Source: an uncultured Gemmatimonadales bacterium
GTDB lineage: Bacteria > Gemmatimonadota > Gemmatimonadetes > Gemmatimonadales > GWC2-71-9
DNA length: 64,000 nucleotides
NCBI GenBank assembly: GCA_963695555.1
Contig: CAVOGR010000007.1
Location: forward strand, 32,001 to 96,000
Direction: 5' to 3'
Position 1 is the first letter of the stretch. Every line of letters begins with the position of its first letter. The notes below the pieces were generated by a model. It was not told the DNA's origin, did not search any database, and worked only from the letters and a program-made list of their open reading frames with translations. Below are positions 1 to 64,000 of the stretch, piece by piece. The position numbers and the translations under genes were made by a program.

Positions 1-720
1 GGCCTGGGCCTCCGCCTCGAGGGCCTCCGCGAGTTCCATTGCCGCCTCACGATTCAGGGCATCCTTGGTCACGGCGAGTGCCTCCGACGGGCCGCGAGCC
101 AGCACGAGCGCGGTACTCTGCGCTTCTCGCATGAGGTCGTCGAGTGGGACGACCCGTTGGTAGAGCCCAATTGCTTCGGCGCGCGCAGCATCGATGAACT
201 TGCCGGCCATCAACAACTCCGATGCGTGGCCCAGGCCGATGATCCGCGGCAGGAGCCAGGCTGCACCCATGTCGGCGCCCGAGAGCCCAACTTTGGTGAA
301 GAGAAAGGCGATTTTCGCGGTCGGGGCCGCGATTCGGACGTCACACGCCGTGGCGATAACGGCACCGGCGCCGGCCACCGTTCCGTTGAGCGCGGCGATG
401 ACGGGCCGCCGGCACGTGCGGATCGCAAGAATAAGATCGCAGGTGAGCCGGGTGAACTCCAGAAGCCCCTTCGCGTCTCGCTCGAACAGCGCCCCGATGA
501 TGTCTTCGACGTCCCCGCCGGAGCAGAAGGCCCGCCCCTGGCCGGTGATCACAATCGCGCGCACGGACGGCTCGGTGTCGAGCCGGACAAAGGTCTCCCG
601 CAACTCGCGGTACACCTCGAATGTCAACGCGTTCAACCGTTCGGGCCGGTTCAACGTGATCGTGGCGACCCCGTGTTCGGGGTCGTGATCGTAGAGAAAC
701 GTCTTCGGGGCGAGGGACAT
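1..720 (-). CDS. Enoyl-CoA hydratase/isomerase family protein (3' end runs off the window)
   Basis: Not in the ORF track. Manual minus-strand translation from ATG at 720 gives MSLAPKTFLYDHDPEHGVATITLNRPERLNALT...GRAFCSGGDV...PVIAALNGTVAGAG, which are crotonase motifs. Confidence 0.92.
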   Translation of the reverse strand, partial: MSLAPKTFLYDHDPEHGVATITLNRPERLNALTFEVYRELRETFVRLDTEPSVRAIVITGQGRAFCSGGDVEDIIGALFERDAKGLLEFTRLTCDLILAIRTCRRPVIAALNGTVAGAGAVIATACDVRIAAPTAKIAFLFTKVGLSGADMGAAWLLPRIIGLGHASELLMAGKFIDAARAEAIGLYQRVVPLDDLMREAQSTALVLARGPSEALAVTKDALNREAAMELAEALEAEAQA

Positions 721-757
721 GGGGTCTCTGCTCCTAGCGGCAGATGACGCAACGGAT

Positions 758-1159
758 TCAGGGTAGGACGGCGGTCGCTTCGATCTCGATTTGTGCCCCT
801 TCATCGACGAGGCGTTTCACTTCGACGAGGGCCATCGCAGGATAGTGACGCCCCATGAGTCGGCGGTACACGACACCGATCGCTTTTCGGCCGTCACGGT
901 AGGCGTCGAGGTCCGTCACGTAGATCGTGAAACGACCGATGTCTTCGGGCGTGCCGCCGGCTGCGCGCACGACCGTCAGGACGTTCGTCAACGCCTGTTC
1001 CCATTGTTCGACGAACGACGAGGCTCGGATTTGCCCGTCTCGAACGACGGCAGTTTGGCCGGCAACAAAGAGTACCCGGCCGCCGGCCGGCCCAACGAGG
1101 GCGTGATTCCATCCTCGCGGGACGCCGAGCGATTCGGGGTTGATGATATCGAAGGTCAT
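758..1159 (-). CDS. RidA/YjgF/YER057c family protein
   Basis: LFVAGQ...YPAMALVEVKRLV...IEIEATA, 133 aa; 4-bp overlap with the upstream SDR. Confidence 0.9.
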   Translation of the reverse strand: MTFDIINPESLGVPRGWNHALVGPAGGRVLFVAGQTAVVRDGQIRASSFVEQWEQALTNVLTVVRAAGGTPEDIGRFTIYVTDLDAYRDGRKAIGVVYRRLMGRHYPAMALVEVKRLVDEGAQIEIEATAVLP

Positions 1160-1932
1160 GCGAGGAGTGCTCCTCCGTCAATGACAATGGCCTGGCCGTT
1201 GATGCCCCGGGCTGCGTCGTCGCACAAGGCGGTCACCGCGTGGGCAACCTCGTCCGGGTGGAGCAGCCGGTGCTGCGGGCTGAGCGCGAGAATGGCCTCG
1301 AGGGCGGCTTCTTCGGACATGCCGGTCGTTCGCCTGATCTGCGCGACCGACGCGCGGGTCATGTCGGTGTCGACATACCCGGGGCAGACGGCGTTCACCG
1401 TTACTCCCGCCTGGGCGACCTCGGCCGCGAGGCTCCGGGTAAACCCAATGACCGCATGTTTCGTGGCACTGTACGCGGCCACGTACTTGGCTCCCGACAA
1501 CCCTGCCACGGAAGCGATGTTGATCACCCGCCCCCAACTGCGCTGCACCATGTCTTCGACAAAGGCCTGGGTACACAACAGCGTCCCGGTCACATTGACC
1601 CGGAACAAGTGATTCCAGTCATCCAGCTCGATCTTCTTCACCGGGGCGGAATGGGCCACACCGGCGTTGTTGACGAGGATGTCCACATGCCCAAGATAGG
1701 TGTTGGCGGCGGCAGCCATGTGTCGAACGCTCTCCGGATCGCCCACGTCGCAGGAGATGGCCCAGGCTTTGTGTCCGGCGTCGCGCAATGCCTGCTCCAC
1801 CTCGCTCAGCTTGGCGGTGGATCGTGCCGCCACCACGACCGACGCGCCGGCCTGGGCCAAGGCTTCGGCAATGGCCGCGCCGATGCCCCGCCCTCCGCCG
1901 GTGACGACCGCTGTCCGTCCTTCAAGCCGCAT
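1156..1932 (-). CDS. SDR family NAD(P)-dependent oxidoreductase (3-hydroxyacyl-CoA/3-hydroxybutyrate dehydrogenase-like)
   Basis: TGGGRGIG, NNAG, YSATK and CPGYVDT motifs. Confidence 0.93.
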   Translation of the reverse strand: MRLEGRTAVVTGGGRGIGAAIAEALAQAGASVVVAARSTAKLSEVEQALRDAGHKAWAISCDVGDPESVRHMAAAANTYLGHVDILVNNAGVAHSAPVKKIELDDWNHLFRVNVTGTLLCTQAFVEDMVQRSWGRVINIASVAGLSGAKYVAAYSATKHAVIGFTRSLAAEVAQAGVTVNAVCPGYVDTDMTRASVAQIRRTTGMSEEAALEAILALSPQHRLLHPDEVAHAVTALCDDAARGINGQAIVIDGGALLA

Positions 1933-1941
1933 GATGGTACC

Positions 1942-2712
1942 TCATGTGCGATCAGGCTCTGCGCGTGTCGCGACAACGGCATCCTCGAGAATACCGCCGA
2001 GGATCTCGATCACTTGTCTTCCCTCTTCTGTGCTGGCCTGGGCCGGGTTGCCAAAATAGGCTCGCGGGCCGCCGGCCTCGTCAAAGGTATGTTTGCCCTC
2101 TCGAATCGCCTGCGACAGCGAGGCAGGATTCGGGGCGAGACTCCGCCGAATCTCATTCCGAACGAGCTCTGGACACTGTGCAAGAATGACGGAACTTTCA
2201 TATTGACCGGCGTGACACGCGCCGCTTTGAAACTCCTCGGTCAGGCGGGGCGCCCACGGCCTCTTGGTGATGTTCGGGAAGATGACCCGGCCCTCGGCAT
2301 CGCCCTCGGTCGCGGCAACCGCAGCATCCAGGGCCGCGAGATGCGCCGGGTCGAGGTGCACGTTGGCGAGCGCGAGGTCGAGCCCGAACCGGGCGACACC
2401 CTGCGCCAGATCGGCCACCATGGCCGTCACCGTGCCGGGACCGACCGAGAGCGTGCCGGGAAACTCCGCTGCGAACGGGGCGGCGGTATAGTGAAGGCAG
2501 GGCAGCAGGAGACACCCGTATCCGCGCCGCGCCAGCCGCTCCGCACCGGCCTGAGCCATCGCCTCGGCGATGAGCCCATCCGTCGCCAGCGGGAGATGGG
2601 GACCGTGGGCCTCGATCGCCCCGATGGGGAGGATGGCCAGGGAGGCAGTCTCCTCGAGATCCCGAACCTCCTCCCAGGTCATGTCGGCCAGCCGGAGTGG
2701 GCGCATCGTCAT
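1942..2712 (-). CDS. Creatininase family amidohydrolase
   Basis: LADMTWEEV...LPIGAIEAHGPHLPLATD...HAGQYES; start placed at MTMRP (2712). Confidence 0.88.
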   Translation of the reverse strand: MTMRPLRLADMTWEEVRDLEETASLAILPIGAIEAHGPHLPLATDGLIAEAMAQAGAERLARRGYGCLLLPCLHYTAAPFAAEFPGTLSVGPGTVTAMVADLAQGVARFGLDLALANVHLDPAHLAALDAAVAATEGDAEGRVIFPNITKRPWAPRLTEEFQSGACHAGQYESSVILAQCPELVRNEIRRSLAPNPASLSQAIREGKHTFDEAGGPRAYFGNPAQASTEEGRQVIEILGGILEDAVVATRAEPDRT

Positions 2713-2771
2713 TGTGAAGCTCGGAACGCGTGTGAGGACTGCCGGCATCGACTCCAATCGGTGAGCCACTC

Positions 2772-4295
2772 ATGACCTTCGTCCCACCAGAGTCGTTCAA
2801 TATGGCGGACTACTTTCTCGACGCCCGTCTGCGCGAGGGAAAGGCTAACGCGACCGCAATCCGCACCGGCAACGGGGAATGGACGTACCAGGCGGTGTTC
2901 GAGCTGGCGAACCGGTTCGGCCGCCTGCTTCAATCGGCCGGCGTGGAGCCGGAACAACGTGTCATCATTGCGCTCCCAGACGGTCCGGAATTCGTGGCCG
3001 CTTTGTTCGGTATCTTGAAGATTGGGGCGGTGGTGGTGATGGTCAACCCACATCTCAAGTCCGATGCCGTTGCCTATTTCTATGACTACACCAGGGCCCG
3101 GGCGGCGCTCATCCACCGAGACACCCGAGGCGCATTCGAAACCGCTGCCACCGAGGCCCGCAATCTGCGGACGATCCTCGTCGTGGGAGAGGACGGATTC
3201 ACCGAGCAACTGGCCTCGGCACCCAGCGTGCTCGACGCCTTCCCGAGCCACCGGGACGATGCCGCCATTTGGCTTTTTTCAGGCGGAACCACGGGCCATC
3301 CCAAGGCAGTCATGCAGACCCACCGTTCGTTCGCGAATACGACGGAATGCTATGCCAAAGAGGTGATCCGGTACCGCGAGGGCGACACCACGTTGTCGGT
3401 GCCGAAACTGTTTTTTGGGTACGCGACCGGCTCGAATCTCTTGTTTCCCTTCGCCGTCGGGGCAAGCAGCGTGCTGTTCCCGGAGCGGGTCACGCCGGAG
3501 GTAGTGTTCTCAAACGTCGCGCGGTATCGGCCCACTATTCTGATCGCCGTCCCGACCATGATCTCCCAAATGTTGAGCCACCCCGAGGCCAGATCCCAGG
3601 ACCTCTCGTGCCTACGGGTGGTCACGTCGGCTGGTGAGGCGTTACCAGTCGAGCTCCACAGGCGCTGGCAGGAGACGTTTGGCGTCGAGTTGCTCGACGG
3701 CCTCGGTACCGCCGAAATGTGGCACATCTTCATCTCGAATCGGCCTGGGGCGGTCCGACCCGGCAGCCTGGGTACGGTGGTGCCGGGCTTCGAGGTGACA
3801 GTTTGTGACGAGCACGGCGCGGAACTTCCCGATGGCGACGTGGGGTGGCTCCGGGTACGGGGACAGTCGCGGGCCATCGGCTACTGGCAACAGATGGAGA
3901 AGTCCGCGCAGGCGTTTCAAGGGGAATGGTACGTGTCCGGGGACATGGTGCAACGTGACTCCGACGGGTACTTCACCTATGCCGGGCGTGGGGACGACAT
4001 GTTGAAGGTGTCCGGCAAGTGGCTTTCGCCCCAAGAGGTGGAGAACTGCCTGCTCCAACATCCCGCCATCGAGGAGGCCGCGGTGGTCGGCATCATCGAC
4101 GACGAAGGCCTGACCCAGCCGCATGCGTTCATCGTCCCCATCGGCGCCCCACCCACCGAGCACGAACTCCAGGCGTTCGTGAAAGAACGCCTGGAGTCGT
4201 ACAAACACCCCAGAACCGTCACCTGTCTCGAAGCACTCCCGCGAACCCACCTCGGCAAGGTCGACCGGGCGGGGCTGCGTCGAGGGGCCGGCTAG
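2772..4295 (+). CDS. Benzoate/2-aminobenzoate-CoA ligase family protein
   Basis: FSGGTTGHPK AMP-binding loop, PKLFFGYATG, SAGEALP, DGLGTAEMWHIF, GRGDDMLKVSG. Confidence 0.9.
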   Translation: MTFVPPESFNMADYFLDARLREGKANATAIRTGNGEWTYQAVFELANRFGRLLQSAGVEPEQRVIIALPDGPEFVAALFGILKIGAVVVMVNPHLKSDAVAYFYDYTRARAALIHRDTRGAFETAATEARNLRTILVVGEDGFTEQLASAPSVLDAFPSHRDDAAIWLFSGGTTGHPKAVMQTHRSFANTTECYAKEVIRYREGDTTLSVPKLFFGYATGSNLLFPFAVGASSVLFPERVTPEVVFSNVARYRPTILIAVPTMISQMLSHPEARSQDLSCLRVVTSAGEALPVELHRRWQETFGVELLDGLGTAEMWHIFISNRPGAVRPGSLGTVVPGFEVTVCDEHGAELPDGDVGWLRVRGQSRAIGYWQQMEKSAQAFQGEWYVSGDMVQRDSDGYFTYAGRGDDMLKVSGKWLSPQEVENCLLQHPAIEEAAVVGIIDDEGLTQPHAFIVPIGAPPTEHELQAFVKERLESYKHPRTVTCLEALPRTHLGKVDRAGLRRGAG

Positions 4296-4299
4296 GAAC

Positions 4300-6285
4300 T
4301 CACGGTCGTTCCCACACGTTGTTCGCGCGATCGACGTCGGGCAACGTGCCCTCGGCGTCGAGTTCCACTTTCACGACCGGACGACGCGAATCGATGTCGA
4401 GGGTGGCGTGCGCCTGTCCGGTGAGCCAGTGCTCGACCGAAACCACGCGACTGACCGTCGTGCCATCATCAAAGGTCACGGTCACGTAGGCGGGCATCGG
4501 CAGGTATCCCCGGTCCGCGATGACGATTCGGGTCCCGCCGGGGATAGGCTCGACCGCTTCCACAGCCTGGTCCAGCGTCCATGTCTCGTAATACCAGCTG
4601 TGCCAGAACCAGTCGAGGTCCTCGCCGCTCACCGTTTCCATTGTAGTGAAGAAGTCCCACGGCTTGGGGTGCTTGAAGGTCCAGTTGCGCAGATACGTCT
4701 GCCAGGCCTTCTGGAATCGGTCCTCGCCGAGGTAGCGCCGAAGTGCTACCAACGCGGTGGCGGGTTTCGCGTAGGATGCAACACCCCCCGCTCCCTGGTA
4801 GTGGAAGTCGGTCCACCGCATCATCTCGCCCTCGGTGCCGCGTCGGGTCTGAGCGACATACGATTGCCGGTCTCCCTCGTCGAAATCCGGTCCGGGATAG
4901 AACTCCTTCGACGCTTGGTTCTCGTGGAACGAAGTCGAGCCCTCGTCCATCCAGCCATATCGCTTTTCATCCACCCCAATGATCATGGGCAGCCACATGT
5001 GGGCTTCTTCGTGGGCCGTCACGTAGTAGAGCGCGCTATCGCCGGCGTTGTTGTAGTCTCCAATGAGGGTCATCATGGGGAACTCCATACCGCCGCCCAT
5101 GATGCCTCCGCCCTCGACGGCGGTCATATGCGGCCACGGATAGGGCACCCCAGTGAATCGGGACAGAAAGTCGATGGCATGCTGGGTATAGCGAGCTGAA
5201 TGCTGCCATCGCGGTGCGCTCGACCGCCAGATCGCGTCCACGCGCGTGTAATCGACCTGGCCATCGCCGTCGCGGTCGCCCACCGCGGTGCGTGCGGCAT
5301 CCCAGCGTGATTCGCGCGTGGCGCTGAACGCCATGTCGCGCACGTTTCGGGCGGTGAAGCGCCAGCGCAGCCGTCCACTGGCGGACGTCCGGGTGGCGCG
5401 GCCCGGGCCGAGATCTTCCTCGGTCAATACCGCCACCACGTCGTCACTTTGTTCCGCCCGGGTGAGGCGTTCGAGAACGGCCGACGGCAATACCTCTGCT
5501 CGATTCTGGAGGGTACCGGTGCCCATGATCACCCAGCCCTCGGGCGCTTCGATGGTAACGTCATAGTTGCCGTACCCCATGTAGAACTCGGCGTTCCCCA
5601 GATACGAATCGAGCTGCCAGCCCACCACATCGTCGTACACCGCCATCTGGGGATACCAATAGGCCATGTAGATCAGATTGTCCTTATTCCATCCCATCCT
5701 GCCGGATTGCGGCGCTTTGAAGCCCCAGGAGATCGCGAGCGTCAGCGAGTCTCCCGAGCGCAGCGGCGTGGGCGGCCGGACGCCAAGGATGGTTCCCTGC
5801 ACTTGGTAGCCGGCTCCGCGCCGGAGCTCACGTTCGCTCAGCGTTTGCCCTCCGGCAGCCACGCCGGTGAGCTCGACGCCACCCGTCATCTCCACTGGGC
5901 GATTCCGTGGCACGCCAGGCGAGTGGAGGTTCTGGAGAAGGTGGAGGAACACCACATTGAGCGACCGGGGAGAGCGATTGTGGTAGGTGATCGTGGCCCG
6001 GCCGTCCAGGCGCTTCCCCTCGGGATCGAGCGACGCCTCGATTCGATAATCGGTCCACTGCTGCCAATACTTGGCCCCGGGCGCTCCCGTGGTGCTTCGG
6101 GTCCCGGCCTCGATCGCGGCTCGGTATTCCGGGGGAGGGATCACCGGGTAGGGCACCGGACGCTCCGGTCGCGCCGTGGCGGGAGTCACAGCTGGTTGAG
6201 GGGCGACGCCCGGTTGAACGACCAGGGCAGGACTGCCGCACCCGACACCAAACGCCACCGCGATTCCCAGCACGAGACCTCGCAT
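4300..6285 (-). CDS. M1 family zinc aminopeptidase, lipoprotein
   Basis: GGMEFP, HEEAH...WMDEG, YAKP; N-terminal lipobox VGC. Confidence 0.9.
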   Translation of the reverse strand: MRGLVLGIAVAFGVGCGSPALVVQPGVAPQPAVTPATARPERPVPYPVIPPPEYRAAIEAGTRSTTGAPGAKYWQQWTDYRIEASLDPEGKRLDGRATITYHNRSPRSLNVVFLHLLQNLHSPGVPRNRPVEMTGGVELTGVAAGGQTLSERELRRGAGYQVQGTILGVRPPTPLRSGDSLTLAISWGFKAPQSGRMGWNKDNLIYMAYWYPQMAVYDDVVGWQLDSYLGNAEFYMGYGNYDVTIEAPEGWVIMGTGTLQNRAEVLPSAVLERLTRAEQSDDVVAVLTEEDLGPGRATRTSASGRLRWRFTARNVRDMAFSATRESRWDAARTAVGDRDGDGQVDYTRVDAIWRSSAPRWQHSARYTQHAIDFLSRFTGVPYPWPHMTAVEGGGIMGGGMEFPMMTLIGDYNNAGDSALYYVTAHEEAHMWLPMIIGVDEKRYGWMDEGSTSFHENQASKEFYPGPDFDEGDRQSYVAQTRRGTEGEMMRWTDFHYQGAGGVASYAKPATALVALRRYLGEDRFQKAWQTYLRNWTFKHPKPWDFFTTMETVSGEDLDWFWHSWYYETWTLDQAVEAVEPIPGGTRIVIADRGYLPMPAYVTVTFDDGTTVSRVVSVEHWLTGQAHATLDIDSRRPVVKVELDAEGTLPDVDRANNVWERP

Positions 6286-6417
6286 TGGTACCCTCCCTTT
6301 CTTCTGAGTGTCTCAAGGTAGCCTGCTCCCCGTGGAGCCGGAGCCGCCTGGGGAGGCAAACAGCCAAGGATGTGTTAGACAGACGCAACCGAACGGCGTT
6401 AGGATTCGTAAGAAAGT

Positions 6418-7303
6418 GTGAAGGCCTGTTCTCTCAGGTCTGGCCAGGGCAGGATCCAGGGCAGACCGGTCACGAATCGAGGCGACGTGCTGCATCGGCT
6501 GGCCCCAAGCCCGATCCGAATTCTGGTCCTGCGCGGCCGCGCAATCGTCGCGCTGCTGAGCCTCTGGACGGTCTCGAGCGGCGTGGCCCAGACTGGCGGA
6601 GGCTCACCGGACGGCCAGGCAGCCCTCGGCAGGCACACCAGGGGGCGAGCCTTCTACTTCACACGCGCTGTCTACACCGATGTCGAGCGGCGCGGCCGGT
6701 TCGGGTGGTGGAGTGTGGATTACCCCAAGGCCGACCGTCAGTTCCTCATGGGACTGACTCGGCTGACCGGCATCGATGCCCACCATTCCGAAAACCCTAT
6801 CAGGCTCGACGACCCTGAACTCCGTCGGTATCCGTTGGTCTACGCGGTCGAGGTGGGGCACATGGCCCTCACCGAGGCCGAGCGGACCGGCCTCAGGAAT
6901 TACCTGATTGGCCGGCGGAATCCTGCTGGTGGATGACTTCTGGGGCTCATGGGAATGGGCCAACTTCCAGTCGGAGATGGCGCAGGTCCTTCCGGGCTAC
7001 CCGATCGTCGATCTTCCGGCCGACCATCCGCTGCTTCACGTGTTCTACGACCTTGCCGAGATCGTGCAGGTGCCGAACGTGGGATTGGGACGGGCCGGCG
7101 GACGCACCTGGGAGAAGGATGGATACACGCCTGCCCTGCGAGGCATCTTCGACGGGCACGGTCGGCTCCTGGTTGTCATCAATTGGAATAGCGACTTGGG
7201 CGACGCATGGGAATGGGCGGAGGACCCCTACTACCCCATCCGGTTTTCGAATTTCGCGTATCAACTCGGCGTCAACGTCATCGTGTACGCCATGAGCCAC
7301 TAG
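6418..7303 (+). CDS. DUF4159 domain protein, split by a +1 frameshift near 6907-6909
   Basis: ORF 6418-6936 (FYFTRAVY...WSVDYPKAD...LRNYL) continues in another frame as AGGILLVDDFWG...DLGDAWE...YQLGVNVIVYAMSH, colinear with the intact paralogue at 13227. Start codon uncertain. Confidence 0.85.
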
Positions 7304-7307
7304 CGCA

Positions 7308-9590
7308 GTGTTCGACTCGATCTTCTCCTTCCTCTTCAAGTACCGCCCTGCCGTCTTCGCGAACGGACGGCTGGGATTCGAGCCACCCATTCCGCCTGTG
7401 GTGCTCGTCCTCGGGGTAACCATCCTCCTCGCCGGCGTTCTCGTGACCTACCGCTCCGCCCGGGGCCGCATGGGACGCCGCTATTTCTTCACCCTCACGG
7501 GGCTCCGCACCGCGCTCCTCGCCCTCTTGTTGCTGGCCCTGCTCCGGCCCGTGGTGGTCGTGTCGACCGTGATACCTCAAGAGAACATCCTGGCGGTCGT
7601 CCTGGACGACTCGAAGAGCATGCAGCTCGCCGACCAAGGCGATGCCCCGCGGAGCAGCCTCATCAGCCGCACGTTTTCGTCGGAGGAGGCCGGTCTGCTC
7701 CATGATCTGTCCGAGCGCTTCACCCTCCGATTCTTCCGTTTCGGCACCGATGTGGCCCGGCACGATCTTGCCCAGCCGCTCGGATTCGGAGAGACTCGGA
7801 CCAACTTGGGCGGGGCGCTGGCAGGGGTTCGCCGGGAGCTGACCGGGGTCCCGCTGGCGGGTGTCGTCGTGGTCACGGATGGAGCGGATAACGTGGCGGG
7901 AAACCTGGCCGAATCCGTGCTCCAGTATCAATCGGACGGCGTTCCCATCTACACGGTCGGTGTGGGCCGAGAGGTCTTGCCGCGTGACATCGAGCTCAGC
8001 CGCGTCGAAGCTCCGCACCAGGTCCTGAAGGGGTCCTCGGTGATGGTCGACGTCATGCTCACGCAAAGCGGCTTTCGCGGTGATCGGGTAACGCTCAACG
8101 TAGAGGATGGCGGCCGTATCGTGAACTCCCAGGAGGTGCGCCTGGCGGGCGATCGCGAGGCCACGGTGGTCCGGGTCAAGCTCACCGCGACAGAGGCCGG
8201 GGCACGCCTCTTCCGATTCCACGTACCGCCCCAGCCCGGCGAACTCATCAGCGAGAACAATGCCCGCGACGTGATGATCTCGGTCGAGGACCGCCGGGAA
8301 AAGATTCTCTACTTCGAGGGGGAGCCGCGCTTCGAAGTAAAGTTCATCCGACGCGCGTTGGAGGATGACCAGAACATCCAGGTCGTCACGCTCCAGCGGA
8401 CGGCGGAGAATAAGTACTTGCGACTCGGCGTGGACGATCCGGATGAACTCGTCTCGGGATTTCCGGCAACGCGGGAAGAGCTCTTCGCGTACCGCGGCAT
8501 CATCCTGGGAAGCGTCGAAGCCAGCTACTTCACCCACAGCCAACTCGTTCTGCTCGAGGAGTTCGTGGGGCAACGCGGCGGAGGCTTGCTGGTGTTGGGC
8601 GGGCGGCGCGCATTCGGCGAGGGCGGATACGCGGGGACACCGCTCGAAACCGTGTTGCCCGTTGTCCTGCCGCGCACCGCGGACGCGGAATTCTTCAGCG
8701 AGGTTGCCGTCGGGCCCACCCCGGCAGGTCTCGTCCACCCGGTCACCCGGCTGGTCGATGACGGAAAGCAATCCAGCGAACGGTGGACCGGGCTTCCTCG
8801 AGTGTCACTGCTCAACCCGATCATCCAGAGCAAGCCCGGGGCGAGCACCCTGCTCACGGGTCGGTCCGACGCGTCGAGTGAGTCCTATGTGGTGCTGGCC
8901 TTTCAGCGCTATGGCAAGGGGAAGGCCATTGCCTTCACCCCGCAGGATTCCTGGCTGTGGCAGATGCACGCCGACATCCCGCTCGACGACATGACGCATG
9001 AAACCTTCTGGCGTCAGATGCTTCGCTGGTTGGTCTCGAACGTGCCCGATCTGGTCACCGTCGCGACCCCAACGGAGCAGGTCGAGCCCGGCGAGACCGT
9101 CACCATCACCGCCGATGTCCGCGACTCGAGCTACCTGGGCGTCAACGGTGCCCAGGTCACAGCGTCCATCACCGATGCCCTGGGCACCGAAACCGACTAC
9201 CCAATGGAATGGACCGTGACGGAGGATGGGGTCTACCGCACCAGCCTCCCCACGGACCTTGCCGGCCGATATGACGTCCGGGTCCTGGCGCGCCGTGGAG
9301 ACGCAGTGCTCGGCGAGGGCCACGCGGCCCTTCGAGCGGAGCCCCAACCGACGGAGTACTTCAGCCCCGCAATGCGGGCCGACCTGTTGAAGGACGTGGC
9401 GGCCCAGACCGGAGGGCGCTTCTACACCGAAGCAACCCTCGGCAGACTGGCCGAGGACGTCCGGTACACCGAGAGCGGCATGACGCGGCTCGAGTCCCAT
9501 GACGTGTGGGATAGTCCCATTCTGTTCCTGGCCTTACTCGCGATCGTCAGCCTGGAATGGCTGCTCCGCCGGCGTCGGGGTTTGGCATGA
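7308..9590 (+). CDS. Membrane protein with VWA-like, Ig-like and class I glutamine amidotransferase-like domains
   Basis: N-terminal TM helices, VLDDSKSM (MIDAS-like), VVTDG, ILYFEGEPRFEVKFIRR, GGGLLVLGG, C-terminal TM with EWLLRRRRGLA. Confidence 0.8.
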   Translation: MFDSIFSFLFKYRPAVFANGRLGFEPPIPPVVLVLGVTILLAGVLVTYRSARGRMGRRYFFTLTGLRTALLALLLLALLRPVVVVSTVIPQENILAVVLDDSKSMQLADQGDAPRSSLISRTFSSEEAGLLHDLSERFTLRFFRFGTDVARHDLAQPLGFGETRTNLGGALAGVRRELTGVPLAGVVVVTDGADNVAGNLAESVLQYQSDGVPIYTVGVGREVLPRDIELSRVEAPHQVLKGSSVMVDVMLTQSGFRGDRVTLNVEDGGRIVNSQEVRLAGDREATVVRVKLTATEAGARLFRFHVPPQPGELISENNARDVMISVEDRREKILYFEGEPRFEVKFIRRALEDDQNIQVVTLQRTAENKYLRLGVDDPDELVSGFPATREELFAYRGIILGSVEASYFTHSQLVLLEEFVGQRGGGLLVLGGRRAFGEGGYAGTPLETVLPVVLPRTADAEFFSEVAVGPTPAGLVHPVTRLVDDGKQSSERWTGLPRVSLLNPIIQSKPGASTLLTGRSDASSESYVVLAFQRYGKGKAIAFTPQDSWLWQMHADIPLDDMTHETFWRQMLRWLVSNVPDLVTVATPTEQVEPGETVTITADVRDSSYLGVNGAQVTASITDALGTETDYPMEWTVTEDGVYRTSLPTDLAGRYDVRVLARRGDAVLGEGHAALRAEPQPTEYFSPAMRADLLKDVAAQTGGRFYTEATLGRLAEDVRYTESGMTRLESHDVWDSPILFLALLAIVSLEWLLRRRRGLA

Positions 9591-10573
9591 TACGCCCGAT
9601 CCTGCTGGGCCTAGCACTCTGCCTGCCGCTCGCCACGCTGCCCGCGCAGACGCACCTCGTGGTCGTCACAGGACTCGGCGGTGAAGCACGGTATCGCGAC
9701 ACCTTCCACGCGTGGGCGCTGGAATTGATCGACGCCACCACCGGCCGCTACGGGGTGCCGGTCGACAACGTCATCTACCTCGGTGAGTCAGCCAATCGGG
9801 ACACGACGCGCATCGCGGCCCGCTCCACCATGGAGAACATTGAGCGAGCCCTCACGGACCTGGCGGGACGCGCCGAACCCAACGCGCAGGTGATTGTGGT
9901 ACTCATTGGCCATGGGAGTGCGCGCGACGGCGAGCCCAAACTCAATTTGCCCGGCCCCGACCTGACGGCCGTGCAGCTCGCGCGGCTGCTCGACGCATTC
10001 CCCACGCAGACGATCGTCGTAGCCAATTTCGCAAGCGCCAGCGGAGGCTTCATCCCCGCCCTGTCCGGGCCGCGACGGGTCATCATTACCGCCACCAAGA
10101 GCGGAACGGAACGAAATCAGGCCCGCTTCGGCAAGTTCTTTGTAGCCGCGTTTGCCGGGGGGCAAGCGGATGTCGATCACGATGGAATCGTCTCCGTGCT
10201 CGAAGCATTCACCTACGCACGACGAGAAGTGGCTCGTACCTACAGCCAAGAAGGCACCCTGCTCACGGAGCATGCCCTGCTCGACGATAACGGGGACAAG
10301 ACCGGGAGCTACGAGCCCGATCCTACGACGACCGACGGTGCACTCGCCCGGACCATCACCCTCGGATACAGCGCAGCGGGTCCCATCGCGCGCGATCCGG
10401 AGCTCGCGGCCCTGTACGAGGAGAAGCGGATCCTCGAACAAGCCATCGCCGCATTGCAGCGGGACAAGAATCGGCTGGAACCCGCAGTCTACGAGCAACG
10501 ACTGGAGGCGATCCTGCTCGACCTCGCCGCAACCAACAAGACCATCCGCGACCGGGAGGACGGCACACCATGA
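9587..10573 (+). CDS. Exported caspase/peptidase C13-like fold protein with C-terminal coiled coil
   Basis: Signal peptide, VLIGHG motif, ASASG where clan CD enzymes have the catalytic Cys, DVDHDG loop; ATG overlaps the previous stop (ATGA). Confidence 0.65.
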   Translation: MIRPILLGLALCLPLATLPAQTHLVVVTGLGGEARYRDTFHAWALELIDATTGRYGVPVDNVIYLGESANRDTTRIAARSTMENIERALTDLAGRAEPNAQVIVVLIGHGSARDGEPKLNLPGPDLTAVQLARLLDAFPTQTIVVANFASASGGFIPALSGPRRVIITATKSGTERNQARFGKFFVAAFAGGQADVDHDGIVSVLEAFTYARREVARTYSQEGTLLTEHALLDDNGDKTGSYEPDPTTTDGALARTITLGYSAAGPIARDPELAALYEEKRILEQAIAALQRDKNRLEPAVYEQRLEAILLDLAATNKTIRDREDGTP

Positions 10574-13221
10574 TCCGACGGGCCCGACCGATCACGGGAG
10601 TGGTGCTCGGACTCGCCGTGTCTGCCTGCGGGTCGCGCGGTCACGCGCAGGCAACGCTGGCGCAGGCCGATTCGCTGGCCAGAGCGGGGGAATATCGGAC
10701 GGCCATCGAGGCCTACCGCGGACTGAGCCGCCGCGAGCCATCCTGGCAGACGACTCGCATGCTCGCCAGCAGCCTGCAGGCAATCGGTGACTACGTCGAC
10801 GCGGAACAGACGCTCCGCTCGGCCATCGAAGATTCGGTACCTGACGCCCACCAGCTTTGGAATACGCTCGGCGAGGTACTCACTCGCCAGGGACGGGACG
10901 TGGAGGCTCGCGAGGTGTTCGAGCGCGGCATCGCGAGCGGCGCGGCCGATCGGCTCTCGGCCGAGCTCAACCTTGCAGTCGCGAGCTTCGACCGCGGCGA
11001 ACTCGACGCGGCGACGCGGCAATTCGACCGGTTCATCGACATGTACAATCGCGGAGCGGCACGGACGGCAGCCGACTTCAGGGCCGTTGCGCGAGCCGTC
11101 CGCTACCTCGGACGCACCGACCCACAACTCTACAAGGACGCGCTCCGGGCATACGACGAGGCCGTCGCCTTGGATCCGCAGGATCTCGACATCCAAGTCG
11201 AGATCGGCAACCTGTTTCTCGAGAAGTACCGGAGCGACGAAGCCACGACGACCTTCACTGCCATCCTCGAGCACAATCCCAATCACGCCGACGCTATTCT
11301 CGGCCTGGCTCGCGTGAAACACTTCGACGGTTCGAGCGAGGCCTTCGCCCTGGTGCAGCGGAGCCTCGGGATCAACCCCAATCTGGTTGGTGCCCGCGTA
11401 TTTCTCGCTCGTCTCTACATCGACCTGGAGGATTTCGCCTCGGCGGCGTCCGAGGCCGAACGGGCGCTGGCCGTCAATCCGCGAGCGGTCGACGCCTTGG
11501 CAATGTCGGCGGCAGCTCGTTACCTGGCCAATGACTCCACCGGCTTCGCTCAGGCTCGTGACAGTGCCCTCGGAATCGATCCGCGTAACACGGCATTCTT
11601 CAGCACCCTGGCCGAGCTCGCGGCCCGGAACCGCCTCTACCAGCAGGCGGTCGATTTTGCGGGACAAGCGGTGCAACTGGACTCGCTGGCCTGGCGGGGA
11701 TACGCCCTCCGAGGCCTGAACCGCCTTCGGACCGGGGCCATCGCCGAGGGCCGGCATGATTTGGAAACGGGCTTTGCCGGAGACCCGTATGACCTGTGGA
11801 CCAAGAACACGCTCGACCTGCTCGATGTCGTCGGGCAATACGTCGAAATCCGCTCACCCCGGTTTCAGCTGGTGCTCGATCCCAAGGAGGCGGAAGTGGT
11901 TCGGCTCTATCTCGAGCCGCTAGCCGAGGAAGCGTATGACCGCCTCGCGGCGCGCTACGGGGTCAGGCCGCCCGCGCCGATCCGGGTGGAGGTGTATCCC
12001 CGGCACGCCGACTTCTCGGTCCGGACGATCGGACTTGCCGGGCTCGGCGCTTTGGGGGTGAGCTTCGGTCCCGTCATCGCGATGGATGCGCCCTCGGCGC
12101 GCCCGCCCGGCGACTTTCACTGGGGTGCGACGTTCTGGCATGAGTTGGCCCACACGTTTCACATGACGGCCAGCAGGCATCGCGTCCCGCGATGGTTCAC
12201 CGAGGGCTTGGCGGTGCTGGAGGAGCGTCGAGCGCGCCCCGGGTGGGGCGACGACGTGACGCCCGGGTTTCTCCTCGCGTTTCGCGAGGGACAGCTGGCG
12301 CCGGTGAGCAACCTCAATCAGGGCTTCATGCGGCCCGCGTACCCGGAACAGGTGATCTACTCCTACTACCAGTCGTCGCTGGTATTCGAGTTGATCGAAC
12401 AGGAATACGGCTTCGAGGCCATCCGGCACATGCTCGCGGCCTATCGCGACGGTGCACAAACCCCGGATGTGTTTCGCACCGTACTCCGTGTCGAACCCGC
12501 CACCTTCGATCAGACGTTCACGTCTTTTCTCGAAACGCGTTTTGCAGCGGCGCTTGCCGCCCTGCGTCACGGAACCGGTGACCACAGAGCCCCAGGGCGG
12601 GACGTGATCGGCCGCCGGGCTTCCGCGGACACGACCGACTTCGCCGTACAGTTGGGGCTCGGAAAGGCACTCTTCTCGGAAGGTCGGCTGGAGGAGGCGC
12701 TGGTCCCACTCCGCCGGGCCAAGGCGCTCTTTCCGGAGTATCTCGGCAGCGACAGCCCTCGGTGGCTACTTGGCCAGGTCTACCAGGCTCGAGGGCAGCT
12801 CGATCAAGCCGCGGCGGAACTCACCGACCTCACCGCTCGTAATGCCAAGCACTACCCTGCGCTCCAGGCACTGGCAGAGATCGAAGCGGAGCGTGGCAAT
12901 CCGGACCGTGCCGCCCGTGCCCTCGAATCGCTCATGTTCGTATACCCGTACGACATCGCACAGCACCGGAACCTAGCCGGCTATGCGCGTGCCCTAGGTG
13001 AGGAGGCTACCGAATTGCGCGAGCGGCGCGCCGTGCTGGCTCTCGACCCGGTGGATCGGCCGCAAGCGCTCTACGAACTGGCGCGGGCCTACCGGGATGC
13101 GGGCGATCGGAGAGCAGCGCGCCGCACGGTGCTCGAGGCCTTGGAGCAGGCACCCAACTACCAGGATGCACTCGACTTGTTGCTCGAGTTGCAGGCCACG
13201 CGCGGCCAAGGCACGGAGTAA
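10570..13221 (+). CDS. TPR-repeat lipoprotein with central zinc metallopeptidase (MA-like) domain
   Basis: Lipobox SAC, many TPR-like helices, HELAH...VPRWFTEGLA gluzincin signature. Confidence 0.85.
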   Translation: MIRRARPITGVVLGLAVSACGSRGHAQATLAQADSLARAGEYRTAIEAYRGLSRREPSWQTTRMLASSLQAIGDYVDAEQTLRSAIEDSVPDAHQLWNTLGEVLTRQGRDVEAREVFERGIASGAADRLSAELNLAVASFDRGELDAATRQFDRFIDMYNRGAARTAADFRAVARAVRYLGRTDPQLYKDALRAYDEAVALDPQDLDIQVEIGNLFLEKYRSDEATTTFTAILEHNPNHADAILGLARVKHFDGSSEAFALVQRSLGINPNLVGARVFLARLYIDLEDFASAASEAERALAVNPRAVDALAMSAAARYLANDSTGFAQARDSALGIDPRNTAFFSTLAELAARNRLYQQAVDFAGQAVQLDSLAWRGYALRGLNRLRTGAIAEGRHDLETGFAGDPYDLWTKNTLDLLDVVGQYVEIRSPRFQLVLDPKEAEVVRLYLEPLAEEAYDRLAARYGVRPPAPIRVEVYPRHADFSVRTIGLAGLGALGVSFGPVIAMDAPSARPPGDFHWGATFWHELAHTFHMTASRHRVPRWFTEGLAVLEERRARPGWGDDVTPGFLLAFREGQLAPVSNLNQGFMRPAYPEQVIYSYYQSSLVFELIEQEYGFEAIRHMLAAYRDGAQTPDVFRTVLRVEPATFDQTFTSFLETRFAAALAALRHGTGDHRAPGRDVIGRRASADTTDFAVQLGLGKALFSEGRLEEALVPLRRAKALFPEYLGSDSPRWLLGQVYQARGQLDQAAAELTDLTARNAKHYPALQALAEIEAERGNPDRAARALESLMFVYPYDIAQHRNLAGYARALGEEATELRERRAVLALDPVDRPQALYELARAYRDAGDRRAARRTVLEALEQAPNYQDALDLLLELQATRGQGTE

Positions 13222-13226
13222 ACCGG

Positions 13227-14018
13227 ATGAAGATTCGATTTCTTGTGTTGGTGTCGGCGGCCGTCGCGCTCGCTGCGCTGCCTGCCACCGCCCAACGCCG
13301 CGCTCCCGGTACCGACCGGACGGACCGGTTCAATGTCGGCTATGACGGACGATACACGTTCGTGCGCTTGGCCTACACTCCGATCACCAGCCGTCAGCGC
13401 GGCGGGGGCGGGTTCTTCGGCGGAGCGGACTACCAGTGGAATCACGATTGGCCCCGCGCCGATCGGAACTTCTCCAAGATCCTCGGCGAGCTGACCGCAG
13501 TCGAGGCGCGGCTCGACGGCGGCAATGTGCTGTCGGTCGGCGATCCCGAGATCTTCAAGTACCCGGTGGCATACTTGGTCGAACCAGGGTACATGACGTT
13601 GACCGACGAGGAGGCGGACAATCTTCGCAATTACCTGCTCAAGGGCGGCTTCCTCATCGTCGATGATTTTGCCGATAATTTTTCACAGGGGCCGGAGTGG
13701 GGCAACTTCACCCAGTACATGCGCATGGTGTTGCCCGAGGGCCGCTTCATCAAGCTCGCGCCGGATCACCCGCTGTTCACTTCGTTCTTCACGATCGAGT
13801 CGCTCGACTTCTATCACCCGTACCGCGGGGTTCCTTCCCAGTTTTTCGGCCTGTTCGAGGATAACGACCCCACGAAACGCCTGCTGGTAATCGCGAATTA
13901 CAACAACGACATCGGTGAAGCGTGGGAATACTCGGAAACCGGGTTCTTCCCGGTGGACATTACCAACACCGCGTACAAGCTCGGAGTAAACTACGTCATG
14001 TACGCCATGACGCACTGA
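13227..14018 (+). CDS. DUF4159 domain exported protein
   Basis: Signal peptide; FVRLAY...WNHDWPRAD...LRNYLLKGGFLIVDDF...YKLGVNYVMYAMTH. Confidence 0.88.
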   Translation: MKIRFLVLVSAAVALAALPATAQRRAPGTDRTDRFNVGYDGRYTFVRLAYTPITSRQRGGGGFFGGADYQWNHDWPRADRNFSKILGELTAVEARLDGGNVLSVGDPEIFKYPVAYLVEPGYMTLTDEEADNLRNYLLKGGFLIVDDFADNFSQGPEWGNFTQYMRMVLPEGRFIKLAPDHPLFTSFFTIESLDFYHPYRGVPSQFFGLFEDNDPTKRLLVIANYNNDIGEAWEYSETGFFPVDITNTAYKLGVNYVMYAMTH

Positions 14019-14040
14019 CGCCTTTTATCCAGGAAGCCCC

Positions 14041-15075
14041 ATGACGACCCAGATCGAGTCGGCCGCTCACGATACCGTTGACGACTTGGCGCTGGCCCGG
14101 CAGCTCAAGGCCGGCCGCGACAAGATCTTCACCGAGCTCCGGAAGCTCATCGTCGGGCAGGAGGCCGTCATCGAACAAGTGCTGCTGACCTTATTGGCCG
14201 GGGGCAACAGTCTCATCGTGGGGGTCCCAGGGTTGGCCAAGACGCTGCTCATCCAAACGATTGCCCGCGTGCTCGATCTCAAGTTCTCACGGATTCAGTT
14301 CACCCCGGACCTCATGCCGTCCGACATCATCGGAACGGATTTGGTACAAGAAAATCCTGAGAGCGGTGAGCGGCGCATGGTGTTCATGCCTGGCCCGATC
14401 TTCAGCAACATCATCCTGGCCGACGAGATCAACCGCACGCCGCCTAAAACGCAGGCTGCGCTGCTCGAGGCCATGCAGGAACACCGGGTGACCGTCCAGG
14501 GCCGCACCTATACGCTGGATGAGCCTTTCTTCGTGTTCGCAACGCAAAACCCGATCGAGCTGGAGGGTACCTATCCGCTTCCGGAGGCCCAGCTCGACCG
14601 GTTCATGTTCCACATTACCATGGATCACCTGCCGGAGCGGGAGGAGATGGACGTGGTGCGAAGCACCACGGCGATTCAAGACCCGCAGTTCGAGCATGCT
14701 GTCGACGGGCCGGCACTGGTTGCCTTCCAGCGGTTGGTCCGCCAGGTGCCGGTGTCCGACCCGGTGCTCCAGTATGCGGTGTCACTCGTTCGACATACCC
14801 GGCCCAAGGACCCCCGTGCCCCCGAGGCGATCCGGCAGTGCGTGTCATACGGGGCCAGTGTCCGGGCGGCTCAGTACCTCGTCTTGGGTGGGAAGGCCCG
14901 CGCGCTCACCCAGGGTCGGCTCCACGTCACGTTCGATGATGTGAAAGCGCTGGCGCACCCGGTGCTCCGCCATCGGGTCCTCACCAACTTCTACGCGGAA
15001 TCGGAGCGCATCACCTCGGACGATCTCATCGATCAGCTGTTGGAGACGGTGGCACCGCCGTCGTCGGGCCTGTGA
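14041..15075 (+). CDS. moxR: MoxR family AAA+ ATPase
   Basis: GVPGLAKT Walker A, RIQFTPDLMPSDI, LADEINR, ATQNPIELEGTYPLPEAQLDRF. Confidence 0.96.
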   Translation: MTTQIESAAHDTVDDLALARQLKAGRDKIFTELRKLIVGQEAVIEQVLLTLLAGGNSLIVGVPGLAKTLLIQTIARVLDLKFSRIQFTPDLMPSDIIGTDLVQENPESGERRMVFMPGPIFSNIILADEINRTPPKTQAALLEAMQEHRVTVQGRTYTLDEPFFVFATQNPIELEGTYPLPEAQLDRFMFHITMDHLPEREEMDVVRSTTAIQDPQFEHAVDGPALVAFQRLVRQVPVSDPVLQYAVSLVRHTRPKDPRAPEAIRQCVSYGASVRAAQYLVLGGKARALTQGRLHVTFDDVKALAHPVLRHRVLTNFYAESERITSDDLIDQLLETVAPPSSGL

Positions 15076-15962
15076 CAACTCGTTTTCTCGACCCCAAGGT
15101 CTTGGCGCGCATCGACCGGCTCGATCTCCTGGCCCGGACGGTGGTGGATGGTTTCGTCGCCGGCCTGCATCAGTCGCCCCACCTCGGGGTCTCGGTCGAC
15201 TTCGCTGAGCACCGGGCGTACATGCCGGGTGATGATATTCGCCGCATCGATTGGCGAGTGTACGGACGGACGGATCGCCTCTATGTCAAGGAATTCGAGG
15301 CGGAAACCAATGCCAACATCAGCATTCTCATCGACATCTCCGCGTCGATGGACTATGCGAGCCAGGAAATCTCGAAGCTGGATTACGCCCGCTACCTGGC
15401 CGCAAGCCTGGCCTATTTCTCCTTTCACCAACGCGACCGGGTGGGACTGGTCACCTTCGATCAGGATGTGGTGACCCAGGTACCGCCGACCGGCCGACGG
15501 CTGGACACGATCCTCCATTCGATCGATCGCATCACGCCGGGCGGCCGGGGCCAGCTCGACCTCCCGCTTCGCCGCATCGCCGAGAGCATTCGCCGCCGAA
15601 GCATTCTCGTGTTGATTTCGGATCTGTACGAGCCGCCGCAGGAAATTCTGACGGCGATCAACCGACTTCGGCGGCGGGGCAACGATCTCATCGTATTCCA
15701 TCTGCTCGACCCCGCTGAGGTCGAGTTCACCTTCGACGAGGCGACCCAATTCGAGGACCTGGAGACCGGTGAGCGGATTCCCGTGGTGCCGGCACGGGTC
15801 CGTGCCGGATATCGCGGTCTGATGCAGGAGCACGTGGCCGAGCTCACTAAACGAATGGGCCAGAACCGCATCGACTACTATCTGATCGAAACCGCGAAGC
15901 CGCTCGACCACGCCCTGTTCCATTACCTCAGCCGGCGGCACCGCATGTCGCGAGTCCGCTGA
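15072..15962 (+). CDS. DUF58 domain (VWA-like) protein
   Basis: FAEHRAYMPGDDIRRIDW...LYVKEFE...DISASM...LISD. Confidence 0.93.
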   Translation: MTTRFLDPKVLARIDRLDLLARTVVDGFVAGLHQSPHLGVSVDFAEHRAYMPGDDIRRIDWRVYGRTDRLYVKEFEAETNANISILIDISASMDYASQEISKLDYARYLAASLAYFSFHQRDRVGLVTFDQDVVTQVPPTGRRLDTILHSIDRITPGGRGQLDLPLRRIAESIRRRSILVLISDLYEPPQEILTAINRLRRRGNDLIVFHLLDPAEVEFTFDEATQFEDLETGERIPVVPARVRAGYRGLMQEHVAELTKRMGQNRIDYYLIETAKPLDHALFHYLSRRHRMSRVR

Positions 15963-18073
15963 TGGGCCTGTCGTTTCTGGCTCCCGCCTTCCTTGCCGCT
16001 TTAGCCGCCTTGGCGGTTCCGGTCCTGGTGCATTTGACGCACCGGAGCCGGAAGGAGGTCGTCCGGTTTCCCTCGCTGCGCTTTCTCGATCAGGTACCCT
16101 ACCGAGCAGTCCGCCGGCAGCGCATTCGGCACTGGGCACTGTTCGCCGCGCGGTGCCTGGCGCTGGTACTCCTGGCCCTCGCGTTCGCTCGCCCGCTGCT
16201 GGACCGCCTGCGCGGCATGGGCTCGGCAGATGCGGGAAGCACCGAGCACGTGATCCTGCTCGATCGGTCGTACAGCATGGGCTACGGCAACCATTGGCAA
16301 CGGGCGCTCGATGCCGCGCGCGATGTTCTGGATGCGCTGGGCCCCGGCGATAAGGTCTCCCTCGTGACCTTTGCCGACGAGGCGAGCCTCGTCGCCGAGG
16401 CATCCTTCGATCCGGCCGCGCTCCGCACCACCCTCGGCGGTCTCACGCCCGGCCCTGGGCGCACCCGATTCGCACCGGCACTCCAGGTCGCGCGGCAGCT
16501 GCTCGACCGATCCGAGCTGGCGGACCGTGAGGTCGTGATGATCAGCGACTTCCAGAACCAAGGGTGGGAACGCTCAGCCGATGTCGGCCTGCCGCGCAGC
16601 ACCCGCTTTCGCACAGTCGATTTGTCGGTGGCAGAACCGGTCAACGTGTTGGTATCGGACGCACAAATTCAACGCGGTGAACGGGGCGGGCGCGAGGAGG
16701 TCTATGTCTTGGCCCGAGTGGTCAATCAGGGCGAGGCCCCCGTGAGAGGTCTCGCGGTAGAACTCGAGGTAGATGCCGCAGCAGTGGATCGCAAACTGGT
16801 CGACGTCGGGGCACGAGGCGCCGCGACGGTTCGATTCGGGCCGATTGCCCAGCCGTCGGCCACCGCCCGCGCGACGGTTAGGACAGCGCGCGATTCGCTG
16901 ACGCTGGACAATGCCTTTCACTTCGTGCTCCCTCCTCGCCCGACTGTGTCGATCCTGATCGTGGAGGCGGCCACCGGCGGCCGCGGCACCCTCTACCTCC
17001 GACAGGCGCTCCGTATCAGCCACGAACCGGCCTTTCTCGTGGAGTCGCGCCGGGTCGACCGGCTCCGGCCCGAGGATTTGGCCGACCGAGCGGTCGTAGT
17101 GCTCAACGATTGCCCGTTCCCGGGGGGCCAGGCCGGACGGGACCTGATCGAATTCGTGCGCGACGGCGGAGGGCTGTTGACCGTCCTCGGCAGTAAGAGC
17201 ACCCTGAGCGGCTGGCCGGCCGACGCGCGCGCACTTCTCCCCGGCACGTGGGGAGCGCCGATCGACCAGCTCCCGATGCGCGGCGTCGCACTCGGGAGCA
17301 TCGACTACGCGCATCCGGTATTTGCCGCCTTCAGCAGCCCGGAGCATGGAGACCTGTCCTTGCCCCGGTTCTATCGCTATCGGCCGCTCCAGATGGACTC
17401 CACGGCCACCGTGGTGGCGCGGTTTTCCGACGGCGGCGTGGCGCTCGCGGAGCGCACCATCGGCCAGGGAAAGTCGCTCATGTGGACCTCGGCGCTCGAC
17501 AACGCATGGAGCGATTTGCCGATCCAACCGGTCTATCTGCCCGTCGTGCACGAGATGGCCCGCCACCTCGCCGGCCGCCGGACGGACCCTCCCTTCTATG
17601 CCTCGGGTCAGATTCTCGATCTGTCCCACTACGTCGACCGTCTCACCGGCACGCGGGGAGCAACGCTAGACGAAGTCGTTGTGGAAACCCCGGGGGGAAC
17701 GAGCGTCTCCAAGACCACGGCCGGTGAGAACCGGTTTCTGCCCTTGGATGAGGCGGGTTTCTACGCACTGCGGCCAGCCGGGAGGCGCATCGCCGTGTAT
17801 CCGGTGGCGGTCAATGCCGATCGCACGGAATCAGACCTCAGCCCGCTCGATCCGGAAGAGTTCAGCGCGGCGGTGACCGCGGATACCGGGCCTGGAGAGC
17901 TCGAACCCAGTCAGGCGGCCAGCCTGACGCCGGCGGAACGCGAGCGGCGTCAATCGCTCTGGTGGTACTTATTGGCCGCGGGGCTGCTGGTGCTCGGAGC
18001 TGAATCGATCGCCGCAAACCGATTACCCTTCGTGGCGAGACCCGAAAGCGCCCAGGAGGCATCTGGTGGCTAG
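15962..18073 (+). CDS. BatA N-terminal/VWA domain membrane protein
   Basis: FLAPAFL...PVLVHL...FPSLRFL...LAFARP; MIDAS DRSYSM; ISD; C-terminal TM LWWYLL. Confidence 0.9.
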   Translation: MGLSFLAPAFLAALAALAVPVLVHLTHRSRKEVVRFPSLRFLDQVPYRAVRRQRIRHWALFAARCLALVLLALAFARPLLDRLRGMGSADAGSTEHVILLDRSYSMGYGNHWQRALDAARDVLDALGPGDKVSLVTFADEASLVAEASFDPAALRTTLGGLTPGPGRTRFAPALQVARQLLDRSELADREVVMISDFQNQGWERSADVGLPRSTRFRTVDLSVAEPVNVLVSDAQIQRGERGGREEVYVLARVVNQGEAPVRGLAVELEVDAAAVDRKLVDVGARGAATVRFGPIAQPSATARATVRTARDSLTLDNAFHFVLPPRPTVSILIVEAATGGRGTLYLRQALRISHEPAFLVESRRVDRLRPEDLADRAVVVLNDCPFPGGQAGRDLIEFVRDGGGLLTVLGSKSTLSGWPADARALLPGTWGAPIDQLPMRGVALGSIDYAHPVFAAFSSPEHGDLSLPRFYRYRPLQMDSTATVVARFSDGGVALAERTIGQGKSLMWTSALDNAWSDLPIQPVYLPVVHEMARHLAGRRTDPPFYASGQILDLSHYVDRLTGTRGATLDEVVVETPGGTSVSKTTAGENRFLPLDEAGFYALRPAGRRIAVYPVAVNADRTESDLSPLDPEEFSAAVTADTGPGELEPSQAASLTPAERERRQSLWWYLLAAGLLVLGAESIAANRLPFVARPESAQEASGG

Positions 18074-21000
18074 CTTCTCCGAGCACAAGCACATCTCCGC
18101 CCAGGAGGAACTCCTCCAGGTGGTCCGCACGGTGCGGAACCGTTGGCGCCTCAGAGTGTTTCTTCGCGGCGCAGCCATCCTGTTGCTTGTCAGCGTGGGC
18201 ATGTTGCTCCTGGCAACCTACGGCATCGATCGGTTTCGGTTCGATGACACCGCCGTTCTGATGTTTCGGATATTGCTGTACGGGGTGATTGGTGGTGTGG
18301 CCATCTGGTACGTCATTAAGCCCCAGCTCAGAGACGTGTCGGATGAGCGAGTCGCACTGTACCTCGAGGAGCACGAGCCTTCGCTCGACGGCCAGGTCCT
18401 GAGCGCGGTCGAGTTCGGCCGACCGCACGAACCCGGTGCTCCGCAGACCGGCTCCACCGTCTTGATCGAACAGGTGATCGAGTCCGCCGTCGACCGCTGC
18501 CGTGAGATCGATGATGGCAAGCGAGTCGACCGACCCGCGCTCCGTCACTCGACCGGGGTCGTGGCGGGGTCCACGGCCTTTGGTGCGCTGCTCCTCTTGC
18601 TCGGACCCGCCTTCCTCCACAATGGCGCCCCCCTCCTCCTCATGCCCTGGCGGGCACTCGGCATCAACCCGTACCGCATCGTGGTCGAGCCCGGGAGCGT
18701 GACCGTGCCGCGGGGATCGGACCTCACCGTGTCGGCTCAGTTGAGGAATTTCGACGCCGACGAGGTCGACCTCGTGGTCAAGTCCGCCGAGGCAACACAA
18801 TGGGATCGCTGGCCGATGACCCTCGAAGATTCCGCGACGGGGTATTCGGTCATGGTGTTCGACCTGTCGGAGCCACGGGAGTATTTCGTGGAGGCCAGCG
18901 GCGTCCGGTCACCGGTGTTCCGCGTCGACGTGGTCGATTTGCCGTACGTGAAGGACATCGCCGTGGAGTACCACTTCCCCGGATATACCGGACTACCGCC
19001 ACAAACCCAGGAGGGCTCCGGCGATATCATCGCCCTGAAGGGCACCCGCGCCATGCTTCACATCACGTCGACGCTCGAGGTGAACGCCGGGGTGCTCATC
19101 GTCGAACCGGGCGACACTGTCCCGTTGACGATCGAAGCGGATGGCACGCTCACCGGAGACGTAACGGTTCGGGAGGAAGGAACGTACCGGGTCTTGCTCG
19201 AGAGCGCGCAGGGCGACCTGGTGGTCGCTTCGCCTGACTATCTCATCGACCCGTTGTCCGACCAGCCACCCAGCGTGTCGTTCGCCAAGCCAGGCCGGGA
19301 CATCTCCGTGTCGAGCCTCGAAGAGGTCTCGACCGAGGTGCACGCGCAGGACGACTACGGCGTCGCAACGGTGGACCTCGTCTATGCCGTGAACGGCGGC
19401 GAGGAGCAGACGCTCTCGCTCTGGTCGGGGAAGCGATCGCTGAAGGAAGTCTCGGCGGGTCATACGTTCTTCCTGGAGGAGTTGGAGCTCGAGCCCGGCG
19501 ATTTCATCTCCTATTACGCAAAAGCATCGGACGGACGTCGTGGTGCCTCGAGGCAGGAGGCCGTCACCGACATCTACTTCATGGAGATTCGGCCCTTCGA
19601 CCAGAGCTTCCGGCAGGCCGATCAGCAGCCCGGCCAGGGCATGAGCTCGGTCGGTGGGGAGCTGTCGGAGCGGCAACGCCAGATCATCGCCGCGACCTTC
19701 CGCATCGTGCGCGACAGCCTCCGCTACAATGACAAGGAGTTCCGGGAGCACATGTCCACCGTGACGCTGTCGCAGGGGCGGCTGCGAGAAGAGGTGACCA
19801 CCTTGGTCGAGCGGATGCGTACCCGCGGCGTCGTGGGCATGGACTCGACTTTCGCCCTCGTCGCGGAGGCGCTGCCAAAGGCCGTCGAAGAAATGGAGGC
19901 CGCCGAGGCGGAGCTGGGCCAGCGGCAGCCGAAAGCGGCCCTCCCGCCCGAGCAGCGGGCCCTGCAGCAGCTGCAGCGTGCCGAGGCCGCGTATCGCGAA
20001 GTCCAGGTCGGAATTGCCCAGGGTGGCGGTGCTCCCGGGCAGGACGGGGAAATCAGCGAGGAGCTCGCGGACCTGTTCGAACTCGAGCTCGATCGCATGC
20101 GCAACCAGTACGAGCAGGTGCAACGCGGCAACCAGCAGGCAGCGGACCAGACCATCGACGACACGTTGGAGAAGCTGAAAGAGTTGGCCCGGCGGCAGCA
20201 GCAGGAAAATGAACGGCTTCGCGCTCGAGCTCAGGCCGGTCAAACACCCCCGTCCGGCGGCAGCGGCGGTGGGCAACGGCGCCTGGCGGATGAAGTGGAG
20301 CAAGAGGCTCGCCGGCTCGAGCAGCTGGCCCGTGAGCAATCGATGCCAGACCTCGCGGAAACTGCCCGAGGGTTGCGTGAGGCCGCCGAGGCCATGCGAC
20401 GGGCCGCCTCCGCACGGGGTTCCAACGGAGCGGCACAGGGATCGTCCGCCCTCGAGGAGCTCAGAGAGGCGCGGCGTCGGCTCGAGCGGACCCGTGAGGG
20501 GCGCCTTACCAGGGACATCGAGGATGCCCGCCAACGTGCCGAACGGCTGCTGGAGCAGGAGCGGCGGATGATGCAGGAACTCGAGCGGCTCGACCCCACC
20601 AATCCTGGTGCAGGCGAGCGACTCCGGCAAATGGTCGACCGCAAGGGCGCGATGGCAGCGGAGCTGGGCGACCTGGAGGAACAACTCGACCAGGCGGCAC
20701 GCGATGCACGTCGCGACCAAACCGAAGCGTCACGCCGCCTCGGTGAAGCCGCGGGATCGATCCGCGACAACCAGCTCAAGGAGAAGCTGTTGTACTCTCG
20801 CGGCGTCATCCAGGGTCGATCCCAGGACTACGCTCGCAACTTCGAAGAACAAATCCGAGCGGACTTGGAAGACCTCCGCGACAAGATCGACGAGGCGGCC
20901 GGCGCCCTCGGCCCCTCACGCGAGCGGAACATGGAGGAGGCCCTCGACCGTGCCCGCGCCGCCGTGACCGGGCTCAAGTCCCTGGGTGAACGCATGGAAC

Positions 21001-21554
21001 AGGGAGCCGACTCGGCCGGGGTGTCGCAGCCGGGACAGGAGGGAAGCCCAGCGCGTCGACTCGAGCCCGGACAAGAGGCGGCCGGGCAAGAAGCTCGAGA
21101 GGGTGAGCCAGGCCAAGAGTCGCCCGAGGGCCAAGCAAGCGCGGCGGGACGGCCGGGCGGCCAACCAGGCCAGCCGCGCGGCATGGCCCAACCAGGGCAG
21201 TTCTCTCCTGAGGACGTACGCCAGTGGCGCCGGGAAGCCGACCAGCGCCGGCGCGAGCTTCAGGACCTCCGCAACCAGTTGCGTCAAGAGGGCATCGACA
21301 CCGGCGAGCTGGACCGGGTGCTCTCGGGCATGCGCGACCTCGGGATGAGCGACACCTACGAGGACACTCGATCAGCCATCCGCCTCCAACGCGAGCTGTT
21401 GCAGAGTCTCAAAGAGTTCGAGTACGGCCTCCGCCGCGCATTGACAGCACCGGACGCGGACCAGCTCGAGCAGGTGGGGAGCGACAAGGTGCCGCCGGAA
21501 TATCGGGACTTGGTGGAGGAGTACTACCGGGCGCTTGCGGGGGGGAGACGATAG
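18066..21554 (+). CDS. Large membrane-anchored coiled-coil protein (DUF4175-like)
   Basis: Three N-terminal TM segments, Ig-like region with DQPP and DDYGV motifs, long Q/E/R coiled coil, terminal VPPEYRDLVEEYYRALA. Confidence 0.8.
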   Translation: MASFSEHKHISAQEELLQVVRTVRNRWRLRVFLRGAAILLLVSVGMLLLATYGIDRFRFDDTAVLMFRILLYGVIGGVAIWYVIKPQLRDVSDERVALYLEEHEPSLDGQVLSAVEFGRPHEPGAPQTGSTVLIEQVIESAVDRCREIDDGKRVDRPALRHSTGVVAGSTAFGALLLLLGPAFLHNGAPLLLMPWRALGINPYRIVVEPGSVTVPRGSDLTVSAQLRNFDADEVDLVVKSAEATQWDRWPMTLEDSATGYSVMVFDLSEPREYFVEASGVRSPVFRVDVVDLPYVKDIAVEYHFPGYTGLPPQTQEGSGDIIALKGTRAMLHITSTLEVNAGVLIVEPGDTVPLTIEADGTLTGDVTVREEGTYRVLLESAQGDLVVASPDYLIDPLSDQPPSVSFAKPGRDISVSSLEEVSTEVHAQDDYGVATVDLVYAVNGGEEQTLSLWSGKRSLKEVSAGHTFFLEELELEPGDFISYYAKASDGRRGASRQEAVTDIYFMEIRPFDQSFRQADQQPGQGMSSVGGELSERQRQIIAATFRIVRDSLRYNDKEFREHMSTVTLSQGRLREEVTTLVERMRTRGVVGMDSTFALVAEALPKAVEEMEAAEAELGQRQPKAALPPEQRALQQLQRAEAAYREVQVGIAQGGGAPGQDGEISEELADLFELELDRMRNQYEQVQRGNQQAADQTIDDTLEKLKELARRQQQENERLRARAQAGQTPPSGGSGGGQRRLADEVEQEARRLEQLAREQSMPDLAETARGLREAAEAMRRAASARGSNGAAQGSSALEELREARRRLERTREGRLTRDIEDARQRAERLLEQERRMMQELERLDPTNPGAGERLRQMVDRKGAMAAELGDLEEQLDQAARDARRDQTEASRRLGEAAGSIRDNQLKEKLLYSRGVIQGRSQDYARNFEEQIRADLEDLRDKIDEAAGALGPSRERNMEEALDRARAAVTGLKSLGERMEQGADSAGVSQPGQEGSPARRLEPGQEAAGQEAREGEPGQESPEGQASAAGRPGGQPGQPRGMAQPGQFSPEDVRQWRREADQRRRELQDLRNQLRQEGIDTGELDRVLSGMRDLGMSDTYEDTRSAIRLQRELLQSLKEFEYGLRRALTAPDADQLEQVGSDKVPPEYRDLVEEYYRALAGGRR

Positions 21555-21621
21555 AAGCAGGAAGAAGGAAGTAGGAGGTAAGCCGTTTGTATTCCTCACT
21601 CCTTACTCCTTACTCCTCACT
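21555..21621. repeat. Two oppositely oriented heptamer tandem arrays at a convergent gene junction
   Basis: AAGCAGG AAGAAGG AAGTAGG AGGTAAG (21555-21582), 11-nt spacer, then CCTCACT CCTTACT CCTTACT CCTCACT (21594-21621). Confidence 0.8.
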
Positions 21622-22225
21622 CTTCCGTTGAGTCGGCGCAGTAGCGTTCCTGCTGCCGGCACAGAATGACTCGCACCTGGTCCAGGTCGATTTCCTCCCA
21701 CTGCATGTCGCCATTCATGACTCCGTCGACCGCGCCGGCAACCGCGCCGGTGGCCGCGCCGGCTCCCGCTCCCCTGACCACGTTTCCACCGACATCAGTG
21801 TCGCGATTGTCAAAGAAGTCAAACGCCTCGGAGAGGAGGCTCCCTGCCAAGCCAAAAACTGCGCCTCCGACAGCCCCCAAACCCGCTCCCTTCGCCGCTT
21901 TCTTGGCCACCCCGGCACCGGTCCGTTTGTTCCCTCGATAGAGCTCGATCTTGGTGAGTGAACCGGTGGGCACTTCCAAGTGGTATCCGCGGCCCTTGGG
22001 CCCCATGGCGTGGAGCACCAGGGTGTCCCCCTCGAGCCCGATCAGATAGCCCTCGTGCTTGCCTTGGCTTGCCCTGCAGTCGTAGGTGGCGCAGCGAGTG
22101 ATCCGGAGCCATTGACCGAGGGCCGGCGCCGTCGGCGCCGGGCTGCCCGGAGACACCACGAAGGAACCGCATGCGGCGGTGAGAACCAGACCGGCCAGCG
22201 CTGCGAGGTGGTGAACGCGTGTCAT
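21617..22225 (-). CDS. Hypothetical lipoprotein with glycine-zipper segments
   Basis: GGGAGG RBS before ATG 22225; lipobox TAAC; GAGLGAVGGAVFG and GAGAGAATGAVAG. Confidence 0.7.
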   Translation of the reverse strand: MTRVHHLAALAGLVLTAACGSFVVSPGSPAPTAPALGQWLRITRCATYDCRASQGKHEGYLIGLEGDTLVLHAMGPKGRGYHLEVPTGSLTKIELYRGNKRTGAGVAKKAAKGAGLGAVGGAVFGLAGSLLSEAFDFFDNRDTDVGGNVVRGAGAGAATGAVAGAVDGVMNGDMQWEEIDLDQVRVILCRQQERYCADSTEE

Positions 22226-22291
22226 GGTGCCCTCCCTTGAGTCCACCCGAACGCTAGGGACGGGTGGTCAAGCGAGGGTCAAGTCGGCCAA

Positions 22292-24370
22292 TCAGGGCCC
22301 GCGGGCAGCCTCCACCAGCTTCCGTACTCCCTCGACGACCATGAGCTCCACTTCGGCCACGGGCTGCGAGGCACGCTCGAGCGTCGCCAGCCGCTGCGTG
22401 TGATCCCCGGTCGTGTCGCTCCCCTCAATTCCAGCCATGGCTTGGAGTCCGGTGGCACCCAGTTCTGCCAGGGTCCGAGAAAGGGGCTCGACCTCGCCGA
22501 GGTCGGGAGATCGTTCGATGACCGGAGCCAGGCGGCCGTCGTTGTCCCGCCAGGTGGTCAGCCACGCCCGCACGTCATCACGGCGGGCATGATGCGATGA
22601 GTCCGCCAGGAATTCATCCACGGCGCGATTGAAATGCCGAGCGACGTCGCTTTCTGGGCGGGCCGCATCGACCAGGCGCGTGAGCGGAGTAGCACTCGTG
22701 TAGTCCCGGTTCCGGTGCCGCTGGTAGTCCTTGATCGGCTCCACCACATCGGCCAGGACCTGGAGTGGCTCGATGGGCCCGCCGCCGGTGAGCCGCTCGA
22801 GCATGACCGGGTAACTGCTCCGATGGGTGACACCCACCGACTCGAGCCATACGCTCACGGCCTCGAGCCGCCGATACATGTCGTCGGCGTCGGTCACCGT
22901 CCCGGGCGACCACAAGCGCTCGGCGATTGCAGCGGCGCGCGGCCAGATCCGCGAGTCGATGTTCTCGGCGGTCACGAACTCGGCCCACATGCAGGCTTCG
23001 CCCCCGAGGACCCGGGCCTGCTGCTCAGGCGGGAGAGAGACGGCCGCCGTTCCCAGCGGATCCACGGCGTAATGCTGGCCGGCGGGCTGGATCAGGTCGA
23101 GATAGTAGCCCCGGGAAAGTATGACGTCGTATCCCAGACGGACCGCCTCGACCAGCGATTCCTCGCCGCGCCACGACTGGATCACGATGTCTTTCGGGAA
23201 GCCGGGCGCACGAATCTCCTCCCATCCCACCATCCGCTTACCATGCTTCGTGAGGATGTCGTACAGCCGCCGGTTGAAGTAGGCCTGGAGCGCGTGGTTG
23301 TCCTCGAGATCGTTCCGGCGCATGAAGTCCTGAATACGGCGACTCCGTTGCCAGTGCTTGCCGGTAACCTCGTCCCCGCCGATGTGCCAGAACGGGTCAG
23401 GAAACAGGGGAGCAATCTCGCCGATGAATCCGTCCAGGAGATCGTACACTTCCTCCTTGCTCGGATCCATCGTCGGATCGAACACGCCGAAATGGCGCTC
23501 GATCTGGTACGGGCCCGTTGCGCTGGCAAGCTCGGGGTGTCCGACGAACCAGCTCGTGGTGTGGCCTGGTATGTCGAACTCGGGAATGACGCGGATGCCC
23601 CTGTCGGCCGCATAGGCCACGATGTCGCGAACTTGATCCTGGGTGTAGAACAACCCGTCGGAGCCCATCTCGTGTAATTTGGGGAAGCGTCTGCTCTCAA
23701 TACGGAAGCCTTGATCTTCAGACAGATGCCAATGGAGCACGTTCAGCTTGACCGCCGCCATCGCGTCCAAGTTCCGCTCGATCACCTCAACCGGCATCCA
23801 GTGCCGGCTCACGTCAATGAGAAGGCCGCGCCACGGAAACCGGGGCGCGTCACGGATGGTCACCGAACGCACCACGGGGCCATCGGACCCCGGCTCAACC
23901 AGCTGGAGAAACGTCTCGATTCCGCGTAGCGCGCCGGACGGGGTGGCGGCCGAAAGACGGGCCTTGGTCGGGCTCACTTCCAGCGCATAACTCTCGTCCT
24001 CGACGACGCCGGGGATAGGCCCCGAAGGGGCCTGGACATGAATCTCCAGCACCGCGTCGGTTGGGGTGCCACCAGTACCTCTCGTGAACTGGATCCCAGT
24101 CTGTTTCGAGAGTCGATCGACGAGACGTGCCGCGGCACGGTCGAGGCGTGGCTCGGTGTAGCCCAGCAGCGCCACCGTGAACGACGAATCGACTGGGAGG
24201 CTTCCCTCGCCGAAGGACACCTCGGCCGGGACCGGCATCAGCGTATGGGGGCTCATGGAATCGGTGGGCTCCGATGACGCGACCGTGCAACCCACGCCAG
24301 CGGATGCGACACTCATCAAGGTGAGAAGGGAAACGCTGTGTCGGATCGATCGCGTTCGGGCCATCATCAC
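22292..24370 (-). CDS. GH20 beta-N-acetylhexosaminidase, lipoprotein
   Basis: DAPRFPWRGLLIDVSRH, LHWHLSEDQ, PEFDIPGH, HIGGDEV, GGEACMWAE, WPRAAAIAERLW. Confidence 0.96.
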   Translation of the reverse strand: MMMARTRSIRHSVSLLTLMSVASAGVGCTVASSEPTDSMSPHTLMPVPAEVSFGEGSLPVDSSFTVALLGYTEPRLDRAAARLVDRLSKQTGIQFTRGTGGTPTDAVLEIHVQAPSGPIPGVVEDESYALEVSPTKARLSAATPSGALRGIETFLQLVEPGSDGPVVRSVTIRDAPRFPWRGLLIDVSRHWMPVEVIERNLDAMAAVKLNVLHWHLSEDQGFRIESRRFPKLHEMGSDGLFYTQDQVRDIVAYAADRGIRVIPEFDIPGHTTSWFVGHPELASATGPYQIERHFGVFDPTMDPSKEEVYDLLDGFIGEIAPLFPDPFWHIGGDEVTGKHWQRSRRIQDFMRRNDLEDNHALQAYFNRRLYDILTKHGKRMVGWEEIRAPGFPKDIVIQSWRGEESLVEAVRLGYDVILSRGYYLDLIQPAGQHYAVDPLGTAAVSLPPEQQARVLGGEACMWAEFVTAENIDSRIWPRAAAIAERLWSPGTVTDADDMYRRLEAVSVWLESVGVTHRSSYPVMLERLTGGGPIEPLQVLADVVEPIKDYQRHRNRDYTSATPLTRLVDAARPESDVARHFNRAVDEFLADSSHHARRDDVRAWLTTWRDNDGRLAPVIERSPDLGEVEPLSRTLAELGATGLQAMAGIEGSDTTGDHTQRLATLERASQPVAEVELMVVEGVRKLVEAARGP

Positions 24371-24423
24371 CTCCGGATTCTGTGACGCCGTCGAGCGCCC
24401 GACGCGTGACCGAGCCCTGGAGT

Positions 24424-25902
24424 CTACGGCAGGGCTGCCGCGACGCGGCTCACAGGCGAATCTGCCCGCCGGGTGCGGCCTGGGTGCCAGAGCAGCTCAC
24501 CATCGAGGTCGGTCGGTGCGGTGACGCCGAGCCACGCCAGCATGGATGGGAACAGGTCGGCGGTGCGAAGGCGCTCGGCCGGAAGTGGGTGGCTCGACCA
24601 CAGGGGGATCTGCATGTGCGCACGGTGCATGCTGCCGTGTCCCGCCTTGTGCTCCGGGATCTCATACCGCTGCCGGAAATCGAATCCTTCCTGCCCCACC
24701 ACCACCAAGTCGCCCGTGCGGGAAGACCTAAACTGGTCGAGGATCTGCACGGGGGCATCGGGAAACCGTGTGTCCCAGGTTTGTTCGAGCCACTCACGAT
24801 GCGTCAGCGTTCGAGTACCGCCGACCTCCAGTGGGTCGCCGGTCAGGGAATGATAGGAGATCGCCTCACCACGGGACCGAATCTCCGCCTCACCGACCGA
24901 CGACACGACGCGGACGCCGCCCTCTTCCGATTCACCGGCCACGAAGGCGACGGCGGGTTCGGAAACCAGTGCCTCGATGAGGTCCTGGGTGCTGCCGAAC
25001 GCGTCGGGGTGACGAAGCCGCTCGATCGGCCACCGGCCAGTGCGGGGCTCGGTGGGCCGCGCGTACACCATCGCGGACCCGTTTCCGGCGACCATGACCG
25101 CCGCCCGTGGTGCCCGCTGCCACATGATGGGATGCGACAGGGTTGGCACGCCTCGATGGCGGAACCACTCCGGTAGGTCCAGGTGGGTGTGTACCTCGGT
25201 CGCGCCATGATCGCTCACGACGAGGATCAGACTCTCTTCTAGTTCGCCCCGTGCCGCGAGGCGGTCCCGGAGGCGCCCGACCGCCACATCCACCCGCTCA
25301 AGGGCTCGAAGCACCTTGGGGGCGTCGGGGCTGCTCTGGTGAGTGTACCCATCGACTGCCGGAAACTGGGCGAAGAAGAACTTCCATGGCTGGTCCACGG
25401 CCTGAAGGAGGTGCCGAGCTACCACGTCATCCGACGGCTGGTTCCAGAAGAGATAGTGCCCGATGGCTGCCCAGTAGACGCGGGCGCGCCGGGCCGGATC
25501 CCGCTCCGGCGTGAGGCCGCGGGTGATCATGGTGAAGAAGGCGATGCTCTCGGGAGCCAATTCGAAGACGGTGCGGACCCGTGGGTCGATATCGGCGTCG
25601 AGCATGCTGGCCTGGTAGCCGCAGTAGCTCCGTACCGCGTTGCGGTTACGCCACCACTTGCCGTCGTACGCCGAGCGGTCGAGCCAACGGATCGACGGGA
25701 TGTTGCACCGTCCGGGAGTGCAACCAGTCAAGAAAGGCAGGTACGACACACTGGTGGTCGAGGGAAAGCAGGTGACGGCCCGCGTGATGCCTCCGCCGTT
25801 CCGGACCATGTCGGCCAGATGGGGCAGACGTCCATCCTGGAGCTGTCGTTCGGCCACGTCGGGCCGGAGGCCGTCGACCAAGAGCAGGAAGCACCGCCTC
25901 AC
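24424..25902 (-). CDS. Alkaline phosphatase superfamily (nucleotide pyrophosphatase/phosphodiesterase-like) protein
   Basis: LLVDGLRPD, FPSTT, VDGYTH, VSDHG, GHGS; GTG start at 25902 overlaps the upstream stop. Confidence 0.85.
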   Translation of the reverse strand: MRRCFLLLVDGLRPDVAERQLQDGRLPHLADMVRNGGGITRAVTCFPSTTSVSYLPFLTGCTPGRCNIPSIRWLDRSAYDGKWWRNRNAVRSYCGYQASMLDADIDPRVRTVFELAPESIAFFTMITRGLTPERDPARRARVYWAAIGHYLFWNQPSDDVVARHLLQAVDQPWKFFFAQFPAVDGYTHQSSPDAPKVLRALERVDVAVGRLRDRLAARGELEESLILVVSDHGATEVHTHLDLPEWFRHRGVPTLSHPIMWQRAPRAAVMVAGNGSAMVYARPTEPRTGRWPIERLRHPDAFGSTQDLIEALVSEPAVAFVAGESEEGGVRVVSSVGEAEIRSRGEAISYHSLTGDPLEVGGTRTLTHREWLEQTWDTRFPDAPVQILDQFRSSRTGDLVVVGQEGFDFRQRYEIPEHKAGHGSMHRAHMQIPLWSSHPLPAERLRTADLFPSMLAWLGVTAPTDLDGELLWHPGRTRRADSPVSRVAAALP

Positions 25903-26594
25903 GCGGCGGTCTCCTGGATCGCGTCTTCTCGTCCGACCTGACGGGCCGCACGAATCGCCGCCAGAAGCAGGATAAGGCTCCCCGCGACGATCCATATCCC
26001 GGGAATTGGGAAGGCCCACCCCACGGCTGCGAGTCCTGCGTACCGCGCACTGCGGCCGATGGCCACGGCGCCCTGGTACTTCCAGAGCGAGTAGCGGGCG
26101 AGCGTCGCAATCAGGCGCATGGGGTAATGCGGAATGATCGGAAGGGCGCACGTTGCGACCAGCGACAGGAACGGCGCTTTGGCGTAGAGCGCGAGGGTCC
26201 AGGTCGTCGCCTTGTGTTCCCGGAACCGCCTTGCCCCATCACGCGCCAGCAGGCGACTCAACAGTTCCATGTTCCACGCCTCGATGAGCATCGTCGCGAG
26301 CGTCCCGACCAGCACGACGAGCCACAGGGGGTAGAACTCCCCCAAGTAGATCACGGCCCCATCATACGGGATCATCGCGAGCGAGTTCCCCAGGAAGCTG
26401 AAGGGCACGAACCACCAGAGCTTGCTGTGCGCCGGAATCGCGTAGGTCGCGAGGGCGCAGAGGCCGGTCACCCCACCGAGAAGAAGTGGAAGGAGCCACG
26501 GCCCCCACGCCGGGGGGCGAGGTAGGGGTGCGGCGGGCTCGAACTCGTGAACGGGGGCGGAGGAGAACAGAGATGCATGTCGCGGAACGGCCAT
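25899..26594 (-). CDS. VTT/DedA (SNARE-associated) family membrane protein
   Basis: Several TM segments with ALPIIPHYPMRL and AIGRSARY motifs. Confidence 0.6.
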   Translation of the reverse strand: MAVPRHASLFSSAPVHEFEPAAPLPRPPAWGPWLLPLLLGGVTGLCALATYAIPAHSKLWWFVPFSFLGNSLAMIPYDGAVIYLGEFYPLWLVVLVGTLATMLIEAWNMELLSRLLARDGARRFREHKATTWTLALYAKAPFLSLVATCALPIIPHYPMRLIATLARYSLWKYQGAVAIGRSARYAGLAAVGWAFPIPGIWIVAGSLILLLAAIRAARQVGREDAIQETAA

Positions 26595-26712
26595 GAAGCT
26601 CCTTTTCGCCGCATTGGACGGGCTTCCTGCGGGTCGAACTGCTACGACGTCATCCCTCGGCCGTGACCTCGGCCCCGTTGGGGCGGCCGCTGGACTCCAT
26701 TGTCACTTGGGG

Positions 26713-27153
26713 CTAATCGATTCCTATGTCTTCGTGCCAGAGATCCGGATGTTGGGCGATGAACTCTGCCATGAGACGGATGCAGGTCGGATCCTGAACG
26801 ACCATGACCTCGATCCCACGGGAACGGAGCAGGTCTTCCTCTCCCATGAAGCTCTGATTCTCGCCGATAATCACCCTCGGGATTCCATACAGAAGAATAG
26901 CACCACTACACATCGCACAGGGAGAGAGCGTGGTGTAGAGGGTACTGGCCCGGTAGACGGCCGCCGGTTGCCTCCCGGCCCGCTCCAGGGCGTCCATCTC
27001 GCCGTGGAGCACCACACTGCCCTGCTGGATGCGGCGATTATGCCCGCGAGCCAGGATCGCACCCTGGTGCACCAGGACCGACCCGATCGGGATGCCGCCC
27101 TCATCCCGCCCGCACCTGGCCTCGTCGATCGCTGCATCCAAGTAGGCGTCCAT
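26713..27153 (-). CDS. Nucleoside/cytosine deaminase (zinc-dependent CDA fold)
   Basis: EGGIPIGSVL...LHGEMDAL...SPCAMC...WHEDIG, resembling the yeast-type cytosine deaminase. Confidence 0.9.
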   Translation of the reverse strand: MDAYLDAAIDEARCGRDEGGIPIGSVLVHQGAILARGHNRRIQQGSVVLHGEMDALERAGRQPAAVYRASTLYTTLSPCAMCSGAILLYGIPRVIIGENQSFMGEEDLLRSRGIEVMVVQDPTCIRLMAEFIAQHPDLWHEDIGID

Positions 27154-27215
27154 ACCACGTCGCTCCCAGGCCCGGATCCTTGCCGCTCTCACCCCGGGGT
27201 GGCATCTTTTCTACC

Positions 27216-29021
27216 ATGCGCTTCCCGTCGGTGAAGCTACTCGCCTCGGCCGCTTCCGCCAGTTTCGCCCGGTTCCCATTCGTGCTCGTCGCCGCGTTCG
27301 TTGCCACGGTGACGGCCATGCTCGCCATCGAAGACGTCGGCGAGGACACGGCCCCCCGACTGCTCACGGCGGCGCTCTTGGGCCTGCCACTCTTCACGGC
27401 GCTCGTGCTCTGGGGCGAGCGCCGCGCTTGGCGGTCCACCACGCGGCTCGCGGCCGGCCTCGCTGGAGTCGCGGCGCTCGCGGCATACTACCTCCTGTGG
27501 CCCCAGTGGTCGCCGGTGGTTGCCTTCACGCGGTTCGCGCAATTCCTCGTCGCGCTCCACTTATTGGTCGCATTCCTGCCATACCTCTGGGTCGGCGAAC
27601 CGAACGGGTTCTGGCAATACAATCGGACGCTGTTCCTGCGCTTCCTCACCGCGGCCCTCTATGCCGCCGTGCTGTTCGTCGGGCTGGTCATAGCGCTCGT
27701 CGCGTTGGACAAGCTCCTCGGCATCGACATCCCGGACAAGAGTTACGCGCACCTGTGGTTTCTCATCGCCGGCGTGTTTCATCCCTGGGTGTTCCTGAGC
27801 GGCGTGCCCGATGACTACTCGGCGTTGGACCAACTTCGAGACTATCCGTTGGGCCTCAAGGTGCTGGCGCAGTACATCCTCATGCCGATCGTGCTGATTT
27901 ATCTGGTCATCCTCACCGTGTACATGGGTAAGATCATCGGGACCGGGGTCTGGCCCAGCGGATGGATCGGCTATCTGGTGTCGAGCGTTGCCACCGTCGG
28001 CATCTTGTCCCTCCTCTTGCTCCACCCCATCCAGGAACAGGCCGAGAATCTTTGGGTCCAGAGCTACGCGCGGTGGTTCTACGTGGCGCTGTTTCCGTCG
28101 ATCATCATGCTGGTGCTCGCCATCTGGCAACGGGTCCAGCAATACGGCTTCACCGAGCGCCGCTACTTCCTGGTGGTGTTGGCTGCGTGGCTCTTCGGAG
28201 TGGCCCTGTATTACTCCATCCGACGATCGAAAAATATCAAGGTGATTCCGGCGTCGCTCTGTGCCGTCGCCCTGATCACCTCCTTTGGGCCATGGTCGGC
28301 GTACCGGGTCTCTGTGCGGAGCCAGACGAGTCGACTGGCCAGTCACCTCACGGAGGCGGGATTACTTGCGGCCGGACGCGTCCAGCCGGCCAGCGGCGAT
28401 GTGGCCTTTGAACACCGGCGGGAAATCAGCGAAATCCTGACCTATCTCATCGGAACGCACGGCAGCCGCACCGTTGCCCGGTGGTTCCCCGAGGAGCGCG
28501 CGATTCCCGACACCTCCGGAGCCGATCCGGCCAAGCGCCAGGCCTATGCGATCCAGCGCACGCAGGTCATCATGCAGGGGCTGAACCTGGGGTACGTCAG
28601 CGCCGCCGAGGCTCGCGAGCCCTCAGGCTTCTACTACACCACGGGAGCGCGGTCCGCCCTGGCCCCGGTCGAGGGGTACGACTACGTGTACCATCTGGCC
28701 CGCATCCCCTCCGACACGCTCTCCCTCGGCGATCGACACCTACGCGTCGCGCTCGACTCGGCGGCTGGCATGCTGCAACTGCTCGAGGATCAGACGATCC
28801 TGATCGCCCTCCCCATTGAGCCGCTGATCGACAGGGTTCGGGCTTACCTAGGCGAACATCCGATGGACCGGAATGCCCTTCCGCCGGATCTGATGCGGGT
28901 GGACGGAGAGAACGAGCGCGTGGCCGTTCGCGTCTACGTGAGTCAGCTCTCAGGCCGGCGTATCGAACGGGGGACCGCGGCTACCCAGGTGAGGGGGGAG
29001 GTCCTTCTCCGCCTGAAGTGA
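27216..29021 (+). CDS. DUF4153 family polytopic membrane protein
   Basis: Many TM helices; AIWQRVQQYGFTERRY and FGPWSAYRVSVRSQ motifs. Confidence 0.78.
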   Translation: MRFPSVKLLASAASASFARFPFVLVAAFVATVTAMLAIEDVGEDTAPRLLTAALLGLPLFTALVLWGERRAWRSTTRLAAGLAGVAALAAYYLLWPQWSPVVAFTRFAQFLVALHLLVAFLPYLWVGEPNGFWQYNRTLFLRFLTAALYAAVLFVGLVIALVALDKLLGIDIPDKSYAHLWFLIAGVFHPWVFLSGVPDDYSALDQLRDYPLGLKVLAQYILMPIVLIYLVILTVYMGKIIGTGVWPSGWIGYLVSSVATVGILSLLLLHPIQEQAENLWVQSYARWFYVALFPSIIMLVLAIWQRVQQYGFTERRYFLVVLAAWLFGVALYYSIRRSKNIKVIPASLCAVALITSFGPWSAYRVSVRSQTSRLASHLTEAGLLAAGRVQPASGDVAFEHRREISEILTYLIGTHGSRTVARWFPEERAIPDTSGADPAKRQAYAIQRTQVIMQGLNLGYVSAAEAREPSGFYYTTGARSALAPVEGYDYVYHLARIPSDTLSLGDRHLRVALDSAAGMLQLLEDQTILIALPIEPLIDRVRAYLGEHPMDRNALPPDLMRVDGENERVAVRVYVSQLSGRRIERGTAATQVRGEVLLRLK

Positions 29022-29280
29022 GACGGCTGGGGGCCGACCCGCTCGATCCCCGCGCCAGCAGCCGCTCGGTGAAGTCGAGCCGCTCGTAGACCTCTGCCAA
29101 CTCGTTCCGCACCGCATCCATATCGAGCTGGAGCTCCTGCACGGCGTCCCGCAACTGCCGCGCCTCGTCGTCGGTGCCGGGCAGCGAGGTCCGAGCGCGG
29201 CTCTGGGTGATCATCCAGGTGATCCCCAACGCGCCGCCGAGCATGATCAAGAGAGCGAGCAGCGGAAAGATCATTCCCAT
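28981..29280 (-). CDS. Small membrane-anchored coiled-coil protein (ERLDFxERLL family)
   Basis: AAGGAG RBS before ATG 29280; one TM helix followed by ELAEVYERLDFTERLL; similar to the two ORFs at 43219-43834. Confidence 0.75.
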   Translation of the reverse strand: MGMIFPLLALLIMLGGALGITWMITQSRARTSLPGTDDEARQLRDAVQELQLDMDAVRNELAEVYERLDFTERLLARGSSGSAPSRLTSGGEGPPPSPG

Positions 29281-29300
29281 GGCAGCTCCTTCATCGGCCC

Positions 29301-30681
29301 CTACGCCGGTGCCGGCGCGGCGCGGGGCACTTCCTCCAGCTGGGCGGTGAAGTGCCGCAGATACGGCGGGTCGTTGAGCAACCGGAGCCCACGCAACGCG
29401 TGCCGGTGTTGGAACGCCTGGCCGCACGCCTCCACCACGTAGTCCATGTGGCTTTGGGTATAGACCCGGCGCGGAATGGCAAAGCGGACCAGTTCCATCG
29501 CGGGGGGTTCAGCAGCCTGGCCAAACATGAGGCTGCCGATCTCCACGGTTCGGATACCCGCCTGCCGGTAGAGCGCGCACACCAAAGCTTGCCCGGGAAA
29601 CTGCTCCGGCGGAATGTGAGGGCACAACTCACCGGCATCGACGTAAATGGCGTGGCCGCCCGGCGGCTCCACGATTTGGTATCCGATGTCGAGGAGTCGC
29701 TCGCCCAGGTATTCCGTCGAGCGGAGCCGGTAGGCAAGGTAATCCTCGTGCACTACCTCCTCGAACCCCTGGGCCATCGCCTCCAGGTCGCGGCCGGCCA
29801 CCCCACCGTAGGTGACGAACCCCTCGGTCAGAATGAGGAGCGCGCCCGCCCGTTCCGCGAGGGCATCGTCCCGGAGGAGCAGCACTCCGCCGATGTTCAC
29901 GAGGCCGTCCTTCTTGGCGCTGATCGTCGCCCCGTCGGCCAGGTCGAACATTTCCCGGACGATGCTCTTCACGGTCCGCTCGGCTTGCCCTGGCTCGCGC
30001 AGCTTGATGAAGTAGGCGTTCTCGGCGAACCGGCATGCATCGAGAAAGAGCGGAATGCCGTAGCCGTCACAGATCCGGCGCACGGCCCTGAGATTCTCGA
30101 GGCTGACGGGTTGCCCGCCGCCCGAGTTGTTGGTGACGGTAATCATGCACAGCGGAATGCGATCGGGGCCCACCCGTTCGATCAAGCTCGACCAACTTGT
30201 CCACGTCCATGTTGCCTTTGAAGGGATGGCGGCCCTTGGCATGCTTCCCTTCGTCGATCACCAGGTCGATGGCCTCGGCCCCGGAGTGCTCGATGTTGGC
30301 CCGGGTGGTGTCGAAGTGGTTGTTGTTCGGCACCACCTTCCCAGGCCCACCGACCAATTCGAACAGGATGCGCTCGGATGCCCGGCCCTGATGCGTCGGC
30401 AGGATGTGCGTGAACCCGGTCAAGTCCTCGAGGCGATGAAGAAACCGATAGAAGCTCTCCGCACCGGCGTACGATTCATCGCCCTGCATCATGGCAGCCC
30501 ACTGCAGGCTGCTCATGGCGCCGGTGCCGCTGTCGGTCAGGAGATCGATCAGCACGTCCCGGGCGTGAAGATTGAACATGTTGTACTGCGCGTCATGGAG
30601 CGCCTGTTCGCGCTCCGCGGGCGTCGTGAGCCGGAGCGGCTCGACCACCTTGATCTTGAAGGGCTCGATGATGGTCTTCAT
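29301..30681 (-). CDS. tnaA: Tryptophanase / tyrosine phenol-lyase family beta-eliminating lyase, split by a +1 frameshift near 30184
   Basis: MKTIIEPFKIKVVEP, IDLLTDSGT, GDESYAG, PTHQGR, FKGNMD, then in another frame TVTNNSGGGQPVS, SAKKDGLVNIGG, VRFAIPRRVYT, LRHFTA. Confidence 0.88.
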
Positions 30682-30727
30682 CGCCATCGCCCAGCCGTCG
30701 CCGGCAGGTACCCAGCCCGTCTGGCGC

Positions 30728-31972
30728 TCACGCGGACGGCATGCCCCCGATTCGGAGCCGTACGACGTACTGGACATCCAGTTCGTCGCGCCAGATGCCG
30801 TAGATCGTGTCGCCTTCGAACCGAAGCGGCGTGAAGCGTTCCGGCATCGCGACCACACCGAGGTACCGCCCCTCCGCGTCAAACACATCGAAATCCGACG
30901 ACCCGAGGTCCTGTTGCGGGTTGAAGAACTCCTGAGCCTCCGGGCTCAGGGCACTGGGCGCCAGGATTCTCTGCACCCACACCGTGTTCTTGGGACCGCT
31001 CAGGAACTGGAGATAGGCCGGGAAGTTGTCCGCGAAGCGAATGGCCGACCGGAGCTGGTCGATGGCCTGCGCCGGCACGCCGGCCTCTTTCCAGAGGCGC
31101 TCCATCGCGTTCAGGAGGACGGCCCGATCCCGCTCCCCGACCGCCATGGGCTCACTGGGCTTCGTGATGACCCGGGTCAGAGCACCAGCAGGGTTGTAGA
31201 CGCCGATCCGGTACGTGTCGTTGACGCCGAACAGGATGCCCGCGTCGGGAGTGAGCGCCCACACCGGCTCGGCCACGAAAAAGGTGATCTCCGGCCCACC
31301 GCTCGCAAACGAGATGGTCTTGCCGGACGGGACGCGCATCAAGGTGTCCGTCACCGAGCCGTCGGTGTCACGGACCGCGATCAAGTCCATGCTGTCCGTC
31401 GCCGGCTGATTGGGCAGCGCGAGCGGCCGCAACTGGTTGACGATCACGCCCGACGGCGTCGCATCCCAGCGAAGGGGAAGGCCGTCGGTGAAGACCATGG
31501 GATAACTCCCGAAACTGGTTCCATCGGGAGCATAGCGATTCACCCGCTGCTGCTGGAGGTCGGGCACCAAGAGGGTGTCACCCAGACCCATCAGCACTGG
31601 CCCCGCGCCGGCACCGAACTCTCCCGGCCCACCGCCCGGCCCGCCGATGGCCCGGTCGAACGTGCCGTCCGACGTGAACACCCGAACCTGCTGCGCACCC
31701 TGATCCATGACGTAGATCCGTCCGTCCGATCCGACCGCGACACCTGCCACCCGAACGAACTGGTAGTCCGGCTCGTCCTCGGCGGAACCGATCTTGAGCT
31801 CCTCCATGACCGTCCAGCGGCTCGCGTCGGTCCACAGCTCACTCGTGGGATTGACGACGATGGGAATGCCGGCGCTGTCGGTCACGGTGCCTGCCCATTC
31901 GGAAGCGGCCTCACCCTTGGCGCATGCGAGCGCCAGGACCAGGAGCAGCACACTGTAGTCTGATCGCTTCAT
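30728..31972 (-). CDS. 6-bladed beta-propeller (NHL-like) lipoprotein
   Basis: Lipobox LAC, DSAGIPIV, GGPGGGPGEF, FDVFDAEGRYLG. Confidence 0.8.
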   Translation of the reverse strand: MKRSDYSVLLLVLALACAKGEAASEWAGTVTDSAGIPIVVNPTSELWTDASRWTVMEELKIGSAEDEPDYQFVRVAGVAVGSDGRIYVMDQGAQQVRVFTSDGTFDRAIGGPGGGPGEFGAGAGPVLMGLGDTLLVPDLQQQRVNRYAPDGTSFGSYPMVFTDGLPLRWDATPSGVIVNQLRPLALPNQPATDSMDLIAVRDTDGSVTDTLMRVPSGKTISFASGGPEITFFVAEPVWALTPDAGILFGVNDTYRIGVYNPAGALTRVITKPSEPMAVGERDRAVLLNAMERLWKEAGVPAQAIDQLRSAIRFADNFPAYLQFLSGPKNTVWVQRILAPSALSPEAQEFFNPQQDLGSSDFDVFDAEGRYLGVVAMPERFTPLRFEGDTIYGIWRDELDVQYVVRLRIGGMPSA

Positions 31973-32069
31973 CGTTACATCCACCGTTGGAGTATTGGAA
32001 CAATGTTCAACCCTAGATCCCGGGCCGTGAAGGAATCGGGAAGGATACCTGAAGAGGACGTGGCCGGAG

Positions 32070-34073
32070 CTATTCCTCCGTCACGCGCCCGCCCCGCACC
32101 GCCCACAGTCCCATGAGGCCAACAATCAGCATGATCGTCGCCAGGGCCAGGCCCTGAAGCGCCACGTTGGGCAGGTCGAGTTGCCATCCTTGAATCGGCC
32201 GCCCGCCGCGCGCCACCACCCAGAGCGCCAACACGACACCCGTCAACCCACCGCCCCCAACCAGGCCCGAGCCGAACAGCACACCCTGCTCGCGCCGCCG
32301 TTCGGCCACATCAGCGGGGCAGCCGCGCGTCAGGAACAAGCGGGCCATGCCACCGAGGAAGACCGCCGCCATCGTCGAGAGAGGCAGGTACACGCCCACG
32401 GCAAAGGCCAACACGGGAACCCGGAACAGCGAGGCCACGAGGCCGATGCCGACACCGACGAAGATGAGCATCCAGGGAAGATTCTGGTCCAACACGCCAT
32501 CGATCACGAGCTTCATCAATACGGCCTGGGGCGCCGGAAGCTCCGCGCCGCCCAAGCCCCCCGGCACACCTTGATGCAGCAGCATGACGACCAGCGCCAC
32601 GACACCGGCCGAGGTAATCACCCCGACCAGTTCCCCTATTTGTTGGAATCGCGGCGTGGCCCCGAGGATGTATCCCGTTTTGAGATCCTGCGACGTGTCG
32701 CCCGCAATGGAGGCCGCTATACAGACCGCCGTGCCGACCATCAGAGCGGTCGCCTTGCCGGGTAGGTCGGTCCAGCCGAGCAGGAAGAAGATAGCGCTCG
32801 TCCCGAGCAGGGTCGCGATGGTCATCCCGGACGTGGGGTTCGAGGTGACCCCTACCAAGCCCACGATGCGGGAGCTGACGGTGACAAAGAAGAACGCGAA
32901 GATGGCGATCAGGATCGAGGCCACCGCGCGAACCGGGATCGACTCGAGATAGCCCAAGACGCCCGGCGTGAACGTGAGGGCCAGGAGGATGGCGACAACG
33001 AAGATCCCGACCACCTTGAAAGACAGGTCCTGATCCGTCCGATCGATCGCGGCCCCGCTCTCGCCCGCCGTGATGTGCTTCAGGCCAAGCCGGAAGGACT
33101 CGATCATGGTCGGGATCGATTTGATGAGCGTGATGATCCCGCCGGTGGCCACGGCGCCGGCGCCGATGTAGCGCACGTACCGGTGCCAGATGTCACCCGC
33201 CGCCATGTCGCGGATCAAGTTCTCCGTTTCAGGAAAGAGCGGCGCGGTGAGGCCGGCGCCCCAGAAATTGATGATGGGAATGATGATAAACGCCGACAGC
33301 GCGGAGCCGGCCACCATGACCGTGGCAATCCGCGGGCCGAGGATATACCCCACGCCCAGAAGCGGGGGTGACACGGCGATCGCCACGTTGGCCTTGAAGG
33401 CGAGCGCCGCCTGAAAGGTCCCGCTCACGAGCTTGGCGCCATCGGTGATGAGCTTGAACAACATCCCGATCCCGAGTCCCCAGAACACTCCGGCGGCCTG
33501 CTTTCCGCCCCCCTCGGCGGCTACGAGCACCTCGGCGCAGGCCATACCCTCCGGGTAAGGCAGTTTGCCGTGTTCTCGCTTGATCAGGTATCGCCGGAGC
33601 GGAATCATCGACAGCACGCCGATCAATCCGCCTGCCATGGTCACCAGGGTGACCTTGGCCCAGGCCGGGCTCATGCCCCAAATGAAGAGCGCGGGAATTG
33701 TGAACAGCACGCCGGAGGCCACGGACGAACTGGCCGAGCCCACGGTCTGGGAGATGTTGCTCTCGAGAATCGAGTGGCGCAGGCCGAAGGCGGAGAACAG
33801 CCGGAAGGCCACGACCGTGAGCACCGCCACCGGAATGGACGTGCTGATCGTGAGGCCGGCTTTGAGGCCGAGGTAGGTGTTGGCAGCGCCGAAGATGACG
33901 CCGAGGATTGCACCCGTCACCACGGCCTTGACGGTAAACTCGGTGAGCGTCTGTCCGTGGGTGAAAGGGACGTATTCCTCGCCCTCTTTCAGCTCATAGG
34001 CGGTCGGCGGCAGCTTGCGAGCAGGGCCGCCCACGGGATCCTTCTCCGGGGAACTCATTGCGCGAATGTTCAC
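32070..34073 (-). CDS. OPT family oligopeptide transporter
   Basis: YLGLKAGLTISTSIP, LPYPEGMACAEVL, SNPTSGMTIAT, QDLKTG, PAPQAVLM. Confidence 0.95.
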   Translation of the reverse strand: MNIRAMSSPEKDPVGGPARKLPPTAYELKEGEEYVPFTHGQTLTEFTVKAVVTGAILGVIFGAANTYLGLKAGLTISTSIPVAVLTVVAFRLFSAFGLRHSILESNISQTVGSASSSVASGVLFTIPALFIWGMSPAWAKVTLVTMAGGLIGVLSMIPLRRYLIKREHGKLPYPEGMACAEVLVAAEGGGKQAAGVFWGLGIGMLFKLITDGAKLVSGTFQAALAFKANVAIAVSPPLLGVGYILGPRIATVMVAGSALSAFIIIPIINFWGAGLTAPLFPETENLIRDMAAGDIWHRYVRYIGAGAVATGGIITLIKSIPTMIESFRLGLKHITAGESGAAIDRTDQDLSFKVVGIFVVAILLALTFTPGVLGYLESIPVRAVASILIAIFAFFFVTVSSRIVGLVGVTSNPTSGMTIATLLGTSAIFFLLGWTDLPGKATALMVGTAVCIAASIAGDTSQDLKTGYILGATPRFQQIGELVGVITSAGVVALVVMLLHQGVPGGLGGAELPAPQAVLMKLVIDGVLDQNLPWMLIFVGVGIGLVASLFRVPVLAFAVGVYLPLSTMAAVFLGGMARLFLTRGCPADVAERRREQGVLFGSGLVGGGGLTGVVLALWVVARGGRPIQGWQLDLPNVALQGLALATIMLIVGLMGLWAVRGGRVTEE

Positions 34074-34386
34074 TCATCCGGGTCATGATGCAAGTTCGAT
34101 CCGCCGTCACGGAGTCCACACGACGAATCCCAAAGGAAGCGAGAAGGCCGGAGCGTTCAGTCGCGCCGACACGACGGCGAATGAGGTATGCGAAGAGTAG
34201 CGAGACGGCGACGAGGCTCGCCCAGTGCAAGTGCCTCCGACTCGGGGCGCCAGTTTCATGCCCAATCCAGCCCAGCCAAGGGATCCCCGAATCTCCACCA
34301 ATCTTCTATTCTTCAGGGACCATCCACGCGTCGGCGAGACACTACTCCGACGCGACGCACCTCATCGGCTAGCTGGAGCGCCCATC

Positions 34387-35817
34387 GTGGAGAGCAAAAG
34401 GAAAGAGGGAAACACTGCGAAAAAGACCGAGCTCACGGAGTGGACGATCGCCGCCTTCTCTCAGCTGGCCTCACGTCACCTCGCCACAGAACACCAGCCG
34501 TTCGTCCCTTCCGAGCGCTTGCCCTCCGACCTGAGAGACGAACTGGGCATTGCGCTCGCGAAGCAGGGCTCCGGTCTCGAGGAACTCGTCGGCAAGCTCG
34601 AGCGTATTCTTGCGGCGACACCGTCCTCGTCCAGCCGCCGGTTCTTCAACCAGCTGTTCGGTGGCCGAGACCCGGCCGGTCTGCTGGCCGAAATGCTTAC
34701 TCCACTCGCCAACAGCTCGATGTATACCTACAAGGTTGCTGGCCCGGCGGTGCTCATCGAGCAGGAGGTTATTGCGCGCGCCCTTCAGAAACTGGGCTAC
34801 CTGGACGGTGAGGGCATGTTTTCCCCGGGGGGGTCCCTCTCTAACCTGACCGCAATGCTCTTGGCCCGGAATGAAAAGCTGGAGGACGCGCGGGAGAACG
34901 GGCTCACGGGTCAGCATCTCACGGTGTACCTGTCCGATCAGGGCCACTACTCGATCCGAAAGAGCGCCGGGATGCTCGGCCTGGGCCGGAACAATGTGCG
35001 ACTCGTCCCGACGGATGCCAACGGATCCATGGACAGCGCGGCGGCGCGGCAACTCATCGAGCGCGACCAGCGCAACGGCGCAACACCGCTCATACTCGTC
35101 GCGACGACTGGCACCACGGTGCTCGGAGCATTCGATCCGATCGGCGAGTTGGCGGACCTCGCTCGGGAATTCGACCTGTGGCTGCATGTCGATGGCGCTC
35201 TCGGAGGCTCGGTCATGTTGTGTGACGAGCATCGTCACTTGATGGAAGGCGCCGAGCGATCGGACTCGTTCACTTGGAACGCGCACAAGATGATGGGCGT
35301 CCCGCTTTCCTGCTCCATGCTGCTGGTGAATCGCCGTGGCCTCCTGCAGCGGCACCTGGACGAACCGGCGGAGTACCTTTTTCAGACCGGCGATAGCGAC
35401 CTGAACCCCGGGCGCCGCTCCATCCAATGCGGCCGGCGGAACGATGCCCTCAAGCTATGGGCCGCCTGGCAGTTCCACGGAGACGCCGGATTTAGCCAGC
35501 GCATCGAGCGACAATTCGCCAATGCTCGGCTCTTCACGTCGATGATCCAGCATGACCCCCAACTCATCCTCGCGAAGCCGCCGCAATCGATAAATGTCTG
35601 TTTTGGGGTGAAGGGGAAGAGCAGCAGAGACATCTGTACCGTGTTGGACCGAGCGGGCCGGTTAAAGATCGGTTTCGGCACAGTGGACGGGCGAGACATG
35701 ATTCGGATGGTCTGCGTCAATCCCGACGTCACCGAGAGCGACCTGAGAACCGTCCTGGAGGAAATCAAGTCGGTGGCAGCCGAACTGCCGCCAATCTCCG
35801 ATCCCCCAACAGGATAG
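34387..35817 (+). CDS. Group II PLP-dependent decarboxylase (glutamate/cysteine sulfinate decarboxylase-like)
   Basis: FFNQLFGG, PGGSLSN, HYSIRK, GTTVLGAFDP, LHVDGA, WNAHKMM, QCGRRNDALKLW. Start tentatively GTG 34387 after GGAG; the frame is open from 34225. Confidence 0.9.
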   Translation: MESKRKEGNTAKKTELTEWTIAAFSQLASRHLATEHQPFVPSERLPSDLRDELGIALAKQGSGLEELVGKLERILAATPSSSSRRFFNQLFGGRDPAGLLAEMLTPLANSSMYTYKVAGPAVLIEQEVIARALQKLGYLDGEGMFSPGGSLSNLTAMLLARNEKLEDARENGLTGQHLTVYLSDQGHYSIRKSAGMLGLGRNNVRLVPTDANGSMDSAAARQLIERDQRNGATPLILVATTGTTVLGAFDPIGELADLAREFDLWLHVDGALGGSVMLCDEHRHLMEGAERSDSFTWNAHKMMGVPLSCSMLLVNRRGLLQRHLDEPAEYLFQTGDSDLNPGRRSIQCGRRNDALKLWAAWQFHGDAGFSQRIERQFANARLFTSMIQHDPQLILAKPPQSINVCFGVKGKSSRDICTVLDRAGRLKIGFGTVDGRDMIRMVCVNPDVTESDLRTVLEEIKSVAAELPPISDPPTG

Positions 35818-35875
35818 GCAGGCGATCCGTGCGGCACGACAAGGACATGATTGGCATCAATGGGAGGGAGATACG

Positions 35876-36412
35876 ATGACAATACGACGCATCATGGGAA
35901 CCGTGATCGCTCTGGCCTGGGCCGGGCTCGTTCCCCGCATGGCAGCGCACGCACAGACTCCATCCGAGGACGACGCTCTCCAAACCGCCGAGGGTGTCGT
36001 GAACCAACTCTACGAGCTGGTCACGATCGAGGCCGGACACAGCCCCGACTGGGACGCGGTCAGGTCACTCTTCCTCGACCAGGCGGTCATCGTATTGCGC
36101 ACCAGTCGAACCGCAACGACGGTATTCTCGGTGGACGGCTTCGTGAACGATTTCGTCACCTTCATCGAAGGGGCCAATGTGCGGGAGACGGGGTTCACGG
36201 AACGAGTGCTACGCACCAAGCCGACGGTCTTCGGCGACATGGCGCACGTGTGGGTGCTCTATGAGGCCAGCATTCCCGGATCGCCGCGGCCGCCGCAGCA
36301 GGGTGTCGACAGCTTCTCGTTGATCAAGCAGGACGGCCGGTGGTGGATTGCCGCGGTCACCAACGAGATCCCGACGCCCACGAGGCCCGTCCCGGCGCCG
36401 CTCCAGGAATAG
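35876..36412 (+). CDS. Exported NTF2-like fold hypothetical protein
   Basis: Signal peptide AHA-Q; FGDMAHVW...GVDSFSLIKQDGRWWI. Confidence 0.72.
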   Translation: MTIRRIMGTVIALAWAGLVPRMAAHAQTPSEDDALQTAEGVVNQLYELVTIEAGHSPDWDAVRSLFLDQAVIVLRTSRTATTVFSVDGFVNDFVTFIEGANVRETGFTERVLRTKPTVFGDMAHVWVLYEASIPGSPRPPQQGVDSFSLIKQDGRWWIAAVTNEIPTPTRPVPAPLQE

Positions 36413-36451
36413 CAGCGGCGCTGGCGGCCCAGGTTACGGGTGTCGTCCGCG

Positions 36452-37075
36452 CTAGCGACGCTCCCAGCTCGCCCTGAAGTCCCGGGTCACTTGGTACACC
36501 AGGGCCTCGATCAGGTCGGAATACGCCCGGTTCGGGTCGTCGGCGTCGAAGGCGAAGTCCCCGCCCCCGAGGATCCTGACGTGACCGACCCGCCGCGTGG
36601 CCCTGGCCGAGCCGCTCCAAAGCGACGCCCCAGAGGCCGTCTCGATCAATTGCACCGCGAGGGTCGCATCGACGTCGGCGGCGACGCTCGATCGGAGGAG
36701 CCCCGGATCGATTCGGACGACGGGCCTCACATCCGAGATCTCGAGCCGCCCGGCGAAGAGGGTCTGGACCCGGTGCCGCTCGCCCAAGGCCTGGATGGCG
36801 GCCGGGTCCAGCCGCGGCCGCCCGACGTCCTGCAGCGCCGTGGACTGGGATCCAAGGTCGGTGATTCGGACCAGGCCCTGGTCCCGGCGCGCGATGTCGA
36901 TGAACCTCCGGGTCGCATAGGAGCCCAGGTCGCCTTCGCTCGAGGCCGTGAACTCGAGTACTCCCACGATTTCATGCTGGGTCAGATCGATGCGGGGCGG
37001 GATCATCACCCTGGTACCGCATCCCGTAGCGATTGCTCCCATGGCCGCTATCCCGAGCACTGGACCGTATTTCAT
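36452..37075 (-). CDS. Hypothetical lipoprotein (possibly CsgG/LpoB-like fold)
   Basis: Lipobox TGC; VQLIETASGASLWSG pattern. Confidence 0.6.
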   Translation of the reverse strand: MKYGPVLGIAAMGAIATGCGTRVMIPPRIDLTQHEIVGVLEFTASSEGDLGSYATRRFIDIARRDQGLVRITDLGSQSTALQDVGRPRLDPAAIQALGERHRVQTLFAGRLEISDVRPVVRIDPGLLRSSVAADVDATLAVQLIETASGASLWSGSARATRRVGHVRILGGGDFAFDADDPNRAYSDLIEALVYQVTRDFRASWERR

Positions 37076-37078
37076 GGC

Positions 37079-37273
37079 TTACCCTCGCTGAGCGACGCCG
37101 AGCTTCTCCAGAATCTGCTCCATCAAACACCATTTGGTGATGCTCGACTGGAGGAGGTTCAGCCCGACAAACGCCGTGAAGAGGTACCAATAGGGACTCA
37201 CCCAGTATCCCAGGGCGAGCGAAATGAGGATGAAGCTTCCAGCGATAGCACGAATCGTGTAGTGCATGTTCAT
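37079..37273 (-). CDS. DUF2892 (YgaP-like) small membrane protein
   Basis: IRAIAG...FVGLNLLQSSITKWCLM. Confidence 0.85.
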   Translation of the reverse strand: MNMHYTIRAIAGSFILISLALGYWVSPYWYLFTAFVGLNLLQSSITKWCLMEQILEKLGVAQRG

Positions 37274-37329
37274 GGCACACTCCCGAACGGATCGATCATG
37301 GCCGCGGGCCGCCTGGGCCCCGTCGCATC

Positions 37330-37366
37330 AAAAAACGGTGGGAGGATCGAGTCGCCTCCCACCGTT
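37330..37366 (-). terminator. Rho-independent terminator downstream of the peroxiredoxin gene
   Basis: Stem AACGGTGGGAGG / CCTCCCACCGTT with a 9-nt loop; the A-run at 37330-37335 is a U-tract on the minus strand. Confidence 0.85.
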
Positions 37367-37389
37367 CGCATCCATCGCGCGGCAATCTC

Positions 37390-38022
37390 CTACTTGGTCG
37401 GCTGCGGTGTCACTCTGAGGTAGGGCTTCTTGGCATCGAAGCCCGGGAATTTCTTCATTGCCTCCTCGTCCGACACTCCGGTGCCGATGATCACATCCTC
37501 ACCTTCCTCCCAGTCCGCAGGTGTCGCGACCTGGTATTTGGCGGTGAGCTGGAGCGAGTCGAGCGAGCGCAGCAACTCGTCGAAGTTCCGGCCCGTGCTG
37601 GCCGGGTAGGTGAGCGTCAGCCTAACGGTATTGTCCGGCCCAACGATAAACACGGACCGCACGGTGAGCGTGTTGTCCGCGTTGGGGTGGATCATGTCGT
37701 ACAGGTCCGAGACCTTGCGATCGTGGTCCGCAATGAGTGGAAAGTTGAGCTCGTTGCCCGTGACGTCCTTGATGTCCTTGGCCCAACGCTTGTGACTGTC
37801 GAGCGGGTCGACGCTCAGGCCGATGACCTTGGTGTTTCGCTTGTCGAATTCCCGCTTGAGCCCGGCGACCCGGCCCAACTCGGTGGTGCAGACGGGAGTG
37901 AAGTCTTTGGGGTGCGAGAACAGCACGGCCCAGCCATTTCCCTTCCATTCATGGAATTCAATCGGGCCTTCGGTGGTCTCGGCGGTGAAGTTTGGGGCGA
38001 CGTCGCCCAATCGGATTGCCAT
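37390..38022 (-). CDS. 1-Cys peroxiredoxin (Prx6 family)
   Basis: FSHPKDFTPVCTTE, YPASTGRNFDE, VATPADW. Confidence 0.95.
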   Translation of the reverse strand: MAIRLGDVAPNFTAETTEGPIEFHEWKGNGWAVLFSHPKDFTPVCTTELGRVAGLKREFDKRNTKVIGLSVDPLDSHKRWAKDIKDVTGNELNFPLIADHDRKVSDLYDMIHPNADNTLTVRSVFIVGPDNTVRLTLTYPASTGRNFDELLRSLDSLQLTAKYQVATPADWEEGEDVIIGTGVSDEEAMKKFPGFDAKKPYLRVTPQPTK

Positions 38023-38130
38023 GGGACGGTCCTCGGCACAGAGGTTAGTGAGGCGGCGCATGACCAGCGCCTCCCTCGGGCTCAGTGGGCCGAACCGGGG
38101 GCGCGGGCGCGCAGTTGCTGAGAAGATTGT

Positions 38131-38159
38131 AGGGTATGACGGTATTTGCGGGCTGTCAA
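38131..38159 (-). promoter_or_regulatory. Sigma70-type promoter for the peroxiredoxin gene
   Basis: Minus strand TTGACA-N17-TACCCT, with TACAAT immediately after. Confidence 0.6.
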
Positions 38160-39139
38160 TTCCGGTTCGACAGCTCGGGCACCGACCCACGGATAGCCGC
38201 CTCGCGGACGTGCGGTGGCTGACTCAAGCCGACCTTCCGCACGTCGAGCGGGATCCCTTTCCGCTCGTCGAGCACCAGCGCGATCGCCCCTGTTTCGCAC
38301 TGTCCCTCACACACCCCACACCCCATGCACTGCTCCCAGGCCACGGCCGCGCGGCCATTCACCGAAATTGCGTCGAAGGGACAGGCTTCTTCGCAGTCGC
38401 CACAGGCGATGCAGGCTCCCTCGTCGACCTCCGCCACGAAGCCCGATGAGGCCACCATGGGGACCGCGTGTCGCTGCATCGCAATCAGACCGCCGCAGCA
38501 GCACCGGCAGCAGTTGCAGATCGCATAGAACCGGTGGTCGCACGCGTCCTTGAAGTACGCCGTATGTACGTGTCCACGCTCATGCTCGGCCTGGAGCAAC
38601 TCAAGCGCCTCCTGCTGCGTCGCCCGGCGGGCTCGGTCGGGGTGATGCTCCAGCACCCAGTCCCCGCCCCCAACCAGCATGCACACCTGCGTCGGCCGAC
38701 AGGGATCTTCCCGCGCCGCCCGGCACGGACACTCGAGCAGCGTCACCCCGGGGGAGCTGGTCAGCACGATATCGCGCGCCGTGGAGTACGGGATGATGTG
38801 CTCGAGGTCGGTGCGCTCGATGTCGTGATCCAGCCGGATGATCTCACAGGCCAGGTTGGTGGGCAGGACCTTGCCGTGGTAGTGCTCGGCCCAGACGCGC
38901 TTGAACCCGGACGACACCCGGGGCGCCAACCGATAGACGAAAAACTTGATGTACTGGTAGCACCACCGGCCATACACGTAGCCGTGCAGGCCGTTCAACA
39001 GGCCACCCCGCCTGCCGTCCCGGCGCGAGCTGAGCGCCTCGCGGGTGGACGGCAGCATCAGGTGGCCGCGCTCGCCGACGAGCCACAGCCCAAGGAACCC
39101 CACCAGCATCAGGCCGGGAACCAGCAGGAGCCAGAGCAT
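38156..39139 (-). CDS. Membrane-anchored 4Fe-4S dicluster protein with extra Cys-rich domain
   Basis: N-terminal TM; CPCR, CNCCRCCC, CIACGDCEEACP, CMGCGVCEGQC. Confidence 0.85.
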   Translation of the reverse strand: MLWLLLVPGLMLVGFLGLWLVGERGHLMLPSTREALSSRRDGRRGGLLNGLHGYVYGRWCYQYIKFFVYRLAPRVSSGFKRVWAEHYHGKVLPTNLACEIIRLDHDIERTDLEHIIPYSTARDIVLTSSPGVTLLECPCRAAREDPCRPTQVCMLVGGGDWVLEHHPDRARRATQQEALELLQAEHERGHVHTAYFKDACDHRFYAICNCCRCCCGGLIAMQRHAVPMVASSGFVAEVDEGACIACGDCEEACPFDAISVNGRAAVAWEQCMGCGVCEGQCETGAIALVLDERKGIPLDVRKVGLSQPPHVREAAIRGSVPELSNRN

Positions 39140-39197
39140 CGGTGCCTCCGTCCGGAGTCAGCGACCGGCGGTCGACTCCCAAGCTAGGGCCCCGCAA

Positions 39198-39226
39198 TTG
39201 AAGGTCGAATGAAGGTGACCTGAAGG
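39198..39226 (-). promoter_or_regulatory. Three TGAAGGT direct repeats at 11-bp period, candidate regulator binding site
   Basis: TGAAGGT at 39198, 39209 and 39220; TAGCTT (-10-like) on the minus strand at 39186-39181. Confidence 0.55.
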
Positions 39227-39233
39227 TGCGGGT

Positions 39234-41684
39234 CTATGGCTGGCCGGCGACACGCACCGGAAACGGCACAATCCCCCTCGGGCGCGACGGGTCGCCGAGT
39301 TCGCCGTAGTAGTTAGCCCCCCAACAATAGGCGACGCCGTTGGTTGATATCGCGCACGTGTGGTCCGGCCCGGCGACTATGGAACGGAAGGTGAGGCTTC
39401 CGATTACCTGGACCGGACTCGACCTGTGCTCCATCGACCCGTCGCCCAATTGGCCGCTGAAATTAGTCCCCCAACAATACGCGGCACCTGCATTGGTGAG
39501 CCCACAGACGTGATCGTCCCCGCTGCTGAGTGACGCGAACGTCAATCCCCCAGGCACAAGCCGCGGTATGTGAGGCGGGTTACCCCACCTGTTAGGCCAG
39601 CAATAAGCTTCTCCAGAATTCGTAATCCCACAGGTTGAGGCAGTGTTTGACGTCAGCTGCGTGAAGGAGTGTCCGCCTGATACCAGGACGGGCAGCGGGC
39701 TATCCGTCCGGACTCCGTTTCCGAGTTCACCATAGTGGTTGTCGCCCCAACAGTAGACCATCCCGGAGGTCGCCAGCCCGCAGACATGGTCCCTTCCAAC
39801 TGCAATCGAGTTGAACAGAATGCCTCCAGCCACTGCCACGGGAACCGGGCTGTCGGCTTGTGAGCCGTCTCCGAGATTGCCAGAGCGGTTTGTCCCCCAG
39901 CAGAACGCGGTCGAGTTCTGGGTCACTCCGCAACCGCCATTCCAGCCCACCGAAAGCTCGACAAAGGTCAGGCCGCCGGAAACCGGGACCGGTACGGGGC
40001 TGTCGATAGCCTGGCCATTGCCGAGCCCTCCGGCGTATCCACTCCCCCAGCAATAGGCGGCTCCACTAGTCGCGAGTCCGCACGTCACCCCGTACGAATC
40101 GCTCGGATGGATGCTCCGGAAGGACAACCCTCCAGCGACAAGGGTCGGCGTGGCTTGGGACCCACCAACGGTGCCGTCGCCCAGGACGCCGCCGCCATTC
40201 CATCCCCAGCAGTAGCCATCACCCGCCACCGTCACGCCACAGGAGTAGCTGCGCCCGGCCTCGATGGAGGCGAAGACAAGCCCCCCGGCGACGGGAACGG
40301 GCAGAGAGTTCGGGCCATACGTGTTGGTTCCATTCCCGAGCTGGCCGCCATCATCATCCCCCCAGCAGTAGCCGGCTCCGGTCGCCGTGATCCCGCAGGT
40401 GTGGTATCCCCCAGCGCTAATGTCGACGAAACTCAACCCGCCCAGCACCGCAACCGGCGGGGACTCCTCATTCTGCTGGTTGGTGCTTCCATTGCCCAAT
40501 TGGCCGACCACATTGGCTCCCCAGCAAAACGCTTCTCCCGCCGCAGTGAGTCCGCAGGCGTGCTCATCGCCATCAGTGATCATGGTGAAGGAGTACCCAG
40601 CTGCTTCGAGCTCCGGCACATATCCGACCTTTCCAGAGTGATGAAAGCGCTTGAACCCCCAGCATCGCACTTCACCACTCGGGGCGAGCCCACAAGTTCG
40701 AAAGATGCTCGCATCGATTTCGCTGAACGTGTGACCGCCAGAGACCGGGGTGGGAGTGAGGCTGTAGTAGGTCGTATCGTGCCCCAGCTGACCGCCGCCG
40801 TCGTATCCCCAGCAATACGCATCCCCGCCGGCGTCCAGGCCGCAAGACACGTGGTATCCCTGAGAGGAGACGGAGGTGAAGAGGTGCCCTCCGACAACCG
40901 CTGTCGGAGTGAGGCGACCCGTTCGCGTCCCGTCACCCAGCTGCCCGAAGGAGTTGGACCCCCAACAGTAGGTGGTGCCCGAGAGAGCGAGACCACACGT
41001 ATGGCTAGATGAGCCAGAGATGGCACTGAAGCTCAGCCCTCCAGCAACGGCAACCGGAGCACGTTGCGCAATCGTGGTCCCGTCACCCAGCTGACCCGCG
41101 TAGTTGTCACCCCAACAATGGGCGCGATCACTCTCGGTGATCCCGCAGGCTCCCCCCCAGCGGCTAATGAGTGTCTTGAACTGCAGGCCGCCCGACACCG
41201 CAACAGGAAACGCCGCCGATGTGGTATCGCTCGATCCGGTTCCCAGCTGTCCGTACCAGTTCGACCCCCAGCAGTACACCCTCCCCATGGTGGTCAAGCC
41301 ACAGCTGGAGCTTCCCCCGGCATGAACTTCGGCAAACTCCACGCTGAAGCTGGTGATCTCGGTGTGCCCGCTCACGTCATCAATCGTTGCCGTGATCGTC
41401 ACTACACCCTCTGCCCTCGCGGTGACCCTGCCGCCGGCCGAGACGATGGCGATCGTCGAATCACTCGTTGTCCACGCGACAGGTCGGCCTAATACAGCGT
41501 TGCCGGCGTTGTCGAACGCTTGCGCTGCGAGCGCGACTTGCCCGCCGAGTATGACCGAATCCCGGCTGCTGCTGATCGTGACCGAGGCAACCGGCACCGG
41601 AGTCGGAGCCGCGACCGGCTCCTCACCGCACGCGGCAGCGGCCACCAGGGTCAATAGAAAAACAGAGCGATCCTGCCAGGGCAT
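39234..41684 (-). CDS. Lipoprotein with Ig-like (Big_2) domain and double RCC1-repeat beta-propeller
   Basis: Lipobox AAAC; WTTSDSTIAIVS Ig motif; about 14 HxCG...AYCWGxNxxGQLG repeats. Confidence 0.9.
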   Translation of the reverse strand: MPWQDRSVFLLTLVAAAACGEEPVAAPTPVPVASVTISSSRDSVILGGQVALAAQAFDNAGNAVLGRPVAWTTSDSTIAIVSAGGRVTARAEGVVTITATIDDVSGHTEITSFSVEFAEVHAGGSSSCGLTTMGRVYCWGSNWYGQLGTGSSDTTSAAFPVAVSGGLQFKTLISRWGGACGITESDRAHCWGDNYAGQLGDGTTIAQRAPVAVAGGLSFSAISGSSSHTCGLALSGTTYCWGSNSFGQLGDGTRTGRLTPTAVVGGHLFTSVSSQGYHVSCGLDAGGDAYCWGYDGGGQLGHDTTYYSLTPTPVSGGHTFSEIDASIFRTCGLAPSGEVRCWGFKRFHHSGKVGYVPELEAAGYSFTMITDGDEHACGLTAAGEAFCWGANVVGQLGNGSTNQQNEESPPVAVLGGLSFVDISAGGYHTCGITATGAGYCWGDDDGGQLGNGTNTYGPNSLPVPVAGGLVFASIEAGRSYSCGVTVAGDGYCWGWNGGGVLGDGTVGGSQATPTLVAGGLSFRSIHPSDSYGVTCGLATSGAAYCWGSGYAGGLGNGQAIDSPVPVPVSGGLTFVELSVGWNGGCGVTQNSTAFCWGTNRSGNLGDGSQADSPVPVAVAGGILFNSIAVGRDHVCGLATSGMVYCWGDNHYGELGNGVRTDSPLPVLVSGGHSFTQLTSNTASTCGITNSGEAYCWPNRWGNPPHIPRLVPGGLTFASLSSGDDHVCGLTNAGAAYCWGTNFSGQLGDGSMEHRSSPVQVIGSLTFRSIVAGPDHTCAISTNGVAYCWGANYYGELGDPSRPRGIVPFPVRVAGQP

Positions 41685-41724
41685 CGTCCCTCTCAAGGAG
41701 TCCCAGGGCAACGAGTGCATGGTC

Positions 41725-43053
41725 TCATTCCATGAGCACGAAGGTTGGCACCGAGCGCGCGAGCATAGTCCCGTCACCCACCGGTGGGGTTCCCCAACAA
41801 AGCAGCGCGCCGTCCGTTCGGATACCGCAGGAGTGCCACGCCCCGGCTTCGATCCGAACGAACGTGTGGCCTCCCGCGACAAGTGTTGGAGTGAGTCGGT
41901 CCGTCGTGGTACCATCTCCGAGCGCACCGTCCCAGTTCGACCCCCAGCAAAACCCCGCCCCGTCGTCGGTGACTCCGCACGTGTGAGCCCAGCCAGCCGA
42001 GATAGCCGTCATGGTATGACCGCCCGCAACGGCGGTGGGGACGAGGCGCTCGATGGCGCTGTTATCACCCACCTGGCCCGCTTCATTATCACCCCAGCAA
42101 TAGGTGACACCAGTGGTGGTAATCCCACACGAATGCCGAAGACCCGTCACGAGCGACGCGAAGGACAATCCTCCGCTCACAGGAGTCGGGACTGACCGGA
42201 ACTCAGTGGTGCCATCACCTAGCTGACCGGTGAAATTCGAGCCCCAGCAGTAGCCCAGGCGCGCGTTCGTGACTCCGCATCCATGGGAGTCACCTAGGGC
42301 AATCGATGCGAACGAAACACTCGGCCCCACAGGTAGAAGCCACCCTGCTCCCCAGCAGTGCGCCGTGCCGGCGACGATCCCACAAGTTGCGGGCCACCCA
42401 GCGCTGATATCAGCGAACGTAAGTCCACCTGCGACTGCCACGGGAGCCAGCCGGTCAATCGTCGTGCCATCGCCAAGCTTCCCGTAGGAATTATCTCCCC
42501 AGCAATACGCCTGACCCGACGCAGTGAGCGCGCACGTGTGGTCCCATGTCGTGATGGTCGTAAAAGAATGTCCTCCCGCCACCCGAGCCGGTGTGAGGTA
42601 TTCCTCTCCGAAATACCCTGTTCCCAGTACCCCCCTCCAGTTGAACCCCCAACAGAATGCCTGGCCGCTCAGGTCCAGCGCGCACGCGTGGCCTGCTTCC
42701 AGAGTAACGGCGAGGGCGCGGAAGGGTCGCCGGACCAACACATCCGCATTCCCTTGGACGCCTTCGGCCGTCGCCGTAATCATCACGGCTCCATTGTCGA
42801 GGCCAGTCACCATCCCGCTCGGTGACACCCTGGCTATGTCTGGATCGCTGCTTACCCAGAAGACCGTTCGACTTGTCAGAGTATGGCCCCCGGTATCGGT
42901 GAGGCGTGCCGAGAATTGCTGTGGCTGGCCAACAGCAAGTGTATCGCTCGCCGGGGACACTTCCACCAATGCAACCGGTTCGGGCGGCCCGGCCGGCTCA
43001 GAGCAGCCACCGAAAGCCAGGGAGACAGAGATAGCACAGAGACTGACACGCAT
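41725..43053 (-). CDS. Lipoprotein with Ig-like (Big_2) domain and RCC1-repeat beta-propeller
   Basis: Lipobox GGC; WVSSDPDIARVS; about 7 RCC1-like repeats. Start uncertain (43053 or 43065). Confidence 0.9.
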   Translation of the reverse strand: MRVSLCAISVSLAFGGCSEPAGPPEPVALVEVSPASDTLAVGQPQQFSARLTDTGGHTLTSRTVFWVSSDPDIARVSPSGMVTGLDNGAVMITATAEGVQGNADVLVRRPFRALAVTLEAGHACALDLSGQAFCWGFNWRGVLGTGYFGEEYLTPARVAGGHSFTTITTWDHTCALTASGQAYCWGDNSYGKLGDGTTIDRLAPVAVAGGLTFADISAGWPATCGIVAGTAHCWGAGWLLPVGPSVSFASIALGDSHGCGVTNARLGYCWGSNFTGQLGDGTTEFRSVPTPVSGGLSFASLVTGLRHSCGITTTGVTYCWGDNEAGQVGDNSAIERLVPTAVAGGHTMTAISAGWAHTCGVTDDGAGFCWGSNWDGALGDGTTTDRLTPTLVAGGHTFVRIEAGAWHSCGIRTDGALLCWGTPPVGDGTMLARSVPTFVLME

Positions 43054-43218
43054 TTGGCTATCCATAGCACGGTGGAGATGAAGGATCCTACAAACTTGGA
43101 TGAAGCCTTCGTGGCTGCCGAAGCCTTCTAGTGGGGAGACGTCAGGACGGTCGGTCGATGGACCAACCAAGCAGCGGCTAGGGAAAACCCTAGTGGTCTA
43201 AGTACGCTCAGTTCCGAC

Positions 43219-43500
43219 TCACTGGCCTTGTTCTGCACCTCCGCCCCCAGACCCCGGGCGGCTCAACAGCCGCTCGGCGAAGTCGAGCCGCTCGTGGATC
43301 TCGGCCAGCTCGCCGTCCCGCGCCGCCAGCGCCCGATCGATCTCATCCCGGATGGCCTCCTGCAGCGCCGGTGTCACGTGGTCCGCCGGCAGCGTGGCCT
43401 TAGTGCGGACCCAGTAGCGCCAGCCCGAGAGCGTCATGGCGCCCAATGTGGTCACGATGACGAATATGCTTCCGAAGACCGCTAGGATATCCATGTCCAC
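43219..43500 (-). CDS. Small membrane-anchored coiled-coil protein (ERLDFxERLL family), tandem copy 2
   Basis: GGAGG RBS; TM helix followed by ELAEIHERLDFAERLL. Confidence 0.82.
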   Translation of the reverse strand: MDMDILAVFGSIFVIVTTLGAMTLSGWRYWVRTKATLPADHVTPALQEAIRDEIDRALAARDGELAEIHERLDFAERLLSRPGSGGGGAEQGQ

Positions 43501-43570
43501 GACATTCCTCCGGCATTCTGTTGGGCCGACCTACGGATGACGCGAGGGAAGAGTTTCCAGCGGGCTCGTC

Positions 43571-43834
43571 TCACTTGGGCTGTTCACCCGCCCCTAGCTG
43601 GCCGAGTACCCGCTCGGCGAAATCGATGCGCTCGTGGAGTTCGGCCAGCTCGCCGTCCCGGGCCGCGAGCGCCCGGTCGACCTCGTCTCGAATGGCGTCC
43701 TGCAGCGCCGGCGTCACATCACTGGGCTGACTGGCCTTGGTTCGGACCCAGTACCGCCAGCCGGCCAACGTCATGGCACCCCAGCTGACGAAAGCGACGC
43801 CCATGCTGATGGCCCACACCAGATCCGCGTTCAC
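43571..43834 (-). CDS. Small membrane-anchored coiled-coil protein (ERLDFxERLL family), tandem copy 1
   Basis: GGAGGT RBS; TM helix followed by ELAELHERIDFAERVL. Confidence 0.82.
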   Translation of the reverse strand: MNADLVWAISMGVAFVSWGAMTLAGWRYWVRTKASQPSDVTPALQDAIRDEVDRALAARDGELAELHERIDFAERVLGQLGAGEQPK

Positions 43835-43934
43835 GGTGTACCTCCGAAATGTTACGGGAGATCCGATGGGTCAGGCTTCCCCTGACTATCGCACCTTCGC
43901 TCCACGAGACCAAGTCGCCGCCTTGCTGACCGAC

Positions 43935-45479
43935 TCACGACGAGCGCGTCTCCGCATCCCCCACTCCCAGCATCTGTTTGAGGTGATCGGCAAGCCGAAG
44001 CGCCAACGCGACAATCGTGAGCGTCGGATTGGCAAACCCGGCGGTGGGAAATACCGACGCCCCCGCGACATAGAGATTTTCGGTCCCATGCACCCTGGCA
44101 TCTGCGTCGGCGACACCGAAGCGCGGATCGGTATGCATCCGGGTGGTGCCGGCGTGATGATGCGCATTGGGATCGGGCCGGCCGGTTTCGACCTCCACTC
44201 GTCCGATGCCCGATGCCTCCACCCACTCGCGCAGCGTGTGCCGAAGTCGTTCCAGTTCGGCCTGCTCTTCATCGCGCCAGTGCCATTGGAGCTCAACTTT
44301 CGGCATACCGAGCGCGTCCCGGTCTCGCGCCAGCACAATCCGATTCTCGGGATGCGGCCGCTGCTCCAAGTTGATCAGCATGCGGAGTCGGTCAAAGCGC
44401 TGACGGCGAGGCGGAAGCCGGGACCAACCGTAACCAATCTCCAGACTTCGCCAGCGTCGCTCTACAAGCCAGGTACCAAGGCGTGAGACCACTGTCTGCG
44501 CGGCCGGGTGCGGCAGGAGCGTGATCGACACGTTCGGCAATTGGCTAGAGCGGATAGACTCCTCGCGGATCGCAAGGCGTCCCACAATCATGGTCCCGCC
44601 TTCGGCTCGATGCAGGTCGTAGAACTCGGCTTGGTGAACTAGGTCGGGGGTACTGGGAACTAGGGTGAGCGTGCGGTCTCGGGGATGCTCCATGAAGCAG
44701 CGACCCAGCCAGCCGTGCTCATTGCCGAGACCCCGTGCGCTCGACCCATCGGAAAGGAGAAGAAGCCTGACATTCTCGATCGCCCCTGCCGCCAGGACGA
44801 AGGCCCCCGCCCGTATCCTTATGCGGTTGCCTGATCCACTCACACATTCCGCTCCGACGAGCCGGTCTCCATTCGCTACGAGCTTGGTGACCGTCACATG
44901 ATGGTACAGACTCAGGTTACTCGCCCTGCTAACTGCGTGCACATACGTTTGGGTGAAGGGGCGGGCGAGGCCACATTGATACACTCGGGTGGTAAGGTGT
45001 TTGCCAAATGACAAGACGCGAGGCCCGGTAGAGGTCTCCCAGTCGGCACCGTCGTAGGCAAAAGCACCGAGGCCGCATACCACCTGGGCTCGTCGATAGA
45101 ACGGTTCCAGGTGCGGTCGATCGAACGGCCAGCCACTGAGAGGAACATCGGGGCGTGCCTCGAAATCGATAGGATCAAGCGGGACGTACTTTGCCCCCGG
45201 CTGGTCGGCGACGCTGGTGTTCCATGTATTCGCCGTACCACCCACTTGCCGATGGCGCGTGCGCCCCAGGCCCGCGTAAGGATCACCGACCACGGCCCCT
45301 TGGTTGAGGAGCTGCGCCTCGAGCTCGGCCTGAGACCCGCCACTCTCGAGGAGGACCACGGCGGCGGCGGAACCGATGAATTCGCGGGCCAGGGTGAGCC
45401 CCGCCGGACCTGCACCAATGATGCAGAGGTCTGCCTCGAGCTCAGTCCCACTTGCCAAGAGGCTCGCATCTTGCATCAT
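43935..45479 (-). CDS. GMC family FAD-dependent oxidoreductase
   Basis: IIGAGPAG, VGGTANTW, AAGAIENVRLLL, HHAGTTRM, ASVFPTAGFANPTLT. Confidence 0.92.
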   Translation of the reverse strand: MMQDASLLASGTELEADLCIIGAGPAGLTLAREFIGSAAAVVLLESGGSQAELEAQLLNQGAVVGDPYAGLGRTRHRQVGGTANTWNTSVADQPGAKYVPLDPIDFEARPDVPLSGWPFDRPHLEPFYRRAQVVCGLGAFAYDGADWETSTGPRVLSFGKHLTTRVYQCGLARPFTQTYVHAVSRASNLSLYHHVTVTKLVANGDRLVGAECVSGSGNRIRIRAGAFVLAAGAIENVRLLLLSDGSSARGLGNEHGWLGRCFMEHPRDRTLTLVPSTPDLVHQAEFYDLHRAEGGTMIVGRLAIREESIRSSQLPNVSITLLPHPAAQTVVSRLGTWLVERRWRSLEIGYGWSRLPPRRQRFDRLRMLINLEQRPHPENRIVLARDRDALGMPKVELQWHWRDEEQAELERLRHTLREWVEASGIGRVEVETGRPDPNAHHHAGTTRMHTDPRFGVADADARVHGTENLYVAGASVFPTAGFANPTLTIVALALRLADHLKQMLGVGDAETRSS

Positions 45480-45522
45480 GGAACTGCCCCGTTGTCTGAA
45501 GTGACCGCCGGAATCGGGAGAG

Positions 45523-46422
45523 ATGACCGCGATGTCCCAGCTGCCAGCCGTTTCCGTAATCGTGCCGACACGCGGGCTCCGTGAGCGCCACGGCTTGCTG
45601 CATCAAGCGCTGCAGAGCGTGCTCAGCCAGGAGGGTGTGGCCGCGGTGCCGATCCTCGTCATCAATGGACCCGAGCGAGACCCCGACCTCACGCGAGAGC
45701 TTCAAAACGATCGCCGGCTGAGAGTGATCGTCCTCGAGGATGCCAGCCTTCCAGCCGCCCTTCTAGCCGGCCGAAGAATAGTTGACACTCCGTGGTTCGC
45801 CGAACTCGACGACGACGACCTCCTGTTACCGCGAGCGCTTGCCGACAGGGTGGAGGCGCTCGCAGCCAACCCCGAGTGTGACGCCATTGTCTCCAACGGC
45901 CTCATGCGTGCCTCAACAGGTGACACGCTCAGTATGCGAGACACCTCATTCATCCGCCATGACCCCCTGCGGGCCCTTGCCCATGGAAATTGGCTCCTCC
46001 CTGGTTCGTATCTGTGCCGAACTGAGACGGTCGGGCCGGAGCTGTTCGAGGGTATGCCTCGATACCTCGAGTGTACCTACATGGCCATCCGTTTGGCCAC
46101 CGAGTACCGACTGCAGTTCTTGGATCGCCCAACGGTCGTCTGGCGGATGGACACGCCTCGATCCGAATCTAAGTCGAGAGCATACGTGCTTGGCCAGGCA
46201 ACGGCAATTCGACGGCTTCTGGAGCTGAACCTCCCGCCGGACATGCGAATCCGACTACGACACCGGATCGCCGACGCGTCATGCGACATTGCGAAGTTGT
46301 ACCTTCGGGAGAGGAACCTCGGCCCGGCATGGCACTGGTACTTCGGAACTCTTCGGCAAGCCGGCGGATGGCGATACCTCGGTTTCCTTCCGCGGTTGGT
46401 GGCTGCCTCACTCACGGCATGA
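45523..46422 (+). CDS. Glycosyltransferase family 2 protein
   Basis: VSVIVPT...ALQSVLSQ...ELDDDDLLLP (DxD motif). Confidence 0.8.
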   Translation: MTAMSQLPAVSVIVPTRGLRERHGLLHQALQSVLSQEGVAAVPILVINGPERDPDLTRELQNDRRLRVIVLEDASLPAALLAGRRIVDTPWFAELDDDDLLLPRALADRVEALAANPECDAIVSNGLMRASTGDTLSMRDTSFIRHDPLRALAHGNWLLPGSYLCRTETVGPELFEGMPRYLECTYMAIRLATEYRLQFLDRPTVVWRMDTPRSESKSRAYVLGQATAIRRLLELNLPPDMRIRLRHRIADASCDIAKLYLRERNLGPAWHWYFGTLRQAGGWRYLGFLPRLVAASLTA

Positions 46423-46428
46423 ACTAGC

Positions 46429-48030
46429 GTGACCAGCCCTCCTTCCAAGATCCTGGTGCTGGCGATCGATGCCGCGAGTCCTGCCCTGCTCGAGCGCTGG
46501 GCAGGAGACGGGACCCTCCCCAACATCCGCTCACTTATGTCCCGAGGGCTGGTGGGACACACCCGAAGCGTGGACGGGTTCTTCATCGGATCGACGTGGC
46601 CGTCCTTCTATACCGGGGTGACACCAGCCCGGCACGGCCTGCATTACCTGGTACAGTTGGAACCCGGAACCTACGACTTCCACCGCATGGCCGACCGAGG
46701 CCTGGTAAGGAGCGACCCGTTCTGGATCCCGTTGAGCCGGGCGGGCAAGCGCGTCGCCGTTCTAGACGTCCCGCTTACCCGGCTCGACCCCACGGTGAAC
46801 GGCATCCAAGTGGTCGAGTGGGGAGGGCACGATGCAGTGTTCGGGTTTCGGGCTTGGCCTCCCCACATCGCCGACACGATCACCACACAGTTTGCTGCCC
46901 ACCCACTCGGCCCCTCATGTGATGCGATCGGACGGTCGGCGGAGCAGTATCAGGAGTTCGTCGAAAGGCTCGTTGAAGGCGTCCGCACCAAGGTGTCCGT
47001 GACGAAGGAGTTCCTCCTACGCGGCAACTGGGACTTCTTCATGCAGGTGTTTACCGAATCACATTGCGTAGGGCATCAATGCTGGCACCTGCACGATAGT
47101 GGGCATCCCGCCCACGACCCAGCACTGGCCGCTACCCTGGGTGACCCGCTCCGCCTGACCTATGCCGCTATCGACCAGGCAATCGGTGAATTGCTGGCGG
47201 TTGCCGGCGACGCGACAATTGTGGTAATGACCGCGCACGGCATGTCATACTGGTATGGCGCTCAGTTTCTCCTCCCCGAGATCCTCATCCGTCTTGGCGT
47301 CGCGCAGGCACCACCCGCGACTCCTAGAGACCGGGGACCGAGGGCACAGGCCTTCGCGGCAGCACGCTGGATGTGGCATCGGATCCCAGCCTCGCTGCGG
47401 ACCGGAATGGCTCCCATCCGCCAATGGTTACGTTCCGAGGGAACTCCTCGGCTGCCGACCATCGGTGTGGACCCAGCGGGCAGTCGCTGCTTTAGCCATA
47501 ACAACGGCCTCGCCGTCGGGGGGATCCGGCTCAACCTGGTGGGCAGAGAACCGCAGGGAACACTGGCGCCTGGGGCAGACGCCAGCGCATTCTGCGAAGC
47601 ACTTACTGCCGATCTCCTCGACATCATCGACGAGCGCACCGGTAGGCCTCTCATTCGGCGGGTCCTCAAGACCGCGGACCTCTACCAAGGCGCGTACTTG
47701 GATGACCTTCCCGACCTCCTGGTCGAGTGGAGCGACGAGGCCCCGACTGGGAGTACCGTTCTGGGGAATGGAACCGGGGCAGTCGTTCGGGCCCGCTCCC
47801 CCAAAATCGGGGTAATCGAGGGCAGCAATCAGTACGGCCGGACAGGTGAGCATCGGTCTGGAGGACTCTTCATCGCGACCGGTCCGGGTATTCGCGCCGA
47901 GACACTCGACAGGGAAACCTCGATACTCGACTATGCACCAACGTTTGCCACGCTGCTGGGTGTAGACCTACCTCAGTGCGACGGCCATCCGATCGCCGAG
48001 TTCGGGCACGCGGCGAGCGAGCCCGACTGA
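46429..48030 (+). CDS. Alkaline phosphatase superfamily (type I phosphodiesterase-like) protein
   Basis: LAIDAA, WPSFYTG, HCVGHQCWH, TAHG, LPDLLVEW, TGEHRSGG. Confidence 0.87.
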   Translation: MTSPPSKILVLAIDAASPALLERWAGDGTLPNIRSLMSRGLVGHTRSVDGFFIGSTWPSFYTGVTPARHGLHYLVQLEPGTYDFHRMADRGLVRSDPFWIPLSRAGKRVAVLDVPLTRLDPTVNGIQVVEWGGHDAVFGFRAWPPHIADTITTQFAAHPLGPSCDAIGRSAEQYQEFVERLVEGVRTKVSVTKEFLLRGNWDFFMQVFTESHCVGHQCWHLHDSGHPAHDPALAATLGDPLRLTYAAIDQAIGELLAVAGDATIVVMTAHGMSYWYGAQFLLPEILIRLGVAQAPPATPRDRGPRAQAFAAARWMWHRIPASLRTGMAPIRQWLRSEGTPRLPTIGVDPAGSRCFSHNNGLAVGGIRLNLVGREPQGTLAPGADASAFCEALTADLLDIIDERTGRPLIRRVLKTADLYQGAYLDDLPDLLVEWSDEAPTGSTVLGNGTGAVVRARSPKIGVIEGSNQYGRTGEHRSGGLFIATGPGIRAETLDRETSILDYAPTFATLLGVDLPQCDGHPIAEFGHAASEPD

Positions 48031-48106
48031 CGATCCCATGGGTTGCGGCCCCACCGACTCCTTTTCAGGCGCATTTCACGCTTCCTTATAGACCAGAGGA
48101 GAGTTT

Positions 48107-48130
48107 AGTAGGAGAGTAGGAGAGTAGGAG
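48107..48130 (+). repeat. Perfect AGTAGGAG x3 tandem repeat overlapping the pcm ribosome-binding site
   Basis: AGTAGGAG at 48107, 48115 and 48123; TTG start at 48137. Confidence 0.85.
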
Positions 48131-48136
48131 TCACCC

Positions 48137-48877
48137 TTGACACCACGCTGTTTCGTCCAGTGGACCCGAACAGTCGGGTTCACCTTCGTCACTCTCATGA
48201 TCACGTGGCCGCTCGCGGCGCAAGTGCCGGAGCTCGGCCCCAATCGGTACCGCGCCGAGCGACGGAGGATGGTCGACCTCATCGAGCGGCGCGGGGTCGA
48301 GCACCCTGCCACCCTCGCGGCCATGCGCGCTATTCCGCGGGACGAATACGTGCCGGAGGAGCACCGGAATCGCGCCTACGGCGACTATCCCGTGCCGATC
48401 GGGTATGGGCAGACCATTTCACAGCCGTACATCGTGGCCTACATGACCGAGATGCTCCGGCCGGTGCCCGGGATGAAGGTGCTGGAGGTCGGCACCGGCT
48501 CGGGATACCAAGCTTCCGTGCTCGCCCAGATTGGTTGCGAGGTCTACACCATCGAGATCTTCGAGGCCCTGGCCCGGAGCGCAGGCGCGCGCCTGAAGCG
48601 GCTGGGATTTGACGACGTGAAGATCCGGCACGGCGACGGACACTTCGGGTGGGCAGAGGCAGCGCCGTTCGATGCGGTGATCGTGACCGCGGCGGCAGGG
48701 TTCATCCCGCCGGCCCTGGTGGAGCAGCTCAAGCCGGGCGGCCGCATGGTGATTCCAGTCGGGAGTGTATACGGCATCCAGAACCTGATCCTGGTCGAGA
48801 AGGATGAGGCGGGAGAGATGCGAACCAGGAATCTCCTGCCGGTCAGGTTCGTGCCCATGCTGAGCCGGCTCCGCTGA
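48137..48877 (+). CDS. pcm: Protein-L-isoaspartate(D-aspartate) O-methyltransferase
   Basis: GQTISQPYIVA, VLEVGTGSGYQA, APFDAVIVTAA, QLKPGGRMVIPVG, VRFVPM. Confidence 0.95.
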   Translation: MTPRCFVQWTRTVGFTFVTLMITWPLAAQVPELGPNRYRAERRRMVDLIERRGVEHPATLAAMRAIPRDEYVPEEHRNRAYGDYPVPIGYGQTISQPYIVAYMTEMLRPVPGMKVLEVGTGSGYQASVLAQIGCEVYTIEIFEALARSAGARLKRLGFDDVKIRHGDGHFGWAEAAPFDAVIVTAAAGFIPPALVEQLKPGGRMVIPVGSVYGIQNLILVEKDEAGEMRTRNLLPVRFVPMLSRLR

Positions 48878-48881
48878 CGAC

Positions 48882-51266
48882 GTGAGCCGCACGCCCCGCA
48901 CCATCGCCGTCATCTGCTTTTCAACGGGAACGCTCGCCTACGAGATCCTGCTGGTCCGGGTCTTCGCCATCGAGCACTTCCATCATTTCGCCTACATGGC
49001 CATCGGTGTCGCCATGCTCGGCTTCGGCGTGAGCGGCTCCGCCCTGGCGCTGGTCCGCCCGCGGGACGAACCAACCCGCAGGCGATGGTTCTTCCGAGCC
49101 GGCATCGCAACGGCGATCGCCCTGGTGGCGAGCCCTGGGCTGGTACACCAGATCGCGCTTGATCCGACGCAACTGGCCTGGGACGGGGGCCAGTGGCTCC
49201 GCCTGAGCCTGGTGTATGTCCTACTCGCCCTTCCCTTCGCCGCCGGAGCGCTCGCCATCCTCCTGGCACTCAGCATCGACCCGGAGCGGCCGGGCTGGAT
49301 ATACGGCGCGAGTTTCACGGGCTCGGGGCTTGGCGCCGGCCTGGCGATCGCGGTGCTCTGGATCGTGTCACCCACACGAGCGCTCGCCGTCCCAGCACTG
49401 GTGACGGGGCTCGGGTGCGTGGTCGCGGCATCCGGGGCCGAGCGGCGGAAGCGAGCCCTGTGGTCAGCGGGCATCGTCTGCCTGCTCACCGCAATAGCGG
49501 TGATCCGCCCCCCGTGGAGGTTCACCCTTTCTCCCTTCAAGGCACTGCCGCAGGTCGAGGCCTATCCTGACGCCATGCGGGTGGCGGAGCGGAGCAGTCC
49601 GATCGGATGGGTTGTCGCGACGATGGCGCCGGCATTCCGCTATGCGCCCGGGCTCTCACTTGGGTTCACCGGTGGATTACCGCCGCAGACGGGCTTGTTC
49701 GTAGACGGCGAGTTGACCGGTGCCGTTACTCGCTGGGGCGACCGGGACGGAGCGATGGCAGTGCTCGACTGGTTGCCAACGGCTCTGCCGTACGCCTTGG
49801 GCCGGAGCGACCGCGTGCTGGTCGTTGGCGGCGGATCCGGAATCGAAGTTGCGAACGCGGTGGCGCACGGTGCTCAACGGGTCACCGCCCTCGAGCTCAA
49901 CCCCGATATCGCGGAGCTCAACCGAGAGTTGGGCGAACTACCCGGAGACGGAATGCAAGACGTCGGGTGGGTGCTGGGAGACGCCCGATCCTACTTGGCC
50001 CGCGCCAAGGACACGTTCGATCTCATCACCATCGGCCCAGGCGGCGCGTTTGGCTCTGCGACCGGAGGAGTGCTCGCGCTGGGTGAGGACTTCCTGAACA
50101 CCCGCGAAGCGTATCGCGCCTACCTGGAGCGCCTGACCAATAGGGGCGTGCTGTCCATCACCGGCTGGCTCGCACTGCCGCCGCGCGCCAACGTCCGCGT
50201 CCTGCTCACGGTGGTCGACGCCTTGCGAGACGTCGTGCCCGATCGGGTCCCGCTCGCATTCGTGGTTGCCCGAAGCTGGGGCACAGTAACCGTCTTGGCA
50301 AAGCCGTCCGGTTTCCTTCCGGCCGAGATCGATGCACTCCGAGAGTGGGCAGCATCCCGAAGCTTCGACCTGGACTGGTATCCCGGCATCGCGGAGCCCA
50401 CCGATGGCTTCAACCAGCTGAGCGAGCCGGTCTTCTTCGAGGCCGCGATGGCGGCGGCGGCCGGCCGGGACGGCGCGAAACGGTTCGCTGAGTCGTATCC
50501 CTTTGACGTGGCACCTGCCACAGACCTCCGGCCTTACCCGCATCACTTCCTTCGGGTGCGTTCGCTGGGCGTTTTGCTGCGGAGCGATCGAGGCAACTGG
50601 TTGCCCTTCGCCGAGTGGGGAACGCTGGCACTCGTGGCCACCCTGGTTCAGAGCGTGGTCCTGGCCGGCATCCTCTTGATCTTGCCGGTCGCGGTGCGTT
50701 CCAGGAAAGTGGGCGAAGAAGGCCTGGCGCCGGTCATCGTCTACTTTGCGGCCATCGGCCTCGCCTATCTGGCGGCCGAAATTGCGGCCATTCAGCAGTT
50801 GAGCCTGTTGCTGGGTCACCCAGTGTACGCCGTGGCTGCCGTCTTGGCCGCGTTCCTACTCTTCTCGGGTGGCGGCAGCGTGTGGTCGGATCGGCTCGGC
50901 GCGGCGCGGCGAGTATGGGTACTCGGGGCGGTCGTGCCGGCCCTGCTGTGTTGGGTGTTGTTCTTGCCCTTGCTGGGCCACCTGGTACAGCCGGCCCCTC
51001 TCGTCGTGCGCGGGGCCGCAGCGCTCGTCCTCGTGGGGCCGGTTGCCTTCCTCATGGGGATGCCGTTCCCGCTTGGCATCCGGACGTTGGCGCGCGACGA
51101 CCAGCGGCGGCTGGCCTGGGCCTGGGCAGCCAATGGATTCGCGTCGGTCACGGCTGCTCCAATGGCCGCGCTGGTGGCCCTTACGTTGGGGTCCACGGCG
51201 GTGTTGATAGCGGCAGCCGCGGCCTACGGGGTGGCAGGAGGGCTGCTGTGGGCACACCTGCGATAG
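48882..51266 (+). CDS. Polytopic membrane protein with central spermidine synthase-like SAM-binding domain
   Basis: N- and C-terminal TM bundles; VLVVGGGSGIEV...LELNP...GDARSYL; MGMPFPLG and WAWAANGFASV. Confidence 0.85.
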   Translation: MSRTPRTIAVICFSTGTLAYEILLVRVFAIEHFHHFAYMAIGVAMLGFGVSGSALALVRPRDEPTRRRWFFRAGIATAIALVASPGLVHQIALDPTQLAWDGGQWLRLSLVYVLLALPFAAGALAILLALSIDPERPGWIYGASFTGSGLGAGLAIAVLWIVSPTRALAVPALVTGLGCVVAASGAERRKRALWSAGIVCLLTAIAVIRPPWRFTLSPFKALPQVEAYPDAMRVAERSSPIGWVVATMAPAFRYAPGLSLGFTGGLPPQTGLFVDGELTGAVTRWGDRDGAMAVLDWLPTALPYALGRSDRVLVVGGGSGIEVANAVAHGAQRVTALELNPDIAELNRELGELPGDGMQDVGWVLGDARSYLARAKDTFDLITIGPGGAFGSATGGVLALGEDFLNTREAYRAYLERLTNRGVLSITGWLALPPRANVRVLLTVVDALRDVVPDRVPLAFVVARSWGTVTVLAKPSGFLPAEIDALREWAASRSFDLDWYPGIAEPTDGFNQLSEPVFFEAAMAAAAGRDGAKRFAESYPFDVAPATDLRPYPHHFLRVRSLGVLLRSDRGNWLPFAEWGTLALVATLVQSVVLAGILLILPVAVRSRKVGEEGLAPVIVYFAAIGLAYLAAEIAAIQQLSLLLGHPVYAVAAVLAAFLLFSGGGSVWSDRLGAARRVWVLGAVVPALLCWVLFLPLLGHLVQPAPLVVRGAAALVLVGPVAFLMGMPFPLGIRTLARDDQRRLAWAWAANGFASVTAAPMAALVALTLGSTAVLIAAAAAYGVAGGLLWAHLR

Positions 51267-51380
51267 GGTCCGCATTCCTCTCTGTCAATTCGAGCTTGCC
51301 AGTGAAGCGATTCCCGCCAAATTCATTGTGCTTTCAAGGTCCAGACCCTATCCTGGAATGTCTCCGACCTGGAGTGCGAC

Positions 51381-51845
51381 ATGCCACGATTCCCCACCCT
51401 AGCCCTCCCGGCCGCCCTCGTCGTCGCGCTCGGCTGCACCCCACCCGAGGTGCCAACGGACCCGGCCGAGTTCCAGCAGCATTGGGACGCGTACAGGACC
51501 GCCCTGGCATCGGCCGACGTGGACGCGATGGCCGCGTTCTATTTCGACGACGGCATGCGTATCCCGCCGGACAAGCCGCCGCAGCGAGGCCTCCCTGCGG
51601 TGCGAGACTACTTGACCCGCGTTTTCGCCGAAAACGTATACACCCTCGACGAGGCCACCCCTGACGACGTCCAGGTCTCGGGAAATCTCGCCGCCGTGCG
51701 GGCCACCTATCGCGACCACTCATACCCCAAGGCGGGCGGCGACACCACCTGGACGGCAGGCAGATGGTTGTCAGTCTGGGGGCGCGAGCCCGACGGCCGA
51801 TGGAAGATCAGAACGGAGATGTGGACCGTCGAGAGTATCGAGTAG
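51381..51845 (+). CDS. DUF4440/SnoaL-like NTF2 fold lipoprotein
   Basis: Lipobox LGC; VSGNLA...GRWLSVWGREPDGRWKI. Confidence 0.8.
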   Translation: MPRFPTLALPAALVVALGCTPPEVPTDPAEFQQHWDAYRTALASADVDAMAAFYFDDGMRIPPDKPPQRGLPAVRDYLTRVFAENVYTLDEATPDDVQVSGNLAAVRATYRDHSYPKAGGDTTWTAGRWLSVWGREPDGRWKIRTEMWTVESIE

Positions 51846-51925
51846 GCAGCGCGCCCGCCAGATCACATCCGAAAACCAGGGCAGAGATTCTCAGAAGTGA
51901 GATTCTCAGCGGCGGGCGGGCCGGC

Positions 51926-52531
51926 CTAACTGCGATTGGGCCTGAACATGCTCCAGGTATGGATCTCGCCGACGTGGGCTTCCGCGGTCACGTGGTATCC
52001 CACCCGCTCGTAATACGGCACGTTTGACGGATCCTCGGTGCTGAGCGTGACACCGGTCGAGACCGGGTCCGCCTCGGACATGGCTTGGATATGTTCCAGC
52101 AAGATCCGGCCGTAGCCGCTGCCTTGATGGCCTGGCGCCACCCCGATCATGCCGAGGAAGTAGTGCGGCTCATCGGGCTCGTGACCGGTGCTTTGGCGCT
52201 CGTACCTGGCCATACGCTCGAACGCCTCGGGGCCGATAATGGTGGCAACCCGACGGTGCTTCCGTGTGAGCTCGGGCGGTGCGAGCAGATCACGAGGCTC
52301 CGACACCAGCGCCGCTGCTACGAGATCCTCCCCTTGCCGGATGCCCAGCACCGGCCAGCCTCGGGTCAACCGGGCATCGCAGTAGAAGCCTATGAGCTCG
52401 CGGAGCCGCGCGCCGTACTCGTCGCCGGCGTCCGCCAGGGCGAAGCGCATGACAGGGTAGTCATGGAAGGCGGCGGCGAGCACGTCGATCACGTGCTCCC
52501 GATCGGCCTCGGTCAAGCGCTCAACAGTCAC
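51926..52531 (-). CDS. GNAT family N-acetyltransferase
   Basis: FLGMIGVAPGHQGSGYG...NVPYYERVGY. Confidence 0.9.
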   Translation of the reverse strand: MTVERLTEADREHVIDVLAAAFHDYPVMRFALADAGDEYGARLRELIGFYCDARLTRGWPVLGIRQGEDLVAAALVSEPRDLLAPPELTRKHRRVATIIGPEAFERMARYERQSTGHEPDEPHYFLGMIGVAPGHQGSGYGRILLEHIQAMSEADPVSTGVTLSTEDPSNVPYYERVGYHVTAEAHVGEIHTWSMFRPNRS

Positions 52532-52647
52532 ATTATTCCCCGCCGCAGGATGTACAGTGTTTGGGGGAAGAGACTCCTCGCTCTCCCCCCGAATTCCACG
52601 AACGGCACGCGTGTGTCAACTCGTGCCCTGCGCTCCGAATGTTGCCC

Positions 52648-52830
52648 TCAGCTCTCGGACGGCTCGATCTTCACCACGCATTCGCCCTTCACATGCGCGA
52701 CGAACACGTCGTACTTGATCACTCCGAGTTTGGTCCATTTGGGAGCTGCCGCTCGGTTGTCGGCGCAAATCTCGTTGGCCTCCCCGCATTCCCAGGTCCC
52801 GCTTGGGCAGAGCTTGCATGTCTTGGCCAT
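52648..52830 (-). CDS. Small Cys-rich hypothetical protein (60 aa)
   Basis: AAAGGGG RBS-like sequence before the ATG; five Cys including CKLC; fills the gap downstream of the kinase on the same strand. Confidence 0.55.
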   Translation of the reverse strand: MAKTCKLCPSGTWECGEANEICADNRAAAPKWTKLGVIKYDVFVAHVKGECVVKIEPSES

Positions 52831-52895
52831 GGTTGTTCCCCTTTAGTTGAGGTTGGTGGGACTATTGGAGTCAGCACTTTGCAGCGACACTCGAC

Positions 52896-55800
52896 TTAAC
52901 CGGGTTTGAGACGCCGAAGGTCGCGCCTGGCCTCGTCCACGAGCGGTTTCGTGAGTGAGTCTGCATTGGTCCACGCACTGATGAAGTGCTCGTAAGACTG
53001 GACGGCACGCTGGGTGTCTCGATTCGCTTCGTACGCTTGTGCCCGCATGAGATAGGAGAGGCTACGTAAGCCCCAAGCGTAGTCGGGACCATCCACGCGA
53101 AGCGGCAGGCTGTCGAGTCGCGCGAACAACTCGGCCGCATGGCCCTGATCGCCGATGCGGGTTGCCACAACACCAAGGATCAATGCCCTCGTCGCATCGC
53201 TTACACCCGGGACCTTCGTCCCCACGGCTTGGCGAAGCAGTGCGTGAGCGGTGACCGAGTCCCGTTTGCTCATGACGAGCGCGCGCCACAATGGGGTATC
53301 GAGTCCGAGACCGTCATCCCACGCCGCCAAGGCCGAATCATCCCATGCCAGCGCTGGTGCGATGTCAAATGTCGCGTTGCGGCGCAACAACCGGATTTGC
53401 CGCTCCGAATACTTGGGAGGTGACCAGACACGGCGAAGGGCATCCAACTCATGTCTGAGCGGTAGTCCGCCCACTCCGGTGGCACCCAATACGCGTATTC
53501 GTTCAATGATGACGTCGGCACCGCCATAGGGTATGAGAGAATCCGCAAGGCTATCCGGCATAAAGCTCTGCTTCGTGCTGTGCGACACGAGCGTCAGCGT
53601 ACGCAAGGGCTGCCCCAGGGCCAAGAAGACGTCGACGGCGAGCTGATCTGGAGGTTCAGTGCCATATCGCTCGAGCGCCTCTTCCGTCAGCCTGGCCGCT
53701 TCGGCGGGATCGCCTGCCCCTAGGTAAAGGCTCCCCAGCCGGAGGAGATCGATTGGCAGCGTGTCTCCCTTGAGCGCGAGAGCTTGAGCAGCATTCTCCA
53801 GGGCCAGTTGTGCCAGGCTGTCGATGGACTCCGGAGCGGCCAATTTCAAGCGCGCCCTCCGCGCGAGCATCGCAGCGGCGATCTCTTCCCGGGGTTGGGC
53901 CAGCCCCGGGGCGAAGTCGGCCCATCGGCGGATGGCCTGGACCGATTGGTCGAACAGCCGAGTGGCGCCTGCTTCAGCCAAGGACGGATCGAGCGAATCG
54001 AACGCCGCCTTGCTCACCCATTCGATCGAGTCCAGCGCAACCGGACAAAAGGCGCGGAGGCGATGTGGCGTCTTGTCCCCCCAAGGCGCAATGAACTCGT
54101 CACGGGGCAGTTCGAAGCCGCCGCAGACTCCGCGATCGATCGGTTCCGTCACGGCCTTGTAGATCTCAAACAGATGCCCGTAGCCAAGGTCGAATGTCGG
54201 CTGGAGTCGCACCGCCTCGGAGAATGCATGAATCGCCACGTTGAGGTTGCTACGAGGCGCTAGCCTCCCCGGTGACTTTTCTTCCAGCCATGGATCACGA
54301 TACTCCACGCTGCCAAGCATCAGCCAGGCGTAGACATCGGTGGAATCTGATTTCAGTATCGACTGGTAGCGTTGGCGAGCGGTCTCGTAATCGCCCTGCT
54401 GGAAGGCATAGAATGCAGCGATGTGCATGCTGTCCCGAATCGGCAGGCCGGCCGAATGTCGCAGGGCAAATGCACTCAGGCTCACAATCTCGGGGCCAAC
54501 GCTCTCGAGCCGCATGTCGCTTGGAGCGGCCTGCCAGTACAGGGTCTGGGCCAGGTTGTTCATCGCAGTCGCAAACGATGTGTCCAGCACGATGGCCTGG
54601 CGGAAGCTCCGCTCGGCGTCGCCGAGTCGCCAACTCGCTAGATATCGCTGCCCCTCGGTCAAGCGGGCGAGTGCCGCGGGCACGGCGGTCAGCCGACGCA
54701 ACTCGCCCGGGTCGGCGGTAACCTGATCGATGCCCAGAATCCCGTACACCACCGGCGCTACCAGCGTCGACATCTCGTTGGCGGCACCCGAGGCTTGTAT
54801 CGAGGGGCCTACGCTCTTCTGGCTTCGTGCATCAAACAGAGTGGCTTCAACGAACGCCGTGTCGCCCCGCAGGTTGAGGGTCACCGCGGCCAGGGCCTGG
54901 GCGCCCACGGTCCTCGCCACGGAGATCCCGTCCTCGATCAGCTCCAGCGTCGGGCCTGGGAGTCCCAGATCAAAGAGCGGCCCACTCAACGAGACGCTGG
55001 GAATGGCCCGGATGGATTCCCATTTGTTCAATTCCCGGGTGATGTCGTCCGCCAGATCACTCGCCATTGCTCGCTCACGCGCGGTCGAGGTGGAAGTGCT
55101 GAACGGCATCACGACCACTGACTCGGGACGGCCATCCACCCATGCCGTGGCGCGGGAAGCCCCGAGCGTCTTCCCTCCGATCACCGCCGCGGCAAGGATG
55201 ATCAACAGCCCTCCCACCGCAATCACGGGGTGGTCCCTCATCGGGCGTACCATCAGCTCCCAAGGCTTGGCCCGGCGTCGCTCGACGCGGTCCTGGATGG
55301 CACCCGACATCCCACCCACCGGCACGCCGTACTCGGGAGTGGTCAACGTGGTGAGCGCGGCGCCGAATTCGTCGGCTGTGCGATACCGATCGGCCGGCAC
55401 CTTGGCCAGTGCCTTGAATACTGCCTGCTCCAAGGGCTCCGAGATGGTTAGCCGCACCGTCCTGAGGCTCGGGACGGGATCCACGGCGTGCCGCGCGAGT
55501 ACGGCCTGTGACGTGGGGCCGGTGAAGGGCGGCTCGCCGACCAACGCCTCATACAGTACGCAGCCCAAGGCGTAGATATCGCTGCGTGCGTCGATCTCAC
55601 TCCTCCCGGTCGCCCGCTCCGGACTCATGTAGGTTGGGGTGCCCAAGGCGAGACCCGTCTGGGTCAGCTTCTCCCCTCCGGCCTCGGTCACGGCCCGAGC
55701 AATCCCAAAGTCGGCAACCACCGCCAGCTCACCCGTCAAGAGGATGTTCTCCGGCTTGATGTCGCGGTGCACGACACCGAGGCCGTGTGCGTGGTCCAAT

Positions 55801-56174
55801 GCCCGGGCGACTTGCTGGACGATCCGGACCGCCTCTCCGATGGGAAGCTGGTTCTCCCGATCCAGCCGTTGGCGGAGCGTTTCACCCTCGACATAGGGCA
55901 TCACATAGAACAGAAATCCGTCGGCCTCACCGGAGTCGATCAGCGGCAGGATGTGCGGGTGATTGAGGCTTGCGGTGAGTTTGATCTCACGCAGGAACCG
56001 CTCAGTGCCCAACGCAGCGGCTAATTCGGGGTGCATGACCTTGACCGCCACCTCGCGATCGTGCTTCACGTCGCGAGCCAGGTACACGGTGGCCATACCG
56101 CCCGATCCGATCTCCCGTTCGATGGGGTAGCGGTCGGCGAGCGCTGATTTCAGGCGGTTGAGGTCATCGAGCAC
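52896..56174 (-). CDS. Hanks-type Ser/Thr protein kinase with TM helix and TPR-like C-terminal region
   Basis: GSGGMATVY, VAVK, HRDIKPEN, DFG, GTPTYMSPE, DIYALG; TM VIAVGGLLIILAAAVIG; SVVVMPF domain. Confidence 0.95.
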   Translation of the reverse strand: MLDDLNRLKSALADRYPIEREIGSGGMATVYLARDVKHDREVAVKVMHPELAAALGTERFLREIKLTASLNHPHILPLIDSGEADGFLFYVMPYVEGETLRQRLDRENQLPIGEAVRIVQQVARALDHAHGLGVVHRDIKPENILLTGELAVVADFGIARAVTEAGGEKLTQTGLALGTPTYMSPERATGRSEIDARSDIYALGCVLYEALVGEPPFTGPTSQAVLARHAVDPVPSLRTVRLTISEPLEQAVFKALAKVPADRYRTADEFGAALTTLTTPEYGVPVGGMSGAIQDRVERRRAKPWELMVRPMRDHPVIAVGGLLIILAAAVIGGKTLGASRATAWVDGRPESVVVMPFSTSTSTARERAMASDLADDITRELNKWESIRAIPSVSLSGPLFDLGLPGPTLELIEDGISVARTVGAQALAAVTLNLRGDTAFVEATLFDARSQKSVGPSIQASGAANEMSTLVAPVVYGILGIDQVTADPGELRRLTAVPAALARLTEGQRYLASWRLGDAERSFRQAIVLDTSFATAMNNLAQTLYWQAAPSDMRLESVGPEIVSLSAFALRHSAGLPIRDSMHIAAFYAFQQGDYETARQRYQSILKSDSTDVYAWLMLGSVEYRDPWLEEKSPGRLAPRSNLNVAIHAFSEAVRLQPTFDLGYGHLFEIYKAVTEPIDRGVCGGFELPRDEFIAPWGDKTPHRLRAFCPVALDSIEWVSKAAFDSLDPSLAEAGATRLFDQSVQAIRRWADFAPGLAQPREEIAAAMLARRARLKLAAPESIDSLAQLALENAAQALALKGDTLPIDLLRLGSLYLGAGDPAEAARLTEEALERYGTEPPDQLAVDVFLALGQPLRTLTLVSHSTKQSFMPDSLADSLIPYGGADVIIERIRVLGATGVGGLPLRHELDALRRVWSPPKYSERQIRLLRRNATFDIAPALAWDDSALAAWDDGLGLDTPLWRALVMSKRDSVTAHALLRQAVGTKVPGVSDATRALILGVVATRIGDQGHAAELFARLDSLPLRVDGPDYAWGLRSLSYLMRAQAYEANRDTQRAVQSYEHFISAWTNADSLTKPLVDEARRDLRRLKPG

Positions 56175-56474
56175 AACGGTTCTCCCAGGCTGGCCCTAGG
56201 ATAGGCCGTGGCAGCGGGAATCGCCAGAGCGTCGGGCCAAAAATACGGCACTGGGCCCTAAGCATCGCTGGTGAATGGTGGGTCGTAAGTCTCAGGGCAT
56301 GAGACAGGAGCCCGATGACCTGAGCTAGCTACTCTTGCCGTAAGCGCTCCTCGCAGGGCTCCAACAGCAAGAGACTAGTGACGAACGACTCACGCCACGC
56401 CATCTTTCTCTGAGCGCACTATGAACGGAGTGGCCTACTATATAGGATAGGCTCCAGTGAGAGGAGGCGTGGTC

Positions 56475-56999
56475 ATGCCGCAATTCAGCGTCAATCCCAA
56501 CCGATTCGATCCCTACAAGAACTTCAAGTTCCGGGTCAAGTGGGAAGGCAAGTACGTGGCCGGCGTGAGCAAGATCAGCGCGCTGGTACGTACCACCGAG
56601 GTGGTGAAGCATCGTGAGGGTGGCGACCCGAGCACCAGCCGGAAGTCGCCGGGGCGGACGGAATACGAGCCGGTGACCCTCGAGCGTGGGGTGACCCATG
56701 ACCTCGAGTTCGAGAGATGGGCCAACAAGGTGTGGAACTTTGGGTCGGGACTGGGGACCGAGGTCTCGCTCAAGGACTTCCGGAAGGATGTGATCCTCGA
56801 ACTCTACAACGAGGCTGGGCAGCTGGTACTAGCATACAAGCTGTTCCGCTGCTGGGTCTCGGAGTTCCAGGCGCTGCCCGAATTGAATGCCAATGACGGT
56901 GCCGTCGCGATCCAGAAGCTCACGCTCCAGAACGAGGGGTGGGAGCGCGACTACGACGTCACAGAGCCCGAGGAGCCGTCCTTCACGGAGCCCAGCTAG
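56475..56999 (+). CDS. Contractile injection system / phage T4 gp19-like tail tube protein
   Basis: GAGGAGG RBS; RFDPYKNFKFRV...HREGG...RKSPGRTEYEPVTLERG...RKDVILELYNEAG...LTLQNEGW. Confidence 0.92.
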   Translation: MPQFSVNPNRFDPYKNFKFRVKWEGKYVAGVSKISALVRTTEVVKHREGGDPSTSRKSPGRTEYEPVTLERGVTHDLEFERWANKVWNFGSGLGTEVSLKDFRKDVILELYNEAGQLVLAYKLFRCWVSEFQALPELNANDGAVAIQKLTLQNEGWERDYDVTEPEEPSFTEPS

Positions 57000-57010
57000 G
57001 AGGATTCGGC

Positions 57011-57622
57011 ATGCCTGGTTCACGATCGCCGAAGGTGCTGAAGGGGGCCCTCGTGCGGCTGGACGATCAGGGGGCGGGGGCGGGGGCGCCGGCCCAGGTC
57101 GTGGTCTTTCAGTACAACCCCGAGACGCTTCACCGAAGACTCGAGGAACGACCGAGCGGGCCGCCACAGGAAGTCATCACCTGCTCGCTCGCGTTCGACG
57201 CGACCGACGCCTTGGAATTCCCGGACGAGAACCCGCTCGTGGTGGAGCACGGGATCTATCCGATGCTAGCGGCGCTCGAGCTGCTCCTGCACCCGCGCGA
57301 AGCGCGGGGCGGGGGGTCCAGCTGGTGGCCGTTCTGGCCGTTCGGTTCGGGGTCGGAGGTAGAGCGCGAGCCCGTGCTCATTTTCCTCTGGGGCGACCAG
57401 CGCGCCGTCCCCGTTCGGCTCACCCGGCTCGACATCACGGAGGAGCAGCACGATCCGCAACTGCATCCGATCCGGGCTAACGTCAGGCTTAGGATGCGAG
57501 TGGTCACCGACCAGGATGTTCCTGGGGGGCACCGGGGAGCCCGGCTCTGGCGAGAGCACCTGAGCCGGATGCGGACCCTGGCGCACGGGGTCTACACGGG
57601 GGTGCCGCCCGTTCGCATCTAG
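57011..57622 (+). CDS. CIS tube-initiator-like protein (Afp7/Pvc7-like)
   Basis: AGGAGG RBS; SPKVLKGALV...VVFQYNPETLHR...LIFLWG...ITEEQHDPQLHPIRANV, a pattern typical of eCIS CIS_tube-domain proteins. Confidence 0.75.
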   Translation: MPGSRSPKVLKGALVRLDDQGAGAGAPAQVVVFQYNPETLHRRLEERPSGPPQEVITCSLAFDATDALEFPDENPLVVEHGIYPMLAALELLLHPREARGGGSSWWPFWPFGSGSEVEREPVLIFLWGDQRAVPVRLTRLDITEEQHDPQLHPIRANVRLRMRVVTDQDVPGGHRGARLWREHLSRMRTLAHGVYTGVPPVRI

Positions 57623-57704
57623 GAGTGCACAGGGGCCGATCAGCTGAGAGAGTTCGAGAGCTTGATGGAGGGCGACGTCGTTTTGTTTGCTGTCCAGCTT
57701 TGTG

Positions 57705-57735
57705 CTTCCTACTTCCTGCCTTCCTACCTTCCTGC
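57705..57735. repeat. CTTCCT(A/G)C-type short tandem repeat overlapping the sheath-fragment stop codon
   Basis: CTTCCTA CTTCCTGC CTTCCTAC CTTCCTGC. Confidence 0.7.
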
Positions 57736-58080
57736 CTCCATCGTCTTCTGCCCGATCCGGAAGATCACGAACTCGGCCGGCCTCGTGGGTGCCACTCCGA
57801 TCATCGAGATCAGCCGGCCGTTATCGATGTCATCTTGGGTCATGGTCGTCCGATCGCACGTGACGAAGAAGGCCTCCTCCGCCGTGGCCCCGGAGAGTGC
57901 GCCGGTCCGCCACACGGTGGTGAGGAAGTTTGATATCGCAGTTCGAACGGCGGTCCACGTTGTCTGCTCGTTGGGCTCGAACACCACCCACTGGGTTCCG
58001 CGGTAGATCGACTGCTCGAGGTAGATGAAGAGACGCCGGACGTTGACGTACCTCCATTCCGGGTCCGACGACATGGTGCG
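57724..58080 (-). pseudogene. Contractile tail sheath C-terminal domain only (truncated gene or stand-alone ~116 aa protein from ATG 58074)
   Basis: RTMSSDPEWRYVNVRRLFIYLEQSI...WVVFEPN...GAL...AFFVTCD...GVAPTRPAEFVIFRI; similarity stops abruptly upstream of RTM. Confidence 0.8.
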
Positions 58081-58160
58081 GGGCGGAACATTATTGAGTC
58101 GCAAGTCCCAAGTCGGAGGACTTAAGACTTGGCACCCCTCAACTTCTTCCCTTTCTCACC

Positions 58161-60312
58161 CTACACCACCAACGGCAACTCCCGGAGCCGCTTACCCGTG
58201 AGCACCGCCACCGCGTTCGCCACGGCCGGCGCGCTCGGAGGCACCGCGACCTCCCCCACCCCGCCCGGCCGCTCCATGCTCGACACGATGTGGGTCTCGA
58301 CCCGGGGCATCTCCTTCAGGCGCAGGATGACGTAGTCGTGGAAGTTCGCCTCCTGCACTCGGCCTTCCTTTAATGTGAGCTTGCTATGGAGCGCCGCGCC
58401 GAGTCCAAATGCCACGGCGGATTCCATTTGCGCGGCGATGGCCTCGGGATTGACGGCAATGCCGCAATCGACGGCGCACACTACGCGGTGCACCCGAATC
58501 TTGCCGGCCTCGATCGACACCTCGGCCACCTCGGCGACGAAGCTGCCGAACGATTCGTGCACCGCCACTCCGCGCGCCCAGCCCTTGGGCAACGGTGTTC
58601 CCCAACCGGCCTTCTCGGCCGCCAGGTTGAGCACCCCCAGGTGCCGGGGATGACCTTGAAGCAGCCGCCGACGATACGCGACCGGGTCCTGACCCGCGGT
58701 CTGCGCCAACTCGTCGATCAGTGTCTCCATCACGAACGCGGTGTGAGTATGCCCCACCGACCGCCACCAGAGGACCGGGATCGCGGTCTTGGGCGAGTGA
58801 AGTCCGACCCTGCGATTCGGAATCGACGCGAGATAGGGTGAGTCGGCGACGCCCTCGACCGAGGACGAGTCGATCCCGTTTTGCACCAATGCGCCTTCGA
58901 ATGCGGTCCCGGCTGCGATCGATTGCCCGACCGCGACGTGATCCCAAGCGGTCGGCATGCCATCGTCGCTTAGCCCGACCCGGACCCGATGCACGAAGGC
59001 CGGGCGGTAGTAGCCCCCGCGCACGTCGTCCTCGCGGGTCCATACCACCTTGACCGCTTTGCCGCTCTGCTTGGCGACGTGCACCGCTTCGACCACGAAG
59101 TCCGAGGCCGGGCTGGCACGTCGGCCGAAACCGCCACCGAGGAAGGTGGTGTGGATCGTGACCTGCTCCGGCTTGAGGCCGAGGATCTGCGCCGCCAGCG
59201 GCTGATCCGGCCCCTGGAACTGCGTACCGGTCCAGATCTCGCACTTGTCGGGACTGATGCGGACGGTGCAGTTGAGCGGTTCCATCGGCGGCGTGTGCCA
59301 GGTACGGCACCGCATATTCCGCATCGATCGTCTTCGACGCCGCGGCGAACGCCGCGGTGACGTCGCCGGCCGCGACGGCTTGCATGCCAGGGGTCTCTGC
59401 CAGGCGGCTCCACTGCTGCTGCAGCTCTGCACTGTCCAGCGTCGCGCCGGGGCCGAGATCCCACTCGATCTCGAGCGCCGAGCGGCCCTGCCGAGCCGCC
59501 CAGAAGTGGTCGGCGAGCACAGCGACACCGCTCGGCACCTGCACTACGCCACGCACGCCGGGCACGGCCTTGGCCTTGGTTGCATCAAATGACTTGACCG
59601 TGCCACCGAACACCGGCGAGCGCGCAACCAGGGCGGTGAGCAGCCCGTCGAACTGGACATCCATGCCGAACTTGGCGCGGCCGGTGATCTTCTCCGGCGT
59701 GTCGAGCCGCTTGGTCGGCTTACCGATGATCTTCCAATCCTTCGGGTCTTTGAGCGTGACGCTCGCGGGCTTCGGCAGCTGGGCGGCGGCATCGGCCAAC
59801 TCGCCGAAGGTCGCGCGATTGTCCCCGGCGATGACCGCACCGTTCTCGGTGCGGCAGGCTGATACCGGAACGCCGTAGCGCTGGGACGCGGCCTCCACAA
59901 GGAGCGTGCGGGCCATGGCTCCGGCCTCGCGATAGCGCTGGAACTCGGACCACGTGGTGGTTGATCCGCCGGTGGCCTGGATGCCGAAGGCAGTGTGCGC
60001 GTAGACCGGTGCGGCTGGCGCGTGCTCCACCTTGATCTTGCTCCAATCGGCGTCGAGCTCCTCGGCGATCAGCATCGGCAGCGTAGTCCAGATGCCCTGG
60101 CCCATCTCCGAGTGCGCCAAGAGCACGGTCACGGTGTCGTCACTACCGATCCGAAGGAACGCATTCGGCACAAAAGGTTCAGTGCCCGGTATGGCCTCCG
60201 CCTGAACAAAACGTCGAGCGCCGGGCACGGCGAAGGCAATCACCAGCCCGCCTGAGACGGCGGCGCCGGTCTTCAGGAAATCGCGGCGAGTGGGGTGTGG
60301 CTTAGCGGTCAC
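58161..60312 (-). CDS. Xanthine dehydrogenase family molybdopterin-binding subunit (IorB-like, Tat signal), split by a +1 frameshift near 59290
   Basis: TRRDFLK, SEMGQG, TGGS, YLAHA then in another frame PMEPLNCT, LGGGFGRR, WWRSVG, GGVGE. Confidence 0.92.
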
Positions 60313-60375
60313 GGGTACGGCTCCTTTCAACGGCTCGATTAGCCATCACGATTCGCTAGCACGGCTCCGGCCGGT

Positions 60376-60831
60376 TCAACCCGCGGCCAATTCCGAGGCG
60401 CGACGCACCGCGGCACGGATCCGCTGATAGGTGCCGCAGCGGCAGAGGTTGCGCGCTAAAGCGTCGTCGATGTCCGCATCGCTGGGTGTGGGCTTGTCGG
60501 CGAGTAATGCCGCGGCCGTCATGATCTGCCCCGACTGGCAGTAGCCGCACTGCACCACGTCCAGATCGGCCCAGGCCCGCTGCACCGGGTGGCTCCCGTC
60601 GGGCGACAGCCCCTCGATGGTGGTGATCTGCTTGCCCTCGACGCTGGATACCGAGGTAACGCACGAGCGACGGGGGACCCCGTCGATGTGCACCGTGCAG
60701 GCCCCACATTGCGCAATGCCGCAGCCGAATTTGGTCCCAGTCAGGCCGACCAGGTCACGGATGACCCAGAGGAGCGGCATGTTGGGAGCGGCGTCGACGT
60801 CGTGCTGCTTGCCGTTGATGGTGAGCTTCAT
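60376..60831 (-). CDS. (2Fe-2S)-binding subunit (IorA/CoxS-like)
   Basis: [32 protein letters not shown]. Confidence 0.95.
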
Positions 60832-60991
60832 GATTCCCTCGTGGTGGTGGCTCGGGAGCACAGCGGAGTCGCAGTCAGGTCCATTTCTGAAGCCCGGACG
60901 GCGCGACCGTTCCAACTCAATTTTAGCGATGTTCGAGAAATTTCAAGGTCCCGACTCGGCCTGCATTGGAAAGAAGACGGTAGCCCCGGCA

Positions 60992-61450
60992 TCACGTCGA
61001 TCGGCGCAACCGCGTGAGCACCCGGTCCAAGGCCGCGGCAAAGGCCTGTTTGGCTCGGGCATCGAATGGCGGCGGTCCACCGGTCACGATCCCCGCCAGG
61101 CGCGCCTGCTCCATCAGGTCGCGCACCGACAGGCGCTCGCCGATCGTTTCGGCCGTGTGCTCCTCGCCGCGCGGGTCCAGGACGGTCACCTGCTTGGGTA
61201 CTAAGAGCGCAGCCAACGGAATATCCTGCGTCACGACCAGATCGCCTGCACCGGCATGGTCCGCGATGTACTGGTCGGCCACATCGTCGCCGCCATCGAC
61301 CCGGATGGCGCTCACCAGCGGATAACCCGGAGGTGTATGGAGCCGCTGGTTCGCGACCAGGATAATTTCGATCTCCAACCGCTTCGCCGCGCGGAACACC
61401 ACTTCTTTCACATCCCGCGGAGCCGCGTCCGCATCGATCCAGATCTTCAG
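60992..61450 (-). CDS. YaiI/YqxD (DUF188) family protein
   Basis: KIWIDADAAP...ADQYI...DLVVTQDIPLAA...GGPPPF; start probably CTG at 61450. Confidence 0.9.
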   Translation of the reverse strand: MKIWIDADAAPRDVKEVVFRAAKRLEIEIILVANQRLHTPPGYPLVSAIRVDGGDDVADQYIADHAGAGDLVVTQDIPLAALLVPKQVTVLDPRGEEHTAETIGERLSVRDLMEQARLAGIVTGGPPPFDARAKQAFAAALDRVLTRLRRST

Positions 61451-61496
61451 GGTGGATTCACTCCCGTTCAGTCCGTCGTGAATACGCCTAGGAGCA

Positions 61497-61528
61497 AGCC
61501 CCGCTCTGTGCTCGGACAAAGCGGGGCT
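61497..61528 (-). terminator. GC-rich hairpin, probable terminator of the lectin gene
   Basis: AGCCCCGCT...AGCGGGGCT inverted repeat; only a short U-tract. Confidence 0.5.
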
Positions 61529-61573
61529 CCCGTCGTCGGCGTATCGCCGGCGGTTCTGCCTGGTTGTTTCTTG

Positions 61574-62221
61574 CTACTCGAACTCCACGATGTACCCGCG
61601 CGGAGCGCGTACTTCTCCGGTGAACTCGACGCCGGCTTGGGCGAAGTCGGTCACCGGGTCGTTGGGCATGTCGTTCCAGGTATTACCCCTGGCGTCGAGT
61701 CCCTCAGCAAAGAAGTTCCCGTAGTGCTCGATGCCGCCCATGTTATTGGGCTCCGCCGTCGCGGCGGTGGTTCCGCTCAGCCAGTTGGTGTAGTCCGAGG
61801 CTTCTCCGGTGACCCAGCTCCAGCCCCCGGCCGGCTCGGGTGCGCCATCGGTCTGATAGAGACCAATCCAGGGACCGATTGAGACCTGAATGGGATTCGC
61901 TTCACCGTCGGCCATGGCGGTGACGTCCAGGTTCACCCAGATATCGGCATTTTCGGCGATCAAGGCGTACACCAGCGCATTCTCTTCCGCCGACGTGATG
62001 GCGGCGAGGTGTCCGCCATCCGCCTCGGCCCGGGCCTTGGCATCCTCCCAGGTGAGTCCATCCGGGACGACGACGGCGCGATATCGCTCGCTCGCACCAC
62101 CAGCCGCGGCCGCGGCCGCGGCCTCATCAGCACGGGGCGCCCGATCATAGCCGCCGCAGCCCGCGAGGGCGACCATGCCTGCCGGCAAGAGGGCGACGCT
62201 TAGCATTCTCATGACCCGCAT
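61574..62221 (-). CDS. C-type lectin-like domain lipoprotein
   Basis: AGGAGG RBS; lipobox LAGC; TWEDAK...GGHLAAITSAEEN...WIGL...WSWVTGE...YTNW...EPNN...WND. Confidence 0.85.
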   Translation of the reverse strand: MRVMRMLSVALLPAGMVALAGCGGYDRAPRADEAAAAAAAGGASERYRAVVVPDGLTWEDAKARAEADGGHLAAITSAEENALVYALIAENADIWVNLDVTAMADGEANPIQVSIGPWIGLYQTDGAPEPAGGWSWVTGEASDYTNWLSGTTAATAEPNNMGGIEHYGNFFAEGLDARGNTWNDMPNDPVTDFAQAGVEFTGEVRAPRGYIVEFE

Positions 62222-62321
62222 GTGAGCCTCCTGGCTTTCGGGTATCAAAGCCAAGGTATGCCCAGTCTACCCGACGTCAACCACATGGGCCCTCCAACAG
62301 GCGAGGGTCCCCGGGAAGGAG

Positions 62322-62543
62322 CTAGACGGCGGGTGGAGTCGGTATCGCAGCTCTCCCGACGGCCACCCCGTCGAAAGAGAGGCCGCGCTCCTGGGCGCAC
62401 TCGGCGCAGAGGAAGACCGTTGGCTTGAGCTTCTCGACCTGGGCCTTGGTCGGGCCCCGAGCCGCGAGGGGAACAACCGGTACGCCGGTGATCTTGACGC
62501 CGCAATCGGCGCAGGTATGGTCCTGGGCTTTGGAGACGGTCAT
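62322..62543 (-). CDS. Small putative zinc-finger protein
   Basis: GGAG RBS; CADC...CAEC pair. Confidence 0.55.
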   Translation of the reverse strand: MTVSKAQDHTCADCGVKITGVPVVPLAARGPTKAQVEKLKPTVFLCAECAQERGLSFDGVAVGRAAIPTPPAV

Positions 62544-62714
62544 AGCTCCATTCCTCCACCGATGATAATTGAACGCCCACGACATGCGGCTGCCGATCGC
62601 CGCCATATAGGGATAACTAGCCGCGGGGCCAAAGAGTTCCAGTGGCTGCTTCGCCCGAGGCCCCGGCTTGTCGCGCCCCGTCGAGGAGGCAGGGAGAGCC
62701 CACCGGAGGACACG

Positions 62715-64000
62715 TCAAAGGATGGAGGCGGCCAAGGTCGCGAGCCCCAAGAAACTCAAGAATCCCATCACGTCCGTCACCGTGGTCAGAATGATGGATG
62801 ACGCCTGAGCCGGGTCCTGCCCCAGCTTTTGAAGCACGATTGGGACCGAGGCGCCCGCCAGTCCGGCGATGGTCATCGAGATCACCATGGCCGTCACGAT
62901 CACGGCGGCGAGCCCCATTGAGCCACTCCAGATGTACACCGCCACCCCGGTCACGACCGCCACGGCCACGCCGTTGATGGCGCCGGCGCCGATCTCCTTG
63001 AGGGCGACCCGCCACCAGTGTTTCGCCCGGATCTCCCGAAGCGCCAGACCTCGCATGGTGACGGCCAGGGCCTGGGCGCCGGTGTTGCCGGATTGTCCCG
63101 CCACCACCGGCAGCAGCACGGCCAGCGCGGTAAACTGCGCGATGGTTCCCTCGAACAGCCCTACCACGGCCGCCGCGAGGAATGCGGTGCCAAGGTTGAC
63201 CTGGAGCCAGGGAAGGCGGCGGCGCACGGCGAACGTAATCCCGGACAGGGCCCGTTCATCTTTACTCGCGCCCACCATGGTTTGAACGTCTGCGCTCGCT
63301 TCCGTTTGCACGGCCGCAATCAACTGCGCCTGGCGGACGACACCGAGAACCCGTCCCCGGAAGTCGACGACGGGGATGCTCGATGCCTTGCTCTGTTCAA
63401 AGAGCTCGATGACGGCGTCCCGAGGAGCCGTCGCTTCGATGCTGGCATGCGGCTGCTGCAGGTCTCCCAGGCGGTCACCCTGTTGCGCCGCGACGAGCGC
63501 CTGCAACGAAAGGGCACCGATGAGGACCCCGTCATCGTCTATCAGGAAGACATCGGCGATCCGCCTTTCTCCCAGCTGCCGCAGCCGCTTGACCGCATCT
63601 TTCACGGTTGCTTGAGGACGAAACGTCGTGACCCTGGGGTCCATGATGCCGCCGGCACTGTCGGATGGATACGCCATGAGGGCTTCCAAATCCTCGGCGA
63701 TCACTGGGTCGAGGCTCGCCAACAGGTGCGACCGCCGGTCCGGATCGCACCGTGCGAGGACGCTCGCCGTACGGCTCGGCTCGAGATTCGGTGCCAGGGC
63801 CCCGAACACCGCAGGGGCAAGCACATCGAGCAGGTCCACGGCAGCGTCCGGCCGGAGTCGGTCGAACAGCACTGCGGCATCGGCGGCCGGGGAGTGCTCC
63901 AGAAGCTCTGCGACGTCCCGCGGTGGCAGCCGTTCTGCCAAGGACGCGAATTCATCCGGATACAACTCGGAGAACCGTCGTGTCAGTGCCTGAGCCAGGC
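62715..64000 (-). CDS. mgtE: MgtE family magnesium transporter (5' end outside the window)
   Basis: SAGGIM, CBS pair, RRLPWL, GNTGAQ, DPAQAS...TTVTDV; the frame stays open to the window edge. Confidence 0.93.
   Translation of the reverse strand, partial: LAQALTRRFSELYPDEFASLAERLPPRDVAELLEHSPAADAAVLFDRLRPDAAVDLLDVLAPAVFGALAPNLEPSRTASVLARCDPDRRSHLLASLDPVIAEDLEALMAYPSDSAGGIMDPRVTTFRPQATVKDAVKRLRQLGERRIADVFLIDDDGVLIGALSLQALVAAQQGDRLGDLQQPHASIEATAPRDAVIELFEQSKASSIPVVDFRGRVLGVVRQAQLIAAVQTEASADVQTMVGASKDERALSGITFAVRRRLPWLQVNLGTAFLAAAVVGLFEGTIAQFTALAVLLPVVAGQSGNTGAQALAVTMRGLALREIRAKHWWRVALKEIGAGAINGVAVAVVTGVAVYIWSGSMGLAAVIVTAMVISMTIAGLAGASVPIVLQKLGQDPAQASSIILTTVTDVMGFLSFLGLATLAASIL

Follow-up and report, generated by a model that had tools for sequence, protein, structure and literature searches.

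A retained tube and tube-initiator gene pair, apparently under selection, in a sediment bacterium that seems to have lost its phage-tail-like injection machine

The best reading of our results is that this sediment bacterium is now without its phage-tail-like injection machine and that the genes for the tube and for the protein that starts the tube have stayed intact and under selection. Three genes of contractile injection system (CIS) type lie in the window, by which we mean the whole 64,000-nucleotide stretch of DNA that was analysed. Two of them were probably left when an eCIS was reduced to a tube/initiator module, which now sits beside a separate and decaying sheath remnant of another CIS lineage. 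Surveys of eCISs tally loci that have the full set of core genes and leave fragments aside. The fragment described here behaves as a selected gene pair, in that its order, its reading frames and a low dN/dS have been kept amid reshuffled flanks, with no machine found. An earlier sequence-only reading had offered three alternatives for the locus, namely a decayed and rearranged eCIS, a satellite module for a CIS encoded elsewhere, or a repurposed minimal tube system, and no single one of these fits all three genes.

The tube gene, p2 and their surroundings

The three open reading frames are arranged as first described, and the two ribosome-binding sites (RBSs) reported for them were located. 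The tube gene (56475-56999, plus strand) encodes an intact 174-aa protein of the T4 gp19/CIS inner-tube family. In the profile search it matched PF06841 (Phage_T4_gp19) along the whole profile (positions 1-134 of 134; E 4.7e-44; 149.9 bits against a cut-off of 28.2), and TIGR02241 was also matched (E 1.7e-42; 144.6 against a cut-off of 62.4). The assignment as a gp19-like tube is thus borne out by a full-length match above a curated cut-off, as required of a CIS inner tube. Scores against the narrower NCBIfam equivalogs CIS1_fam and CIS5_fam were 49 and 51, far under the cut-offs of 220 and 260. The leader of the tube gene (56375-56474, plus strand) holds the motif CCATCTTTC at 56400-56408 and the RBS GAGGAGG at 56461-56467. 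About 100 nt of this leader can be aligned with the upstream region of a relative, L053, and CCATCTTTC also precedes the tube gene in the sister genome G002 and on the metagenome contig L051, where the upstream neighbours differ. A promoter scan of the leader and locus returned no sigma-70-type consensus promoter.

The second gene, p2 (57011-57622, plus strand), has an RBS, AGGAGG, that overlaps the stop codon of the tube gene, and it encodes an intact 203-aa Afp7/Cis7-like protein, a putative tube initiator of the CIS_tube fold. Its match to PF19266 (CIS_tube) reached 21.7 bits, under the cut-off of 27, and covered only profile positions 102-148 of 158. The protein belongs to a family of 643 homologues, many of which, at 36-57% identity, carry PF19266 in their precomputed annotation, and it keeps all 19 invariant columns of a 27-row alignment. 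Its profile matches were 9rce_H, 7b5h_AK and 6rao_G, the last of which is named Afp7. The predicted fold (pLDDT 80.8) was most similar in Foldseek to baseplate chains of PVC, AlgoCIS, AFP (6rao_G) and the Anabaena and Streptomyces CISs, and each of the top nine matches was a baseplate-initiator chain of a CIS or a phage (E 1.9e-6 to 2.7e-5; TM 0.37-0.49). The modelled protein would therefore have the tube-like beta-barrel of the initiator-ring chains of solved CIS baseplates, which is consistent with the Afp7-like character first proposed for it. A C-terminal LysM domain, which binds peptidoglycan, is a defining feature of the Afp7/Pvc7 group. No LysM family matched p2 at E <= 0.01, and in the model a lone helix (175-195) forms the C-terminus. 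Prediction of a tube and p2 complex scored 0.01 with controls that did not fold, and counts neither for nor against an interaction. Neither p2 nor the sheath fragment gained anything from NCBIfam, and PADLOC gave no match for the tube, p2, the sheath fragment or four neighbours specific to G002. The sole terminator-like match of a scan of the locus lies inside p2 and is within the number expected by chance.

A protein with Pkinase and TPR domains (52896-56174) and iorB/iorA-type molybdopterin subunits (58161-60915), all on the minus strand, flank the locus, in agreement with the kinase and IorAB neighbours noted before. When the window is compared by blastn with the corresponding locus (L011) of G002, a genome that is 98% complete in 10 contigs, three blocks correspond (52004-56238 to 862-5100, 56460-57619 to 10379-11539 and 58097-60987 to 16221-19127). 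At the left break (56239-56459), 221 bp stand where G002 has a 5.3-kb block, and at the right break (57620-58096), 477 bp, including the sheath relic, stand where it has a 4.7-kb block that carries metallophosphoesterase-like, CAAX-protease, epimerase and S26-peptidase genes. A repeat search of 55900-58400 yielded no direct or inverted flanking repeats that would hint at an IS or att site. The search picked up only a purine-rich motif with an 8-nt period at 57712-57735. A further genome, G004, was considered as an 'empty' site and rejected as too ambiguous, as it has a paralogous kinase beside iorB and a duplicated piece of iorB at a contig end.

Two contigs from an RNA library give a weak hint that the locus is expressed. 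One covers 56505-57082 across the junction of the tube gene and p2 with 29 differences, and the other covers 57742-58346, from the 3' end of iorB into the sheath relic, with 14 differences; both come from a relative, and carry-over of DNA is possible.

Conservation of the pair across relatives

Canonical eCIS loci of sister genera (G019, G185 and G528) hold orthologues of the tube gene, of p2 or of both, in the order sheath, tube, T4_baseplate-like protein, Pvc16_N terminator, AAA ATPase, eCIS_core effectors, p2, spike, PAAR-like protein, gp25 and baseplate. The window tube is 76-82% identical to the tubes of the G019 and G185 loci, and 72-82% identical to canonical eCIS tubes in general. Identity of p2 to canonical p2 is 36-45% (37-43% by tblastn in the same three genomes). 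In G019 and G185 the two genes are about 10-11 kb apart, the comparison in G528 being of p2 and the baseplate module only. Among 88 loci of the p2 family, the tube gene lies directly upstream of p2 (12-67 nt) in eight and 5.3-9.5 kb upstream in nine; it is absent from the available upstream sequence (at least 900 bp) in 46, and the remaining 25 have too little sequence to place it. Homologues of p2 were present in 8 of 401 genomes of the phylum and in 7 of 401 of the family, and among these genomes p2 is adjacent to the tube gene only in G002 and in the genome to which the window belongs (G000, a Gemmatimonadales MAG that is 87% complete). A search of contigs for related loci with p2 added only two distant matches, in Novosphingobium and Altererythrobacter MAGs.

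Phylogenetic analysis, by quick maximum-likelihood searches in both cases, places six of the seven adjacent rows included in a single clade in the p2 tree (SH-aLRT 100; stem 1.24) and likewise in the tube tree (SH-aLRT 96; stem 0.11), where the clade is nested among canonical tubes. L112 was not placed firmly inside this clade in either tree, so that a second origin of adjacency is possible. The adjacent clade reaches down to 47-57% p2 identity, which suggests that the reduction is old. In the eight adjacent loci, p2 is intact in six, cut by a contig end in one and frameshifted in one, and the tube gene is intact in seven and cut by a contig end in the other. The frameshift, a 1-nt insertion near codon 152 of p2 in G002, reflects either genuine decay or a mistake in the assembly, and iorB of both G000 and G002 also shows single-base indels.

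The tube and p2 are the sole constant through five arrangements of the flanks. In G000 the order is kinase, pair, sheath relic and iorB, and in G002 it is kinase, 5.3 kb, pair, 4.7 kb and iorB; L051 has a response regulator, the pair, the relic and iorB, L053 a GNAT gene and the pair, and L050 the pair followed by a long sheath. More distant pairs also have non-CIS neighbours, a DoxX-like gene in L052 and a flavodoxin-like gene in L112, the context of L052, L054 and L112 being read from contigs of 1.3-2.1 kb. For the tube, dN/dS was 0.044-0.073 at dS 0.20-0.30 in the six pairs among G000, G002, L051 and L053, which is lower than in the flanking housekeeping genes (kinase 0.18, iorA 0.17 and iorB 0.09). 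For p2 it was 0.21-0.25. These low values, the monophyly of the adjacent pairs and their persistence through the five flank arrangements are the reasons why the tube and p2 do not look decayed, and the earlier suggestion of a decayed and rearranged eCIS holds only for the sheath piece, which is differently truncated in relatives and absent from G002. The sequence-only reading had named as its refutation a full eCIS operon at this site in relatives together with relaxed selection on these genes, and half of this is borne out: full eCIS operons do occur in relatives of other genera, although not at this site, and relaxed selection is not seen here.

It is unlikely, on this evidence, that the locus represents plain recent decay, in which all three open reading frames would be non-functional leftovers of an eCIS lost independently in each strain, with disabling mutations not yet accumulated. 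Such a course would agree with the visible shrinking of the sheath gene across relatives, with the frameshift in G002, with a truncated eCIS-type AAA domain on another contig (C3) of G000 and with the occurrence of other solitary or truncated CIS genes in related genomes. A full sheath may also persist in L050, maybe with more CIS genes past the contig end; if so, G000, G002 and L051 could have suffered their losses recently, and part of the low dN/dS could be a legacy of a functional past. However, the tube evolves under stronger constraint than its housekeeping neighbours in all six pairs, adjacency is common to a clade of considerable depth, most copies have intact frames, and the pair alone has come through every change of the flanks. 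Were the pair nevertheless only decaying slowly, the locus would still record, cleanly and in steps that can be dated, how an eCIS erodes in an uncultured phylum.

The missing machine and the possible role of the pair

The sequence-only reading had noted that the locus has no baseplate, spike, ATPase or capsid genes around it, and Pfam searches and tblastn upheld this. None of the families PF04984, PF04865, PF04965 and PF14065 had a match in a profile search of the 87%-complete assembly. When G000 was searched by tblastn with 24 CIS proteins of G019, G185 and G151 and all picked ORFs of six further loci (those of relatives with tube, sheath or p2 homologues, giving nine loci in total), no further CIS structural gene was recovered. 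The matches were the tube, p2, the sheath C-terminus and the truncated AAA domain on C3. Other, non-CIS matches fell in response regulators and unrelated genes. The eCIS core set of sheath, tube, spike, gp25, baseplate J/gp6, Pvc16 terminator and AAA ATPase is thus not co-located here. The more complete G002 contains one tube and neither Baseplate_J nor Pvc16_N, and each of the three was detected in the control genome, G019.

These searches weigh on the proposal that the pair is a satellite, in which the tube and initiator would act in trans for a contractile system whose genes lie on a plasmid that was not binned, in the 13% of the genome that is missing, in a phage or on a mobile element. 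We regard this as distinctly unlikely. No CIS able to use the parts was found in G000 or G002. The divergence of p2 from its canonical counterparts would also be unexpected in a protein that docks on a standard baseplate, whereas the nearly unchanged tube accords with a continuing need to match a sheath and baseplate. Plasmids can carry eCIS loci and are often lost in the binning of MAGs, so that, with G000 being incomplete, a CIS elsewhere could have been missed.

Our preferred account is reduction of an eCIS to a retained pair, and we suggest the following course. The mini-locus probably consists of leftover CIS genes in a structurally unstable chromosomal spot by iorAB, and its two parts would have had different fates. 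The tube and p2 probably form a two-gene operon derived from a canonical eCIS like those of sister genera. One ancestral event probably brought them side by side, after which the pair would have been inherited as a unit and held by purifying selection, in hosts that show no other part of a CIS. The tube protein has barely changed in this time. p2 sits on a long stem branch and is constrained again afterwards, which we read as remodelling that followed the loss of its baseplate partners. We infer that a ring of p2 may still nucleate or cap stacked tube hexamers, and that the pair might in this way build a tube or ring assembly that has no sheath and does not contract. The analogy of orphan Hcp suggests that such an assembly could be a carrier or a chaperone.

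It is a further and more tentative proposition, which we consider plausible rather than probable, that the pair constitutes a distinct, vertically inherited tube and initiator lineage, exapted from an eCIS and with its own cellular role in hosts that have no injection machine. If so, a contractile system would have given rise, in this module, to a minimal form that no longer contracts. Should the pair function alone, eCIS tube-family proteins could be repurposed outside injection, as has been discussed for Hcp-family proteins in the T6SS, and the two small proteins would amount to a naturally minimised tube-nucleation system that is possibly useful for engineering.

Comparison with known systems helps to place the pair. 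It resembles canonical eCISs of the Afp/PVC/AlgoCIS type in the high identity of its tube and in p2, which is orthologous to the gene that opens their baseplate module and is predicted to share the fold of chains at the Afp7/Pvc7 position. However, there are two intact genes here rather than about 15-18, they are adjacent rather than 5-10 kb apart, and G000 has been found to contain no sheath N-terminal part, spike, PAAR, gp25, baseplate J, terminator or eCIS_core effector, with the truncated AAA domain as the only trace of an ATPase. Likewise, the structural matches of p2 link it to the LysM-bearing initiator rings of Afp7, Pvc7 and Cis7, but it is only 14-19% identical to these proteins, the TM scores are modest, the PF19266 match is below the cut-off, and a helix stands in place of LysM. 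Orphan hcp, vgrG and PAAR islands of the T6SS offer another parallel, as there too genes of the tube family persist away from any complete machine locus; 929 such islands have been reported, described as 'often independent of full' systems (PMC13098142). T6SS orphans differ in that they usually serve a T6SS elsewhere in the cell and sit with effectors, whereas neither machine nor effector was found in G000. No description of orphan eCIS tube/initiator pairs was found in the literature searched, which covered part of the journals.

The sheath fragment and the convergent junction

The third gene is a 5'-truncated sheath gene on the minus strand, which occupies 57724-58104 if it starts at a TTG (126 aa) or 57724-58077 if it starts at an ATG (117 aa). 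No Shine-Dalgarno sequence precedes either candidate start. The product matches PF17482 (Phage_sheath_1C; E 3.2e-20) and aligns to residues 458-573 of the solved 574-aa sheath 9ezm_A (E 3.3e-49), so that roughly the first four-fifths of a sheath are missing. A complete sheath would combine PF04984 and PF17482 in one protein of about 350-700 aa. Only PF17482 is present in the product, and PF04984 is absent from the genome, which confirms that this is a sheath C-terminal domain and nothing more. In relatives the length ranges from at least 293 codons in L050, where the frame is open to the contig end, through 199 in P0126 and about 137 in L051, to 117 in G000, and the gene is absent from G002. 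The fragment is 64-70% identical to the sheaths of G057 and G151, the tubes of which are only 30-37% identical to the window tube. Its identity to the sheaths that neighbour the nearest relatives of that tube is only 44-47%. This pattern indicates that the fragment came from a CIS lineage other than that of the tube.

The sheath ORF is most likely a relic and probably non-functional. It may be what is left of a gene of that different CIS lineage which once followed iorB on the minus strand and has been whittled independently in sister strains. A dN/dS of 0.17-0.23 and a frame that opens from the same internal Met in both G000 and L051, in spite of their different truncation points, fit uneasily with a dead relic. 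Both would be explained if the C-terminal domain were a functional small protein, for example a binder of the outer surface of the tube, made by read-through from iorB and completing a minimal set of three genes. The RNA-library contig that spans the 3' end of iorB and the fragment would agree with this, as would the probable linkage of P0126 to a p2 relative, P0003 (77-79% identity), a shared contig being deduced only from the equal size (12,768 bp) of the contigs on which they lie. We nevertheless think it very unlikely, as the fragment is missing from G002 where the tube is kept, its length varies in relatives, its candidate starts have no Shine-Dalgarno sequence, and, given its origin from another lineage, a fitted interface with the tube is not expected. 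Many of the short sheath-C 'proteins' in the protein database are contig-edge partials, the 2743 matches being a mixture of these and real relics.

That the convergent junction (57622-58160) is a chimeric join is effectively refuted: the assembly is a MAG and the 1-nt indel in iorB suggests some consensus errors, but the same order, of a tube gene and p2 facing a sheath gene, is found independently on L050 and L051, metagenome contigs from elsewhere with 83-97% protein identity, and exact short contigs of a DNA run, which may be the source sample, bridge 57617-57767 and 57974-58139.

Solitary CIS genes are found in other Gemmatimonadota as well. In G151 a sheath of 526 aa and a tube each stand alone among housekeeping genes, and G194 carries a sheath relic of 247 aa flanked by two kinases. 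The sheaths of both are 70-74% identical to the window fragment. Unlike the present locus these are single genes, the conserved pairing of tube and p2 being specific to the adjacent-pair clade. If the tube and p2 are indeed an exapted module, solitary tube and sheath genes such as those of G151 may be further cases.

The locus and its three reading frames

The window spans positions 32001-96000 of contig C7 in the source genome (3.57 Mb in 14 contigs, 87% complete). Three open reading frames lie between a Ser/Thr kinase-TPR gene (window 52896-56174, minus strand) and iorB/iorA-type genes (58161-60915, minus strand). The first (56475-56999, plus strand) is preceded by GAGGAGG and encodes a gp19-type tube protein of 174 aa, which matches PF06841 over the full profile (E 4.7e-44) and TIGR02241 (E 1.7e-42). 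The second, p2 (57011-57622, plus strand, 203 aa), starts 11 nt after the tube stop codon, which its AGGAGG overlaps, and has as its sole Pfam match CIS_tube at 21.7 bits, below the cut-off of 27. The third, on the minus strand (57724-58104 from a TTG, or 57724-58077 from an ATG), matches PF17482 (E 3.2e-20) and aligns closely with residues 458-573 of the solved 574-aa sheath 9ezm_A (E 3.3e-49). Only 57-83 nt separate this frame from the iorB stop, and there is therefore no room for the N-terminal part of a sheath. These profile matches and coordinates bear out the sequence-only reading, which described tube and CIS_tube-type genes converging on a minus-strand ORF for the sheath C-terminus. 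The same reading had named a misassembly at the p2-sheath-iorB junction as a point to be checked; the tube/p2/sheath arrangement recurs in two independent metagenome contigs (L050 and L051), and exact contigs of 151-166 nt from DNA runs, which may represent the source sample, bridge 57617-57767 (the p2/sheath gap) and 57974-58139 (the sheath/iorB side). An estuary RNA library yielded a 587-nt contig over 56505-57082, spanning the tube/p2 junction with 29 differences, and a 605-nt contig over 57742-58346, which joins the 3' end of iorB to the sheath relic with 14 differences. Both were assembled from the sequences of a relative, possibly with DNA among them, and give a weak hint of transcription.

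A large protein collection contained 643 homologues of p2 at E <= 0.001, mostly of 190-226 aa and many with PF19266; the source record of a close one is labelled Gemmatimonadales. The window protein is full-length in a 27-row alignment and keeps all 19 invariant columns. The profile of this alignment gave weak matches among solved chains to 9rce_H ('peptidoglycan-binding protein', E 0.002), 7b5h_AK (All3321) and 6rao_G (Afp7). When the AlphaFold model built from the alignment (pLDDT 80.8, pTM 0.75) was compared by Foldseek, the best nine matches were baseplate/initiator chains throughout (E 1.9e-6 to 2.7e-5, TM 0.37-0.49), the systems matched being PVC, AlgoCIS, cyanophage A-1(L), AFP, Anabaena CIS and Streptomyces CIS. 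Because profile and modelled fold both lead to baseplate/initiator chains of contractile injection systems (CIS), the earlier name 'Afp7-like' is a fair one, although p2, unlike Afp7, has no LysM match and its model ends in a single helix.

Origin of the tube/p2 pair from canonical eCIS

Tube homologues were found in eight of 61 related genomes, and p2-family genes in 8/401 sampled phylum genomes and 7/401 family genomes, the source genome being counted in both. Two sister-genus genomes, G019 and G185, hold textbook extracellular CIS (eCIS) loci, in which sheath, tube, T4_baseplate-like, Pvc16_N and AAA ATPase genes are followed by eCIS_core or protease cargo, and then by a p2 orthologue, a 375-412-aa gene, a Phage_base_V spike, DUF4280, gp25 (with a profile match in G019) and genes for large baseplate proteins, Baseplate_J among them. 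Their tubes are 76% (G019) and 82% (G185) identical to that of the window and lie about 10-11 kb from p2. In the part of its locus covered, a third sister-genus genome, G528, has the same cargo-p2-baseplate module.

We examined 88 p2 loci (the window, seven further loci from genomes and 80 metagenome contigs). The tube lies 12-67 nt upstream of p2 in eight of them, namely the source genome, its sister species G002 and the metagenome contigs L050-L054 and L112, and 5.3-9.5 kb upstream in nine; 46 are without a tube in the available upstream sequence (at least 900 bp), and in 25 this sequence is too short for a verdict. A quick maximum-likelihood p2 tree of 87 rows, L053 being left out as too short, places the source genome, G002, L050, L051, L052 and L054 in a single clade, which has a long stem of 1.24 and an SH-aLRT of 100. 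In the tube tree of 22 rows, the source genome, G002, L051, L053, L052 and L054 form a clade (SH-aLRT 96) with a short stem (0.11), nested among canonical tubes. Neither tree resolves the placement of L112, which has a long branch in that of p2. The two clades agree, and therefore both genes share one common history: tube and p2 derive from canonical eCIS, and their adjacency has a single origin. Judging by the two stems, the tube has stayed nearly unchanged since the adjacency arose and p2 has changed greatly.

Collinearity between the source genome and G002 is limited to three blocks: window 52004-56238, window 58097-60987 and, between them, 56460-57619, which is the pair itself (93.6% nucleotide identity). 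Where the source genome has 221 bp on the left side of the pair, G002 has 5.3 kb, with three genes without a family match and a LuxR-type response regulator; on the right side, 477 bp correspond to 4.7 kb in G002, with metallophosphoesterase-like, CAAX-protease, epimerase and S26-peptidase genes. Orthologues of these genes were not found in the source genome by tblastn, in which the best matches reached at most 49% identity and four genes, the metallophosphoesterase-like one and the three without a name, had no match. The order is response regulator, pair, sheath relic and iorB in L051, GNAT and pair without the kinase in L053, and pair and long sheath in L050; after p2 there is a convergent DoxX-like gene in L052, and in L112, whose organism is low in GC, a flavodoxin-like gene. 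The pair is accompanied by about 100 nt of the sequence upstream of the tube, in which a CCATCTTTC motif lies.

Of the eight adjacent loci, seven have an intact tube frame, and in the remaining one the contig ends within it. The p2 frame is whole in six and runs off the contig in another, and in G002 a 1-nt insertion interrupts it near codon 152. This insertion may be an assembly error, since the source genome and G002 both show single-base iorB indels against other genomes. By the Nei-Gojobori method, with compared pairs that are not independent, dN/dS of the tube is 0.044-0.073 (dS 0.20-0.30; six pairs among the source genome, G002, L051 and L053), and that of p2 is 0.21-0.25 (dS 0.22-0.24; three pairs among the source genome, L050 and L051), or 0.21 (dS 0.11) over its first 145 codons between the source genome and G002. 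Between these two genomes the kinase gave 0.18 (dS 0.29), iorA 0.17 (dS 0.23) and iorB 0.09 (dS 0.41). Constraint in these non-independent pairs is stronger on the tube than on the adjacent housekeeping genes, and on p2 it is about as strong as on them; the pair has been retained under purifying selection. One of two main rival explanations is that decay was recent and independent, in which case the signals of selection would be inherited from a functional past.

The G002 stretch from the kinase to the response regulator (L011 5285-9194) holds three co-oriented genes of 444, 716 and 126 aa that are absent from the source genome; none has a Pfam or PADLOC match, and the two larger have no NCBIfam match.

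Absence of a detectable machine

The sequence-only reading saw no baseplate, VgrG/PAAR or ATPase genes around the pair, and genome-wide Pfam and tblastn searches agree, save for one AAA domain. In the source genome (87% complete) there was no Pfam match to the sheath body, baseplate J, gp25 or Pvc16_N families, G019 serving as positive control for Pvc16_N. The whole assembly was also searched by tblastn with 24 CIS proteins from G019, G185 and the related genome G151, and with every picked ORF of six more relative loci holding tube, sheath or p2 homologues; apart from some non-CIS matches, the two sets together found only the tube, p2, the sheath fragment and an ORF on contig C3. The latter (minus strand, about 66345-66890, ORF limit 67196, at most 284 codons) lies outside the window directly behind an acyltransferase-like gene. 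It combines hydrophobic segments at the N-terminus with a single AAA domain that shares 43-51% identity with those of the eCIS ATPases of seven loci, and probably represents a further eCIS relic in this genome. In G002, which is 98% complete in 10 contigs, the searches found a single tube but neither Baseplate_J nor Pvc16_N, the control G019 being positive for all three. A detectable machine is absent from both genomes; the other main rival explanation is that a partner machine is encoded on unassembled DNA.

If the pair still assembles, as we favour, a p2 ring would nucleate or cap tube hexamers without sheath or baseplate, and the long p2 stem could be an effect of losing baseplate contacts. 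The locus is an eCIS derivative and, lacking what the core-gene definition of eCIS demands, lies outside that class. Orphan hcp/vgrG islands of T6SS (PMC13098142) are the nearest analogy, from which this locus differs in that neither machine nor effector was found. A description of such orphan eCIS tube/p2 pairs was not found in the literature searched.

Separate origin and erosion of the sheath fragment

The sheath fragment is 64%, 70% and 74% identical to sheaths of the related genomes G057, G151 and G194, and just 44-47% identical to those adjoining the closest relatives of the window tube; the tubes of the G057 locus and the G151 genome are merely 30-37% identical to the window tube. Because sheath and tube identities point to different relatives, the fragment comes from another CIS lineage than the tube. 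Its frame covers at least 293 codons in L050, open to the contig end, its homology begins about 137 codons before the stop in L051 and 117-126 in the source genome, and it is absent from G002. A 199-aa sheath version (P0126) and a 77%-identical p2 (P0003) are both on contigs listed as 12,768 bp, and from this equal size only we infer that they share one contig. L050 and L051 are sisters in the p2 tree (SH-aLRT 88), and the truncation in L051 is therefore independent of that in the source genome. That the fragment is functional we keep as a minor rival, because both truncated strains keep the rest of the frame open and the dN/dS of 0.17-0.23 opposes a simple verdict of 'dead'; however, the differing lengths in close relatives, down to none in G002, form a pattern of 5'-end erosion.

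Lone CIS genes at scattered sites seem to be a recurrent feature of the family. In G151 (96% complete), where Baseplate_J was not found, there is a solitary full-length 526-aa sheath (L142 7734-9314) between S1/P1 nuclease and membrane protein genes, and a solitary gp19-type tube (L154 8989-9399) flanked by genes for a PNP oxidase and an M28 peptidase. In G194, two Ser/Thr kinase genes enclose a sheath relic of 247 aa (L143 9187-9930). With such similar debris in both, CIS erosion is common in the family.

An 8-nt-period CTTCCTNC repeat (window 57712-57735), purine-rich on the minus strand, lies directly 3' of the sheath relic stop codon and is kept in L050 and partly in L051. Relative to G002 and the related genome G004, the window iorB carries an extra nucleotide at about 59289, which divides it into two ORFs that overlap (58161-59528 and 58384-60330); a different 1-nt insertion is present in iorB of G002, near the equivalent of window 60078. 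Each break reflects either a pseudogene or an assembly consensus error. In G004 (L047, contig C373) an internal piece of iorB (compare 3161-5300) occurs again at the contig end (1-396), as either a duplication or an assembly artefact, with a paralogous kinase gene between this copy and the full iorB. Ser/Thr kinase paralogues, to which the window kinase belongs, are extremely expanded in the genus: with one kinase as query, four of its genomes each gave 22-36 matches at E <= 1e-50.
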